This document shows, piece after piece, positions 1 to 64,000 of a stretch of 64,000 bases of DNA. Where the stretch lies: the NCBI GenBank assembly GCA_965237955.1, contig OZ250169.1, positions 2,432,001 through 2,496,000 of the forward strand, read 5' to 3'. Under the pieces are notes generated by a model, which was not told where the DNA came from, searched no databases, and saw only the letters and a program-made list of their open reading frames with translations. A program made the position numbers and the translations under genes. The DNA comes from Candidatus Marinacidobacterales bacterium. GTDB taxonomy: Bacteria; Acidobacteriota; Vicinamibacteria; Marinacidobacterales; SMYC01. Within the stretch, counting starts at the first letter, position 1. Every line of letters begins with the position of its first letter.

Positions 1-387
1 GATTTCGACGACGGTGAGCGTCGTCGCCGCGCCGACACCGAGGGCCAAGACCTCCTCGTTGGCGGCTTCGAAGCCGTTCAAGATTCCGTAGCGGAGCTCG
101 TGGCCTTCCCGTAGCGCTTCCTGTGCCGCGCGAGCGATGCAGTTGATGGCGATGGCCGACGCTTGACGTGCGGCGGGCGCCCCGCCGACGCCGTCGGCGA
201 CCGCGAGCACCGCGCTATCGGCTCCAGCGGCCACGATGCCGGCAGCGTCTTCGTTCGGGGAATCCTTCGCCGGAGAGCGGCTGGAGTGGAGCGCGACGAC
301 ACCGCCGCCGACAGTAAACACGGCGTCGTCGAGATGCTCTTGCTCGAAGAAGAGACGCGCCTCGTCTTTCCTGAGCTTTTCTCTCAC
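1..387 (-). CDS. PP2C-family Ser/Thr protein phosphatase (runs off window start)
   Basis: Not in the ORF track. Manual translation gives SPNEDAAG...VLAVADGVGG...AATTLTVVEI (PP2C motifs). GTG start overlaps the kinase stop (GTGA). Confidence 0.85.
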   Translation of the reverse strand, partial: MREKLRKDEARLFFEQEHLDDAVFTVGGGVVALHSSRSPAKDSPNEDAAGIVAAGADSAVLAVADGVGGAPAARQASAIAINCIARAAQEALREGHELRYGILNGFEAANEEVLALGVGAATTLTVVEI

Positions 388-1109
388 CCCCATCGAACGG
401 TTTCCAAGTGCTGGCGCAAGTGGGCGGCCGTGGGATAACGTTTCAGTATCAGCGAACGCTTGAGTCCGAGCACGATCTCCTTCACCACACGCGGTTGTTT
501 CGGGTAGAAACGCGCTCCTCCGAGCGCGTCGTAGAACATGCGGATGATCTCGCAAAGATCGTGCTGGTAGCCGTCGCGCTTGAGCGCTTGCCACTGAAAG
601 AAGTCGAGGATCTTGAGGTCGAACGTCAGGCCGTAGCGCTCGACGATGATGTTGTCGCTGTGAAGATCGCCGTGGAACTCGCGCGATCGATGAATGCACT
701 CGAGCCCGACGACGAGAGCGTGGAGGAGATGCAGTGCCGGAAAAGGTTGGAGGCGCCCTCCGGGCTGCCGCGTCAAGAAATCCGTGAGGAGCTCGCCTTC
801 GACGTACTCCGACACGAGTACGGTGATGGCGTGCTTGCGGAGCACGATAGTTTCTTCGGTGTGGTAGTGGATGACGATGGGACACGCGCGGAGGTTATGG
901 AGCTTCCGAGCGTAGGACTTGGCCGCCTTGTTGCGAACATTGCGGTGGGGAAAGAAGAGCTTCGCCGCGCGTTCGATCCCGGTGCTCTTCTCACGAATCC
1001 TGTAGACTTCGCCTTCCCAGCCAACCCCGAGGCGGGACACGACCTCGTACTTCCGCGCCAGTGTCCGCCCCGGGGCTAAATCGAACGTCTGGATATCGTT
1101 GGCTTTCAC
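384..1109 (-). CDS. Small cytoplasmic Ser/Thr (Hanks-type) protein kinase
   Basis: GVGWEGEVY Gly-loop, AAK lysine, HGDLHSDN catalytic loop, ILDFF; no TM segment. Confidence 0.85.
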   Translation of the reverse strand: MKANDIQTFDLAPGRTLARKYEVVSRLGVGWEGEVYRIREKSTGIERAAKLFFPHRNVRNKAAKSYARKLHNLRACPIVIHYHTEETIVLRKHAITVLVSEYVEGELLTDFLTRQPGGRLQPFPALHLLHALVVGLECIHRSREFHGDLHSDNIIVERYGLTFDLKILDFFQWQALKRDGYQHDLCEIIRMFYDALGGARFYPKQPRVVKEIVLGLKRSLILKRYPTAAHLRQHLETVRWG

Positions 1110-1118
1110 CCAGGTATT

Positions 1119-4100
1119 CTATCCGTTCTGTTCGACCGTCCTCGACTCGCGAAATTTATCCCGCGCGCGTCGCGCATGCGGCATGGCGACGACGCCGGCG
1201 GCGATGAGAGACGCGAACAGCGAGGGCGCCGCACTGACGTGGTAGACGCCGACGGCCAGCATGAGCAGGAGGCTGCCACCTGCAATCAGAGCGATCTGCC
1301 CGCGTTGGTGCGACTTCTCGCTCTTGGTGACGAATAGCCACCCTCCCAACCAGATGAGGCCAGTCGCGAGAAGACTCACGAGCTGCCCGAGCGCCGTTCC
1401 GGAAGCTGTGGTGTAGGGAATGGACGCAAACGCTTCGACCTCACCCTGGTTCGCGTAAAGCTTTCTGAAAGCGTAGTGCACTCCAGTTGCGGGCACGGTG
1501 ATATGGAGAGGGCCAATCACGTTCGGAGACGTCGACTGCTCCGCTAAACCACCGAGCGCCGCCCTCATCTCGTCGCCGGAAACGCGGTTGTCGGCGCTGA
1601 GGATGTCCATGTTCGTCCCCGGGCGTCCGTAGTCGAGCCCTTCGGGAAGGAACAGATCCCATCGCGACTCGGTAACGAGAATGTCGTCGCGGCAAAAGCG
1701 CGCGCACCGACCCGAGACGACGGATCGAAGGGGCTCGGGTGGCGTAGATGAGGTCCACGGGAAACCCCTCGGTGCGATTCATGATCTTAATGAGAAGCGC
1801 GTCATCCGAATCGGGGTCGTCTTCCGCTTCCGCAAGCGCTGGTTTTTCCGCCCGGCCCGCAACGAAGACCGACCACACTTCCGAGTTCTCGGGAAGCTCG
1901 ATGCGCAAGAACTGCTTGCGAGCATTCCTGACGATGAAACGAGCCGTCGTCACCGAGAGCCCGTCCCTGGTAAAGAGGGTCTTGTACTCCGCGGTGTCGA
2001 TCGCGGCTTCCTGAACATCGACGACACGGTGCCGGGTTACGCGAAGCGCCAAGCGCGGCTCGGGCTCGGCGCGGACGTATTTGAACGCGAGTAGGATCGG
2101 GTTCGTCGTTTGATGAACGAGCTGGCGCGGAAGCTCACCGACTTCGATGGGTGAAAGCTCATCCGCGACGGAAGGGACCACCTCGACGGCACTCGACGCT
2201 TCGACCGCGATCCTGCCTTGCTCCACGTCCGCGCCGCGAACGTGTACCGTCGATGCGCCGACTTCGGCCTCTCGCCTCCGAGGATACGCTCGTACGAAAG
2301 GTCGATCTTGAAGTGGCCTTCCATTTCCTGGGTGAACTCGAGCTCGATGACACGCTCGTCATCCTCACTGATGCGGTGGGTGCGGAGCGACGGCGCGCTC
2401 AAGTTCAGGAGGTTTGTGCCTTCCGGCAGAACGAGATCGAGTTGCTCGACGCTGCCCGATTTCACATGAAGCTCGATGCTGGTCGAGCCCGTCAACGTGA
2501 CGTCGCCGAGAGAGATCAAAGAGTCCACCTGGGCGTCGTAGCGTCCGGCGACCCTTTCCGGCTCGGACGCCGACACCGTCATCGCCGGCGGCGAGTCGGC
2601 GTATTTGAAAGTATGAGCGATGGTGAGCTCGATCTCGTCGCGGACGAAGCCGGGGAGCTGGTTCTCGCCGACCCGCGTGGTTTCGCCTTCGTCGGTGGGG
2701 TCGAGCGTCAAATCGTGGCTCGATAAAAGCGCGACCATACCGCGCTGGCGACCGACGTTCGGCGCCGCGAGAAGTGGAAGCGCCTCGGAATCGCCCGAAC
2801 CGAGCGATCGATCGTAGACAACGTCGAACGTGAGCTCGCCCTGAAGCTGGCGATCCAAGAAGATCTGCAAGAGCTGGGCGCCTCCCTGACGGATGACACG
2901 CCAATCCGCAATCGCCCCGGCATCTGAGTTGACTTCGTTGACTTGAACATCGCCGGGCACGATGAGCTCGAGCCGGTTCGTCTCCCCGCGTCGGACTTCA
3001 TAGAGCACGCGTGCCCGCGAAAAGAGCACGCCTTCCTCGGCATAGATGACGTGGTAGAGCGACGCGTTGGCGCGAAGCTCCCGACGCACGACTTCGGGAA
3101 CCGATTCCGACCACGTCAACGTGACCTGGTCGGTGAGCGGCACGTGGACCGTCGCGACGGTGGTGTTGCCTCGCGTGCGGCTCGTCACGTTCGTTCCCGG
3201 TTGCGCGGAGAGCTCTTTGCGCCCCGGGAGAGTGAGCTCGAAACGAGACACCGGGACTTTAGGGATCGCGAGCTCGACTCGAGGAGGTCCATCGGCTCTC
3301 ATGACCGGTGTCTGGAACGTAGCGACGACCGTGTGTACGCCCAGGCCTTTGACGAGCGTGGCGAAGTGTTTGCCGTCGATGAGGATCGACGCCTCTTTGC
3401 CGTCCACCTGCAGGTTCGTGAGCGTCACGTTGCGCGGGAGGAGGCGCAGGGTGGCGGTTTCGTCCGAGAACAGATCCACCCGAAACTCACCTCGCCACAC
3501 GATCGCGTTTCCGCTCAGCTCCCCGCGGTAGTGGGCTCGGCTGAACGAGGCGCCGCGCTTCGATGGCGTGCGCCATGAGATCTGGACGCCGCGCGTCGTC
3601 GGGATCGTGGCGTTGATGCGCGTGGTGGCACCGGATGGTGTCGTCCGGACGCCTGCGGCGGGGATGACGGCGACGTCGAGTCCCGTGCCGGGAAGGTTTC
3701 GCGCTGAGATTGATGGACGCTGCTTCCGGAAGGGGCACACCGAGGACGTAGCCGCTTTTGGACGAAGCCGCGTCCACGCGATACACGAGATGCATCGTGT
3801 AAGCGCCCTTTTGGTTCGTGGCCCACGCGAGTCCTCTTGGCGTCGCGACCAACTGAACCGGCGAACCTTGGATCGTCGCTTGGGTCACCGGAGTTCCCGC
3901 GGGGAGCACGGGAACGAGAGCCCACGCGTCCTCGAAGATTTGGATCGAGAGCGTGACCGAGACTTCCGCGCTCGCGGCCGGCTCGGTCGAGCCCACATTG
4001 ACGTTCACGCGCGCGGTCCCCAAAGCGAAGTTCACCGGGGCATGCGGGTCGTCGGGTGCTTGTGCCTGTTGGATGAGCTGCGTGTAGATCTCGAGCGGAA

Positions 4101-4209
4101 GCTGGACCTGTCCTGGCCCGTTTGGCCTGTTGGGGTTGTTCTCTTGAGCCTCGACCGGTCCTAGCCCGGCGAAGACCATCATCGTCAGGGCAAACCATAT
4201 GCGTTTCAT
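1119..4209 (-). pseudogene. Large (~1000 aa) exported, membrane-anchored repeat protein, split by about 3 frameshifts
   Basis: ORFs 3487-4209, 2037-3740, 1441-2226 and 1119-1610 join through single frameshifts. N-terminal signal peptide (MKRIWFALTMMVFAGLGPVEA), repeated beta-rich modules, three C-terminal hydrophobic helices. Confidence 0.7.
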
Positions 4210-4242
4210 TGTCCTACCTCGTTCCTGTGTCTGGGGAAAATC

Positions 4243-7200
4243 CTAAGTCAACGCTGCGGGCAAGCGTCGCTTGCTCGCACTTGCATATCGCAACGAGTCC
4301 GCAAGATAAGCGACCAGCGCGGGCTCGACGGATGAAGACAAAATGCTGACGTATTCACTGCGCATGGCGACGTCTCGAACGATCTCGCCGTCGCTCCCGA
4401 ACGGTAAGCCCGCGAGGAGCCGACGGACTTCGTCGAGCTCGTCGATGGCGCCGGAGCGGTCGCCTTGCTCGAGCTTATCGGCCGCGCCTTCGAGCACCTC
4501 GGAAAGATGAAATGCGAGATAATTCTTGAGCACGTTGGTCTCTAGCGGCCCCCTATTGATGTTGTCGATGTCGCCCGAGCTCGACCGCGGAAGAGCGAGA
4601 CTCGCTCTAGCGACGGTGTTCCGGAGCTCGGCGAGATCTTTATAGCGCACCGTGACCTCGGCGATGGGGCCGGGCCGGGCGGCGACGACGTCAAGAAGAA
4701 TCGTGTGCGCGTCGCCCGCGTAGAAGCTCGGGATCACGATCTGGATGCCGTCTTCGTCTTCACCGCGGTCGGCTTCGATGCCGAGATTGCGCGACAAGCG
4801 AAGGTCGATGCTCTTTTCCGCTTCGCGGACACGCTCGGCTTGACGCTCGTTCAGAGACACTGACCCGATCACGTCGACGAGCTTCACGCCGTCCGCGAGC
4901 TTGATGCGAAGCCTGAGCGCGCGTGCGACGACGCGGCTCGAAGCGGCGAGCTCGCGGTCGACGATGCTGTTCGCGTCTTGTGCCTGCTCGAGAAAGTAGC
5001 GCCGTCCTTGTCCGGCGAGCGCGAGCCGCTCGAGCTCACTCCGGTCGACGGAGGCACCGACACCGATGACGCTCACGGGAACGCCGCCGACGGCGCTCCG
5101 GTGTGCCAACCGGGAAAGGGCGTCGAGCTCGTCCCCGAGCTTCCGCGGTGTGACTACGAGGACGAGACTCGAGCCGAGAGGCATCGTCGGGTCGTCGCCC
5201 GCGTGGACGTGCTCGATCGCGAGACGGACGGCGCCTTCGAGGTCGTTAGACGCCTCGAGCTCGTCAAGCGCGACGCTGAGAGGTCCGTGGCGGAACGACT
5301 CGGGAGGAACGATCTCGCCCTTCCCAGGAAGAATCAACCGAAACCGATCGCCAAGTGCCCTCGCTTGCTGAAGCGAATCGATGAGTGCGCGTGCCGCGGC
5401 GAGGTCGTTCGGCTTCGCATCGAGGACGATACCGACGTTCATCGGCGGCCGTCTCCGGCCGTGGCTTTCCGTCGCCTGGAGGCCGACTTGGACGAGAAGC
5501 CGGCTCGGCTCGCTGATGCCGCGGCGATCCGCGTGAAGCGTGAGTGATAGCGCGCCGCGACGTGGAGCGTCGAAAGGTTGAACGACAGGGCGCGCCGCCA
5601 CGTGAGGGGCTACGAGCTGGTGCGCGTTCCGAAGGCGCATCGCAAGAAAGCGCGCTTTGGGATCGCCGGGCAAGTAGGTGTTCGCCCAGTAGCCGCGAGC
5701 GTTACGAAAGCGGAGATTGTCAATCCGCTCGCGCTCTTCGAGAAACAACCGAGCGTCCCCGTCGGTTTGGGGCGCCGCCTCGAACGCGATGCGTACGGTC
5801 ACGGTGCGCTCGTCGCGATCAGAAGCTTCATATTTCCACTGCAGGACGGCATCGATCGCCGCCTGGTCGAGTGGCCCGACGGATTCGAGGACGATCGCTC
5901 TGGTGACGTTGCCACCGCGGTCGATCAACGCGCGGAGAACGACCGTGCCGGAAGGGCGTTTCTGCTTCGCCGCCTCGGGATAGACGGCGTCGACATGCAC
6001 GAGCTTTCTCGGCTCGGCTTCCCGCTGATAATTGCCGTACTCATCCACTTCGCCGCCTGCGATGACTTGGCTCTTGAACTCGTCGACGAAATTCACCGTC
6101 ATCGTCATCACGATGGGGACCGGCACGCCGTTCAGCAACGTGGGCTCGTACTTCCACCGCTTCACAGCGTCGATTGCGGACTGATCTAGAAGCGGGATCG
6201 AGCGCAGCACGCGAACGTTTGTGACGTTCCCGGCCGGATCGATGATGGCCTCGAGGATCACGATTCCCTGAACCCGCGCCTGCTTGGCGATATCGGGATA
6301 GACAGGTTGCTGATCTCTGACTTTGTTCGGTGGTCGAATGTTTCCACCGACGCGAACTGGCTCTTGCTTCGTAGGCGGTGCGTTTGGCAGACCCACTTCG
6401 TCTTCATCTGCGGGATCAGCCTCCCACACCAGTGCGTCAATCCCCAAGGGCGCGTGCTCGTTCGCTACGATTTCGCTTTCGTCGACGCTCGACGAAGGCG
6501 GTGCTTGAGCACGCGGAGAAGCTTGTGAGCGGCCCGCGGTCCGCGATGCGCGATCTTGCGCTCGCGCGTCCTCGAGCACCGGCTCGGCCGCGGCCGGCGT
6601 CCTCGCGACTCGATTGCCAGAAACGGCCCCGCTCTTGGCGAAACGCCAGCCCGCCTCATTGTCTTTCTTGAGACTCCCGTTCTTGTTCTCTGGCAGACCG
6701 CCAACGATTCCGCCGATGATCCCACCGGGAACGCCGTCCTCGACACCTTCATGTTTCTCGAGCTCGGCGTCGTCCTCGATCGGACGGAAATAGCCCCGTT
6801 CGTTCAGCTCTCGAATGCGAGCCCTCGGCTTCGCTTGGTTTTCAACCTGCTCCTCGCGGCGGATCACTTTGTCACGCGTCGTCGCGTTTCCGTCGAGCTG
6901 ATCGTCCGCCACGTCTGCGTAATCGGAGCCGCCAACATAGCCGAGTGAGTCCAGACGTTCTTGCTCCTCGGACGAAAGCTCGTCGCCCTCGCTTTGACTC
7001 GTTTTGACGTCGACGTGGGCGGCGATTTCGTACTCGCGGCTGAACGACGAGTGCCCCATAAAAGTTACCCGTGCGGCGACGAACGCGATCGTGGCGGCCG
7101 CGGCTAGACCCATCGCCCAGTAGAGCGTTCGGTGGGAAGCCGCCTTGGCGGACAGCTCGGGGCGTGCGAGGAGTTTCTCGACGATGTCATCGGAGGCGTC

Positions 7201-7362
7201 ATGAGTCACGAGTCCACCCAGCTCACTCTCCACGGCCAGAAGGTTCCTCAAAAATCGCGCGCACCCGGTACACTCGCTCAGGTGCTTTTGGAATTCTTCG
7301 TTCTCAGGCGCTTTGCCCTCGAGGGCGATCGCATTCCGAACCTCGTTACATCTCTCAGTCAT
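4243..7362 (-). CDS. Putative ZAS anti-sigma factor fused to two TonB C-terminal domains and a degenerate VWA/YfbK-like domain
   Basis: HLSECTGC (HxxxCxxC), TM helix, GVPGGIIGGIVGGLP linker, PVYPDIAKQARVQGIVILEAIID and AVYPEAAKQKRPSGTVVLRALID TonB_C repeats, PPMNVGIVLD...VSVIGVG...LERLALAGQGRRYF VWA-like region. Confidence 0.8.
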   Translation of the reverse strand: MTERCNEVRNAIALEGKAPENEEFQKHLSECTGCARFLRNLLAVESELGGLVTHDASDDIVEKLLARPELSAKAASHRTLYWAMGLAAAATIAFVAARVTFMGHSSFSREYEIAAHVDVKTSQSEGDELSSEEQERLDSLGYVGGSDYADVADDQLDGNATTRDKVIRREEQVENQAKPRARIRELNERGYFRPIEDDAELEKHEGVEDGVPGGIIGGIVGGLPENKNGSLKKDNEAGWRFAKSGAVSGNRVARTPAAAEPVLEDARAQDRASRTAGRSQASPRAQAPPSSSVDESEIVANEHAPLGIDALVWEADPADEDEVGLPNAPPTKQEPVRVGGNIRPPNKVRDQQPVYPDIAKQARVQGIVILEAIIDPAGNVTNVRVLRSIPLLDQSAIDAVKRWKYEPTLLNGVPVPIVMTMTVNFVDEFKSQVIAGGEVDEYGNYQREAEPRKLVHVDAVYPEAAKQKRPSGTVVLRALIDRGGNVTRAIVLESVGPLDQAAIDAVLQWKYEASDRDERTVTVRIAFEAAPQTDGDARLFLEERERIDNLRFRNARGYWANTYLPGDPKARFLAMRLRNAHQLVAPHVAARPVVQPFDAPRRGALSLTLHADRRGISEPSRLLVQVGLQATESHGRRRPPMNVGIVLDAKPNDLAAARALIDSLQQARALGDRFRLILPGKGEIVPPESFRHGPLSVALDELEASNDLEGAVRLAIEHVHAGDDPTMPLGSSLVLVVTPRKLGDELDALSRLAHRSAVGGVPVSVIGVGASVDRSELERLALAGQGRRYFLEQAQDANSIVDRELAASSRVVARALRLRIKLADGVKLVDVIGSVSLNERQAERVREAEKSIDLRLSRNLGIEADRGEDEDGIQIVIPSFYAGDAHTILLDVVAARPGPIAEVTVRYKDLAELRNTVARASLALPRSSSGDIDNINRGPLETNVLKNYLAFHLSEVLEGAADKLEQGDRSGAIDELDEVRRLLAGLPFGSDGEIVRDVAMRSEYVSILSSSVEPALVAYLADSLRYASASKRRLPAALT

Positions 7363-7957
7363 GGCTCACTCTCGTGCGTCGCTCGTAGCTCTCCACCAGG
7401 CGCATGCGCGCGCGCCTCACGTGGGTCTTCACCGTGTTGATGGGCATATCGAGGATGGACGCAATGTCTTTCAGGGGTAGGTTCTCGATCGTTGCGAGGA
7501 TCAGCACCTCGCGTTCCGGCATCGGAAGCGCTTGGATCGCTCGCTCGAGCCAGGCCTTTGTCGGTTGCGCGGACGCTAACGATTAAGCGTCCGGCGCGCC
7601 GTCTTTGATGTCTGGGACGTCTGCACTCGCCGGCTCCCAAACAATGTAGCTGCGCAGTTTTTGCTTGCGCAGATACGTTCTTACGGTGTTGGCCACCACG
7701 GTAAAAAGCCAAGGGTGCAGGGGGCGTGCGTTATCGTATTGATCGGCGCGTTGGTGGATCTTGAGGAAGATCTCTTGAAAGAGGTCGTCGCGATCGGCTT
7801 CGGCAATGCCGCAGCGCACGAGATAGCCGAACACCGGCCGGCGGTAACGCTCGACCAGCTGCGAGAACGCGTCGCGGTCACCTTCTCGGTGCGCGACGAG
7901 CAGCCGCTCCGTTGGTTCGGGAACCACTACGATCTCCATCCGGGCTAACCCTTCCAT
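7355..7957 (-). pseudogene. ECF sigma-70 factor with one in-frame TAA (7583-7585) between regions 2 and 4
   Basis: Region 2 (AFSQLVERY...DDLFQEIFLK...WLFTVVAN), then the same frame continues after TAA with region 4 (ALPMPEREVLIL...LKDIASILDMPINTVKTHVRRAR) to TGA at 7355, overlapping the anti-sigma start. Confidence 0.85.
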
Positions 7958-8080
7958 ACCCCTTCATACTAGCGGACCGAGGAAAAGTTCCGAAAAATTC
8001 GCGTGCGGGGCCAACAACTGCTGCTAGACATCTGTTTCTATCTACTTATGTCTGTTCAGTTTGATCAGATTCCTGATCCC

Positions 8081-8109
8081 TTGACATACTCCCAACATCC
8101 ACCTATACT
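8081..8109 (+). promoter_or_regulatory. Sigma-70 promoter of tnpB
   Basis: TTGACA-N17-TATACT ending 9 bp before the GTG start. Confidence 0.7.
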
Positions 8110-8118
8110 CGTGATCTC

Positions 8119-9303
8119 GTGAAAGCGCTGCACTGCATACGCCCAACGACGCTCAGCCACAAGATTCAGCTCGATCCTACACCGCAACAAGAAGTCTACC
8201 TGCGGCGCGCCTGTGGTGTTGCTCGCTTCGCGTGGAATTGGGCTCTCGAGCGCTGGCGCCATGAATACGAAGCGGGCGGCCAACCCTCGGGATTGGCTCT
8301 CAAGAAACAGTTCAACGCCATCAAGGGCGAGCATTTCCCGTGGGTTTATGAAGTGACGAAGTACGCAGCCCAGCAACCGTTTCTTCATCTCCAGTCGGCG
8401 TTCCGGAACTTTTTCGCCAAGAGGGCCCGCTATCCACGGTTCAAGAAGGGGGTGCACGACAGTTTCTATGTCGGCAACGATCACGTGAAGCTCGCCGGCA
8501 AGCGCGTTTGGATTCCGAAGCTTGGGTGGGTACGGATGCGGGAGGAGCTTCGGTTTCGAGGCAAGCTGGTCTCGGCGGTCGTTTCTCGAACGGCAGACAC
8601 GTGGTTTGTGAGCCTATCGGTAGAGCTCGAGGAGACGCCTGAGCGTTGCGAGAGCCAAGCAGTGGTGGGTGTGGACTTGGGTGTTATCCGGCTGGCAACG
8701 TTGTCCACTGGGGAGCAGATCGCGGGACCGAAGCCGCTGAGACGAGAGCTTTCCAAGCTGAGGCGCTTGTCTCGGCGCGTGTCGCGCACACAGAAGGGGT
8801 CCAACAACCGCGAGAAAGCTCGTGTGGCTCTGGCGCGGCTACACTACCGAATCCGCTGCGTTCGCCAAGACGCACTGCACAAACTCACGACCTACTTGAC
8901 GAAAAACTATGCGGGCATAGCGATCGAGGATCTGAACGTGAAGGGCATGTTGGCGAATCGGCGTCTGGCGCGAGCGATTGCGGACATGGGCTTTCACGAG
9001 TTTCGCCGCCAGCTCCAGTACAAGGCGGAGCTTCGCGGCAATCACATCGAGGTATGCGACCGTTGGTTCGCGTCTTCGAAAACGTGCTGTGAGTGCGGTG
9101 TGCTGAATAAAGATCTGACTTTGGCAGAGCGTCAGTTTCGATGCGAGGAGTGTGGTTCGGAAAGAGATCGCGACTTGAACGCAGCGCTGAATCTTTTTAG
9201 TACGGTGAGCTCCACCGGACCTCAAGCCTGTGGAGAGGAGCGCTCTGGCTTCGGTATACGCCGAAGTGAAACGTTCCTCTATGAAGCAGGAACCTGGGCT
9301 TGA
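8119..9303 (+). CDS. tnpB: RNA-guided endonuclease TnpB
   Basis: N-terminal HTH_OrfB (HKIQLDPTPQQ...ARFAWNWAL), RuvC GVDLG / IEDLNV / DRDLNAA, zinc finger CCEC...CEEC. Confidence 0.95.
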   Translation: MKALHCIRPTTLSHKIQLDPTPQQEVYLRRACGVARFAWNWALERWRHEYEAGGQPSGLALKKQFNAIKGEHFPWVYEVTKYAAQQPFLHLQSAFRNFFAKRARYPRFKKGVHDSFYVGNDHVKLAGKRVWIPKLGWVRMREELRFRGKLVSAVVSRTADTWFVSLSVELEETPERCESQAVVGVDLGVIRLATLSTGEQIAGPKPLRRELSKLRRLSRRVSRTQKGSNNREKARVALARLHYRIRCVRQDALHKLTTYLTKNYAGIAIEDLNVKGMLANRRLARAIADMGFHEFRRQLQYKAELRGNHIEVCDRWFASSKTCCECGVLNKDLTLAERQFRCEECGSERDRDLNAALNLFSTVSSTGPQACGEERSGFGIRRSETFLYEAGTWA

Positions 9304-9334
9304 TCGGATTTGATCAGGTTTTGGAGAGCGGATT

Positions 9335-9685
9335 TCACCTCGATTCGAGGAACTCCCGCAACGCCACCGCCTGGTTGTGCTCTTCGTCCCGTGCACTGTA
9401 GACGAGGGTCACGGTGTGCTTTCGCACCGAAGAGCAGGTCGGCCGCCAGAGGTCCTCTTTGCGCGCGAGCTCCTTGAAGTACCGCTTCTTGAACTCAGCC
9501 CACCGAGCCGGGTCGTGGCCGAACCACTTGCGGAGCTCGTGACTCGGACCGAGCTCTTTCAGCCACGCCTCGATCGAAAGCGCGTCTTTCTTGACGCCGC
9601 GTGGCCATATCCGGTCCACGAGGTAACGTTTTCCGTCACGCTTGGTGGCGGGAGCGTAAGCGCGTTTCACGCGGATCGGCACCAT
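9335..9685 (-). CDS. DUF488/YeaO-family protein
   Basis: IRVKRAY...DGKRYLVDRIWPRGVKK...WLKELGPSHELRKWFGHDP...VTLVYSARDEEHNQA. Confidence 0.9.
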   Translation of the reverse strand: MVPIRVKRAYAPATKRDGKRYLVDRIWPRGVKKDALSIEAWLKELGPSHELRKWFGHDPARWAEFKKRYFKELARKEDLWRPTCSSVRKHTVTLVYSARDEEHNQAVALREFLESR

Positions 9686-9713
9686 CCAAGTATAGAGGAT
9701 AGAATCGCTCGAT

Positions 9714-10526
9714 ATGACGGAGCTTCGAGACGCGCACGTCGTCATCACCGGCGCCGCCAGTGGCCTCGGCCGGCGCATGGCACTCGGCGTCGCGCAACGA
9801 GGCGGTACGCTTTCCCTTTGGGACGTGAACGGGGCGGGCCTCGACGCGGTGGTCGCCGAGGTCACAAGCCTCGGTGGGCGAGCCCAACCGGTGGTCTGCG
9901 ACATTTCCGATCGAGGGGCGGTCTATTCCGCGGCGGCCGGTATCGCCGATCCCGTCGATGTCCTCATCAATAACGCCGGCGTCGTGAATGGAAAGAGCCT
10001 TCTCGAGATTCCGGACGAGCAGATCGAAAGAAGCCTCCAGATCAACACCCATTCGCTTTTCTGGATGACCAAGGCGTTTCTCCCGGCGATGATCGAGCGC
10101 AACCGGGGCCATATCGTCACCATTGCTTCGGCCGCAGGCCTCATCGGCGTCCCTCGCCTGACGGACTATTGCGCCAGCAAGTTCGCCGCGGTGGGGCTCG
10201 ATGAATCCCTTCGAGTCGAGCTGAGAAAACGAGCGCCTGGCGTCCGGACGACCGTCGTCTGTCCCTACTACATCGACACCGGCATGTTCGACGGGGTGAA
10301 GACGCGCTTCTCGTTCTTGCTACCCATCCTGAAGGAGGAGAAGGTCGCCGACAAGATCTTGAAAGCTGTGGAGCGCGATCGACCGCGGCTTCAGATGCCG
10401 GCACTGGTCCACAGTATTCCGCTGCTACGATTGTTTCCGGTCCACTTATTTGATGCGATAGCCAGGTTTATGGGAATTAGCGCTTCGACGGACGATTTCG
10501 TAGGCCGACACAAGGATTCGCCATAG
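9714..10526 (+). CDS. Short-chain dehydrogenase/reductase
   Basis: TGAASGLG, NNAG and YCASK motifs. Confidence 0.92.
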   Translation: MTELRDAHVVITGAASGLGRRMALGVAQRGGTLSLWDVNGAGLDAVVAEVTSLGGRAQPVVCDISDRGAVYSAAAGIADPVDVLINNAGVVNGKSLLEIPDEQIERSLQINTHSLFWMTKAFLPAMIERNRGHIVTIASAAGLIGVPRLTDYCASKFAAVGLDESLRVELRKRAPGVRTTVVCPYYIDTGMFDGVKTRFSFLLPILKEEKVADKILKAVERDRPRLQMPALVHSIPLLRLFPVHLFDAIARFMGISASTDDFVGRHKDSP

Positions 10527-10576
10527 GTTTGTTCTGCCCACCTGTTTGACTGGGTTGGCTGTGTGGGGTTAAGATC

Positions 10577-10590
10577 TGATCATGCGGTCA
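10577..10590. promoter_or_regulatory. Possible TetR operator overlapping the tetR start codon
   Basis: Imperfect palindrome TGATC-N4-GGTCA. Confidence 0.3.
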
Positions 10591-11217
10591 AATCCTAAGC
10601 CTGTTAGCCAGAAAAAGCTCAGCTTCATCGAGGAAGCGCGCCGCCGCCAGATCGTCGAAACGGCCATCCAAACGATTGCCACTCAAGGGTTTTCCCAAGC
10701 CTCGCTTGCGGAGATTGCCCGGAAGGCCGGGATCAGCAAAGGGGTCATTTCGTACCATTTCGCGGGCAAAGACGAGCTCGTCGAAGAAATCCTGAGAAGC
10801 TTGCTGCACCAGCCAGCCGAGTTCATCAAAGAACGGGTGGGCCGCAATGAGACGGCACTCGACCAGCTTCGAGCCTACATCGAAGCGAACTTCGAGTTCA
10901 TGGAGTCCCACCGCGACAACTACGTGGCGCTCGTCGATCTATGGGGACGCCGCGGGAGCTCGGAGGAAGAAAATCGGTTCAACGCCGACGCGTACGAGCC
11001 CTCGCGACACTACCTCTCGCACATTTTCGAGGCCGGGCGCGAGCGCGGCGAGTTCCGCCACTTGCCGGTGCGTTCGACCGCGTCGTTGATTCAGGCGGCC
11101 ATCGACGGGGTGATGTTGCAGTGGGTTTTCGACGAAGAGAGCATCGACCTCGACGTGAGCCGCGCAGAAGTGTTGGAGATGATCACCCGCCACGTGTCCA
11201 AAGGAGAGCCGCGATGA
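10582..11217 (+). CDS. TetR/AcrR-family transcriptional regulator
   Basis: RRQIVETAIQTIATQGFSQASLAEIARKAGISKGVISYHFAGKDEL HTH. Confidence 0.93.
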   Translation: MRSNPKPVSQKKLSFIEEARRRQIVETAIQTIATQGFSQASLAEIARKAGISKGVISYHFAGKDELVEEILRSLLHQPAEFIKERVGRNETALDQLRAYIEANFEFMESHRDNYVALVDLWGRRGSSEEENRFNADAYEPSRHYLSHIFEAGRERGEFRHLPVRSTASLIQAAIDGVMLQWVFDEESIDLDVSRAEVLEMITRHVSKGEPR

Positions 11218-13142
11218 ACAACATCGACACCAAAGGCATGTCCGAAGGTAAGAAGGCAGCACTCGAGCTGACCGAGGAGTCGCGCGAAGGCTTTTTGGAC
11301 TACCCGACGTTCGCCGGCGCTCTGTTCATGGGTGATCTTCCTGTCGAGCTGGTCCATCCCTATCCGGAAGAGGATACCGATCGTGATGCCCGTGGCGAAG
11401 CGTTTCTGACGCAGCTCGAATCGTTCCTGAAGGAGCACGTCGACCCGGATCAAATCGATGTCGATGGAGAAATCCCGGAAAACGTTATCGAGGGGCTCGC
11501 GGCTATCGGTGCGTTCGGGATCAAGATCCCGCGTGAATACGGCGGTCTCGGTTTGTCGCAACAGCTGTATACGCGAGCGGCTGTTCTCGTGGGAAGCTAC
11601 TGCGGAAGCATCTCCGCGTTGCTGTCGGCGCATCAATCCATCGGTGTGCCCCAGCCGCTCCTTCTTTTCGGCACCGAAGAGCAGAAGCAAAAGTTTCTAC
11701 CGCGGATCGCGGGCGGAGAGATCACGGCGTTCGCGCTGACAGAGACGGGTGTTGGCTCGGATCCCGCACGCATGGAGACGCGCGCCGAGCCCACCGAGGA
11801 CGGCAAACACTACATTATTAATGGGGAGAAGTTATGGTGCACGAACGGCACCCGGGCAGGACTTCTCGTCGTCATGGCCAAGACACCGGCTCGCGTCGCG
11901 GGCGGCCGCGATCGGGTCACCGCGTTCGTCGTCGACACGAAAACCCCGGGCGTCGAAGTCACGCACCGCTGCCAGTTCATGGGATTGAGAGCGCTTTTCA
12001 ATGCCGTCATCCGTTTCACCGACGTTAAAGTTCCGGCCGAGAACATCATCGCCGCCGAGGGCAAGGGACTTCGCGTCGCGCTCACGACGCTCAACACCGG
12101 TCGTATCACCCTGCCGGCGATGTGCGTCGGGCTCTCGAAGCGAGCGCTTCAAATGGCGCGAGAATGGGCCAACGAGCGCGAGCAGTGGGGCGCACCCATC
12201 GGAAAACACGCCGCTGTCGCCGACAAGATTGCGCGTATCGCCTCGACGGTGTTCGCCATGGAGTCCATGACGTACCTGACGTCGGCGCTCGTCGATCGCA
12301 AGAAGACCGATATCCGCGTCGAAGCCGCGATGGCGAAGATGTTCGGGACCGAGGCAGCGTGGACCATCGTGGACGACACCATGCAGATTCTCGGAGGTCG
12401 CGGCTTCGAGACGGCGCAATCCATCGAGGCCCGCGGAGAAACGCCCCGGCCGATCGAGCGCGGAATGCGAGACTCCCGCATCAACCGCATCTTCGAAGGC
12501 TCGACCGAGATCATGCAGCTTTTCATCGCTCGTGAAGCGCTGGACCCGCACCTGAGAGTTGCCGGAGAGGTCATGAACTCGACGCTTCCGACGTCCCGGC
12601 GTCTCCGCGCCGCGATCCGCGCCGGGTGGTTCTACCTGAGGTGGTATCCGAAGCAGTGGCTTCCGGCGACGGCAAAAACCTCGGGCATGGACCCGGCGCT
12701 CAAAAAGCACGTCCGCTACGCCGCGCGGCAGAGCAAGAAACTGGCTCGCAAGATGTTCCACGCGATGGCCATGAACGGCCCCAAGCTCGAGCGCGAGCAG
12801 ATGCTTCTCGCGCGCTTCGTCGACATCGGGACCGAGCTCTTCGCCCAGACCGCCTCAGCCACGAGAGCGCAGGCTCTCGTCGAGCACGGCCAAGATCGCA
12901 AGGAGATTCTGGCCCTCGTCGACCACTTCTGCGCCGAATCGCGCCTCCGTATCGACCGCGCGTTCCGCGGCATCCGCACCAACAACGACCACATGGGCTA
13001 CCGCCTCGCCCAAAACGTCCTGAAAGGCGGCTCCGACTGGCTCTTCGACGGCATCGTCGGACAGACGTCCGAGGGCAACGACGAGTCGGAGTTCACCCTC
13101 GAACCGCAACTCGAGCCCGATCTCGAAGAGGTCTCGAGCTGA
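11214..13142 (+). CDS. Acyl-CoA dehydrogenase (long, VLCAD/ACAD9-like)
   Basis: AFALTETGVGSD, INGEKLWCTNG, MQILGGRG, RIFEGSTEI. ATG at 11214 overlaps the tetR stop. Confidence 0.92.
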   Translation: MNNIDTKGMSEGKKAALELTEESREGFLDYPTFAGALFMGDLPVELVHPYPEEDTDRDARGEAFLTQLESFLKEHVDPDQIDVDGEIPENVIEGLAAIGAFGIKIPREYGGLGLSQQLYTRAAVLVGSYCGSISALLSAHQSIGVPQPLLLFGTEEQKQKFLPRIAGGEITAFALTETGVGSDPARMETRAEPTEDGKHYIINGEKLWCTNGTRAGLLVVMAKTPARVAGGRDRVTAFVVDTKTPGVEVTHRCQFMGLRALFNAVIRFTDVKVPAENIIAAEGKGLRVALTTLNTGRITLPAMCVGLSKRALQMAREWANEREQWGAPIGKHAAVADKIARIASTVFAMESMTYLTSALVDRKKTDIRVEAAMAKMFGTEAAWTIVDDTMQILGGRGFETAQSIEARGETPRPIERGMRDSRINRIFEGSTEIMQLFIAREALDPHLRVAGEVMNSTLPTSRRLRAAIRAGWFYLRWYPKQWLPATAKTSGMDPALKKHVRYAARQSKKLARKMFHAMAMNGPKLEREQMLLARFVDIGTELFAQTASATRAQALVEHGQDRKEILALVDHFCAESRLRIDRAFRGIRTNNDHMGYRLAQNVLKGGSDWLFDGIVGQTSEGNDESEFTLEPQLEPDLEEVSS

Positions 13143-13201
13143 GCTTGCCTGAGACGCCTGTCTTCAAGTATGCTTAGAGGCTCCCGGGTGGGATCCGGCA
13201 T

Positions 13202-13278
13202 GCGCCTGTAGCTCAGCTGGATAGAGCGTCTGCCTCCGGAGCAGAAGGTCGGAGGTTCGAATCCTCTCAGGCGTACCA
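13202..13278 (+). tRNA. tRNA-Arg(CCG)
   Basis: GCGCCTG/CAGGCGT acceptor stem, TCTGC-CTCCGGA-GCAGA anticodon arm, GGTTCGAATCC, encoded CCA. Confidence 0.96.
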
Positions 13279-13300
13279 ACCGAAAGATCCACCCCAAAGT

Positions 13301-13376
13301 GGGCCGCTAGCTCAATTGGCAGAGCAACGGACTCTTAATCCGTAGGTTGACGGTTCGATTCCGTCGCGGCTCACCA
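13301..13376 (+). tRNA. tRNA-Lys(CTT)
   Basis: GGGCCGC/GCGGCTC acceptor stem, ACGGA-CTCTTAA-TCCGT anticodon arm, GGTTCGATTCC, encoded CCA. Confidence 0.96.
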
Positions 13377-13558
13377 ATCAAGTCACTAGATCATAACTAA
13401 GGCTGTTTTAAAGCAATAACTACGATATTGGACGGCTAACAGTAGTATCGTGCCGGTACAACCATTGACATAGTGACAATGTGCAACCGCCTACATCGGT
13501 AACGAAACAGACCGGGCACATAGGTAACAGTTTGCGGTGTCGTGGATTCTCTTCGAGA

Positions 13559-14625
13559 TCATTTCGGGCCTCGTCTTTTGTATGGCCTCTTGCTTCGTCG
13601 TTCGGGAGAAACTAGAAGCCCAAAGGCGCGATATCCACGGTCCCTGGCGTTTCGAACATCGAGAATTCCGAGAGGGACGGGACCGAAGTGAACCTTCCAC
13701 CGGTCGTCATCGACTTGCTCGAGACCGACGCGCTCTGACTTTAGACAGCTGCTTATGTACCACTGCTTGGACTCAAAAGAGATCATTCCGTTGGGATAGG
13801 TTTGAGCGACGTAGAAGTGCTCCGGGTATTCGATTTGCGGGAGCTGACGAGGGTAGGGGCGGTTCGAGGGCTGATAGCGAGATGCAGGAACCTCCTGACC
13901 AAGTGCCTCATGCGGGCGGATTTCGTTGTATTCCTCCCGGAACCGATCGAATGCCCGTTGCTGTGCTCGAAAGCTCGCTCGGGGCGGTTTAGCCGTCTCT
14001 GACTTCAAGGTGCTGTGCATCCGTTCATGTCTTCCGTTTTGATCGGGTCGGCCGGGCTGAATCCGCTCAGGACGGATTCCGAGACGAATCCACCAAACAG
14101 CAAGTCTGGACAGTCCTCCTGGCGCAAGAGTCGAGAACGGCGCTCCGTTGTCGGTTCGAATCGCGTCCGGCAGACCGTATGCTCGAAATACCGATTCGAA
14201 TATCTTCCGTGTCGGCTTGAACAATGGCCGGTGAAGACCCTGACAGGCAAATAAATAGCGACTGCATCCGTCGCTCACGGTCAAGGGGTGACAACGCTCC
14301 CCTGCAACCGGAAAATGTCCCTTGAAGTCGGCACACCACACCGCATTGGGGCTCCCGTAGTCGCCCAGACGATCGCCATACGGAGAGCTTCGGCGTATCC
14401 GCCGCCGCTTCTGGATGAGCCCATTCTTACGCAGAACCTCTCCGATCGTGCTCGTCGCCGGCAGCGCGAGCTGCGGATAGTGCCGTTGCAGGATGACACG
14501 CAACTTGCGCGGTCCCCAACGCGGGTGTTTCTTCCGGGCTCTCAGAATCTTTTCCACCACGTCGTCCGCGACAGCGTGAGGATGCGACAAAGGGGCGCGA
14601 GAACGCTCTTCCAGACCTGCGACCC
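13559..14625 (-). pseudogene. IS481-family transposase, 5'-truncated by the adjacent element
   Basis: [46 protein letters not shown]. Element end TGT at 13480 with subterminal repeats. Confidence 0.85.
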
Positions 14626-16025
14626 CGTAGTGTGCCAAAACTCGGCCGCCGCGAAGCAGCACCTCGTAGGGTCGCGTCTTCCCGAAGTAAGGATAGCCAC
14701 GCCGCCCCGAACGGCTAGAATGCGGCCTATGCAGCCTTACCTATGGCAGTTCCTCGCGTTGACCTTCGCCGGGTGGGTCAAGCGGTCCCAGCAGGATGCA
14801 ATCGAATACGTGAAGGAAGAGAATCGAGTTCTCCGGGAGCAGCTCGTCGCTCGTCGCTTACGTTTCACCGATGACCAGCGTCGACGTCTGGCAGCGAAGG
14901 CGAAGGCTTTGTGGCAGGAGAACCTGAAGGAAATCGTCGAGCTCGTAACGCCCGACACGTTGTTGCGTTGGTATAGAGAGCTCATCGCGGCAAAGTACGA
15001 TGGGAGCCATCGCCGCGGTCCAGGGCGACCTCGCGTGGCAGAAACGATACGCGAACTCGTGCTCACGATGGCGAAGGAAAACTCAAGCTGGGGATATACG
15101 AGGATTTGTGGCGCTCTCGCTAACATGGGCCATGAGGTCGGCAGAAACACCGTGAAACGCATCCTCGCGGAACACGGTATCGAGCCCGCACCCGCGAGGG
15201 ATAAACGCACGCCCTGGAGCACCTTTCTGAAAGCCCATTGGGGAGCTATAGCTGCGACGGATTTCTTCACCGTGGAAGTGCTTACCACCCGTGGATTGAT
15301 TCGCTACTTCGTGCTTTTCGTCATCGACCTCAAGACCCGTCGCGTCGAGATCGAGGGCATCGTCCATCAGCCCTACGATGATTGGATGAAGCAAATGGCG
15401 CGAAACTTGACGGACGCGATGGATGGATTTCTTCGCGACGCTCGATTTCTAATCCACGATCGAGACCCGCTGTTCTCAGCGTCATTCTGCGCCACGCTCT
15501 GCGCGACTGGGGTGGAGACAGTGAAACTACCCGCAAGGAGTCCGAATTTGAATGCTCACGCGGAGCGTTTTGTTCGTTCGATAAAACACGAGTGCCTCAA
15601 CAGAATGGTTCCGCTCGGAGAGAATCATCTTCGCGTGGCCGTTCGCGCTTACGTCGCCCATTACCATATGGAAAGAAATCACCAGGGTCTCGACAACAGG
15701 TTGATCTCCGAAGTGCCCGACAGTCCCTGCACTGAGGGGAGCATTCTGTGTCGGGAGCGTCTTGGCGGGATTCTCCGATATTATTATCAGGAGGCAGCGT
15801 AAGCGGAGCGGGCGCGTTTCACGGCCGAAGAACGAAGGTTTCCAGAAACGCGATGGCGGGTCCTGAGGGTCCCCGTCTCTGAGATATCGCGCCGCCACCG
15901 CCACGCCTTCAAGAACCGAAACGTTGACAAAGGCAGCCGCGAACGTCCCTTTTCCCTCTGATTCAAGCGGAGCAGGTGTCTAATAATGATGGATTTCGCC
16001 TTCATCTGAGTATTGGCACACTACG
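14626..16025 (+). mobile_element. IS481-like/rve element with CGT...ACG terminal inverted repeats
   Basis: CGTAGTGTGCCAAAACTC (14626-14643) vs GAGTATTGGCACACTACG (16008-16025), 17/18 match. Confidence 0.7.
14729..15802 (+). CDS. Integrase-core (rve) DDE transposase
   Basis: [67 protein letters not shown]. Start chosen at MQPYLWQF. Confidence 0.85.
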
Positions 16026-16194
16026 CGGTCCTCGTGCGACAGGAAGTGGACCGAACTCGTCACCAGTCTTGGTGCCAACTTGGTGCCAGAACTACCCCCG
16101 GAGCCACGAAACAACGGAGACGACCGTCACCGCTTCTTCGAGTCGTTCGTGTCGGTTAGGCTCCGTTCGTGCTGGTTGGTGCTCGCCTGAGCAC

Positions 16195-16245
16195 GACTCT
16201 TAATCCGTAGGTTGACGGTTCGATTCCGTCGCGGCTCACCAATCA
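16195..16245 (+). repeat. attR: duplicated 3' half of tRNA-Lys(CTT)
   Basis: Identical to 13330-13380; lacks the 5' half and D arm. Tandem TTGGTGCCA repeats at about 16069-16088. Confidence 0.9.
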
Positions 16246-16929
16246 TATCAATCGCTTGCGGGGATAGCCTACCTTGAATGCCTGTATTGGTGCCAGCTTA
16301 GCTTCTGGACGCCGACGATCTAGCGTATCTGGGGGAAGCTCCGGCGGGAGATCGAATCGGCTACGGTCCGGAACCGCTCGTCGGCGGCGTCGAGCGGATG
16401 AACGACGTGCTCCCGGGCCCTTACTCCTGAAGAACATTTCCGCAATCGGGATAGCTGGAGCGCAAGAAGCGGAGCCGACGGCGCACATGGCCTTTCCAAC
16501 CGGCTAGCGGCACCGTCTCCCACCGGCCGCCGCGCGGCTGCAACAGGACGATTGCCGCGAGCACGAAAACATGCAGCGCAAATATCGAAACGGGGGCGGG
16601 CATCTTGGCGTGGAAGATGACGGTAAAGATCGCGATGATCGCCGTATAGCCAAAGACGACCCCGTCGAGTGGGTGAAGCGATTCTTCAAATCCATCACGC
16701 CTGCGGCCGCCGTGCCCGCTTCGCTTTCTAATGGAAGTTTTTCCATGTCACCACTCCGGACGTGAGAAAAAATCGCGTTTCCCAAGGGAGATGGGGATGG
16801 TTGGTCCACACTTCTGTCAACTAGGGGGTCGGGTCCGCGCGGTACGGATTCACCCGATATCGTATCGGCGTTTCGTTGGTGCTCTATGACTAGCGCTTTA
16901 ACAAGTCGGGCTGCGTGTGCTCAACGCGC

Positions 16930-18430
16930 TCACGTCGGCACGAGTGTCGATACCATCTTCGGCCTCCAGCGGAGGCGAATCCACTGCAAGATATCGTAGG
17001 TGAGGGCGACCCACAGAGATTCAGTGCGCACTTTGGCGACTCCGCGCACGCTAAACTGCCGCAGGCCGAACTTGGTTTTGATCCAGAGATTCGGAAACTC
17101 GGCCACCTGCGAGCGTGTCTTATAGATGGCCTTGGCTTCGTCGGTCTGCATCTTCTTCCGGAACGCGGCTATGTCGGGCAAGAGTTCGCGCCGCTCGATC
17201 GATCGGCCGTGCTGCGTACGAGGACAACACTGCTCTTTGGCCGGACACGTCTGGCAGTCTTGCTTAGACGCCTTATATCGATAGCGCATCGTGCCATGGC
17301 TTTCCTGCTTGGCGTCGTAGCGTAAGTGCTTGCCCTGCGGGCACACATACGTGTTGGTCTGCGTATCGAAGACAAACTTCGACGCCTCGTATTCCGCTTT
17401 CACGCCGTGGTGCTTATACGACTTGCGCCGATTGGCCTCTGCTGCCTTGTTCTCGTGGTCGGGGCCGACGAGATCGATGCCGCGCTTCGCCATCTCCGCG
17501 ATGTTGTTGCTACTAATGTAGCCTCCATCTACGACCATCTGCTCGGGCCGCACGCTGCATGCTCTGCTCAATCCGTTCTATGGCCGGCGTCAGCTGCTGA
17601 TAATCGCTACCGGCCTGCGTGGCATCGATGTCGACAATCAGGCCGTGTGCGGCATCCGTTGAGACTTGGACGTTGTAGTTAGGTGCGGAGCCGCCCTCGG
17701 CTTGCTTCATCACCCGCGCGTCGGGATCGGTCGTGCTCACGCGGTCTATGCGGCTTTCAGCTTGTCATACTCCTTCAACGCTGATTCTAGACGATCCTGT
17801 CTCTCTCGCCTGGCGCGTTGCTGCGCTGCCTGCATCTGCCGGCTCGATTCCTCCTCCGTCTGGGCGTTGAGAGTCTCTACCGCCTCACGCGCCTGCTCCA
17901 GACACTCTTCGACCGTCGGCTTGCGGCGAAATCCACTCGACGAAGCGTTCGCGCGCACCTTCGTCCCATCCAGCATGACTCGCTCGAGCGTGATCAATCC
18001 GTCCGAACTCAGAACTCCCAGAGCTTGCACAAACAACTCGTCCAGGATCTCCCTATGAATCATCCGAAAGTCCGACAGCGTGTGCGCACTGATGCTCTGC
18101 ATTCCGCTGAGCCATTGATACGCCGGATGATGTTCGCACAGCCGCTCAACCGCGCGGGCCGAACTCACGGCTTGGCTGTAGCTGTAGACCCACAGGCTCA
18201 CCAGTAGCTGAGGATCAAACGCAGGCCGGCCTGCGCCACCCGCGACCGAGCGGACTTGATCCGTGTACCCGCTGAGATCCAGCCGACCCACGAACTCCCA
18301 GATCGCACGCGCTGGGTGATCCTCTGGGATCAAACGCTCCACGTCGACCGTTCCGCAGCAGCAGCTGCGCCCTATCGACCACCTTCAACCGAGCTTGTGT
18401 CACGCGCGCTCCCTCATCGCCGTCATCACC
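16930..18430 (-). pseudogene. IS1182-family transposase, frameshifted (start approximate)
   Basis: LIPEDHPARAI, GRPAFDP, MLDGTKVRANAS, STTDPDARVMK, YNVQ, VVDGGY, YKTRSQVAEFPN spread over 3 ORFs. Confidence 0.85.
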
Positions 18431-18479
18431 ATCGCTGCGTTTTCGCGGACTCGGAAAGCCTGGAAGTGACGTTTGCTTA

Positions 18480-18683
18480 TCACCCACGTTTACCCCGCTT
18501 CCTCCCACGCTTTGCCTTAGGCGTCCGACGCACAATCAGTGTGTTTCGATCCTCCACCACCCACTCCAGCTCCTCGCCCGGCTCCATCTCTAGCGCCTGG
18601 GCTAAAGGTGACGGGTAAATCACATAGAACTGACGGGTGTCGTTGGCTCGCTTGATCACCTGCAGCTTTGTCACGTATCCCAT
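18480..18683 (-). CDS. Small AbrB/MazE-like swapped-hairpin DNA-binding protein
   Basis: QFYVIYPSPLAQALEMEPGEELEWVVEDRNTLIVRR resembles the AbrB fold; basic C-terminal tail. Confidence 0.6.
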   Translation of the reverse strand: MGYVTKLQVIKRANDTRQFYVIYPSPLAQALEMEPGEELEWVVEDRNTLIVRRTPKAKRGRKRGKRG

Positions 18684-18911
18684 GCTGGTCACTCTATAAC
18701 ATAGCTGTAGAGCTAGTCAAGCTTAATTTTTTATCACGTCCTCTGAATGGATAGGATGGCCTAATCCATCGGATGGCGGATTTCATCCTCTCAAGACGCC
18801 CGGGCTCCGATTTCCTGTGTTTTCCGCCCCGCGGCGGACACGGCAAGGCTTTTGCAAAAGGTATGCCTGGAAACGACGACACTCGCCGCCGCCGTTACAA
18901 AGGGAGGACAT

Positions 18912-19346
18912 GTGAGAACAGTGTTACTCGTATTGATGACATCGGGGGCATTGGTCTGGATGATTGGATGTGAGACGAACGAAACCCCGCTCACGGCTCC
19001 GGACGCCGATCCAGGCAATCCGTTGGGGTCTTGGGTACTCCAATCGTTCGAGCCGAGCGACGGCAGCGTCGTGCCGGTACCAGAGCCTGGGAAATACACA
19101 CTCGATCTCGGTGAAGACGGACGCGCGCATATCCAGGCCGATTGCAACGTGTGCAATGGTGACTACGAAGTGAGTGGATCGAGCCTCTCCTTCGGGCTCA
19201 TGGGATGGACGCGCGCCGCCTGCGCCCCGGGCTCGCTCGAGCGGGACTACTTGGAAGCGCTCGTCTCCACGTCGATGTTCCAGGTGACCGAGAGCAGCCT
19301 TGCACTCGCCTATGACGGTGGCGTCCTGAAACTCCAAGCGCCGTAG
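18912..19346 (+). CDS. META-domain (HslJ-like) lipoprotein
   Basis: AGGGAGG RBS, signal peptide ending MIGC, GSWVLQS...ADCNVCNGDYEVSGSSLSFG...TRAAC...ERDYLEAL. Confidence 0.8.
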   Translation: MRTVLLVLMTSGALVWMIGCETNETPLTAPDADPGNPLGSWVLQSFEPSDGSVVPVPEPGKYTLDLGEDGRAHIQADCNVCNGDYEVSGSSLSFGLMGWTRAACAPGSLERDYLEALVSTSMFQVTESSLALAYDGGVLKLQAP

Positions 19347-19359
19347 ACCACAATCGAGA

Positions 19360-19394
19360 GCCGGCACCCCGTCATGGGGCGCCGGCCTTTTTTT
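19360..19394 (+). terminator. Rho-independent terminator
   Basis: GCCGGCACCCC-gtcat-GGGGCGCCGGC stem followed by a T run. Confidence 0.75.
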
Positions 19395-19887
19395 GGGTGC
19401 GGGTTTCCTCGTTCGCGGGCGCGTAGTAGAATATCCCCCCCATGAAACGCCTTCTTTGAACCACCGTTTGGCTGGCCGCGACCCAGGTAGGCGCTCAGCC
19501 AATAAACGAAGAGCGCGCCCGCCATTGGGAGAGTACGCTCCAAAAGACGCTTATTCGCCGGTAGGATGGTTCTTGAAGAGTTTCTCGGCCCCATTTCTGG
19601 ATCTTGCTGGCGTTTTTCTTCGAGCTGTCGGAGATCGTACCGCGCCAGACGAGGCGCTCGCCATCCTTGGAGGAAACTGCGGTGACGCCCCATGGGACTC
19701 GCAACGAGTTACGAAACCCTGCGTGACCTCTGCCCGATACACGGCACCTTCGCCGCGAGGTGCGCGGCCACTTGTCGCGCGTAGTTCTATGTACGCGCCA
19801 GCGCTGCGCGTTCGCGATTGACAGAAACGACTGGCCACCCGACGCTGCTGTCGTCGCAAGACTTAGAGCAACACTTTTTGGCGTGGT

Positions 19888-20649
19888 CTAGGCGAAGCCA
19901 GTTTTTGGCCGCTTTTGCGCCACGCCGTCAACGGTGATGTCCACCTTCTCGTTGTAGAAACAGACGAGGCCCGTCACCTTCGAGGCCGCCAACAGAGGTG
20001 TGCCGTAGCCCCAGGCAACATCTTGGGCGGGTACTTCCCCGGAGGCTAAGGACCAATAGCTCGCCACGCCTTTGTACGGGCACGCCGATGATGTGTCAGA
20101 CGCTGCCAACATGTCCATCCGAACATCAAGTTTCGGAAGATAGTACCGCGTGGGCATATTGGTTTCGAACAACAGTCGCGGACGGCGTGAATCGGCTACC
20201 TTGACCCCATTGACCGAAACCTCAATGTGCCGCGAACTGTATAGCACGTCGATGCGGTGGTACGGATCGCGCGGGTGAACAAAGATCTCTTCGTCCTCTT
20301 CGAACCATGCATCCATTTGGCCGAAGGTCAAACTCCGAAGATCGCGCGCTTCGATAACGGGCGAATCGGGATAGCCGAAGGCAGCGTTCTCCGCAACGTG
20401 GCCGCCAACATTCACCGACCAGTAACGCGCCTCGCCCATCGCCTCGTGGCTGTCGGTGTGATCAGTAGCCGTCAGGAGCTGGGAGTCGATATCATCTTTT
20501 GGAAAATAGTACCAAGGGACCGGCGGCCATCCCTTTCGCCAAACCAGGCTCGCTCCGCCGCTGTCGGCGATGGTCTTTCCGTGGAACACCGCTCGAATGC
20601 GACGCGGGCATACTTCGATATGAACGCCTGCGGTCATCGGTCTTCCCAT
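19888..20649 (-). CDS. Tandem DUF427-domain protein
   Basis: HPRDPYHRIDV, LLFETNMPTRYYLP, CPYKGVASYWS. Confidence 0.9.
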   Translation of the reverse strand: MGRPMTAGVHIEVCPRRIRAVFHGKTIADSGGASLVWRKGWPPVPWYYFPKDDIDSQLLTATDHTDSHEAMGEARYWSVNVGGHVAENAAFGYPDSPVIEARDLRSLTFGQMDAWFEEDEEIFVHPRDPYHRIDVLYSSRHIEVSVNGVKVADSRRPRLLFETNMPTRYYLPKLDVRMDMLAASDTSSACPYKGVASYWSLASGEVPAQDVAWGYGTPLLAASKVTGLVCFYNEKVDITVDGVAQKRPKTGFA

Positions 20650-20882
20650 GACGTCCTCCTTGCTGCGGCGTCATTGCCGCCGAGAGGGAGCATACATCGG
20701 CCCGGAGGAGCAGTCGCTGACTTGGCTGATGCCGGCGCGTTTCGTACCGCGCCCGTCCACTAACGCATCACCGATCACCGATGGTGAAGACCATATTGCC
20801 CGTGACAGAGACACGACGCTCATGACCGTCCTCGGCAAACCGCCACTCATATACTCGTCTCGTTCGTGGAAATCGGATGTTC

Positions 20883-23381
20883 TCAGCGTAGACTTTCGGC
20901 AATGCCTTTCACGGTCTGTGCGAGGGAGTGCAGTCGAGCTTGGTCGCGTCCGCTCGCGGCGGCGCTATCGCCCTCGAGGTCGGTCGCGAGCGCGTCGAGC
21001 TGATCCGAAGTTCCGGCGTCGTCTGAAGTCCCGCTGGCCAGAATTTGATCGGCGAGCTCGAGCGCGACCGTCAAGGCTTCGGCTCGCTCCGATGGAATCG
21101 CACCACTCCGCCCGAGCTGGTCGAGGTACGCGCGTGCTATTACGGGGCTCGCCGGCCAGTCGATGCGCCGCTGCTGTTGTACGTTGACGACGTCAGGAGA
21201 CACCAGCGACGCCGCGTCGATCTCGTTCTGCGACAAGTACTCGCTCGGCAAGAGCTTCAGCACGTCGAGGCCCCGGACGATTTCGGTGCCGTAGATGTAG
21301 CCGCGGTACCAATACGCCGACCAATAACCCGCCAGGATAAGCTTCTTCGCGTCGATCGGGCCGCGGTCGAAAAACGCGATCTCGACCGGCTTCGAGGAAT
21401 CGGTGAAATCGAATACTGAGATTCCGCCTTGATACCAAGCTTGAACCATGATGTCGCGCCCGGGAACGGGTACGAGAGAGCCGTTGTGAGCGACGCAGTT
21501 CTCCTGCTCGGTCTGCGGAGCCGGCATCTTGAAGTAGCTTCGGAACTCCATCTTGCGATCGACGATGTCGAAAATCGCGTTCGCGCCCCACTCTTTGGGA
21601 TCGGACGCACGACATCGCGGACGCCCGCCGCCGCTCCACTCATCCGTGAAGACCACCTTGGTGCCGTCATTATTAAAAGTCGCCGAGTGCCAGTAGCCGA
21701 AGCCCGGGTCGATCACTTGATCGATTCGGACCGGATTCACCGGATCGGAGATATCGAGAAGGATGCCGTTGCCGGAGCACGCCCCCGCCGCAAGGCCAAT
21801 CTCTGGATAGACGGTGATGTCGTGGCACTGGTTGGTTTCGGTCGTCTTCTGCGTTCCTGGCCCATGGTCGCCTCCCTTCCATAAGCCCGCGATCGCGCCG
21901 GACTCGGGATCTGCAAAAATGCGCGGTCGGCTGACGAGGCGTGCCTCTTCCGGTTTCGCGAGCGGGATTCGGATGACGTCGATGCTGAACAGAGCGGTGT
22001 TCGAATCCTCGCCCGGAGTCGCGTCCGAACAATCGGCGAGCTCATCTCCAGGGCGCACCGTGCCCGTCCCGGAACCATAGACGTATACGTTGCCTTCGTC
22101 ATCCGGGTCGGGCACCAGGGTGTGCGTATGCGACCCTCGGCACGTTTGGACCGCGGCAACCTGCTTCGGTATCCGCACGTCGCTGATATCGAAGATCCGC
22201 ACCCCGCGGAAACGCACGTCACTGACCGGCTCCGCGACCCCATGAAGGCCGCAGTCGAGCCGGCCCCGTGTCTGCTCGACCGACATGATCAGAAGATTCC
22301 CGGTGATAGACACATCGCCCTGGCCTCCGGGACACACGACCGAGCCGAGAAGTTGTGGCGAAAGCGGATCCTCGACGTTGTAGGTATTGAACCCGTGGTA
22401 ATTGCCTTCGAACAGAACGTCTCCGGCAAAAGCAAGATCCGTGTTCGCGAAGTTCAAGATACCGGGCCTAAACGCCGGCTGATCCGCGGCCGCGTTCTCG
22501 CCTTCCTCTTCGTCCGTCTCGGTGTCTTGTTCCTCCTCCTGGTCTCGCTCGCCCTGCGCTTCGGGTTCTTCATCCGCGGAATCGCTCTCCGACGGCATGG
22601 GCAGGCCGGCAGGTGCGTGGGGATCGAAAAAGCCGTCCGGCTTGGGAAGCGTCGCAACCCGCTCGAGATTCAACATCGCTTCACCAGCATCACGAAAGCC
22701 GGCTTTGAGATGAACCCGAGGATCGATAGAGAGGCCCGCGAGCATGGTGTCCATACGATCGATCTCCATGCTCTGATCGGCAGTGATATCGGATGTGAAA
22801 ACGAAGAGCTGCGAGTCCTGAGCCGCGCCGCGTTGGGAGAGGAGATCTTCGACCATGGTCAGCGCCCCGCGGTGGTGTTTGATCATGAGCTCGAGAAAGA
22901 GCCGATCGAATGCGACCCCGCGCGCCCCATCGAGTTGGCTCATCTCCTCGGCCGTCAGCATGCCCGGCATCAGCTCGGCGCCATGCGCGTGATGAGCATC
23001 CACGTCGGTGACCTCCTGGCCGTGCGCGCGTAGCCATTCCTGCATCATCTTGATTTCGTCTTCCTGGGAGAGCTCGATGCGTTTTGCGAGCTTGTGCATG
23101 ACGTCCCACTCGCTCCGGGTCGCGAGGAGCTCGGTCATCTCGAGTGCCTGGGCGTGGTGGGAGATCATTCCCTGCATGAAGCTCACATCGGCTTCGGCAA
23201 ATTGAATGCCAGCGAGATCGGAGGCTTCCTCCGCGGAGATCCGCCGACTCGGCTCACCGGGCGCACCCGGTTGGACGATCGGAGGCGGTGTTTGACTCTC
23301 CGCCGCGCCGATCGGCATGAACGCCGCGACGATGATGACGGTCGCGCCAAGTCGCCGGAAAGAGCGTTTCTGTATGCTCAT
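20883..23381 (-). CDS. Exported DUF305 (ferritin-like) plus LVIVD-repeat protein
   Basis: Signal peptide, ADVSFMQGMISHHAQALEM, MIKHHRGA, CPGGQGDVS, CRGSHTHT, CHDITV, ENCVAHNGS. Confidence 0.85.
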   Translation of the reverse strand: MSIQKRSFRRLGATVIIVAAFMPIGAAESQTPPPIVQPGAPGEPSRRISAEEASDLAGIQFAEADVSFMQGMISHHAQALEMTELLATRSEWDVMHKLAKRIELSQEDEIKMMQEWLRAHGQEVTDVDAHHAHGAELMPGMLTAEEMSQLDGARGVAFDRLFLELMIKHHRGALTMVEDLLSQRGAAQDSQLFVFTSDITADQSMEIDRMDTMLAGLSIDPRVHLKAGFRDAGEAMLNLERVATLPKPDGFFDPHAPAGLPMPSESDSADEEPEAQGERDQEEEQDTETDEEEGENAAADQPAFRPGILNFANTDLAFAGDVLFEGNYHGFNTYNVEDPLSPQLLGSVVCPGGQGDVSITGNLLIMSVEQTRGRLDCGLHGVAEPVSDVRFRGVRIFDISDVRIPKQVAAVQTCRGSHTHTLVPDPDDEGNVYVYGSGTGTVRPGDELADCSDATPGEDSNTALFSIDVIRIPLAKPEEARLVSRPRIFADPESGAIAGLWKGGDHGPGTQKTTETNQCHDITVYPEIGLAAGACSGNGILLDISDPVNPVRIDQVIDPGFGYWHSATFNNDGTKVVFTDEWSGGGRPRCRASDPKEWGANAIFDIVDRKMEFRSYFKMPAPQTEQENCVAHNGSLVPVPGRDIMVQAWYQGGISVFDFTDSSKPVEIAFFDRGPIDAKKLILAGYWSAYWYRGYIYGTEIVRGLDVLKLLPSEYLSQNEIDAASLVSPDVVNVQQQRRIDWPASPVIARAYLDQLGRSGAIPSERAEALTVALELADQILASGTSDDAGTSDQLDALATDLEGDSAAASGRDQARLHSLAQTVKGIAESLR

Positions 23382-23541
23382 GGGTGACCTCCACTTGATT
23401 CCCGCGCCTCTGACGCTCGGGAGCTGTATTCTAGTACATGGCCGAGCGCTCATGCGGCTCTTCGATCGTCGAGCGAGCGACCGCTTGCGTCACCGCTTGC
23501 ATCAGGCGCGACGACGATCGTGCTCGTGATATCGTTCCGCG

Positions 23542-24390
23542 ATGCCGCTCCGGAGCCGTGCGCCTGTTGCCCGGCGGGTCGGCTTCACGGCCGCACTGAG
23601 CCGCGTTTGGTACTGGGCGCTGGTGGTCGGCGGTTACAGCGCGCTGCCCGTTCTCATCGGCTCGACGCCTTGGGCCGAGCGTTTCGATCTGGCGCCCACC
23701 GTCGATGCCATCATCGCCCTCATCCTGGGCGTGTTTCTCATGTTTCGCATCAACCGGGCCTACGAGCGCTGGTGGGAAGCACGCACGCTCTGGGGAACGC
23801 TGGTGAACGTGAGCCGCAATCTCGCGATCAAGGCCAAGACGCTTGCCGAACCGGATGCGATGGAAAGCCGCAGGCTCAGGACTCTCATCGTCGGGTTTTG
23901 CTACGGGCTGAAACATCACCTGCGCGGCGACGCGGCATTGCGGAAAGTTACAGGGTTCGAGAGCACCGAGGACGACCCGAAGCATGTACCGGCCTACATC
24001 GTCGAGCAGTTGTACGGGTTGTTGTCCGCGTGGCGAACCGCTGACAAGCTCTCCGACGCGGATCTCTGGGTGTTGGACCGAGAGGCGCGCGAGTTCCTGG
24101 AAGTGGCGGGCGGGTGCGAGAGAATCGAGAACACTCTGATGTCACAGTCGTTTTCGAGTCTCTCGCGACAAGCGCTCCTGCTTTATTTGTTGTATTTGCC
24201 GTGGTCCTTGGCGGGTGAGTTCAGCTACTTCACAATTCCTCTGACAATCCTCATCGCTTACTTCGTCATCGCCGCCGAAGGTATCGCGCACTATGCCGAA
24301 CGGCCTTTCGGCAAGGACGACGATCACCTCGACTTGGATTCTATTTGCGCCAGTATCGATGCCAGCGTGACCGAGATTCTGGGGCGGTAA
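23542..24390 (+). CDS. Bestrophin-family (YneE-like) anion channel
   Basis: FRINRAYERWWEARTLWGTLVN, GGCERIENT, ERPFGKDDDHLDLD. Confidence 0.88.
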   Translation: MPLRSRAPVARRVGFTAALSRVWYWALVVGGYSALPVLIGSTPWAERFDLAPTVDAIIALILGVFLMFRINRAYERWWEARTLWGTLVNVSRNLAIKAKTLAEPDAMESRRLRTLIVGFCYGLKHHLRGDAALRKVTGFESTEDDPKHVPAYIVEQLYGLLSAWRTADKLSDADLWVLDREAREFLEVAGGCERIENTLMSQSFSSLSRQALLLYLLYLPWSLAGEFSYFTIPLTILIAYFVIAAEGIAHYAERPFGKDDDHLDLDSICASIDASVTEILGR

Positions 24391-24752
24391 CGGAGCATGG
24401 ATCCGGGTGCTGATACGACAGCGACCGTCGTTCGGTTCTGGCCTTCTCTCGTCGGTGCTGTTTTTGTTGCACTCGTTCATTGAATCTCTACGATCGAGCG
24501 GCGCGCTTTCTTTTTTTGCCGCGAGCGTTTATGCCGGCTGGTTCACGGGAGTGGTCGTCGAGATTTCAGACGCAACCCTCGCTTTGTGGTTCTCGTTCCT
24601 GGCCGACGGAATCATCGTCGTTGCGACGGTGTACGAAGTTCCCCAAATCCGATCACCCAGACAGCACGCGTTTTTTTGTACCGGCGCTTGCTGTTTTTCC
24701 GTGCTAGTCCTTGCAGTGGAAAACTTTCAGACATAGCGCGAACGGAGACGCC

Positions 24753-25283
24753 TCATCTAAGGCCATGTTCGAGAATCAGCCGGTCGATCACGGACACCGC
24801 CGCGTCCAATCGCTCGCCGCGTGAGCCACGGATCTTGGTAAACGTCAGGCGGCGCTCGACGAGAGCGCCACGGAACAGCTCGTGCAACTCTTCACGCCGG
24901 TCGCCGCGATCGCGCTGATCCCCATCGGGGACCCAAGGGATGTCGATGTCGGCTAGGAGGTAGAGGTCTGCGGCTCGTTTCTCCAAAGCCGCCTCGATCC
25001 ACTGGGGGCAATTGCCGTAGTAGTGGTGACTATAGAGGACCGTGCTGAATAGGTCGTTATCCTCAATAAGAAGACGGGACGCCTCGTCGGCTTTCTCGTC
25101 CTCGAGGACGATTTGGCCGCGGGCGATGGCCTCGACATCTTCGTAGTCGGGAGCGGCGCCGTTGTCGATCACGAATTGGCGTGCAAACTCCGGCACCCAG
25201 GCGGTCTGGTAGTGCGCCGCAAGCGCCGCCGCGAGTGTCGTCTTGCCACTACATTCGGAGCCGACCACCGCGACGCGGATCAC
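24753..25283 (-). CDS. NadR-type P-loop kinase/ATPase (AAA_28)
   Basis: RVAVVGSECSGKTTLAAALAAHY...WVPEFARQ...IARGQ...DIPWVPDGDQR. GTG start overlaps the pnuC stop. Confidence 0.85.
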   Translation of the reverse strand: MIRVAVVGSECSGKTTLAAALAAHYQTAWVPEFARQFVIDNGAAPDYEDVEAIARGQIVLEDEKADEASRLLIEDNDLFSTVLYSHHYYGNCPQWIEAALEKRAADLYLLADIDIPWVPDGDQRDRGDRREELHELFRGALVERRLTFTKIRGSRGERLDAAVSVIDRLILEHGLR

Positions 25284-25867
25284 GAGGTCAACGCCGGCGC
25301 GGCCGATTCGCCACCCAAGAGCGACCGTCGCCACTCGGCGAAACCCATGGCGGCGAGCACAAGAAAGACCGCGTAAAGTCCCGCCGTGAGGTAGAGCTCC
25401 TTGTACAAGAACATGCCGACGTAGAAGACATCGACGGCGAGCCACGCGAGCCAGGATTCGAGGAGCTTCTGGGTCTGCATCCACTGGGCGGCGATGCTGA
25501 ACGAGGTGAGCGTCGAGTCCATGAATGGCAGCGACGCGTTGGTGAAGCGGGTCAGCGTATGGCCGAGCAGAATCCCGCCGAGCGTTGCGACCAACAGGAG
25601 CACCACGCGGGTCGTGCCCGACGTCAGCGAAACCGCGAGCTCGCCGTGATCATCACCGCCGTGCAACCAGGCCCACCAGCCGTAGGCCGCGAGCCCGAGA
25701 TACAAACCCTGGAGCCCCATATCGGCGTACAGCCGCGCATCGTAGAAAACGAATGCGTACAGTGTGACGCTGACCATGGCGAGCGGCCAGCACCAGATGA
25801 TCTGGCGCACCGTCAGGTAGACCGCTAGCAGCGTGAGGACGACAGCGACTAACTCGAGAGACAACAC
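25280..25867 (-). CDS. pnuC: PnuC-family vitamin transporter (probably thiamine, PnuT-like)
   Basis: LYADMGLQ, YGWWAW, PFMDS, AQWMQTQKLLESWLAWLAVD. Confidence 0.88.
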   Translation of the reverse strand: MLSLELVAVVLTLLAVYLTVRQIIWCWPLAMVSVTLYAFVFYDARLYADMGLQGLYLGLAAYGWWAWLHGGDDHGELAVSLTSGTTRVVLLLVATLGGILLGHTLTRFTNASLPFMDSTLTSFSIAAQWMQTQKLLESWLAWLAVDVFYVGMFLYKELYLTAGLYAVFLVLAAMGFAEWRRSLLGGESAAPALTS

Positions 25868-25873
25868 GTCGAC

Positions 25874-28237
25874 TCAGAAGCCGACCTGAAGCGAGACGAC
25901 GAAGTTGCGCGTCGCCAACGGGTAGTAAAAGGGAATGCCGTCGAGGCTGACTATGCCAGTGCCGGCGCTGTTCCGAACGAGAAATTGATAACTGTAGCCG
26001 CTAGGGAACTGGTCGCGGTTGTCGAGCACGTTGTTGACGAACAGCGTGACGCGCGCGTCGACACCTTGCCACCAGCGACCCAGGCTCTGCGCCGCCCGCA
26101 CGTCCACGTTGGTGAACGACGGCGTCCGGAATTCGGCGAGTCCGGTGTTGTCGAGCTGGGATTCAGCCACATAGCGACCCATGAGCCCGATGCTGGTGTC
26201 GCGATGCGACCATTCGACGCCGAGGTTAAACAAGAGCTCGGGCGTGAGTAGCGGCCGCACGTTCTGGTAGGTGATCGGCTCGCTTCCGATCCACGTCCCC
26301 TGCTCGTCGAAGACATCGTAGAACTGTGTCCATTCTCGGATGCGGTTACGGCTTACGTTCAGACTGTGCAACACGGACCAGTTCGGTATCGGCATCCACT
26401 TCAGATCGACTTCGATACCGCGCCGGTACGAGCGATCGACGTTCTGCCGTAGCGGCAGACCGACTTCGGACAGCTCGCCGGTCAAGGCGATCTCGTTCCG
26501 GAACTCCATCAGATAGACGTTGGCCTGTAAGCCGAGCCAGGGCGTGTTCCAATTGACGCCACCCTCGAAGTTCACCACCGATTCGGGTTTCACCGCTTTG
26601 AGATCATGCGGCACGGTGGCGTTGTCCTCGCCCAGCAGAAGATCGAGGCGCGCCGGCTCGCGCTGTGCTCTCCCGATAGAGGTGTAAAGACTCAAACCCG
26701 GAGAGAGCGTTTGTCTCACGCCGATCTTGGGGTCGAGAAAGTTCCAGTCGATCGGGTCCAACTCGACGTCACCTTCGTACGAGAAGCCGGCCCAGCGCCA
26801 TTGGACGTCGCCGAAAAGGAGCGTGTCTCCCAGACGGTACTCGAGCTTGCCGAAGGCGTTCGTTGTCTCCTTGAACCCGGTGTTCTTGTACACACGAGTG
26901 TCCGTGTCGCTATCGAGAAAATGGTCGCCGCTGAAGTCGTTGTAGTGCACACCCACCGTCGCCGAAAGATTATCCACGGTTGTACTCAGCGTGACCATGC
27001 TGCCGAAAAATCCCTGGTCGATGCCGAATCGCAGCAAGTCGTTTTGCGCTACCGGATCGTCCCATAATTGGAACCAACCGTCGGCGCCGTTGTAATAGAA
27101 CGACGCGCTCAGCAACGAGTCGCTGCCGAGCTCCCGCATATACTTGATTTGGGCGAAATCCTGTCCGAAGTTGTCGCGGTCTTCCTCGGTGAGCGGGTTG
27201 AACCGTCGGTTCTCGCTCAGGGCGTCCGGGTCGACCGCGAGATAGGCAAGCTGCGACTTCTCGTCGCCTGAAAATGCGACCAGCGACAAGGACGATCGCT
27301 CTTGCTGCCAACCCGCGTTCACAAAGAACGTGTGATGCTCGGTGCCGGAGCGCTCGCGATATCCATCGGTTTTGGCGTACGAGAACCGTCCGGAGACGTA
27401 GAGCCCGTTGTCGAAAACGCCCGACTCGTAGCCGATCGAGGCGCGCGTGGTGTCGTACGAGGCCAGTACCAACCGAGCATCACCCTGGTTGTCTCGAGGC
27501 GGCGCCGCGCTTGCGAAGTTCACCGAACCGCCGTAGGCGGGCGAGCCGACCGACGAGGTGCCCACGCCGCGCTGGATTTGAATGCTGTCGACAGCGCTCA
27601 GGAAGTCGTGAAAATTGTTGAAGAACAGCGCGTGGTCCGCGGGGTCGTTGAGGGGCGCCCCGTCGAGGGTCATGCTGATGCGCGTCTGTTGGATTCCGCG
27701 CATGCTGAAGTACGAGTAGTTGGACCCGATGCCCGAGTCCGAGTACCAGTTCATCGACGGAGTATGCTCGAGGAGCTCCGGAACATCCTGTCCGTAGCTG
27801 AATTTCTCGATCTCCTCACGGTCCATGTTGCGCTTCGTCACCGGGACTTCTTCTCCTGCTCGAATCCCGACGACGGTGATCGACTCTTCGACCGTGCTCA
27901 CCCACTGGAGTCGGAGCTCGAGCTCGAGACTTTGATCCAAAACCGTCACGCGGTGGTGCAACAACCGGTAGGCGGGATGGGATACGCTGAGCTCCCACGC
28001 GCCGCGGGTTAGCGAAATCTCGAAGTGTCCCATCTCGTCGGTGGCCACGCTCTCTCGCCCGTCCATCCCGTCTATCTCGATGCGGGCTCCTGCCACCGGC
28101 TCGCCCGTGGGGGCGAGGACGACTCCCTGCACCCGAATCGGGGCTTGCGCAAAGGCGTTGGAGGAAACTGCAACGAGCGTCATCACAAGAGCGACACCGA
28201 TGAGCGGAAGGCGATCGTGGATGTTCTTGGCGAACAT
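25874..28237 (-). CDS. TonB-dependent receptor, probably for thiamine
   Basis: Signal peptide, carboxypeptidase-like domain, plug (GQDVPELL...IQIQRGVGTS), C-terminal F; downstream of a TPP riboswitch. Confidence 0.9.
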   Translation of the reverse strand: MFAKNIHDRLPLIGVALVMTLVAVSSNAFAQAPIRVQGVVLAPTGEPVAGARIEIDGMDGRESVATDEMGHFEISLTRGAWELSVSHPAYRLLHHRVTVLDQSLELELRLQWVSTVEESITVVGIRAGEEVPVTKRNMDREEIEKFSYGQDVPELLEHTPSMNWYSDSGIGSNYSYFSMRGIQQTRISMTLDGAPLNDPADHALFFNNFHDFLSAVDSIQIQRGVGTSSVGSPAYGGSVNFASAAPPRDNQGDARLVLASYDTTRASIGYESGVFDNGLYVSGRFSYAKTDGYRERSGTEHHTFFVNAGWQQERSSLSLVAFSGDEKSQLAYLAVDPDALSENRRFNPLTEEDRDNFGQDFAQIKYMRELGSDSLLSASFYYNGADGWFQLWDDPVAQNDLLRFGIDQGFFGSMVTLSTTVDNLSATVGVHYNDFSGDHFLDSDTDTRVYKNTGFKETTNAFGKLEYRLGDTLLFGDVQWRWAGFSYEGDVELDPIDWNFLDPKIGVRQTLSPGLSLYTSIGRAQREPARLDLLLGEDNATVPHDLKAVKPESVVNFEGGVNWNTPWLGLQANVYLMEFRNEIALTGELSEVGLPLRQNVDRSYRRGIEVDLKWMPIPNWSVLHSLNVSRNRIREWTQFYDVFDEQGTWIGSEPITYQNVRPLLTPELLFNLGVEWSHRDTSIGLMGRYVAESQLDNTGLAEFRTPSFTNVDVRAAQSLGRWWQGVDARVTLFVNNVLDNRDQFPSGYSYQFLVRNSAGTGIVSLDGIPFYYPLATRNFVVSLQVGF

Positions 28238-28310
28238 GTCATTCTCCCAAAAACCGGAGATGGCCGAATCGCGCCGAGCTGGCTTGCTCCGTGGTGTCGG
28301 AAAAGCCAGG

Positions 28311-28386
28311 TGCCGTTTCCTCCGCCGGTACGAACCGGATCAGGTTCTGAGGGTTTGCTCTCAGGCCGCGCGGCCACCCCTAGGCG
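28311..28386 (-). ncRNA. TPP riboswitch
   Basis: Minus strand: GGGGTG...CTGAGA-gcaaa-CCCT-cag-AACCTGATCCGGTTCGTACCGGCGGAGGAA. RBS lies in a TCTCC...GGAGA hairpin. Confidence 0.93.
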
Positions 28387-28472
28387 TATTGTCAGCGCTA
28401 GATTCGCGCTTTCTTCACGGGAAGTCAAGAGGGGTAAAGGTGCTGAGGTTTGTGGTAGGCTCGCAAACGATC

Positions 28473-29246
28473 ATGAGAATACTGAGCGTGTTGGGCCTGG
28501 TCGCGCTGAGCGCGAGCCTCGACGCCAGCCCGCGCTCGACACCACACACGTCGTCCTGGTGACGCTCGACGGGCTTCGCTGGCAGGAAGTATTCACCGGT
28601 GCGGATTTGGCAGCGGCGCGAGAACCGCGGCGTGCCGTACGTGTTTCTGAAGCCGAGCCAGGGCGCCGTGATCGGCAATGGCGATCCGATCGTGATCCCG
28701 TTACGGCCGCGACCGCACCGACTGGGAAGTCGAGCTCGGCACGGTGATCGGCCGGGCCGCCAAGTATGTGTCCGCGAGTGATGCGGCGGACTACGTCTTC
28801 GGTTACACTGCCCCGGGAGGAAACCCGTTGCGGTCAGATTGGTTCGTCGGCAAAGGACACGACACGTTCGCGCCGCAAGGCCCATGGATCGTACCCAAGG
28901 AGTTCTATGGCGACCCGATGGAAAACCTCAGGCAGACGCTCAGCGTCGGCGACACCCGAATGCAACAAGCGACCACGGGCGACATGATTCACTCTCTGTG
29001 GGAGTTGGTCGAGTACGCCTTGTCCATCGTCACGCTCTTCCCGGGCGATGTGATCAACAACGGGACGTCGGGTGGTGCCGGGATGGGCACGGCGGCGCCT
29101 AGCGCTTCTTACAGCCGGGCGAAGTTGTCGAGGTGACCATCGATGGAATCGGAACGTTGCGTATGCCGGTGGTGGCCGAGGAGCCACCGACTGGCCTGAC
29201 CGGCGCCCAGCTACCGCCCGTCAAAAGCTATCGTGACCCGCAGTGA
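28473..29246 (+). pseudogene. Chimeric remnant: alkaline-phosphatase-superfamily N-terminus joined to a fumarylacetoacetate-hydrolase C-terminus
   Basis: HVVLVTLDGLRWQEVFTGAD followed by PYVFLKP, DWEVELG, GKGHDTFAPQGPWIV, TLFPGDVINNGT; several frameshifts. Confidence 0.7.
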
Positions 29247-29315
29247 GGTCACCCATGCGAATCCAGACGATCCGGTGATTTTCGGGGCGGGTCCCGGAAT
29301 CAGGCGTGCCTCGGG

Positions 29316-29969
29316 CTAACGCAGGTAGCGCCGCACGCCGAAGAGCAATGTCGTTGCTGGTTCGGGAACGTCAGGTGGTGGCACGGTGTCTTCGGTTGTA
29401 ATGCTCAAAGTCGAAAAGATGAGGTGGGCGCCGTTGAACGAGCTTTCGGAAACGCCACCACCAAAGATAGGGAGAGCCGTCACCAAGCCCGGGCCGGAAA
29501 GTGCAAGCGAGAATGTGGCGGCTCCATCCGCGAGGCTCGGAAATAACAACGGCAGCAGCGGAATTGTATAGACGTTATAGACCTGGTCTCCGGAGCTCGA
29601 CGCTTCGAACAGAGTGTCTAGGTCTCCACTCAAGTCGTGTCCATCGAACCCGAACGAGGCTAGTTGGCTCCCCGAAGCCGCCGAATCGTGATCGGCGATC
29701 CCGATGACGATTGACGCGCTCAGAATCGGGTCGGCGATCCCGTAAGCGAATGTCCAGTCCGCCGAGAAGTTCGGTCCGAGGATCTCGATTCCGATGCCGG
29801 CGTCGAACGGTGGCACTTGGCCGCTCTGGGCGGCGAGGAGATCCAAGATCGTCAAGGCGTCGCCGTCGGCGAAGGCTGGTGTGCCGTTTCCAAGCGTTTG
29901 CGTGATCAAGCCCGCTTCCAGCTGCCCGGCGAGGAAAACGAACGCTAGTGTCGTGAAAAATCGTCTCAT
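29316..29969 (-). CDS. PEP-CTERM sorting-domain protein (TM tail looks shortened or frameshifted)
   Basis: Signal peptide and C-terminal DVPEPATTLLFG. Confidence 0.8.
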   Translation of the reverse strand: MRRFFTTLAFVFLAGQLEAGLITQTLGNGTPAFADGDALTILDLLAAQSGQVPPFDAGIGIEILGPNFSADWTFAYGIADPILSASIVIGIADHDSAASGSQLASFGFDGHDLSGDLDTLFEASSSGDQVYNVYTIPLLPLLFPSLADGAATFSLALSGPGLVTALPIFGGGVSESSFNGAHLIFSTLSITTEDTVPPPDVPEPATTLLFGVRRYLR

Positions 29970-30170
29970 CACTAGATCTCCGAGCAATCACTATGCCAAG
30001 TGCCGAACGTGCGTTCCATCAAGCGGTTACGGATTGGGGCTTCTACGAGAGGTGTCAATATTCCCGACGTGATTTCAGGCCGCGTTCGCGCAAGTCCTTG
30101 GACGTTTAGACTTACATGGATTTTGTGAGGTGTCAGACTTTCCGACGCCTTTTCGTGTTAGCGTGAACAG

Positions 30171-30644
30171 GTGAGTGTCGAACTTCGCCCGATCGCGCGA
30201 GAAGACGACCCGTTCTTGCGTCGGCTCTACGCGAGCACGCGATCGAGAGAGTTGGCGGACGCGCCGTGGACGCCGGAGCAAAAACAGACCTTCGTAACGC
30301 AGCAGTTCGACGCGCAGCATCGCCATTATCGAGAGACTTTCGAGAATGCGGATTTCGATGTCGTCGAGCGTGATGGGGCTCCGATCGGCCGTCTCTACGT
30401 CGACCGGCGCGCGGACGAAATCCGCGTCATCGACATCGCCCTCGTTCCCGAATCGAGGAACCAAGGCTTGGGCGCCAAGCTCATGCAATCTCTCTTGGAC
30501 GAAGCGAAAGAATCCGGAAAGCGCGTGAGCATACACGTTGAGTTGGGGAGTCCTGCGCGCCGTTTTTATGAGCGACTGGGCTTTGCCACGGTTTGCGACG
30601 ACGGCATGCACACTTTCATGGAGTGGTCGCCGGCCGGTGAGTGA
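30171..30644 (+). CDS. GNAT-family acetyltransferase of the type found beside tail-collar genes
   Basis: FLRRLYASTR...QQFDAQHRHY...IGRLYVDR...RNQGLG...ARRFYERLGF. Confidence 0.9.
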   Translation: MSVELRPIAREDDPFLRRLYASTRSRELADAPWTPEQKQTFVTQQFDAQHRHYRETFENADFDVVERDGAPIGRLYVDRRADEIRVIDIALVPESRNQGLGAKLMQSLLDEAKESGKRVSIHVELGSPARRFYERLGFATVCDDGMHTFMEWSPAGE

Positions 30645-30891
30645 GCTCCCTCGACGCGTCGTGGAGACGATCTTGGAGGATCGGCAAGGCGAAGGCCACT
30701 TTCGTGATCCGGAAAATCTCACGCATTACCTCCTTGGAAGCTACGCGCCAGGATCTTGTTTGTTCGAGCAATCACGCTCGGTGGCGGACGACGTTCTCGA
30801 GATGCTCGACGACGATGCCGATGCCGGTCGCCTGGCGGCGCACATCGAGCGAGCCATGAGCGCGGTGCTCGATCGAGCACGCCACCCCTAG
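30637..30891 (+). CDS. Hypothetical protein
   Basis: GTG overlapping the GNAT 3' end; 84 aa acidic ORF. Confidence 0.45.
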   Translation: MSELPRRVVETILEDRQGEGHFRDPENLTHYLLGSYAPGSCLFEQSRSVADDVLEMLDDDADAGRLAAHIERAMSAVLDRARHP

Positions 30892-31423
30892 CTCCGAGAA
30901 GGGAAGATGCCGACGAGCGCGATGATGTAATGTAGCGCCAGAAACGGCGGCATGTTCTCGTGCGATTGGTTGCCACCGGCGTTTTGGGTGGTGATGGTGT
31001 CCGCGGCCATGTCCGCGTTGGGCGCACTGGAGTTGTAGGTGGCTAAGCTCACGCCGAGGTCTTTCGACCAAGTGTTTCCAGTCGCTTCGTTACTGTCCCC
31101 TGGACCGTTGAAGCACCGGGCCGTCCCGGAGTGGTTGTGCGCTGCAATCTGATTCACGTTCAAGGTCACTTTTTCCACGCCGTCCCGCTCGCCCCAATTC
31201 CTTCTTGTGAGGCCCGGACCGGTGCCAACGTGGATCGGCGCTCGGCCGCGAAGATCGGGGAGACCGAAAGTGGTCCTGCCGTCCCCGCCGTACGTCGTCC
31301 AGAGAATCGAAAAAGTGCTGTGTTCGCGGAAATCGAAAGGAGCTGTCCGTCACAAAAAGCCCATCCTCGAGGTGCGAAGTTCCCGCCGAATAACATGATC
31401 TGAGCAATGAACGGTTCTGACAT
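30888..31423 (-). pseudogene. Phage tail-collar / microcystin-dependent (MdpB-like) protein, frameshifted
   Basis: MSEPFIAQIMLFGGNFAPRGWAFCDGQLLSI...(shift) TTYGGDGRTTFGLPDLRGR...HENMPPFLALHYIIALVGIFPSRS. Confidence 0.9.
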
Positions 31424-31427
31424 CTAG

Positions 31428-31862
31428 CTACTCCCCTCTCCGAGGCCGTCGGCGCTCCTCGCGTCTCAAGGCGGGCGCGAGCCGAGGTTGAATAAGACTG
31501 AAGTGCGAAATGTAGTAGTTGAAGGCACCTTCGTTCCCCGCGGGATGGACCGTCGCGTCGAACGACCGGCCTCTCGATGGCTTGATGGTGTAAATGCCCT
31601 CCGTTACGCTGTCATGGATCGAGCCACGGAACACGAGTGAGAACTGTTCGAGATTACGATTCGACGAAATTTCGTGAATTTCTACGAGCTCTACACGATG
31701 CCAGTGCTCGCCTTGCAGCTCGAAGAACTCGTTCAAGTTTCTTCGCAGGCGTCTCGCCCGCAGCTTGCGTCGACGGGGCGCGGCTGCCAGAAGCGAAATG
31801 TTGAATGTGCTGGCAACGAGAGTCGCCAACAAACTCCGAACGAACGCACGGCGATCGATCAT
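31428..31862 (-). CDS. DUF6916-like protein with a twin-arginine (Tat)-like signal
   Basis: MIDRRAFVRSLL; LVEI...EQFSLVFRG...EGIYTI...YISHFS; adjacent to the tail-collar gene. Confidence 0.65.
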   Translation of the reverse strand: MIDRRAFVRSLLATLVASTFNISLLAAAPRRRKLRARRLRRNLNEFFELQGEHWHRVELVEIHEISSNRNLEQFSLVFRGSIHDSVTEGIYTIKPSRGRSFDATVHPAGNEGAFNYYISHFSLIQPRLAPALRREERRRPRRGE

Positions 31863-32104
31863 TGTCCTCGTGAAGAGAAGTGAGATGCGTCGACGGTCAA
31901 GCTGCCCCCCGCTAGTTCGATCGCGAGTATAACAGCGCTTAGCGGCTGCGCGGCACATGTTTCTTCAAAAAACATCCCAGAGCGCGCTATCTGTCGGAAA
32001 CTCTTACAAACGTAAGAACGAAGACAATTGTTTGGAGAGGTGCGAGTTGTGCGCGTTGTTTTCAGTTCGAGACGGAACGGGTGTCGGCACGCCTTACAAA
32101 TGCG

Positions 32105-32506
32105 TTACGGCGCGCGCGATGCACGCACCACCGAGCTTGCTTGCGGGCCCATGTGTTTCGTCACCAGGCGGAAGAAGATCCCCGACTCCTTCAAGCTCAT
32201 GATGTGCTTGCTCAAGGCAACGCGGAGCCCCGAGCCTTTGCGCATTGCGAAACCGAAGTGCTGGCGTTCGCCGAACGTGAGCGAGATCTCGAGCCCGGGA
32301 TAGTCGTCGATCACCGGGATGATGGCACTGGAGTCGCCGGCTGCGGCGCGGATCTCACCGCTCGCCACCGCGGAGAGTAAGCCCGGTATGCCGTCTCGCT
32401 GAACCACTTCCACGCCCCCTATTTTCGACAACCCTTCCTCGGCCGTCGTTTTCGCGAGTGCGCCGACTTGTGAACCCGTGAGGTCTTGGAGTGACGTGCT
32501 GGTCAT
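32105..32506 (-). pseudogene. C-terminal half of an amino-acid-type ABC substrate-binding protein
   Basis: LQDLTGSQVG...SGEIRAAAGD...FGFAMRKGSGLR...LKESG; no signal peptide or N-terminal lobe. Confidence 0.55.
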
Positions 32507-33392
32507 TTCCGTGTATCAACGTGATCGCGATGGACGAGTGCCACGCCGGCGATGGTGGCGATGCCGCCGAGCACGGAGAGAAGCTCGGGGTCTCCCCCAA
32601 GAGTGCCCACCCGAGCAAGTACGCAAGGACGGGCACGAGATAGAGCAAAGTGACGGCCCTCGAAACCGGGAGCTTCGAGACGATGTGCCCCATCGCAGAT
32701 ACGCACCCGCGGAGGGTCCGATACCGAGATAGAGTGCCACCAGGCTTGCCGAGCGTGGCGCCATCGTAACCGCGTCGATGAGCTCAGGTGTGAACATCGA
32801 GAAGCATCAGAAATCCACACACGGTGGATACTGTGGTGAGCTCGAGCGCGCCGTAGCGCCCGAGCATGTCTTTCTGGACGATGAAATAGACCGCCTGTGA
32901 GATCGCCCCAACCAGAACGAAGATCGCGCCCATCTCGAGCGTCAGGCCGCCACCGTTGGTGACGTTGGCACCAATCGAGACGAGCCCCGCACCCGCGAAC
33001 GCGATCGCCATGCCCAACGCACCCCGCCGGCCCAAGTGATCCTTCAAAAACATTGCCGCCAGCAGCACCGTGAATACGGGCGTGGTATTGACGAGAAGAC
33101 TTGCGGCCCCGGCACTCACGGTACGCTCGCCGGCATTGAGCGCGACATGGTAGATGAACACTCCGGTGAGGCCGAGCGTCGCGAACCCGAGCCAATCCGG
33201 ACGAGTTGCCCGGCGCAGAGACGCACCCCGTCCGCTGGCGACCATGTAGCTCGTGAGGAGAATTGATGCAACCAGGAAACGGAAGAGAGCCAGTGCGCCC
33301 GGGGAGTAGTGCTCAATCGCGACACGAATGCCGACGAACGCGGACGCCCACAGAAAAAGCGTCACCGCGAGTACGACACCGACACGATGCAT
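32503..33392 (-). pseudogene. EamA/DMT transporter, frameshifted
   Basis: LWASAFVGIR...SPGALALFRF...LLYLVPV...LGETP...GGIATIAGVAL across several frames. Confidence 0.8.
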
Positions 33393-33433
33393 GGTTAGGT
33401 CTTAGCAGAGGATGGCGTCGTGGGGGAATTGAT

Positions 33434-33574
33434 TCAGGACAGTTGGGAGAAGAAATCGTTTTCCTTGTCGTCGACGACGATGAACGCCAGAAACTTCTCG
33501 ACATCGATGCAGAAAATCGCATCCATGCCGAGCTCTTCGTACTCGACGACCTCCACATGCTTGATGGACTCGAG
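33434..33574 (-). pseudogene. C-terminal remnant of class I fumarate hydratase
   Basis: [40 protein letters not shown] matches the FumA/B terminus (ELGMEA...FPAFIxVDDKGNDFF). Confidence 0.7.
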
Positions 33575-33982
33575 ACGGGGCTCGTTCTCTATCTGAGACA
33601 GGAAGGCCGGTGGATCGGCCTTATTAATAAGGTTAAGGCCTATGCGCTCCAGGACGAGGGCCTCGACACCGTCGAAGCAAATCTCGTCCTCGGCTTCCGC
33701 GACGCCGAGCGGGATTACGCCATTGCAGCCCACATGATCATGAGCTTGAACGTCAAATCCATCGAGCTCATGACCAACAACCCGCGCAAGGTCGAGCAGC
33801 TGACGCACAACGGGGTTCACGTGAGCCGGCGCTTACCGCACGTGATCCCCCCGAACGGACACAATCGCTTCTACCTGGAGACGAAACGCGACCGCTCGGG
33901 CCACGTCATCGACTTCGCCGGGAAGCCCCACCTCATGGAGCAGAGCGACCCCGTCCTCGTCGACGGCATGCCCGAGACTTGA
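33569..33982 (+). pseudogene. ribA: C-terminal remnant of GTP cyclohydrolase II
   Basis: [32 protein letters not shown]...MTNNPRK...YLETKRDRSGH; zinc-binding N-terminal half missing. Confidence 0.8.
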
Positions 33983-33994
33983 AGCCTGGCGAGG

Positions 33995-35662
33995 CTACTG
34001 TAGTCCTTCGATCTGGCCGTTTCTGAAGTCGATGTCCTCCGCGCGCGGCTTCCGCGGAAGACCGGGCATCCGCATGATGTCTCCGGTCAAGACGACGAGG
34101 AATCCAGCCCCGGCGTTGATCTGAAACCAGCGCACGGTGACCTCGAAATTATCGGGACGGCCGCGGAGCTTGGGATCGTCCGAGAGCGAGCTCTGTGTCT
34201 TGGCGATGCAGACCGGAAGCTTCTCGTACCCGAGCCGCTTGATGTCGGCGAGATCGCGTTCCGCCGCCTTGGTGAAGACGACGTCTCTGGCTCCGTACAT
34301 CGTCTGAGCCACTTTGCGGATCTTGTCGGGCACGGGATCGGACAGCTCGTAAAGAGGTGTGTACGCGGTGTGATGCGCGCGCGCTTGCTCCATCACGGTC
34401 TTGGCGAGCTCGATCGCGCCTTCGCCACCTTTCGCATGGTGGTCGGAGATGGCGAACGGTACGTTGAGCTCGGCGCAGTGCTCACGGACGACACGGATTT
34501 CTTCGTCGGTATCGTTGCCGAACCGGTTCAGAGCGACGACGGGCGGTTGTCCGAAGTGGCGGATGCTCTCGATGTGCTTGTCGAGGTTGGGGAGACCGGC
34601 TCGCACAGCATCCGCGTCGGGCTCGGCGAGCTCTTTCTGATCTTTGCCACCGTGCATCTTGAGCGCGCGGATCGTCGCCACCAGCACGACGCACGCGGGG
34701 TCGAGCCCGGCCGAGCGACATTTGATGTCGAAGAACTTCTCGGCGCCCAGATCGAACCCAAAACCCGCTTCGGTGACGACCCAGTCGGCGAGATGGAGCG
34801 CGGTCTTGGTCGCGATGACGCTGTTACATCCGTGGGCGATGTTCGCGAACGGCCCACCGTGGATGAGCGCCGGCACGCCTTCGAGTGTTTGCACCAGGTT
34901 CGGGTTCATCGCGTCGCTCAACAGAGCGAGCATGGCGCCGGAGACGTTGAGCTTGTCGGCGGTGACTGGCTCTTTGTCGCGGGTAAAGCCCACGAGCGTC
35001 CGGTCGAGTCGCTCTCTCAGATCATTCTCGTTCTCGGCGAGACAGAGGATCGCCATGACTTCGGACGCGGCGGTGATGTCGAATCCGGTTTCGCGCGGAA
35101 TACCCTGGAGGGGCCCGCCGAGGCCGACGACGATGTGTCGCAACGAGCGATCGTTCATGTCGATGACCCGTCGCCAAAGCGTCCGTCTGGGGTCCAAGCC
35201 GAGCGCGTTTCCAAAATGAATGTGGTTGTCGAACGCTGCCGCGAGAAGATTGTGCGCCGTGGTGATGGCGTGGAAGTCGCCGGTGAAGTGCAGGTTGATG
35301 CGCTCCATCGGATACACCTGGCTCAAACCGCCGCCGGTCGCACCTCCCTTGATCCCCATGCACGGTCCGAGAGAAGGCTCACGAAGAGCGAGACACACGG
35401 ATTCGTCCAGCTGGTTGAAGCCTTGAGCGAGCCCGATGCTGGTCGTGGTTTTACCTTCGCCAGCCGGCGTGGGTGTGATCGCCGAGACCAGGATCAACTT
35501 GGAGCTCTTGTTTCGGGGAGGTTTGTCGAGAACGGACACGTTCACCTTGGCGATGTATCGTCCGTAAGGCTGCCACTCCTCGGCGGTGAGCCCTAGTTTT
35601 TCCGCGATATCGCCAATGGGTTTGGCGTCAGTGGAACGGGATATTTCGATATCAGTTTTCAT
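33995..35662 (-). CDS. fhs: Formate--tetrahydrofolate ligase
   Basis: TPAGEGKTT, LREPSLGP, INLHFTGDFHA, HGGPFANIAHGCNS, MRMPGLP. Confidence 0.97.
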   Translation of the reverse strand: MKTDIEISRSTDAKPIGDIAEKLGLTAEEWQPYGRYIAKVNVSVLDKPPRNKSSKLILVSAITPTPAGEGKTTTSIGLAQGFNQLDESVCLALREPSLGPCMGIKGGATGGGLSQVYPMERINLHFTGDFHAITTAHNLLAAAFDNHIHFGNALGLDPRRTLWRRVIDMNDRSLRHIVVGLGGPLQGIPRETGFDITAASEVMAILCLAENENDLRERLDRTLVGFTRDKEPVTADKLNVSGAMLALLSDAMNPNLVQTLEGVPALIHGGPFANIAHGCNSVIATKTALHLADWVVTEAGFGFDLGAEKFFDIKCRSAGLDPACVVLVATIRALKMHGGKDQKELAEPDADAVRAGLPNLDKHIESIRHFGQPPVVALNRFGNDTDEEIRVVREHCAELNVPFAISDHHAKGGEGAIELAKTVMEQARAHHTAYTPLYELSDPVPDKIRKVAQTMYGARDVVFTKAAERDLADIKRLGYEKLPVCIAKTQSSLSDDPKLRGRPDNFEVTVRWFQINAGAGFLVVLTGDIMRMPGLPRKPRAEDIDFRNGQIEGLQ

Positions 35663-35672
35663 CGTTTTACCT

Positions 35673-36547
35673 TCACTCCGCGTCGCGCATGAGCGCGTGG
35701 ACTTTTTCGTGATAGAGAGAGATGAGTTTTTGGGTAACGGGTCCGGGACGGCCGTCGGCTATGGGTTGCTCGTCGACTTTCACGATGGGAACGACTTGTC
35801 GGGACGACGCGGTGATGAAAACCTCGTCGGCACCGAGAAGCTCGTCGGGAAGCAGAATTCTTTCCTCGAGATAGAATCCGCCTTCGCGTGCGATCGACAC
35901 AACGAGCTCCCGGGTAATGCCCTCGAGAATGCCTGCCGAGATCGGTGGCGTTGCGATCGTAGCGTCGGTGACGACGAAGACGTTCGACATCGACCCTTCG
36001 CAAACCTCGCCCTTCGGGTTCAGCATCAACGCCTCATAGGCGCCTTGCTCGTGCGCTTGGCGAAGAGCCATGAGATTGTTCAGCAAGTTGGACGACTTGA
36101 TCCGCGGGCTCAGATTGCCTCGGCCGGCACGCATGATGGACACGAAGGACGCCGTCGCCCCATCTTTGTAGAGACTCTCGGGGAACGGCGGCAGCGGGCG
36201 CACCACGACAACGATGGTCGGTTTCTTGGTGGAGCCTTGGCGGTAGTCGATGGCCCCGACGCCGCGGAGACGACGATGCGGATGGAGGATTCGGCGTTTC
36301 CCGAATCTTCGAGGGTCTCGTAGACGCGTCGCGTCAGCGTCTCGTCGCTCTCGACGATGTCGATCCCGAGTGCGAGCGCCGACTCGCGTAGCCGTTTCAG
36401 GTGCCGCTCGACCAGAAACGGTACGCCGTCATAGGTCCGCACGGTTTCGTAGACGCTCGCCCCGAACAGAAAACCCTGGTCCAGAGGGGACAAAAGGCGG
36501 TCCCGCTCGGATCCCAGCTGCCCGTCGACGTTGATGCGTATGGTCAT
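35673..36547 (-). pseudogene. Class IV PLP aminotransferase (IlvE/PabC-like), one frameshift near 36260
   Basis: DQGFLFGASVYETVR...HLKRL, then IKSSN...EGSMSNVF...ILEGITR...ADEVFITAS...GPVTQKL. Confidence 0.85.
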
Positions 36548-38346
36548 GCCCAGCCTCGAGTCACAAACTCGCTATTATCCCTCGAAGGCGGGGCGGCTGG
36601 ATAGTGGAATCTCGAAGGTACCGAACGCGCGACGATGGTGCAGCCGGAGCACCGTTAGGTTTCATTGCGCTCGTGCATAGCGTACCCTGAAGGCTTCATG
36701 CGTCGATTGGTGATCGCGGTCTCTGTTGCTCTTTCGGTTGCGTGCACTGAGCCTGACCCGCCGCCCGAACCAAAGCGCGACGCATCGCAAGGGGCGGGTA
36801 AACACGTCCAGCTCTTACACCTCGATGGCTACCGACCCGATTTGACCCGGACGCTCCTCGAGGCCGGAAGGCTTCCCCGCCTCTTTGAGCTTCGAGCGCG
36901 CGGTCGCATCTCTTACCAGGCCACGACCGTCGACAAATCGGAGACGATGAAAGTCATCCAGTCCTATCTGACGTCGCAGCTCGATACCAGGGTCGCTGGC
37001 TGGTGGCAATTCGATCGGGAGCGGTTTCGGTTCGCGAACTACTGGCTCGACCCGGCCGAGGTGTTGAACTACGCGCTCGGTCTCGAGTTTCCGGTGAGCC
37101 CCACGATCCAGGACTTTCTCGCGGCGCGCGCGCAAAATCTCGTTGCCGGGATGAGCCTCGCCCGCCGAAGCGTTCCTTTCGAGAATTACGGGCGCTCCTA
37201 CCTCGAAGGCGTGGCTGCCGTGTCGGCTCACACTTATCACGAGCAAGCGGACGCGACGACGAAGAGTTTTCTAGAAATTCATCGCCGGATCGTTCGTGAC
37301 GGCGAGCAACCTCCAGCGCTCTCGACGTTGCTGCTCGCGGCAGCCGACGAGTTCTCGCATGCCTACGGTGTGACCACGGCGCGCGACGAAGCCGAGCACT
37401 GCTTCCGTCGCGATGACGATGGTATGGATAGCACCGTCTTTCGTTTGCTGAACGAGGATTCGACCCTCCGGGATTTCGAGACACGCTACTTTACCCGCGT
37501 TGCTCGAGGCCGCGGGGGGGCCGCCGACGAAATCTGCATCGAGCTCCCGTTGATCGAAGGTCGTCGAGCGGAGCCCCGTTATGTTCTATCCATGATCGTT
37601 GTCGACATCGAGCTTGGCTACGTCATCGATTTTTTCAAGAGCGTTCGCTTCGACGACGGCGAATCTCTTTTCGACCGCACCCTTTTTATCGTGTTTGGCG
37701 ACCACGGCATGGTCGACACCGCGAACGGCATGGTAGACCGGGCCGGCGGCGAGAGCTTGATCACCTATCTGAATCGCCGGCTCGGGCTCGAAACCGGGCA
37801 GCGGGAGACGGCGCTTCCCGACGATATCGAGCTCGGAATCGACTACCAGCACCTGCCGCGCCGATTACGCCAGCCGGAGAGTTATCGTGAGTGGCAGAGT
37901 GAAAACGTCCGCGCCCTCACCGAAGAGGCGAGCTTGTGGTCGCAGGAGTTTTATCGAGAAGGGCGCGAGCTGCTGCTCACCGACTTGCACGAGAGCTACT
38001 GGTGGCTATTTTTTCTAAGGCGGCTTCTCGTCGATCCCAAGGTTGACGAAGCTCTCGATCCCGTGGCCGAGCAAGCGCTCGCTACGTTCCGAAACCTCTA
38101 CCTCCGAAGCCGTCCGGAGTACCTGGCCGCCGAGACCGAGGCGAATCGCGACTTCTACGACCGGAACGTGCGGCTGGTGTATGGAGGCGGTGCCCGGAAC
38201 AACGCGGAGGTCTTCATCCCCGTCTGCGGAGCCAACCGAGCTTGCTCGTGGGAGCGTCGACCCAGCTACGACGAGATTCTGAGGTATCGAGACGGCGCTC
38301 TGATGGAGGCGCTGGTCGAGAACCCGGGCGTCGGCCTTATCTTTAT

Positions 38347-40065
38347 GGTTCTCCTGTCGTTTCGGGGGATCTGATTTGTGTTGGAGGGCATGGCCTATGG
38401 ACGCTGCCGCGATTGTGGAAAACGCCGGAAACTCCGGGCGAGAGAGGCGTTTAGGGAAAGGTTGTGAGCACGTACAAACGTGGAGCGGCGTTTTCCACAA
38501 TCGCTTGGAAAACGCTTCGCGTTTCCCACGAGCGCCCACAGGCCCCTCCTGATATATATACAAGAAAGATTAATTCATATGGAATAAGGAAGGGGGGGCT
38601 CGATTAGTGGAGGCTATGGAAAACGCCCTTCCAGGCTTCGAAGAGAACTCAGTCGTGAGCAAGGTCTGAACGACCAGAACCGTGGGGGCGTTTCCCACAG
38701 CCTCGTCTCCCGCTGAGGGGCAGTGGCATTTGGTGAGGCCCGTGGGTTGAGAGGGTAAGCCATGTGTAGATGCGCATCGGCGAGAACGCTAGAATCTTTT
38801 TTTCCGAAAGAGAAAAGAGCGTTCCCGCGATGCGCGTTACTACGTTAGTCAACAAGCTCATCGGATTGCAAGGCCTGTGGGTCCGAGGTTTCCACTTCCA
38901 GGCGGACAAAGCCAGAGTGGTGGTGGATGTAGTACCACGGAGGAGGAAGCCTCTGTGCGGGATTTGCGGACGAAAGGTCCGCAAGAACAAAGATCGCTAC
39001 AATCGCTACTGGCGGCACTTGGACCTGTTCGGAGTCCGGACCTATCTTCGCTACTCGATCCGACGAGTGGTATGTCGGCGGTGTGGAGTGGTCAGAGAAA
39101 AGGTGCCTTGGGCCGACAAGGGAAGCCGCTTTACCAAAAGCTTCGAACAAGAGGTAGCGTGGCTGGCACAGAGGACGGACGTCAGCGCCGTAGCGAACTA
39201 TTTCCGAGTGACGTGGCGTTCGGTGCGACGGATCATCCAGCGAGTGGTTGCCGAGCAGCGGGATGAGCGGCGCGAGCTCGATGGATTGCGGGTGATTGGG
39301 ATGGACGAGATCAGCTACCGCAAACGCCACAAGTACTTAACAGTGGTAATAGACCATCTCAGCGGCCGGGTCGTCTGGGCGGGAAAGGAGCGCAAGGCCA
39401 AGACGCTGCTGCGGTTTTTCCGCAAGCTCGGACCACAAAGAGCCGCGGAGCTCGAAGCGGTCAGCATGGACATGTGGGAGCCGTACATAACTGTCGTCGG
39501 CAAAAAGGCTCCTCAGGCACGGGTGATCTTTGACCGCTTCCACATCGTCAAGCATCTGAACGAGGCCGTGGATAAGACCCGGCGCGAGCTGGTGCGCGAG
39601 CTCAAAGGGACTGCCCGGCGCAACCTCAAGAACACCAAGTTTCCCCTTCTCAAGGCCAAACACAACCGCAGCGCGAAAGACAAACGGGTGCTCCGCGAGC
39701 AGGTGCGAGCTAATCGTCGCCTCTACAGCGCCATGCTTCTGCGCGACGACTTCATGGACCTCTACACCTACAAAACCGAGACATGGGCCAAGAAGTTTCT
39801 CCGAGGATGGCTGCGGCGCGCTATGAGCTCGAGGATAGAGCCCGTCAAACGCGCGGCGAAGATGATCCGCAGCCACTTCGATGGCGTCATCGCGTGGGTC
39901 ACGTGGAGACTCAGCAACGGCCGACTCGAAGGAATGAACAACAAAATCCGGCTGCTGAGCCACCGCAGCTTTGGACTCCACTCTGCCGAAGCTCTCATCA
40001 GTCTCGTCTACCTAAACTGTGGCGGTCTCACCCTCGAGAGGATCCACTGAAATGGCAGGAGAGGC
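38347..40065 (+). mobile_element. ISL3-family insertion sequence
   Basis: Imperfect IRs GGTTCTCCTGTCGTTTC / GAAATGGCAGGAGAGGC; 8 bp TSD ATCTTTAT (38339-38346, 40066-40073). Confidence 0.92.
38830..40050 (+). CDS. ISL3-family transposase
   Basis: CGIC...CRRC zinc finger, IGMDE, VSMDMW, FDRFH, SNGRLEGMNNKI. Confidence 0.95.
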   Translation: MRVTTLVNKLIGLQGLWVRGFHFQADKARVVVDVVPRRRKPLCGICGRKVRKNKDRYNRYWRHLDLFGVRTYLRYSIRRVVCRRCGVVREKVPWADKGSRFTKSFEQEVAWLAQRTDVSAVANYFRVTWRSVRRIIQRVVAEQRDERRELDGLRVIGMDEISYRKRHKYLTVVIDHLSGRVVWAGKERKAKTLLRFFRKLGPQRAAELEAVSMDMWEPYITVVGKKAPQARVIFDRFHIVKHLNEAVDKTRRELVRELKGTARRNLKNTKFPLLKAKHNRSAKDKRVLREQVRANRRLYSAMLLRDDFMDLYTYKTETWAKKFLRGWLRRAMSSRIEPVKRAAKMIRSHFDGVIAWVTWRLSNGRLEGMNNKIRLLSHRSFGLHSAEALISLVYLNCGGLTLERIH

Positions 40066-41225
40066 ATCTTTATTAGAAGGAACAACGAGGCGTACTCAGC
40101 CGGTGCCCGCCTTCCGGCTCAGCTCGAGGTGGAGGTGCGTGACCGCGAAGGTCATCGGGGCGTGATCACGGTGAGCCAGGATGCGGCAACGTCCGCGCTC
40201 GTGTTCCACTATCGAACCGATCCAAGCTCCGATGCGGACCCTCTCGGTTACGAAGCGTGGGGGCGCGGCGACGGGACGTTCGGCACGTACAACGAGTGGA
40301 ACGATCGGACGATCGACAGCGACTACGTCAATGTCGTCGGGGGGATGGGCGCGTATCTCTACTCGCACAACCCGGCGATTGGTGATGTCGTCGTGATGCA
40401 CGCCACCAACTGGAATTTCGGGGAGAACGTTGGAGGGCATGGCGGCGTTCATGGTGGCGAGAAGCGTACTGTGATGCTCGTATCCAATCCGGGCGGTCCG
40501 GGCGGCCCCGGTGTCGGCTCGGGAGAGCTACGAGCTCGAGCTCGCTACGCCACGACCGAGGATGGCTCCGTCATCCAAGTCGAGGGCAAAACGCATGTGC
40601 CTACCCTTCTCGATATCGCGCCGACGGCGCTCTCGTTTCTCGGCTATGCGCCAGAGGAGCTCGACGCCTTTGCCGAGAACGAGTTCAAAGCCCACTTGGA
40701 CCAATGGATCCGTTCTCAGCACGACGACATTCTCGTTCACCTCGAAACGATGAGTTCGCTCGAAAAAGCGAAAGACGAAGCCGGCCTTCCCGAGTTGAGC
40801 TTGGAGCCGCTCATGCCGCGCATTTCCCGCCTCCTCGAGTTCGTGGGGACGGCTCGCGAGAAAACCTTGGCGCGCGTCGCGCCGCGACCGATATTGGGGA
40901 ACGAGCTGATCATCGAATGAAGTCCGCCAAAGTCGTTTCCGTCAACGTCGGTCGTCTTTCGCATCTACAGCCGCGATCGCGACGAGGTCAAAAAGCTTCT
41001 CGACGTAGCCGAGCTTTCAGAAAGCTGGCGGAAAGCTGGCGATCGTGGGCCGAGCGCCGTCTCCAGAAGAAATGACCAGCGCTATCAGTAGGGAAGACTT
41101 GCTTCACTTGAGAGGTATCGCCGGGAGTTGTTTCAGGGTCCGATTCGCTGGGTCGATCGTGATACCGACAGATTCCAGCGCCGTGATCCCCAGGAGCGGC
41201 TCTCGGCCCTCGGGACCGAAAATCA

Positions 41226-42670
41226 GGAGATGCCCCTGAGATAGTTGAAGGTTAGGAGTGGCGGCTCCTAAGGCCGGGTTCGATAGAATCCGGCTGTGAA
41301 GGAAAAAGAAAGGAGCCACCACGATGTCAAATTACCAAATCATCGATGCGAAGAACAGGAAGAAGCTTCGAGAGATACTGAGCTCGAAGGGGCAAGCTCT
41401 GTTGCCGTTCTTGGATGCGATTGAGCGAACCGAGATAGCGATCGACGAAGTGATCGACGTTGCTGGCCGAGCGACGATCGAAGCGGTCTTGGATCTGTCA
41501 GCCCAAAGTGTGGCTGGGGAGAAACACCCGGGGAAGAAGGGTAGCGATGTTCGCTGGCACGGCCGGCAGGGTGGCGTAGTAAGCCTTGCGGAGCGGAAGT
41601 TGAGAGTGAGCCGGCCACGTCTGCGGCGTAAGGGAAAGGCAGAGGGAGGGGAGGTTGCGATTCCTGCCTACGAAGCGGTGAACAACTCGTCTCGGCTGAG
41701 CCAACGCATCTGGGAAATCCTGATGCTGGGTGTGTCGACGCGCAAGTACGCGTCGGTTCTTCCCGAGATGGCGGAGACGGTAGGGGTTAGCAAGAGCGAG
41801 GTGAGCCGTGAGTTCGTGGAAGCAAGCGCGGAGCAGTTGCAGGGGCTGATGGAGCATCCGCTGGACGAGCTGGAGATCGCGGTCGTGTACCTGGACGGGA
41901 TTCGCTTCGGCGAGCACCACGCGCTGGCGGCAATCGGCGTAGATACAGAGGGATACAAGCATGTTCTGGGGCTTCGGGATGGAGCATCGGAGAACCAGAT
42001 AGTGTGCAAGGCGCTGCTGGAGGACCTGGTCGAACGAGGCCTGAGCCCAGAGCGGTGTCGGCTGTTCGTGATCGATGGCTCCAAGGCGCTACGGGTCGCC
42101 GTCGACGCTGTGTTCGGTACCCACAACAAGGTCCAGCGTTGCAGGAAGCACAAGGAGCGCAATGTGCTCGGTTATCTGCCGCAGGAGCTGAAGCCGCAAG
42201 TGCAAGCGAGCCTGCGTTCGGCCTGGCAGCTCCCAGCAAAGAAGGGCAAAGCGCGGTTGGAGCAACAGGCGAAGTGGCTCGAGGACGACTACCCCTCGGC
42301 GGCGGAGAGCATCCGGGAGGGGCTCGACGAGATGTTCACCATCAACGAGCTCGACCTCCCCGCATCTCTGAAACGCTGCCTTGGATCGACGAACACCATC
42401 GAGTCGTGCTTCAGCGGTGCGCGAGGTCGTACCCGTCGCGTCACCCGCTGGCGCAATGGCAAGATGGTTCTGAGATGGGCCGCTTCGGCTCTGCTCGCCA
42501 CGGAGAAAAATTTCCGTCGTATCATTGGATACCAATCGCTACCGATCCTCGAAGCGAAGTTAGCGGAGGTCACTGAGAATCAAGCGCTCGACAAGCACGC
42601 CAAAGTCGGGTAAACCATGTGTCAGGAGCCGCCACCACCTCGAACCTTCAACTATGGTGGGGGCACCTCC
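41226..42670 (+). mobile_element. IS256-family insertion sequence
   Basis: IRs GGAGATGCCCC...ATAGTTGAAGGTT / AACCTTCAACTAT...GGGGCACCTCC; 8 bp TSD GAAAATCA (41218-41225, 42671-42678). Confidence 0.92.
41324..42613 (+). CDS. IS256-family (mutator) transposase
   Basis: GVSTRK, VYLDG, FVIDGSKAL, VQRCRKHK, STNTIES. Confidence 0.95.
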   Translation: MSNYQIIDAKNRKKLREILSSKGQALLPFLDAIERTEIAIDEVIDVAGRATIEAVLDLSAQSVAGEKHPGKKGSDVRWHGRQGGVVSLAERKLRVSRPRLRRKGKAEGGEVAIPAYEAVNNSSRLSQRIWEILMLGVSTRKYASVLPEMAETVGVSKSEVSREFVEASAEQLQGLMEHPLDELEIAVVYLDGIRFGEHHALAAIGVDTEGYKHVLGLRDGASENQIVCKALLEDLVERGLSPERCRLFVIDGSKALRVAVDAVFGTHNKVQRCRKHKERNVLGYLPQELKPQVQASLRSAWQLPAKKGKARLEQQAKWLEDDYPSAAESIREGLDEMFTINELDLPASLKRCLGSTNTIESCFSGARGRTRRVTRWRNGKMVLRWAASALLATEKNFRRIIGYQSLPILEAKLAEVTENQALDKHAKVG

Positions 42671-43091
42671 GAAAATCACCCGTCCCGCGGTGACGTCTCC
42701 CATGAACTCGATCTGCGCCAGCCCGAACGGGTACTCCTGGACCTCTCCGTTGGCGAGCTCGTAGCTCATCTTACCGACGGGCTCGATCCCCGCGTTGCGA
42801 AGCTCCGAGCCGGGAGCCATCGAGTCCGTCGCCCCGGTGTCGACGAGAAACAACGCCTCATAGCCTGCGTTCTCGCTGCCCGGAACCCTCAGAGTTACTG
42901 TGACCTGGATCAAACCCAACCTCGACCTCCAATCTACTGCCGCGCGTCAACGGCGTCAACGCGTGAGCTGCTTGAGCGGGTTTTTGCTAGATAGAGACGA
43001 GATTCGGGGCTTCATACCTCCTCGACAGACTGGGAAAAGAAGTAGCGATGCTGTTGTTCCCAAGCCCGAATCCGCCTAAGATTGCATCGCC

Positions 43092-44135
43092 GTGTCGCTG
43101 ACATCCAATCAGAAACTCGCCCACTACGAGATCGTCGCTCCCATCGGAGCGGGCGGAATGGGTAAGGTCTACCGCGCGCGTGATACGCTCGACCGCGAGG
43201 TCGCGATTAAGGTGTTGCCCGAAGCGTTCGCGAAGGACGACGAGCGCCTTCGGCGGTTCGAGCGGGAAGCGAGCTTCTCGCGTCGCTGAATCATCCGAAC
43301 ATCGCGAGCATCTACGGTCTCGAAGAATCGGAGGGGGTGAAAGCGCTCGTCCTCGAGCTGGTCGAAGGGCCGACGCTTGCGGAGCGGATCGAAGAAGGGC
43401 CGATTCCAGTCGACGAAACGATCGCGATCGCGCGGCAGATCGCGGAGGCGCTCGAAGCGGGCCACGACGCCGGCGTCATCCATCGAGACCTGAAGCCCGC
43501 GAACGTGAAGCTCAAGGAAGATGGCACGGTGAAAGTACTCGACTACGGACTCGCGAAAGCACTCGAAGGCGAGGCGCCTGGTGGAGAGGACTCCGAGCTT
43601 TCGCAGTCACCGACCCTCACGCGTCAGGGTACACAGGTCGTATCAGACAGGCGAAAACATTGACGTCTGGATACTGTCCATGGGAGGCGAGCCCGAGCGC
43701 TTCATCGCAACGGCGGCCAACGAGCGGCAGCCCAGTTTTTCCCCAAACGGACGCCACCTCGCCTACGTCTCGGACGAGTCGGGCCGAAACGAAGTTCACG
43801 TGCAGTCTTATCCCGACTTGCCTGACGAGTGGACTGTCTCCACCGACGGCGGCACGTTCCCGGTGTGGGCACGCGACGGACGTGAGCTCTTCTACCGGAG
43901 CCAGGGGCACCTCATGACGGTAGACGTCCGTACCGAGCCGAGCTTCAACGCCGGGACGCCGCGGGTGCTACTCGATGCGCCACAGCTCGCAGCCTATACG
44001 GAAGGATTCGACGTCTCGCCGGATGGCCAACGATTTCTTTTCGGCGAGGACGTAGCGTTGAGACAAAACAGCAGCCTCGTCGTCATCCTCAACTGGACCG
44101 AAGCGCTGAAGCGGCTCGTTCCCACGGATCGTTGA
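43092..44135 (+). pseudogene. Ser/Thr kinase-PD40/TolB-repeat gene with frameshift and large internal deletion
   Basis: [30 protein letters not shown] stops at TRQGT, then jumps to FSPNGRHLAYVSDESG...LNWTEALKRLVP. Confidence 0.85.
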
Positions 44136-44164
44136 GTCTGAAGGTCCCTAGTAGGAGGCATAAC

Positions 44165-44770
44165 GTGCGTTATCAATTCCTCATCGAGACCTACCAGACG
44201 GAGATTCAGAAGGTCTTGAGCATGTGGGCGATGTTCGAGGACGGCGACCTCGAGGTCCGCCCCCACGCTTCCGACTCGAGAGGGCGGAGTGTCCTCGAGC
44301 ACATGGTGCACCAGTCGATGAGCGAGAACCTCTGGTTCACGGCGATGCTCGGGATCGCCGTCACCGACAAGCCCGTCCCGAGCGAGGAGACGCGACTCGC
44401 ATTCATGAACACGTACGCCGAGAACGCGGCGAAGCGTCTCGCGGCGCTTCGGGAGAAACCCGAGGCGTGGTGGGAAGAGGAGGTCGATTTCTTCGAGGTG
44501 AAACGCTCGCGGGCCTGGGTCATGACGCGGCGCATCGCCCATACGTCCCATCACCGGGGGCAACAAGCTGCCATGGTGAGAATGCTCGGCCGCGACCTGC
44601 ACAGCAACTACGGTCCCACCGCGGATACCGGAGGGCTCATGCAGAACAATGCTCCGGTCATCTACGCCTACCCGGACGTTGCGACGCTCCTAGAGGAAGA
44701 AGCCGGCGCCAGGCGCAAAACGCCGTTACCGGGCCCCGGTGACAAGTCCCCGACGGAGCGTCCGCGCTAA
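44165..44770 (+). CDS. DinB-family protein
   Basis: SVLEHMVHQSMSE, RRIAHTSHHRGQ, YGPTADTGG; AGGAGG RBS. Confidence 0.88.
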   Translation: MRYQFLIETYQTEIQKVLSMWAMFEDGDLEVRPHASDSRGRSVLEHMVHQSMSENLWFTAMLGIAVTDKPVPSEETRLAFMNTYAENAAKRLAALREKPEAWWEEEVDFFEVKRSRAWVMTRRIAHTSHHRGQQAAMVRMLGRDLHSNYGPTADTGGLMQNNAPVIYAYPDVATLLEEEAGARRKTPLPGPGDKSPTERPR

Positions 44771-45258
44771 TCTTTATCGGACCACTGCCGGTCCTCACCG
44801 CGGCCGGAACGAGACTCCACTTCCGCGATCCACCCGCGGCGCAGCTCTTCCGCGGGGACGCTCGACAGATACGGCTTGATATCAAGAATCGGGCTCTCGT
44901 CGAGCATGTCGACGCCTCGTACGGTGAGGCGTCGGCCGTCGCGTGCCATGAGCCGCACCACGGTCAATCCGATGGGGTTTGGCCGGCGCGGTGAGCGCGT
45001 CGCGAAAACTCCGTGCGGTTTGTTGTCGGTAGGGGGACGGCCTATGAGCGCGAACTCCTTGTGGCGGTCGAAGACCCAAATCACGAACAGGTGCGAGAAG
45101 CCTTCGATATCGAGAAGCCCTTCCTCCATATCGGGGTTGAGCTCGAGCGTTCCCTCGCGAGTGTGCTTTGCCCCGATGCCCTTCGAGATTTCGGATGTCT
45201 CTTTGAACGGTGTGCGGGCGACGCCGATGGGGTTGAGCGTCCAAGTCGCGGAAGTCAT
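44767..45258 (-). CDS. tsaA: tRNA m6t6A37 methyltransferase TrmO/TsaA family
   Basis: GFSHLFVIWVF, GVFATRSPRRPNPIGLTVV, DMLDESPILDIKPY. Confidence 0.9.
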   Translation of the reverse strand: MTSATWTLNPIGVARTPFKETSEISKGIGAKHTREGTLELNPDMEEGLLDIEGFSHLFVIWVFDRHKEFALIGRPPTDNKPHGVFATRSPRRPNPIGLTVVRLMARDGRRLTVRGVDMLDESPILDIKPYLSSVPAEELRRGWIAEVESRSGRGEDRQWSDKD

Positions 45259-45260
45259 GG

Positions 45261-46517
45261 CTACCTCATTCGAATGTAGAGCGAGAACACCACGGCCGCC
45301 GTCATGAACCAGAGTCCGGCGAGACCCCAGAGACGGAGCAACCGTTTCGGCTTCATCGATTCGTCATCGATGAGTCGGGTTACACAATAGTAGTTGAGCC
45401 CGTAGAGGATCGGTGCCACCGCCAGGCTCACGAGGCCGATGAGCTGAATCATCCGTACAGGATTGGGAAAAATGTAGTTGGCTCCGATGGCGAACGCGAA
45501 GATCACCGCCATGAAGATCCAGTACGCGGGGTCGCTCGATCGTTTCAAGGTTTCGTTCGTTGGATAAAGAGTACGCAGCAGAGTGGAGAACGTCCGCGGG
45601 AAGCTGTCCATCACCGAGTACGCGGTCGAGAACATCGCGGCGAACGCGGCGAGCATGAAGACGGGGAACATCCAATCGCCCAAGACCTCGGTGTAGATCC
45701 GCGACAGGGTGAGGGCGACGTCGATACCGCTCGGCGTCAGGCCTCGCGGAGCGAGGAGATTCGCGCCTAGCGACACGAAAATCACAGCGAGAACGGCGGA
45801 GAGGAGGTATCCCACTTTCAAATCCAGCAAGCCCAAGCGCAGCATGTCGCGTTTGTCGGAAGCCGCCTTGCGCCAGTCGTCCATCTGCTCGAGTGCCCAT
45901 AGGGAATGCCAGATTGCGACGTTGATACCGGTAGGCATGAGCCCGAGAATCGCGGCGACGAGAACGAGAGAGCCCGTCGGGATGGACGGGGTAAACGCCT
46001 GCGCGACGTCGGATAGGCGCGGCGGCGCGGCGATAAACGCGATGACGCTGATGACGGCGAGCACCAGCATCGCGATCTTGCTGCCGACGGCGAGGGCAGG
46101 GTATTTCCCCATGCGGTGAAGCAGGACGATGGCGACACCGAGTAGCACGACCCACACCGTCATCGAGAATGTGCCCAAGCTCGCGACGAGGATGGCGGCC
46201 GTCACCGACAGCATGCCGGCGAGAAGCACCAGGCCCTGGAGGATCGTCGTCACCAGGAAAGCCCAAACGGCCCAGTTCTTCGGCCCGGGAACGTCCTGAT
46301 ATCCACGAATCAATGACGTACCCGTTGCGATCGCGAACCGGGGGCCGAACTCGAACGCCGGATACTTGAAGACGTGAGAGAACAGGACGAGCCACATGAG
46401 CTCGTAGCCGAAACGTGCGCCTGCGACCGGACTCAAGATTAGATGGCTCGTGCCGATGGCGGTCGCGGCCATGATGATGCCGGGGCCGAGGTTTCGGAGC
46501 GTTTGGATGAGTCGCAC
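45261..46517 (-). CDS. NRAMP-like (YcsG-type) transporter
   Basis: LGPGIIMAATAIGTSHL...GARFGYELMW; about 11 TM segments; FAAMFST. Confidence 0.8.
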   Translation of the reverse strand: MRLIQTLRNLGPGIIMAATAIGTSHLILSPVAGARFGYELMWLVLFSHVFKYPAFEFGPRFAIATGTSLIRGYQDVPGPKNWAVWAFLVTTILQGLVLLAGMLSVTAAILVASLGTFSMTVWVVLLGVAIVLLHRMGKYPALAVGSKIAMLVLAVISVIAFIAAPPRLSDVAQAFTPSIPTGSLVLVAAILGLMPTGINVAIWHSLWALEQMDDWRKAASDKRDMLRLGLLDLKVGYLLSAVLAVIFVSLGANLLAPRGLTPSGIDVALTLSRIYTEVLGDWMFPVFMLAAFAAMFSTAYSVMDSFPRTFSTLLRTLYPTNETLKRSSDPAYWIFMAVIFAFAIGANYIFPNPVRMIQLIGLVSLAVAPILYGLNYYCVTRLIDDESMKPKRLLRLWGLAGLWFMTAAVVFSLYIRMR

Positions 46518-46528
46518 GGCGTCAAACC

Positions 46529-47508
46529 TTAGGCGTTGTTCAAGATAGAAAGCGCCGTGCCGCTGAAGATGCGCTCTTTTTCGAACGCCGGGATGTGAAG
46601 CGCTTCGATCGACGATACCGAGCGCTCGATCGAACCGAGTAGGTGCGGGTAGTCGCTGCCCATGACCATGTGCTCGGTGCCGACGAGATCGCGGAGCATC
46701 CTGAGCGTGTAGGGACTGAAGGTGACGGTGTCGTAATATAGCTTTTTCAAGTACGTGCTCGGAAGCTCGTCGATGTTCTCCACTCGGCGAAATCGCGGTA
46801 GCCGTTGTCGGGCCGCTCCATCAGCCACGGAATCGCTCCTCCTGCGTGGCCGATGATCCAGCGGATGTCCGGGAGCTCACGGAACATCCCGTCGAAACAC
46901 ATGAGCGCGGTCGCGAGGGTGGTGTCCGAAGGAAAACCCACCAGGGGCCCGAGAACGTACTGGCGGAAAGGCTCCGGGTTCGCCGGCAGCATGGGATGCA
47001 AGAAGATGCACACCTTTCTTCGATTCGCCTCTTCGAAGAACGGCCGATACTCGGGAGACGTCAGTGGACGTCCCTGGATGTTACTAATAAGGATGACACC
47101 GTTGAGCTTCAGCTCGTCGAGCGAGCGCTCGAGCTCTTGGACCGCTTCGTCGGGAGCGTCCATGGGAATCGATGCGAACCCTTTGAAGCGTTTCGGGTGT
47201 TGGGCGACGAGCTCGGCGTAGGCGTCGTTCAACCTGCGCGCAACCGCCGGCTGATGTTCCGCGTCCGCGAAGAACACGTTCGGGGTCGATAGCGACAGGA
47301 CTTCTACGTCGATGCCGACGCGGTCCATGTCCTCGAGTCGCTTTTGGGGATCCGTCATCGGCGGGGTGATGCCGAAAAACCGCGCGCCTTTGAGCTTGAT
47401 GATGGTGCGCCCGGTCGGATCCTTGTCGAACGAGAAGTCCGAGGACAGCTCTCGGATCTTGTCGAAAAAAATCTAGGGGTAGTACTGGGTGTGCAGGTCG
47501 AACTTCAA
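46529..47508 (-). pseudogene. Amidohydrolase_2 (ACMSD-like), with an in-frame TAG at codon 12 and a frameshift near 46785
   Basis: MKFDLHTQYYP*IFF, RLEDMDRVGID, IFLHP, GHAGGAIP, YYDT, MGSDYPH. Confidence 0.82.
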
Positions 47509-47514
47509 TGGAGG

Positions 47515-48096
47515 TTACCTCGTTTGCCAGGGTAGTGTTGCTTTCTTGCCGAATTCCGATGCCCAAGCGTCGATACGCTCTTCGAAGGGCGTTTTCGAAG
47601 CTTCCGGGTCCTGGTTGCGAAACCGGAAGTGAAGTTCCTGCGCGCACACCGTCCACGATGTCAGCACTTTCGCATGCGCGCCCGATTCGGTGTGGACGTT
47701 CTTGCCGTGCACGAGAAGGCGCGTTTCCAACATCTTCGAGCCTTTTGCGGCGCGTACGCGATCGCCTGATTCCACGCGACGGAGAAGCGAGCGGTCCTCC
47801 CGGGACAAACCTTCCGTCTGCCATCGCTCTTTGGCGGTCACCACCGAAAAGAAATCACGCCACAGCGTCTTGGCGACGAACGTTTCCTTGCCGGAGATGA
47901 GTTTCACCAGGAGCGTGTCCTCCGCGTCGTCGAGTCGTTCCAGCACCGCGTAGATCGCGTGCGACGCAGGGTGCGACCACCACGATCCTTTCACCGGCTC
48001 GCGGGCAACAATCCCGGCGACACTCGGCAACACCGGGTCGGTGACGAGGAGCAGCCCGTGCCGGTCGAGCTCGCGTCGGACCCCTGCCACGCTCAA
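47515..48096 (-). CDS. Hypothetical protein (possible winged-helix)
   Basis: GLLL...PSVAGIVAREPVKGSWWSHP...KLISGKETFV...HTESGAHAK; genome-typical codon usage. Confidence 0.65.
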   Translation of the reverse strand: MSVAGVRRELDRHGLLLVTDPVLPSVAGIVAREPVKGSWWSHPASHAIYAVLERLDDAEDTLLVKLISGKETFVAKTLWRDFFSVVTAKERWQTEGLSREDRSLLRRVESGDRVRAAKGSKMLETRLLVHGKNVHTESGAHAKVLTSWTVCAQELHFRFRNQDPEASKTPFEERIDAWASEFGKKATLPWQTR

Positions 48097-48621
48097 GGCG
48101 GCATCCTATCCGCAACGGGATGGCACGTCTATTCGGTGCGCCACTACATTGGTACTGTCAGATTCATCACGAATGGATCTTTATTGGATCCACTTTCGTG
48201 GCTACATTGGCAGGGCATTAAGTCGGCGCTGAGCTTGGCAGCCAGAGGCCAGTCTTCGGACGTGATCCATTCCGTACCGTCGGCCGGCGCATGCGCCTCG
48301 CCGAGGTTGATGAGAGGCCCCGGGGGCATGGCGACCATTTCGCGGCAGGCGTCCACGCCCGAGCCGCGCTGGCTGCAAAGTGCGCGGCTGAGATAGGACG
48401 CGTGCTTGCCTTTCGCGATCCGACACTCGGCCCACCCGTCACCGCGTCGATCGGGTCGGCGCGGGCGGCGTTACTGGTATCGCAGGCGGTGTCTTCATGT
48501 GCAGCGGCATACCAATAGAGTCTTCATAATGGAAATCATGTCAACTGGGAGGTTTACTTGCGCGAAAGCTCATCGAGTCGAGCGCGTCGTGAGTTTTTTC
48601 GGACCTGGCGATGCGAGCCCT

Positions 48622-49557
48622 TCAGGAGCGTCGCTTCGTCCACTCGCGTTCGAACCGGCGTCGTTTGATGAACGACTTCTGGGTTCCGACGCCGGTGGTC
48701 GAGATCGCCGCGTAGAGGTTCGCGCGAGCAATCGCGTCGCGCTCGTCGTAGCCTTCGCCTAGAAACACGGCGAAGCTCCCGATGAAGGCATCGCCCGCGC
48801 CGGTCGAGTCGATGGCCTTCACTTTGAACGGCGGTACGAGGTCCATGCCGTCTCGATTGGCAAGAAGAGCTCCACGCTCGCCGAGCGTCAAGATCACGCG
48901 GCGCAATCCCTTCGACATCAGGTGCCCGGCGCATTTCCTCGCGTCGTCGACGGTCTTGACCTTCTTCCCGGTAATCGCCTCGGCTTCGGTCTCGTTGGGA
49001 ATGAAGTAGTCGACGCTCTGGATCTTGTCGAGGTCGACCTGCATCGTCGGAGCGGGGTTGAGGATGACGGGAATCTTGTAGCGCTTTGCGAGCTTGACCG
49101 TGTGATAAATCGTCTCGAGTGGGATCTCGAACTGCATGACGATCATGTCGGCTTTTTTCAGGAGCGACTTCGCCTTGTTCACCGCCTTCGACGTGAGCTT
49201 GTCGTTCGCCCCCTTGACGACGAGGATCCGGTTCTGTCCGTTGGCCTCGACGAATATCGGAGCGACTCCGCTCGAGACACCCCTAATGGACTTCACGTGC
49301 TTGGCGCCGATGCCGAGGCTCTTGAAGTTCTTGATCGTCGCCGGACCGAACAGATCGTCGCCCACACGCGCGACCATGTGAGCGTCCGCGCCGCAATAGG
49401 CGGCGGCGACCGCTTGGTTGGCGCCTTTGCCTCCAAAGCCGAGATCGAAACTCTTGCCGAAGAGGGTCTCGCCGGGTTTGGGGAACTTGCCGGTAAACGG
49501 CGTGAGGTCCACGTTGGCGCTTCCCACGACGACGATGCGCGCTTTCCTTTTTTTCAT
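48622..49557 (-). CDS. rbsK: Ribokinase
   Basis: VVVGSANVD, GGKGANQA, ILNPAP, PNETEA, DSTGAGDAFIG. Confidence 0.93.
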   Translation of the reverse strand: MKKRKARIVVVGSANVDLTPFTGKFPKPGETLFGKSFDLGFGGKGANQAVAAAYCGADAHMVARVGDDLFGPATIKNFKSLGIGAKHVKSIRGVSSGVAPIFVEANGQNRILVVKGANDKLTSKAVNKAKSLLKKADMIVMQFEIPLETIYHTVKLAKRYKIPVILNPAPTMQVDLDKIQSVDYFIPNETEAEAITGKKVKTVDDARKCAGHLMSKGLRRVILTLGERGALLANRDGMDLVPPFKVKAIDSTGAGDAFIGSFAVFLGEGYDERDAIARANLYAAISTTGVGTQKSFIKRRRFEREWTKRRS

Positions 49558-49562
49558 GAGGA

Positions 49563-49679
49563 TCACCTCCAGAATGCGTTGGCGATGACCGCGATGGCGC
49601 TCGCGTAGACCGATCCCCAGCAGATCATGCACAGGATCATGAGGAGAAGTGCGAGACCGTACGTTTCCGGCACGAACAC
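49563..49679 (-). pseudogene. 38-codon remnant of a GRP/DMT-type sugar transporter (first and last helices fused)
   Basis: Not in the ORF track. AAGGGG RBS, MFVPETYGLALLLMILCMICWGS-VYASAIAVIANAFWR*, 5 bp upstream of rbsK. Confidence 0.6.
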
Positions 49680-49753
49680 GCTGATTCCCCTTCTCGTGAG
49701 AACGGCCTAGAATGCGGGGGCGAAATGTAGCATACGCCGATACAGGATGCCGA

Positions 49754-50701
49754 ATGCCAACGAAACGCCCCATCATTATTGATTGCGACCCGGGCCAAGA
49801 CGACGCCGTCAACATTCTTGTCGCCCTCGCCGCACCCGAGGAGCTCGACCTCCTCGGGATCACAACCGTCGCGGGAAACGTTCCCCTCGAGAAAACCCAG
49901 CGGAACGCCCGGATCTTGTGTGAGCTTGCGGGTAAACCGGAGGTCAAAGTCTTCGCGGGCTATGCGAGTCCGCTCGAGCGCCCTCTCGTCACCGCCGAGT
50001 ACGTTCATGGGCGGGAAGGAATCGATGGCGCGGACATCTTCGAGCCGCAGATGTCGCTTCAAGAGCAACACGCGGTCGAGTTCATCGTCGAAACACTCAT
50101 GGCTTCCGAGGATGATTCCATCACCCTCGTGCCCACGGCGCCGCTCACGAACATCGCGGCGGCGCTTCTCCAACAGCCGAACATCGCTCCCAAGATTCAC
50201 GAGATCGTGCTGATGGGCGGTGCGTTCCGCGAAGGCGGAAACGTCACCCCGTCGGCCGAGTTCAACGTCTACGTCGACCCGCACGCCGCGAAGATCGTCT
50301 TCGGCTGCGGACGGCCGATCGTCGCTATGGGCCTCGACGTGACCCATCAAGTTCTCGGGACACCCGAGCGCGTGAAGGCGATTGGCGATCTCGGAACCAA
50401 AGTCGGTCGCAACGTGCAAGGCATGCTCGAGTTCTACAACCGCTACGACGAAGAGAAGTACGGCGTCGAGGGCGGACCGCTCCACGACCCGTGCACGGTC
50501 GCGTACTTGCTGAAGCCTGACCTCTTTCAAGGCAAGCGGGTGAACATCGAGGTGGAGACGGAGTCCGTACTCACGATGGGCGAAACCGTGGTCGACTTCT
50601 GGGGCGTCACCGGGCGCGAGCCGAACGCCGAATGGATCCATCGCGCGGATGCCGACGGGTTCTTCGACTTGCTGACAGAAAGACTGTCGCGGTTGGGTTA
50701 G
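49754..50701 (+). CDS. Inosine/uridine-preferring nucleoside hydrolase
   Basis: IIIDCDPGQDDA, VAGNV, VHG, PLTN, GNVTPSAEFNVYVDPHAA, LHDP. Confidence 0.94.
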   Translation: MPTKRPIIIDCDPGQDDAVNILVALAAPEELDLLGITTVAGNVPLEKTQRNARILCELAGKPEVKVFAGYASPLERPLVTAEYVHGREGIDGADIFEPQMSLQEQHAVEFIVETLMASEDDSITLVPTAPLTNIAAALLQQPNIAPKIHEIVLMGGAFREGGNVTPSAEFNVYVDPHAAKIVFGCGRPIVAMGLDVTHQVLGTPERVKAIGDLGTKVGRNVQGMLEFYNRYDEEKYGVEGGPLHDPCTVAYLLKPDLFQGKRVNIEVETESVLTMGETVVDFWGVTGREPNAEWIHRADADGFFDLLTERLSRLG

Positions 50702-50706
50702 GACGA

Positions 50707-50985
50707 ATGGAACCTAGTCCCCTGGAACAGAGGTTCGTAGCCTAAATCTCGGGCCCTTTTTGCGCGCTGGCTTCGTTGTTCCTCCTCGAAATATTCCAAT
50801 ATGACTTCGTCGTCACGCCTCGCCAGCCCACAAAATGGCGTCGAGCTTTAGTACGAACCTCTGTTCCAGGGGACTAGGTCGCTGGGCCTCCTGATTATGG
50901 GCGCCGGTCTTGCGCTGGCCGTCGTCGGCCTCGTCGTTTACTTGGGCGGGTTTTCGTGGTTCGGTCGGCTTCCCGGGGATATCAC
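50707..50985 (+). pseudogene. DUF2905-family membrane protein, MITE-disrupted and 3'-truncated
   Basis: Removing the MITE gives MEPRSLGLLIMGAGLALAVVGLVVYLGGFSWFGRLPGDI; the second half is absent. Confidence 0.7.
50714..50877. mobile_element. MITE (156 bp) with CTAG target duplication
   Basis: Perfect 28 bp inverted repeat 50712-50739 / 50852-50879 including CTAG; no ORF. Confidence 0.88.
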
Positions 50986-50996
50986 TAGGACAAGCT

Positions 50997-51569
50997 CTAG
51001 TACGAGCGGGATCTTCTCTTCTGCGTGGCCTTTGCTCGGCGAACAGTTTCCAGGAACTCTTTCAGCTTCTCAGGTTCTCGCTCGGCGTTGGACCATCGTT
51101 CAACCTCCTCCAGGTCCACGTCTTGATTCATGCAGACCGCCACGGCCTGATCGAGAGATTGCCGATCGTAACCGTGGTAGAACCCCGTCAAGCGATCCTT
51201 CACACATTGGGTCGGCGTGAGAATTTGAAGCTCTCCTACTGCGGTCGACAGGGTAGTCCACTCGTCGATCTCTTCCTCACCGATCACGATTGGCCAAGTC
51301 GAGGTGTTGACGTAGTGCGTGTGGTCGGGGTGCGAAAACCAGGCAGCCGACTCCTCTTTGAAGCCAAGCTTCGCCAAGTCTTTCGCTATTCGCTTTCGAT
51401 CGACCCGGGCCACGATAAAGTCAAGGTCTCGGGATTCCCATTGGTTGTCAGCGTAGATCGTGGCAACGCTGCCACCGCCCAACACAGCTACTATCCCGGC
51501 TGAATTGAGAGCTTCCGATACTATCGCTGCGAGCTCGGCAACGGTGAGTCCTCGGTGGATTCGACTCAC
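50997..51569 (-). CDS. Putative Pol-beta-fold nucleotidyltransferase (AbiEii/DUF6036-like)
   Basis: AVLGGGSVATIY...ESRDLDFIV (hGG...DhD), TPTQCVKDRL. Confidence 0.65.
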   Translation of the reverse strand: MSRIHRGLTVAELAAIVSEALNSAGIVAVLGGGSVATIYADNQWESRDLDFIVARVDRKRIAKDLAKLGFKEESAAWFSHPDHTHYVNTSTWPIVIGEEEIDEWTTLSTAVGELQILTPTQCVKDRLTGFYHGYDRQSLDQAVAVCMNQDVDLEEVERWSNAEREPEKLKEFLETVRRAKATQKRRSRSY

Positions 51570-51898
51570 AGCGGCTTGTTGGCCCGGCGTGGCCGACGCC
51601 TCTCTCGGTAGTAGCGAACGATCTCGTCCTGCGGAACGTATTTGAAAGAACTGGCGAGCAAAGCCCTCAGCGGGGCTACCGTTGGATTCCTAGAATTCCA
51701 CGTAAACACCCGAGCGTTTCCGACGGGGCGACTTGTGAGCACGTTTCCGTCTTCGAACTTCTTGAGCTGCTTTTGCACCATCGACTGAGGAATTTCGAAG
51801 GTCTTTGCGATAGCACTGGCGTAGCCCTCCCCGTAGTTCTCGAGGTACATCAGAACCTTGGCTGCAGTGCTGCCACCGAAAAGAGTCTCCAGTACCAT
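51566..51898 (-). CDS. Winged-helix DNA-binding protein, translationally coupled to the NTase
   Basis: LETLFGG...KVLMYL...YASAIAKTF...VQKQLKKFEDGNVL...RRRPRRANKPL; GTGA overlap. Confidence 0.8.
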   Translation of the reverse strand: MVLETLFGGSTAAKVLMYLENYGEGYASAIAKTFEIPQSMVQKQLKKFEDGNVLTSRPVGNARVFTWNSRNPTVAPLRALLASSFKYVPQDEIVRYYRERRRPRRANKPL

Positions 51899-51910
51899 TG
51901 AGGAGATTAT

Positions 51911-51970
51911 ATCACCTATTTTAGGTGTGAATCAACCTATTTTAAGTTTGAACAAGCCTACTTTAGATGG
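51911..51970. promoter_or_regulatory. Three 21 bp-phased operator-like repeats
   Basis: CCTA(T/C)TTTA at 51915, 51936 and 51957; the first lies within near-palindrome CACCTATTTTAGGTG. Confidence 0.6.
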
Positions 51971-52215
51971 TGTCTGCCTCTCCAATTTTCAAAAGAGATA
52001 CCCGCGAAGACGCAAACGGTGCGCCGGAAAGAAGCGAGGCTCCGACTGAGCTCGTGGGAACTCGCGTAGGGAACTACCGCGTCACCGAGAAACTCGCCCG
52101 CGGAGGCATGGGCGAGGTCAGTGCCTGTAAGCGTCTCGGCGAGCACGCACTCGAGCACGACAAGGCGGCACGCCGTTTCCTGCGCGAGGTGCGAGCCGCC
52201 ATGGAGCTTCTTTGA
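51967..52215 (+). pseudogene. Degenerate Ser/Thr kinase N-terminal remnant
   Basis: GTRVGNYRVTEKLARGGMGEV...RRFLREVRAA. Confidence 0.6.
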
Positions 52216-52421
52216 ACTCCACCTCGGGCCTCCAACCGGCGGACGAAGAGGTTCATCGCCAGGCCAACCGCCACGCTGTGTCGCCTACCCTTCGGACTCA
52301 TCTCGCGGATCACCCCCCAGATCGGCTCGACGCGCTCGGCAGGACCGAACACGCCAGCTTCGCCCATCCGGTGATACTCCTCCACCGTGAAGTTGCGCTG
52401 GCCCTCGATGACTTCCGTCAT
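52216..52421 (-). pseudogene. Uma2-family endonuclease N-terminal remnant
   Basis: FTVEEYHRMGEAGVF...ERVE..GVIREMSPKGRRH; PD...ExK half missing. Confidence 0.75.
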
Positions 52422-52459
52422 GCGCCTGTCTTACCTCTAATCGACGGGCACGAGCCGTG

Positions 52460-53647
52460 TCAGCTCTTGTCGCGCTCTTTGAAGACTTCCGTCGCGGGTT
52501 GTTTCAACGTATCGGAGCTCAGGTCGACGAGATCGGAGAGCGGCACGGGCTTGCTGTAGAGATAGCCTTGGGCGAGCGTGAAACCCATCATGGTGCACAC
52601 GCCAGCTTCCTTCTCGGTTTCGATCCCTTCGGCGATCGGCTGGGCGCCGACTTCGCGAGCAGCGGCCATGAGCATGGCTAGCAGCCGGCGCTTCGAGCTC
52701 GACGCATCCACGAGATTCTTGACGAGGCTGATATCGAACTTGAGATAGTCGGGCGGGACCTCGGCGAGCTGCAGGAAACGCTCTCCCAAACCGAAGTCGT
52801 CGAGCGCGAGACGGATCTCGAGTTTGTCGAGCTCTTTCTCGAGCTCGGCGATGACTTGAGGCTTGGCGAGAGCGCCTTCGTGAATCTCGAGGGCGAGCTC
52901 GATCTTGGGAACGATGTCGCGCACTTCCTGCAACGACTTCACGAGCTCGGGCTCGCCGATCTCGTTGGGATGGGTGTTGAGAAACAGAAGCGGCAGCTCG
53001 TCTTCCGCCTTGCTTGCAAGTAGCGCCGCCTTCTTCCGAAAGAGGCGGCTGAGCTCGGCCTCGCGATCGGTCGTCTCGGCGATGCGAAAAAGTCCGATCG
53101 GATTTCTTGGCAGGTCGCCGTGGAGACCCCGGCCGAGACATTCGTAAGCCAGCACTTCACCGGCCGGCAGGGACACGACGGACTGGAACACTACCGTCAC
53201 CATCTCGCGCTCGAGGAGCTCGGCCATCTCGCGAGTGCCGCCAATGAACTGTTGGGGCAGCTCGAGTCGTGACAAAGCCAGAGTGCCGGCGTCGCCGTCT
53301 TCCGTGGGCGCCTCACTGGCGCTTCTGCCGAGCCGGAACTCGATCTCGGCGAAGTGCAGAATGTCGCCCTCCTGGAGCGGCACAGCATCCTCGACGCGCC
53401 GGCGGTTCACGAACGTCCCGTTTGTGCTCCCGAGGTCCTTCAACGTCAGGGCGTCGTTGTCGAGGTGGAGCTCCGCGTGGTGTTTCGAAACGGACTGGAA
53501 CGGGAGCGTCAGCTCGAGCTCGTCGACACGGCCGATGCGGAACGGGAGGTTCTGGATCGGGACTTTCTCGAGACTCCGGCCGCCGTCGGCAGTGCTCTCG
53601 AGGCACCACCCCGTCGCGCGCTTGTACTGCGCAGAGGATTCCACCAT
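52460..53647 (-). CDS. FHA plus EAL-domain protein (c-di-GMP phosphodiesterase)
   Basis: IGR...VSKHHA...DLGSTNGTFVN (FHA); YECLGR, LFLN, EIHE, DDFG, IAEGIET, QGYLYSKP (EAL). Confidence 0.9.
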   Translation of the reverse strand: MVESSAQYKRATGWCLESTADGGRSLEKVPIQNLPFRIGRVDELELTLPFQSVSKHHAELHLDNDALTLKDLGSTNGTFVNRRRVEDAVPLQEGDILHFAEIEFRLGRSASEAPTEDGDAGTLALSRLELPQQFIGGTREMAELLEREMVTVVFQSVVSLPAGEVLAYECLGRGLHGDLPRNPIGLFRIAETTDREAELSRLFRKKAALLASKAEDELPLLFLNTHPNEIGEPELVKSLQEVRDIVPKIELALEIHEGALAKPQVIAELEKELDKLEIRLALDDFGLGERFLQLAEVPPDYLKFDISLVKNLVDASSSKRRLLAMLMAAAREVGAQPIAEGIETEKEAGVCTMMGFTLAQGYLYSKPVPLSDLVDLSSDTLKQPATEVFKERDKS

Positions 53648-53785
53648 GGTTGGCCCGAACCGCCATGCCCTGCCGGCCGAGAGCCTGACCCCAGAGGCGA
53701 GATTTCCCAGCCTTCGGCAGAAGTCGGCGATGTGCGAGATCGCCTTCCAGTATGGGGTACAGCGCGGAATCACGCTAGTGGGTTC

Positions 53786-54040
53786 CTAGAACTCGTCGTC
53801 GAGCGCATCGTCGTTATCCAGCGCATCCAGACAGAAGCCGACGAGCGCGGCGTGATCTTCTGCAGTTCTCAGGGCTTTGAGGGCCCCCTCGAGATTCTCG
53901 AGGAGGTGTTGCTCCTCTTCGCTGGGAGGACGATCGAGCGTTATCATCTCGACTTCCTTCTGGAGGCGTCGGAGCTCGTAGCCGACCTTCGCTAGCTGAA
54001 TTTGGATATCACCTCGAATCTGGAGCTTCGAGCCAGCCAT
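53786..54040 (-). CDS. Small coiled-coil hypothetical protein
   Basis: AAAGGAG RBS, 84 aa, acidic tail. Confidence 0.55.
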   Translation of the reverse strand: MAGSKLQIRGDIQIQLAKVGYELRRLQKEVEMITLDRPPSEEEQHLLENLEGALKALRTAEDHAALVGFCLDALDNDDALDDEF

Positions 54041-54502
54041 GCGGTTTCTCCTTTCGTCGGTGAAACGTCATCGGCGGCGCGCGTTGGTAATGAGGTAATC
54101 CAAGAGCACGTTGGACATCACCCGCATCCCAATGCGCGCCGTAAAGACTCTCTCACCGGCCCGCGCGCTTGGGATCCGAGCCCTTCAAATAGTCCTCGTA
54201 GCTCTCCGCTTCGGCCCAATAACAAAAATCACTTCGAACGTCGAGGTATTCCGCTTGCTCGTCCATCGGAATCCAATTATATAGAATCCCGATAAGCCGT
54301 TGATTTTGAACGAAACGTCCTCACGGGCGGTCCATTGCGATCTTTTTTCGATTGTGCCAAAATCGCAAGGTTATGCCGAAATCGGAGGCCTGTTGCTTTT
54401 GGGCGGTCTCTCATCGCCGGTTTCCGTCCGCGATTCGAACCTGAGCTCTTTCGTCGAGTTGACACTCTCATAGGTCACACTGTCGGGACTCGTCCGTAAG
54501 CA

Positions 54503-55876
54503 ATGTCTGTACACAGGTCGAAAAAGGGACTCGATCTTCCGATTCTCGGCGAGCCTGCGCGCGGCATCGAAGACCACGATGCACCGCACCGCGTAGCCGT
54601 CCTCGGCGCCGACTACCCCGGCCTCCGCCCCACGATGCACGTGAAAGTAGGCGATGACGTTCGCCGCGGTCAACTCCTCATCGAAGACAAGAAGTTGCCC
54701 GGGGTGCGGTTCACGTCGCCGGGCTCCGGCAAGGTCGTGGCGGTGCATCGCGGCGAGCGGCGGGCCTTCCTCTCGCTCGTCATCGAGCTGTCGAGCGCAG
54801 ATAAGACCGGGCGCGTCGGCGCAGCGGATCAAGTCTCCTTCAGCTCGTTCTCGGGAAGCCATCCCAATACGCTGACGCGCGACGACGTGCGCGCGCTCCT
54901 CGTGGAATCCGGTCAGTGGACGGCACTGCGCGCCAGGCCATTCTCTCGCGTGGCGAACCCGGCCACGACGCCGCATTCGATCTTCGTCACCGCGATGGAC
55001 ACGAACCCGCTCGCGCCTCACGTCGAGGACGTTCTCGAAGGGCGTCAGGTTGATTTCGAGCGCGGCCTCATGGTGCTCACCAAGCTCACCGAGGGCCCGG
55101 TGTATGTGTGCACGGCAGACGAGTCCAGCCCTCCTGTGCCCGAGCCCTGTCGCCGCGAAGTCTTCGAAGGGCCACATCCCGCCGGCACCGCCGGCTACCA
55201 CATCCACCGGCTCGACGCCGTCGATCGCAACAAGGTCGTGTGGCACATCAACTACCAGGACGTTCTGGCGGTCGGAGCGCTCTTCGACAAAGGGGAGCTG
55301 CATCTGGAGCGGGTCCTTGCCCTGGCCGGACCCGCGGTCACAAGGCCGCGGCAAATCCGATCGCGTGTCGGCGCGTCGCTCGACGACATGGTCGAAGGTG
55401 AGCTCGCCGCGGGCGAGAACCGCGTCGTCTCGGGCTCGGTGCTCTCGGGGCGAAAGGCCATGGGCGACGAGCTCGGATACCTCGGCCGCTATCACCTGCA
55501 AGTCTCCGTCATCCGCGAAGGACGCGAGCGCGAGTTTCTCGGGTGGCTCGCCCCCGGCGCCAATGTGTTTTCGGTCAAGCGGGCATTTCTATCGACGCTC
55601 TTGCCCGGCAAGAAGTTCGCGTTCTCGACGTCGACGAACGGCTCAACCCGAGCGATCGTTCCCATCGGCTCTTATGAGAAAGTGATGCCGATGGACATTC
55701 TGCCGACGTTTCTCCTCCGAGCCCTCGTCATGGGTGATGTGGAACGCGCCGAGCGGCTCGGCTGTCTCGAGCTCGACGAAGAAGACGTAGCACTTTGTAG
55801 CTTCGTGTGTCCCGGCAAGGTCGACTACGGCGTGCGTCTGCGCAACGCGCTCACTATTATCGAGAAAGAGGGCTAA
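54503..55876 (+). CDS. nqrA: Na+-translocating NADH:quinone oxidoreductase subunit A
   Basis: [49 protein letters not shown]. Confidence 0.96.
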
Positions 55877-55879
55877 GGC

Positions 55880-57103
55880 TTGACGCGTTTTCTCAGAGCT
55901 CTTCTCAAAAAGCAAGAGAAGCTCTTCTCCGGAAAGCTCGAACGTCTCTATCCGCTTCACGAAGCGGGCGATACCTTCTTGTTCACACCGGGAGACGTCA
56001 CCAAGAACCCGTCGCATGTCCGGGATGCGCTCGATCTCAAGCGCACCATGATCGTCGTCGTCATAGCACTCGCCGGGTGCATTTTCATGGCGTGCTACAA
56101 CACCGGCTATCAAGCGAACCTGGCCATTGCGACCGGCGCGGCGGCGCTCGACACCTGGCGCACCGCGCTCATGGCGACGATGGGCTTGCCGTTCGACCCG
56201 GCGAGTTTTCTCGCGTGCTTCGTTCATGGCGCGCTCTACTACGTACCGGTGTTGATAGTGACGCTCGCGGTGGGTGGATTGTGGGAAGCCCTCTTCGCGG
56301 TCGTCCGTCGCCACGAGATCAACGAAGGTTTCCTGGTCACGTGGATGCTTTTCCCACTCATCTTGCCGCCGACCGTGCCGCTTTGGCAGGTAGCGCTCGG
56401 GATAACGTTCGGCGTCGTCGTCGGGAAGGAAGTTTTCGGAGGAACCGGGTACAACATCCTCAACCCGGCGTTGGTCGCACGGGCGTTCGTGTTCTTCGCC
56501 TATCCCGCCCAGCTTTCAGGTGACAAGGTGTGGATCGCCGCGGCGACTTCGACCGATGGCGTTAGTGGCGCCACCTGGCTCGCGAGTGCGGCGCTCGAAG
56601 GCCAGGCGGCGGTCGATGCGGGCGTCACCTGGTGGCAAGCGTTCGTAGGTCTCGTCCCCGGCTCGATGGGCGAGACCTCGGCGCTCGCATGTCTCGCGGG
56701 GGCGTTCCTGCTCGTCATCACCGGCATCGGCTCGTGGCGCATTGTCGCGAGCGTGGCCGTTGGCACCATCGCCGCGGCTTCCCTTCTGAACGCAGTGGGC
56801 TCGACGACGAATCCATTTTTCGACGTGCCCTTTTGGTGGCATTTCGTGCTCGGAGGGTGGGCGTTTGGTACTGTCTATATGGCGACCGAGCCGGTGACGT
56901 CACCCGGCACGAATTCCGGGCGTGTGATTTACGGGTTTCTCATCGGCGTGCTCGTGGTGTTGATCCGCGTCGTGAACCCGGCCTATCTCGAGGGCATGAT
57001 GCTTGCGATCCTGTTCATGAACGTCTTTGCCCCAGTGATCGACCATTTCGCGATTGTCGCAAACGTCAAGCGCCGCCAGGCTCGCTACGCTAACATTCAT
57101 TAG
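55880..57103 (+). CDS. nqrB: Na+-NQR subunit B
   Basis: [23 protein letters not shown] site [15 protein letters not shown]. Confidence 0.96.
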
Positions 57104-57114
57104 AGGGTTGGCCT

Positions 57115-57897
57115 ATGCAGAGAAGCGCGTCCTATTCGATTCTGTTCGCCGCCGCCGTCTGCCTCGTGTGCGCGGTATTCGTGTCCGTATCGGCGGTGTC
57201 GCTCAAAACCCGTCAGGACGATAACGCCTTTCTCGACAAGCAGAGAAACGTCCTGGTTGCCGCGGGGCTCGCGAGCGAAGACGAAGTCCTGACGAGAGAA
57301 CAAATCCAGGAGCGGTTCGGGCCGATCGAGTCCGTCGTCGTCGATCTTCAGTCCGGAGAGGAGCGCTTCGACGTCGACCCCGAAACCTTCGATCAGAGGC
57401 AAGCGACATCCGACCCCCAGACGTCGCGAGCGATGCCCAATAACACCGCGGGCATCCAGCGGGTTCCGAATCAGGCGCTCGTGTACCGACTGGTGGAGAA
57501 CGACGAGCTCGGGCTCGTGATCCTTCCCATCGAAGGCAAAGGGCTCTGGTCGACGCTCTACGGGTTTATCGCCCTCGATGCTGATCTCGAGACCATCCGG
57601 GGCATTACGTTCTATGAGCACAAGGAAACGCCCGGACTCGGAGGCGAAGTGGACAACCCTCGATGGAAGGCGCTGTGGCCGGGCCGACGGGCATTTGGTG
57701 AAGGCAGTGAACGGACCCCGCGCATCGAGGTCATTCGAGGGCAGGCGGGGCCGCCTGCCGAGGATCCCTACCGCGTCGATGGTCTCTCCGGCGCAACGAT
57801 GACGAGCCGCGGCGTGGGACGTCTCGTTCGTTTTTGGCTCGGCGACAAGGGTTTTGCGCCCTACCTGGACACACTACGGAAAGGGAGTCGAGGCTGA
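57115..57897 (+). CDS. nqrC: Na+-NQR subunit C
   Basis: [21 protein letters not shown] site VDGLSGAT. Confidence 0.96.
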
Positions 57898-58520
57898 TGG
57901 CAAACCCGGCACGAGAAGCGTTGCTCGACCCGCTTTTCAACAACAACCCGATTGCCCTGCAGGTTCTGGGCATTTGCTCGGCCCTGGCGGTGACGACGAA
58001 GATGGACACGGCGGTGGTGATGAGCATCGCCGTGATCGCCGTCCTGACGTTCTCGAATTTCTTCGTGAGCCTGATCCGCAACCAGATCCCGACCAACATC
58101 CGCATCATTATTCAGCTCACCATCATCGCATCGCTCGTGATCGTCACCGATCAGATCCTGAAAGCGTACGTCTACGAGATTTCGAAACAGCTCTCGGTGT
58201 TCGTGGGTCTCATCATTACCAACTGCATCATCATGGGCCGGGCGGAGGCGTTTGCGATGCAGAACCCGCCGGCGCTCAGTATCGTCGATGGACTCGGTAA
58301 CGGCCTCGGCTACGCGCTCATATTAATGATGACGGCGGCTATCCGTGAAGTGTTCGGCTCGGGCAACTTCTTCGGCATCCCGGTGCTGCCGGTCGTGAGC
58401 GAGGGCGGTTGGTACACGCCGAACGGGTTACTGGTGCTATCGCCGGGAGCGTTTTTCATCATTGGGTTTTTCATCTGGGCCCTGAGAGTCTGGAAACCCG
58501 AGCAGGTCGAAGCGGAATAG
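57897..58520 (+). CDS. nqrD: Na+-NQR subunit D
   Basis: [37 protein letters not shown]. Confidence 0.96.
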
Positions 58521-58538
58521 AGCCATGCGATCGAATGT

Positions 58539-58569
58539 AGCCATCGGCCATCAGCCATCAGCCATCAGC
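58539..58569. repeat. Heptamer tandem repeat (RGCCATC)x4
   Basis: agccatc-ggccatc-agccatc-agccatc between nqrD and nqrE. Confidence 0.85.
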
Positions 58570-58586
58570 GCGGGGAGGATTCATTA

Positions 58587-59204
58587 ATGCTGGAAAGCTA
58601 TTTGAATCTTGCAGTGAAGGCGATCTTCGTCGAGAACATGGCACTCGCTTTTTTTCTCGGCATGTGCTCGTTCGTGGCCGTCTCGCGCAAAGTCGAGACC
58701 GCCATCGGGCTCGGTAGCGCGGTCGTGTTCGTCCTGACCGTGACCGTCCCGCTCAACAATCTCGTCTACACGTATCTATTGAAACCGGGCGCGCTCGCTT
58801 GGCTCGACCCCGGCCTCGCCGATCAAGACCTGACGTTTCTCGGGTTTCTCACTTACATCGGGACGATCGCCGCGATGGTGCAAATCGTCGAGATGACGCT
58901 CGATCGGTTCTTCCCCGCACTCTACAACGCGCTCGGTGTCTTCTTGCCGCTCATCGCCGTGAACTGCGCGATCCTGGGCGCGTCGCTTTTCATGGTCGAG
59001 CGGAACTACGGCTTCGGCGAAAGCGTCGTCTTCGGTTTCGGCTCGGGTGTGGGATGGGCCCTCGCGATTGTCGCTCTTGCGGGCATTCGCGAGCGGTTGC
59101 GCTACAGCAATATTCCGGCAGGGCTCCGCGGTCTCGGGATTACCTTCCTTCTCACCGGGCTCATGGCGATGGGCTTCATGGCGTTCGCGGGAATTCAACT
59201 CTAG
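58587..59204 (+). CDS. nqrE: Na+-NQR subunit E
   Basis: [31 protein letters not shown]. Confidence 0.96.
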
Positions 59205-59207
59205 ATC

Positions 59208-60437
59208 ATGATCACAGTCGGGCTCGGGGTGTTTATGTTCACGAGCGTGATCGTGACTCTGGTCGTGGTGCTCATGCTTGCTCGTCGCGAGCTCGTTGCC
59301 ACCGGCGAGGTCACCATCACCGTGAACGACGATCCGGACAAAGCGCTGACCACGGCGGCGGGCGGAACGCTTCTGGGAACGCTTTCGGCCAATCGCATCT
59401 TCATTCCGTCGGCTTGCGGCGGGAAGGGCACCTGCGGCGTGTGCACGGTGAAAGTGCTCGATGGCGGCGGCGCGATGCTCCCTACGGAGACCAGCCACAT
59501 CAACCGCGACGAAGCACGCGAGGGCATCCGTCTATCGTGTCAGGTCAAGGTCAAGCAGGACATCAAGATCGATCTTCCGCCCGAAGTCTTCAACGTTCGG
59601 AAGTGGAAGTGCAAAGTTCGATCGAACAAGAACGTGGCGACGTTCATCAAGGAGCTCGTGCTCGAGCTTCCCGCCGGCGAAGAAGTACCGTTTCGCGCCG
59701 GTGGTTACATTCAAATCGAGCGCCCGGCGGGAACGGTCGAGTACAAGAACTTCGACATCGAAGACGAGTATCGCGACGACTGGGACAAGTTCAACCTGTG
59801 GCGCTACGTGTCGACGGCGGAACCCGGGGACGAGGTCGTCCGCGCGTTCTCCATGGCCAATTATCCCGAGGAGAAGGGGATCATCATGCTGAACATACGC
59901 ATCGCGTCGCCACCGCCGCGGATGCCCGACGTTCCGCCCGGCAAGATGTCATCGTACACCTTCGATTTGAAGCCGGGAGACGAGGTCACGATCTCGGGAC
60001 CGTACGGCGAGTTCTTCGCCAAGGACACCGATGCGGAGATGATTTATATCGGCGGCGGCGCCGGCATGGCGCCGATGCGCTCGCACATCTTCGATCTTTT
60101 CAATCGGGTTCATACGAAACGCAAGGTTTCGTTCTGGTACGGTGCGCGGAGCCTTCGTGAAGGATTCTACGACGACGACTTCAACAAGATCGCTTCCGAC
60201 AACGACAACTTCGCATGGCACCTCGCGCTTTCCGAGCCGCTTCCCGAAGACAACTGGACGGGATATAAGGGATTCATCCACCAGGTGCTCTACGATCATT
60301 ATTTGAAGGATCACGATAGCCCAGAGGACGTGGAGTACTACATCTGCGGTCCGCCCCTCATGCTCAAGGCGTGTTTCGATATGCTCGACAGCCTCGGTGT
60401 GGAGCCTGAGAACATTCTGTATGATGATTTTGGTTGA
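59208..60437 (+). CDS. nqrF: Na+-NQR subunit F
   Basis: [40 protein letters not shown]. Confidence 0.97.
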
Positions 60438-60439
60438 TG

Positions 60440-60470
60440 GGCCATCAGCCATCGGCCGTCAGCCATCAGC
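60440..60470. repeat. Heptamer tandem repeat (RGCCRTC)x4
   Basis: ggccatc-agccatc-ggccgtc-agccatc between nqrF and apbE. Confidence 0.85.
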
Positions 60471-60472
60471 GC

Positions 60473-61525
60473 ATGAGCGTTCGTATTCTTTTTGTCGCAG
60501 CTGCGCTTTCCGCTAGTGCTTGCCAGTCGGGAAGCTCCCCTGAGACGGTTCGGTTCGAGGGGGAGACGATGGGCACCACCTACTTGGTGCAGGTGTCGGA
60601 TCCTCTTTCGGAGAGCGAGCGCATCGCCGTTTCGAGGGCGATTCAAGAAACGCTCGATGACGTGAATCAGACGATGTCGACGTATGTGTCGGATTCAGAG
60701 GTCTCCCAGTTCAATCGAGCGGCCGTCGGTGTTGTGGTTCTGCTGTCGATACACGGGTTCGAAGTTTTCCGCGAGGCCGCGCGCGTCAGCGAGCTCACCG
60801 ACGGTGCGTTCGATGTTACCGTCGCGCCGCTGGTGCGGCTTTGGGGCTTTGGCGCGGGGGCATCTACGAATGGTACGAATCGGCACGTTCCATCGGAGGA
60901 AGCAATAGCGGCGGCACGCGAGCGGGTTGGCTTTCGCCACGTCGTGCTCAGCGACGACCCACCGTCGGTGACCAAAGACGAGGACGGCGTCGAGTGCGAT
61001 CTTTCCGCCATCGCCAAAGGCTACGGCGTCGACCTGGTGGCCGAGCTGCTCAGACGGCGAGGGTCGAAGAACTTCATGGTCGAAGTCGGGGGCGAAGTGC
61101 GAACCTCGGGCAAGAACGCGACCGGCGAGGCATGGCGTATCGGCATCGAAAAGCCGCTCCGGCCTCTCGCGCCTCTCCGGGAAGCCCGCGCCCTCCAGCG
61201 AACGCTTCCTCTGAGTGGACTCTCGTTGGCGACTTCGGGGGACTATCGCAATTTCTACGAGGCGGACGGCCAGCTCTACTCCCATCTCATCGATCCCAGA
61301 GAGGGCCGACCGGTGTCGCACGCATTGACGTCGGTTAGCGTCGTGGACCATACCTGTATGCGAGCCGACGCCTTGGCGTCCGGGCTTCTCGTGTTGGGAC
61401 CCGAGGCGGGGTACGAGCTCGCGGTTCGAGAGGACCTCGCAGTGTTGTTCCTCATCCGCACCGATGACGGCGGAATCGAAGAGCGGCCCACGCCGTCGTT
61501 CGAAGCGCTATTTCTTCTGGAATAG
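60473..61525 (+). CDS. apbE: FAD:protein FMN transferase (lipoprotein)
   Basis: Lipobox ASAC, GETMGT, DLSAIAKGYGVD, VEVGGE, ATSGDYRNF, SHLIDP. Confidence 0.95.
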   Translation: MSVRILFVAAALSASACQSGSSPETVRFEGETMGTTYLVQVSDPLSESERIAVSRAIQETLDDVNQTMSTYVSDSEVSQFNRAAVGVVVLLSIHGFEVFREAARVSELTDGAFDVTVAPLVRLWGFGAGASTNGTNRHVPSEEAIAAARERVGFRHVVLSDDPPSVTKDEDGVECDLSAIAKGYGVDLVAELLRRRGSKNFMVEVGGEVRTSGKNATGEAWRIGIEKPLRPLAPLREARALQRTLPLSGLSLATSGDYRNFYEADGQLYSHLIDPREGRPVSHALTSVSVVDHTCMRADALASGLLVLGPEAGYELAVREDLAVLFLIRTDDGGIEERPTPSFEALFLLE

Positions 61526-61529
61526 CGGC

Positions 61530-61703
61530 ATGAAGATCTTCCTTCTCGTCCTCGGCTTCATGGCACTCGCGGTGCTCGCGATGGCCGTGGGAGTGATCTT
61601 CAAACGGCCGTGCCTGCGTGGCTCGTGCGGTGGCCCGGCTGTCATGGGCGGCGACGGCGAGCCGATATCCTGCGCCGCCTGCCCGAACCGCAACAAAGCC
61701 TGA
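61530..61703 (+). CDS. nqrM: Na+-NQR maturation protein NqrM
   Basis: TM helix, AMAVGVIF...GSCGG...CAAC; follows apbE. Confidence 0.8.
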   Translation: MKIFLLVLGFMALAVLAMAVGVIFKRPCLRGSCGGPAVMGGDGEPISCAACPNRNKA

Positions 61704-61762
61704 GCGCCGCGCCTCGAGGTGGGCGTGCGCGGCAAGAGATAGTGTATGGTTTCCAGGTGAGC

Positions 61763-62560
61763 ATGAGCTCGCCCCGGCCGGGAGCGCTTCAGGTCGATCA
61801 CGTCACCCTCCGTTTCGGCGGGCTCGAGGCGCTCGACGACGTTTCCTTGACGATCGCGCCCGGCGAGCTCGTCGCTATCATCGGACCCAACGGCGCGGGC
61901 AAGACCAGCCTTCTGAACTGTGTCAGCGGCCTCTATCGGCCTCAATCGGGCCGCATCGGCTTCGTCGCACGCGATGGCCGCGAGCACGATCTCACGCGCG
62001 TGAAACCTCATCATCGCGCCGCGCTCGGTATCGCGCGCTCGTTCCAAAACCTCGAGCTCTTTCGCCATCTGAGCGTCCTCGATAACCTCATGCTGGGCCG
62101 GCACGCGCACATGAGCGGCGGCGTGCTGTCCTCCGGGCTGTATTGGGGCCGCCAGCAGAAAGAAGAGATACGCCAGCGACGCGTTGTCGAAGAGATCATC
62201 GATTTTCTCGAGATCGAGCGTATCCGAGATCAGGCGGTCGCGTCGCTTTCCTACGGACTCCAAAAGCGTGTCGAGCTCGGCCGTGCGCTCGCCATGGAAC
62301 CCACGCTTCTCTTGCTCGACGAGCCGATGGCGGGGATGAATACGGAAGAGAAACAAGACTTGGCGCGCTTCATCCTCGAAGTTCACGATGGCCAGGGCGT
62401 GGGCATCGTGCTCATCGAGCACGACATGAGCGTGGTCATGGATATCGCCGAGCGGGTCGTCGTCCTCGATTTTGGGCAGATGCTCGCCGAAGGTCCACCC
62501 GAGCGCATTCGACAGGACAAGCGGGTCATCAGCGCGTATTTGGGTGGGGCGGCATCGTGA
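61763..62560 (+). CDS. ABC transporter ATP-binding protein (LivG type)
   Basis: GPNGAGKT, RSFQN, LSYGLQKRVEL, LLDEP, IEHDM, AYLG. Confidence 0.92.
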   Translation: MSSPRPGALQVDHVTLRFGGLEALDDVSLTIAPGELVAIIGPNGAGKTSLLNCVSGLYRPQSGRIGFVARDGREHDLTRVKPHHRAALGIARSFQNLELFRHLSVLDNLMLGRHAHMSGGVLSSGLYWGRQQKEEIRQRRVVEEIIDFLEIERIRDQAVASLSYGLQKRVELGRALAMEPTLLLLDEPMAGMNTEEKQDLARFILEVHDGQGVGIVLIEHDMSVVMDIAERVVVLDFGQMLAEGPPERIRQDKRVISAYLGGAAS

Positions 62561-63549
62561 TCATAATCATGATCGGCATCGTAGTTGCGGCTCCGATCGC
62601 CGTGCTCGGACTCGGGCTCGTTTATCACCGCGTCGCGTCGCGGCGTGAGCGTCGGCTCCATCCACCGACGGGAGAGCTCGTCGCCATCGAAGGAGCGCGG
62701 TTGCACGTTGTCAGCGTAGGTCGCGGTACCCCGACGGTCGTGCTCGATTCCGCGCTCGCGGGCTCGTCGTTGAGCTGGTCGGAGATTCAGCCGAGGCTCG
62801 CCGAGCTGACGCGGGTGGTGAGCTACGACCGCGCCGGCTTCGGCTGGAGCGACGCGAGCCCGGCGCCGAGGACGGTCGACAACATGGTGGAGGAGCTCGA
62901 TCAGCTTCTCGCGAACGCGGATGTCGAGGCGCCCTACGTGCTCGTTGGCCACTCGTACGGGGGGTGGATCTCGCAGCTCTATGCTTCGAGGCACCGGAAA
63001 AACGTCGCCGGTGTCGTCCTCGTGGACACGCCGCACCCCAGAGAATGGATGAATCCCGATCGGTTGCAGGCGAGTCGGGTCGCACGCGGCGCTCGCCTCG
63101 CACGCCGCGCTGCGTGGTGTGCGCGGTTCGGTCTCATGCGATTGATGTTCCTTCTTGAGCGCGTCCGCGTTGACGTCGGCGTCGGCGTCCTCAGTGAGCA
63201 CGGGAGAGTCGCCGAGCTCCTGGGGAAGACTCCGGTCGCGATACGCAGTCAATTGAGGACGTTCTGGGTGCAGCCGAGCCCTCTCGAAGCGCTCGCCTCG
63301 CAGATCGAGAACGCGCCCGCGAGCGCCGCCAAGGTTGTCCAAGAGACGTCCGACTATGGTGACATGCCGCTGGTCGTGCTCACCGCGGCCAATCCCGACG
63401 CGAAGCGACTCGATGACCAGCTTCAGACGACCGCGCTCAGTCGCGCTGGACGACACGTCGTCGCTCGGAGCAGTAGTCATTGGATCCCGCTCGAGGAGCC
63501 CGACCTCATCGTGGATGCGGTGCGTGACGTCGTGAGCTCACTTCGATGA
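62557..63549 (+). CDS. Membrane-anchored alpha/beta hydrolase
   Basis: N-terminal TM, YDRAGFGWS, GHSYGG, HWIPLEEP. Confidence 0.88.
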   Translation: MIIIMIGIVVAAPIAVLGLGLVYHRVASRRERRLHPPTGELVAIEGARLHVVSVGRGTPTVVLDSALAGSSLSWSEIQPRLAELTRVVSYDRAGFGWSDASPAPRTVDNMVEELDQLLANADVEAPYVLVGHSYGGWISQLYASRHRKNVAGVVLVDTPHPREWMNPDRLQASRVARGARLARRAAWCARFGLMRLMFLLERVRVDVGVGVLSEHGRVAELLGKTPVAIRSQLRTFWVQPSPLEALASQIENAPASAAKVVQETSDYGDMPLVVLTAANPDAKRLDDQLQTTALSRAGRHVVARSSSHWIPLEEPDLIVDAVRDVVSSLR

Positions 63550-64000
63550 GCGATACGCTACCCAAACTCTTGTGCGAGCGCGCCTCATCGTCGCCGGAAG
63601 CGCCGGCGTTTCGTGAGAAGTCGTTCGGAATCTGGCGAACGTTTTCGTGGCGTGAGGTTCGCGATCGCGTGGAAGCGATCTGTCTCGGCCTGCTCTCGCT
63701 CGGACTCGGCAAAGACGACAAAATCGCCATCGTCGGCGACAACCGGCCCGACTGTATCCACGCAGAGCTGGCCGCGCAATCGCTCGGTGCGATTCCCGTT
63801 GGTATCTATCCAGACTCCGTGAGCGAGGAGCTCTTCTCGCTCACCGACGCTTGTGACGCCAAGATCCTCATCGTCGAAGATCAGGAGCAGGTGGACAAGG
63901 TACTGGAGGTGCGCGACCGCCTGCACGACGTCGAGCGCATCGTCTACGCGGACGAGAGGGGGATGCGTCTCTACGACGACCCGATGCTCATGCCGCTGTC
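63546..64000 (+). CDS. AMP-dependent long-chain acyl-CoA ligase (runs off window end)
   Basis: Manual translation MSDTLPKLL...REKSFGIW...IVGDNRP...EDQEQVDK. Confidence 0.85.
   Translation, partial: MSDTLPKLLCERASSSPEAPAFREKSFGIWRTFSWREVRDRVEAICLGLLSLGLGKDDKIAIVGDNRPDCIHAELAAQSLGAIPVGIYPDSVSEELFSLTDACDAKILIVEDQEQVDKVLEVRDRLHDVERIVYADERGMRLYDDPMLMPL

Follow-up and report, generated by a model that had tools for sequence, protein, structure and literature searches.

Among described systems, the closest to the locus studied here are two groups of ECF sigma factors, ECF226 and ECF289. In the part of the 2021 classification considered here (Casas-Pastor et al. 2021, PMC7826278), both have at +1 a putative anti-sigma with one transmembrane (TM) segment and a vWA domain, for which no partner or signal is given. 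ECF226 takes in Acidobacteria and Planctomycetes; ECF289, found in Proteobacteria only, is predicted to be self-regulating, with the promoter CCCAAGGA / CGTCTxA. We analyzed a window of 64,000 nucleotides from Candidatus Marinacidobacterales bacterium (contig OZ250169.1, positions 2,432,001 to 2,496,000), in which a sigma factor gene likewise has a one-TM vWA anti-sigma at +1. The composition of the locus had been thought to match no described system. This stands for a three-gene unit of sigma, anti-sigma and a large membrane protein, of which no description was found in the literature, including the part of the PMC7826278 supplement considered; it does not stand for the pair of sigma and TM-vWA anti-sigma, which resembles ECF226/ECF289. 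The core differs from ECF289, as presented in that part, by its motif (TGAAAC-N17-GTA) and its Acidobacteriota relatives.

The locus is a string of five genes on the minus strand. An ECF sigma gene (7355..7957, 200 codons, interrupted between regions 2 and 4 by the in-frame stop TAA, 7583-7585) is followed by an intact anti-sigma-type gene (4243..7362), whose 1039 aa product comprises a ZAS domain, a TM, a variable linker, two TonB_C domains and a vWA module. Then come the gene of the large membrane protein (1119..4209), broken near 3697, 2271 and 1685 and intact in orthologues, a kinase gene (384..1109, 241 aa, minimal soluble kinase fold), and the 5' part of a PP2C gene (1..393; 275 aa), which ends beyond the window at G000:C1:2431566. 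The sigma and anti-sigma genes overlap by 8 bp and the kinase and PP2C genes by 10 bp, while gaps of 33 bp and 9 bp separate the large gene from the anti-sigma and kinase genes respectively. Gene coordinates on the minus strand bear out the five co-oriented genes, the overlaps and the two gaps of the original prediction. Its domain calls were also correct: Sigma70_r2, two TonB_C (129 bits), Pkinase and PP2C_2 were found with Pfam, the ZAS by its motif and the vWA by structure, and the large protein does contain internal repeats (domain D1 resembles D2, and D3 resembles D4). Intact ORFs are limited to three of the five genes, sigma and large gene being interrupted. A related genome (G006, locus L105) has an intact version of each of the five, and its 33 and 9 bp gaps equal those of the window, so that the gene string is not a chance arrangement.

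Genes for the vWA module and for the large protein nearly always occur together. Among the best 80 of 137 loci, which are kin to one another and include near-duplicates so that counts are non-independent, 59 extend 1 kb or more beyond the large gene on its upstream side, and 57 of these have the module immediately before it. The sigma was present in 26 of 37 large-protein loci from the same best 80 of 137, and the other 11 keep the pair without a detected sigma. In the relatives, 19 of 21 genomes with the large gene have the module, and 19 of 20 with the module have the large gene. The nearest relatives are titled Acidobacteriota. Among the genomes searched, the module is patchy in distribution: it was found in 2 of 301 genomes of the same phylum (the present one included) and in 1 of 301 genomes of a second phylum sample. 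The analysis supports sigma, anti-sigma and large membrane protein as a conserved, undescribed unit.

All five genes had been proposed to form one force- or pmf-coupled trans-envelope sensor, with transcriptional and phosphorylation outputs. Synteny retains the sigma/anti-sigma/large protein part of this proposal; kinase and PP2C are unlinked to it outside the genome's own family and constitute a separate module. Among the best 80 of 137 loci, the kinase lies downstream in 5 of 51 metagenome large-protein loci and PP2C in 1 of 41, and in all five sister-family genomes that hold both genes (5/5) they are unlinked to the core. Elsewhere kinase and PP2C occur together in 52 of 80 loci, and the large gene is present in 7 of the 80 kinase loci. 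Within the genome's own family (14 loci) the kinase is present in 10 and PP2C in 6, to be compared with 12 for an unrelated, divergently transcribed SDR dehydrogenase; this is the only family in which the pair adjoins the core, and the SDR gene does so at least as often. Even there, four loci have the kinase and lack PP2C, and in G009 and G013 an opposite-strand gene stands between the large gene and the kinase. The tight spacing and overlaps, the intact string of G006 and the 10 family loci with a kinase all favor the single sensor, as does the ArnB fold, which is under kinase/phosphatase control in archaea according to the part of PMC12852372 considered. A kinase at most about 250 bp behind the large gene, as found in eight family genomes including this one, fits shared transcription. 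The topology argues against the single sensor: the kinase, which retains the G-loop, the AAK lysine, the HGDLHxxN loop and the Mg-binding Asp, has no TM, while the vWA module sits beyond one. As a general system the five-gene model is largely refuted, and we hold such a sensor to be improbable. It is reasonably probable, in our view, that the locus consists of two modules, a three-gene core, in which a likely autoregulated sigma/anti-sigma switch governs an envelope module of two proteins, and an independent kinase-PP2C pair attached in one family only, and that the strain's copy is broken.

The anti-sigma carries a HxxxCxxC motif at residues 27-34 (H27, C31, C34; DNA 7284-7261), followed by one TM at about residues 79-97 (DNA about 7128-7072). 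An N-terminal motif and then a TM is the arrangement of class I ZAS anti-sigmas; profiles gave a weak zf-HC2 match (E 0.39) and an NF052375 anti-sigma match at E 1e-4, below cut-off. The protein is likely a membrane-bound inhibitor of the sigma. The N-terminus of the vWA module is interchangeable between ZAS plus TM, lipobox, and TM alone: 59 module proteins comprise 35 with a ZAS, 5 with a lipobox and 19 that are other or truncated.

The TonB_C domains had suggested force or pmf coupling, a claim which the comparison with relatives does not support. TonB_C is optional, being present in 18 of 54 proteins and at 10 of 37 large-protein loci from metagenomes (from the best 80 of 137); a higher proportion among the nearest homologues listed (75 of 120) counts in favor of the five-gene sensor. 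Moreover, the first TonB_C domain (6083..6397, minus strand) is a recent in-frame gain: read runs X3 and X5 lack it (joint 6082 to 6398), and over 306 bp its DNA is 91.8% identical to that of the genome's own tonB. This donor appears to sit in a tonB-exbB-exbD-exbD-like operon, exbB and exbD being named from a reading of their sequences. An energised TonB needs a TM with a Ser/His motif and linked exbB/exbD. The anti-sigma has the TonB_C domain of such proteins and not the other two features: its TM sequence contains no His, a further point against the five-gene sensor, and the gene lists of the window and of the displayed family loci contain no exbB/exbD-like gene.

The vWA module (4246..5760, minus strand) consists of a beta-sandwich, a vWA domain and a helical bundle, an architecture of the ArnB/VWA2/YfbK/ITIH-hybrid type. 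For its AlphaFold model (pLDDT 91, pTM 0.88) the best Foldseek matches were 8s05, 4fx5, 5a8j and 6fpz/6fpy, and VIA alignment gave Z 18.2 over 367 residues with 4fx5 (rmsd 6.5) and Z 17.2 over 366 residues with 8s05 (rmsd 6.4). The MIDAS is degenerate: of 52 rows, 50 keep the first Asp and only 2 the D+2 Ser, and the strand-4 Asp occurs in none of the 12 commonest patterns, so that the canonical DxSxS...T...D metal site is absent. None of the 52 module proteins matched YfbK_C or vWF_A at E 0.1, whereas a control protein from locus L254 matched both. In the part of the ECF classification considered, ECF226 and ECF289 have DUF3520 (YfbK_C) fused to vWA, which the window's module does not match; its profile nevertheless finds one true YfbK-type anti-sigma, with an E of 1.5e-14. 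A related fold with no YfbK_C match points to divergence.

The sigma itself gave only a generic ECF match in NCBIfam (TIGR02937, 87 bits). Its acidic region-2.2 motif (DRDD in the window) is kept in 45 of 46 copies; activation of the sigma by the kinase was rejected on this ground, which also weighs against the five-gene sensor. Upstream lies a predicted ECF-type autoregulatory promoter (7967..7999, minus strand), made up of a T-rich tract, a -35 GGAAC (7991-7987), a 17 nt spacer and a -10 GTA (7969-7967). The -10 sits 9 nt before the sigma ATG, and the transcript is likely leaderless. The family consensus TGAAAC-N17-GTA (-35 TGAAAC), a pattern defined after inspection of the sequences, was found in 42 of 47 upstream regions, compared with a mean of 1.0 (maximum 5) in shuffles and 0 on the reverse strand. 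A scan of the genome gave a best site of 29.1 and a runner-up of 14.2. The strict pattern has three matches in five genomes, every one directly upstream of the core sigma, and in the two genomes that have no match the sigma region is lost or split. As the motif occurs once in each tested genome that carries it, the regulon is likely the operon itself and the switch autoregulated. A scan of the operon for sigma-70 promoters and terminators gave nothing above shuffles.

In this strain the operon is decaying. The TAA in the sigma gene is codon 125 and cuts off region 4; a frameshift was considered for this lesion and rejected, since it is an in-frame stop, and the orthologues in relatives are intact. 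Its three breaks divide the large gene into four pieces. In short-read contigs of run X1, at a depth of about 32-36, the TAA recurs unchanged, as do the breaks at 3697 and 1685, and a contig matches 7409-7846, TAA included, with 0 differences; the sigma stop and the two frameshifts rest mainly on this run, which is possibly the source sample. X3 and X5 keep the reading frame at 3697 and 1685, and the 2271 break is corrected in all four read runs compared. The 2271 break is an assembly error, and the 3697 and 1685 frameshifts are real in the strain. Could all lesions be assembly errors or recoding signals, so that the system works in this strain? One of four is such an error, no lesion affects the genes of the anti-sigma, kinase or PP2C, and the promoter still has a high score; on the other hand, besides the read runs, frame changes affect 0 of 8 other orthologous genes checked (nine genes with the sigma, for whose stop the frame-change test is blind), and three other genomes of the family (G008, G009, G015) show deletion in the same operon or its splitting by an IS. 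We regard a working system as very improbable, and the sigma and large protein of the strain would be non-functional. An IS605-family tnpB element (8009..9330, plus strand; ORF 8119-9303, Pfam) lies outside the system, with empty-site joints in X1 and X3 and a 92% copy elsewhere in the genome. Destruction of the promoter by this element was rejected: the insertion lies upstream, with about 10 bp between it and the T-rich tract.

Intact orthologues of the large protein have 997-1028 aa, with a predicted N-terminal signal-like segment, five beta-sandwich domains and C-terminal TM helices. No significant match was found in Pfam, NCBIfam or PDB sequences, an Atlas search returned unnamed clusters only, and Pfam applied to 14 distant members and to the sandwich part of an AAA-fused homologue gave no common family. 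The predicted sandwiches are aminopeptidase-N/ribophorin-I/VIT-like. Single domains align at rmsd 2.5-3; for residues 211-365, alignments with the N-domains of M1 aminopeptidases reach Z 14.8 (rmsd 2.5, 142 aligned). Domains 4-5 align with the two luminal domains of ribophorin I (Z 14.8, 326 aligned), at an rmsd of 19.1 that restricts the match to the domain level. The superfamily comprises 5,847 clusters at 50% identity. Most of its distant members have no vWA neighbor (the module profile matched at 1 of 21 distant loci), which speaks against the pairing as a general rule; in its favor, the planctomycete-phylum locus L254 has two distant members beside an ECF whose anti-sigma is of the true YfbK type.

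These elements suggest a mechanism. The vWA module likely works with the large protein outside the inner membrane and might bind one of its beta-sandwich domains as VIT packs against hybrid-vWA within a single ITIH chain. The cytoplasmic ZAS would hold the sigma. In class I ZAS anti-sigmas proteolytic cleavage releases the sigma; here, disengagement of or damage to the module would lead to cleavage of the anti-sigma, and the sigma, once free, would drive transcription of the operon that encodes it, giving more of both envelope proteins. TonB_C would be an optional, passive contact domain and no energised motor. In the genome's own family kinase and PP2C would probably be co-transcribed by read-through and be dispensable for the switch.

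Alternatively, the pair of vWA module and large protein could serve above all as an envelope scaffold, structural or adhesive, with sigma and ZAS only setting its expression and sensing something unrelated to the partner. The folds resemble those of extracellular scaffold proteins, and several of the 11 loci (of 37, best 80 of 137) that keep the pair with no detected sigma have lipoprotein-type N-termini. A Planctomycetota-centred sample of 201 genomes includes 70 with tandem giants of the large family (650-2,900 aa), most of which have no adjoining regulator. ZAS-fused forms are however the majority (35/59), which ties the module physically to the sigma, and on a quick tree with incomplete labels the forms that lack a sigma are interspersed with those bearing a ZAS, as repeated loss or swapping predicts. 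We judge the scaffold rather unlikely. Only tentatively do we propose the fullest version of the receptor mechanism: a bacterial split-ITIH receptor pair, with a metal-free ArnB/ITIH-type vWA and a membrane-anchored VIT/ribophorin-I-like array, whose engagement is read through the membrane by a ZAS with a one-promoter regulon. In this version the large protein would found a superfamily that takes in the planctomycete tandem giants, and kinase-PP2C, brought under the core's promoter in one family, would be a second output.

The core unit provides a near-obligate partner, a sharp, single, reporter-ready promoter and natural sigma-less controls, by which what such vWA modules sense becomes testable. 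The large protein opens a big protein family with no Pfam model. The strain's own copy is a poor experimental subject.

Beyond the ECF groups, several known systems share parts of the locus. By fold alignment and the part of PMC12852372 considered, ArnB, VWA2, Catenulispora vWA, YfbK and the Sec23-24 core have, like the module, a beta-sandwich with an inserted vWA and then a helical bundle. Unlike the ArnB fold, the window's module is extracytoplasmic and tethered, has lost the MIDAS and has no FHA partner, and the kinase is across the membrane from it and not co-conserved. For ITIH1, whose domain layout (VIT, hybrid-vWA) is taken from the part of PMC10539598 considered, module residues 65-417 align with the hybrid-vWA-helices (264-569; Z 18.1, rmsd 4.9, 261 aligned) and large-protein residues 211-365 with the VIT (49-266; Z 9.2, rmsd 4.1, 154 aligned), the two being on separate chains. 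The VIT-type fold is common, and its Z is moderate compared with the better aminopeptidase N-domain and ribophorin I matches. The likeness to ITIH1 is one of fold alignments; the window differs by two membrane-anchored genes, five sandwich domains and a MIDAS that is not intact. Ribophorin I (OST1/RPN1) likewise has luminal domains and then a TM, as in domains 4-5 of the large protein, which has 7-12% identity with ribophorin I and M1 aminopeptidases, a model devoid of the catalytic peptidase domain, and no glycosylation genes beside it. Finally, kinase-activated ECFs (ECF43, EcfP/PknT) and Stk1/Stp1-type operons share with the window a gene string that combines ECF, Ser/Thr-type kinase and PP2C. 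The window's kinase differs from Stk1 in having no TM or sensor domain and a score far below the Stk1 cut-off. In ECF43 the acidic region-2.2 motif (DAED) is replaced by Ser/Thr (PMC8999054) and an anti-sigma is usually absent, whereas the sigma in the window retains DRDD and is paired with a ZAS protein.

The source genome is a single contig of 8.13 Mb (window, G000:C1:2432001-2496000). The following genes lie one after another on the minus strand: an ECF sigma factor (7957-7355; Pfam sigma region 2), an anti-sigma-type protein of 1039 aa (7362-4243; two TonB_C), a large gene (4209-1119), a kinase of 241 aa (1109-384; Pkinase) and a PP2C gene (from 393, ending outside the window; PP2C_2). They are separated, in this order, by an 8 bp overlap, gaps of 33 and 9 bp and a 10 bp overlap. 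The original prediction had described this string and these domains; coordinates and Pfam confirm both, and another genome, G006, carries all five genes intact with identical gaps. By record title, the kinase's closest relatives belong to Acidobacteriota and Ca. Marinacidobacterales, and homologues of the C-terminal vWA module of the anti-sigma to Vicinamibacteria. Divergent SDR, TetR and acyl-CoA dehydrogenase genes adjoin the operon (9714-13142); being conserved across the family of the source genome, they served as a synteny control. Left of the window, the gene after PP2C is convergent and encodes about 170 aa (G000:C1:2430771-2431559); it is presumably DUF6036-like, and in G001, G010 and G016 it directly follows the kinase. 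Further genes (54503-61525) appear from their sequences to be an Na+-NQR operon with ApbE.

The distribution of the five genes across loci was analyzed. Around the large gene (best 80 of 137 metagenome loci), the vWA module lies directly upstream at 57 of 59 loci having at least 1 kb upstream, and a sigma is nearby at 26 of 37 having at least 4.5 kb; TonB_C is found upstream at 9/37 (10/37 using three queries). A kinase matched at 6 of 51 loci having at least 1.2 kb downstream, or 5 once L177 was set aside, its kinase being unrelated (30%) and upstream; PP2C was present at 1 of 41. Of 102 genome loci of the kinase, the best 80 were examined: PP2C is present at 52/80, the large gene at 7/80 and all five genes at 3/80. 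Five kinase-bearing genomes from other groups yielded no large gene. Among 60 relatives the large gene occurs in 15/18 genomes of the family, 5/8 of the sister family and 0/28 of a third; in the sister family it is unlinked to the kinase in all five genomes holding both. At 14 family loci (G004 was left out, its gene being at a contig edge) we counted the kinase 10 times and PP2C 6 times, against 12 for the divergent upstream SDR; no statistic is attached since these genomes are kin. In two of them, G009 and G013, an opposite-strand gene separates the large gene from the kinase. The proposal of one system with transcriptional and phosphorylation outputs keeps the intact string of G006 in its favour, but not the wider neighbourhoods (kinase 5/51, PP2C 1/41), and the expected synteny of kinase and PP2C with the core (sigma, anti-sigma and large protein) did not hold beyond the family. 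The five-gene arrangement is a family-level juxtaposition of two modules. The minimal kinase (384-1109; L009-L088) has about 240 aa, no TM and an HGDLHxxN loop; together with PP2C it occurs widely, among others in Gammaproteobacteria, Planctomycetota and Nitrospinaceae.

The source copy of the core is decaying. An in-frame TAA interrupts the sigma at codon 125, ahead of region 4, and the large gene is broken near 3697, 2271 and 1685. These lesions were compared with contigs from four public runs. The 2271 break is an assembly error, since contigs of all four runs have one extra base there. Contigs of X1, possibly the source sample, show zero differences over 2950-5208 and 7409-7846, and over 1441-2633 the 2271 gap only; because X1 matches the window there, the sigma stop and the 3697 and 1685 breaks are present in the strain. 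Contigs of two other runs, X3 and X5, keep the frame at 3697 and 1685. Decay recurs in the family: sigma and anti-sigma are deleted in G008, IS elements split the operon in G009 and G015, and G005 retains a partial module and no large gene. An IS605 element at about 8009-9330 contains tnpB only and bears a promoter close to the sigma-70 consensus (8081-8109); a 92% copy of it is found at G000:C1:4456416-4457698. X3 lacks the element and X1 is polymorphic for it, contigs of both showing the empty site.

Of 47 distinct core sigmas, 42 are preceded by the pattern TGAAAC-N17-GTA, picked after inspecting the sequences (shuffles, 5 or fewer; reverse strand, 0). In the source genome the best score, 29.1, belongs to the site of the operon itself, followed by one of 14.2; in five relatives the strict pattern gave three matches, every one at a core sigma. 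Since the operon site stands alone in these scans, the regulon is likely the operon itself.

The anti-sigma comprises H27/C31/C34, a single TM, a long variable linker and the 505-aa C-terminal module. The N-termini of 59 module proteins are ZAS (35), lipobox (5), and other or truncated (19). TonB_C, found in 18 of 54 module proteins and in 75 of the 120 nearest homologues among the matches listed, most plausibly serves as an optional contact domain; the first copy (6083-6397) is missing from X3 and X5 and has 91.8% DNA identity to the genome's own tonB. The predicted module structure (pLDDT 91) matches ArnB (8s05), a Catenulispora vWA (4fx5), VWA2 (5a8j), ITIH1 and Sec23/24. E. coli YfbK shares the ArnB-type architecture, according to the available part of PMC12852372. 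YfbK_C and vWF_A matched no module member; the module profile matched a true YfbK-type anti-sigma (E 1.5e-14). The MIDAS is degenerate, with Ser at D+2 in just 2/52 rows.

Intact orthologues of the large protein have about 1,000-1,030 aa, and family searches gave no significant match. Its model predicts five beta-sandwiches and C-terminal helices (pLDDT 87), with uncertain domain packing because pTM is 0.41. HHalign relates repeats D1/D2 at 98.6% and D3/D4 at 98.0%. By model comparison the domains resemble M1 aminopeptidase N-domains (Z 13-14.8), ribophorin I (Z 14.8, yet rmsd 19) and the ITIH1 VIT (Z 9.2). A nearly invariant N-terminal motif, GQVQIPLxxY (columns 26-43 of alignment A1, on orthologue P0002), is modelled with low confidence in the monomer; it is a candidate binding segment, and distant members open with a similar motif. 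The profile matched 5,847 clusters at E <=0.001, and 70/201 genomes of a Planctomycetota-centred sample and 10/201 of a second phylum sample. The distant members are giants in tandem arrangement, and most lack a vWA neighbour (1 of 21 loci with one: L254, where an ECF and a YfbK-type anti-sigma precede them). In the Planctomycetota-centred sample, L243, L245, L250-L256 and L259-L261 hold arrays of 2-4 giant secreted-type proteins (650-2,900 aa), with no Pfam family except weak TPR or DUF996 matches. At L118:8116-14860 (G055) a homologue and a MoxR-type AAA domain share a single 1299-aa ORF, a fusion that could be an assembly artefact; a vWA module lacking a sigma lies upstream, and DUF58 and TgpA transglutaminase genes follow.

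The order of the genes, their co-occurrence, the conserved promoter and the lesions are direct observations, and the folds are model predictions. In class I ZAS systems, anti-sigma cleavage is the release step. We infer that, outside the membrane, the vWA module would bind one sandwich domain of the large protein while the ZAS would hold the sigma; disengagement or damage would lead to anti-sigma cleavage and to re-synthesis of the module/large-protein pair. In the accessible part of PMC10539598, ITIH1 is laid out as VIT, then hybrid-vWA-hybrid-helices. Since the two chains jointly cover this layout, the boldest reading of the models is a putative split-ITIH complex.

No account of the three-gene core was found in the literature searched. 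Its sigma differs from ECF43, by the criterion in the available part of PMC8999054, in keeping the acidic region-2.2 motif (45/46 copies). The portions of PMC7826278 at hand give ECF226 and ECF289 anti-sigmas of TM-vWA-DUF3520 type, and ECF226 no conserved +2 gene. On that description the core resembles both groups in its vWA-bearing anti-sigma but not in DUF3520, and its promoter departs from the one given for ECF289. The core is real, and among vWA-anti-sigma ECF systems it represents a variant that is undescribed in the literature searched, the large protein being its near-obligate partner.
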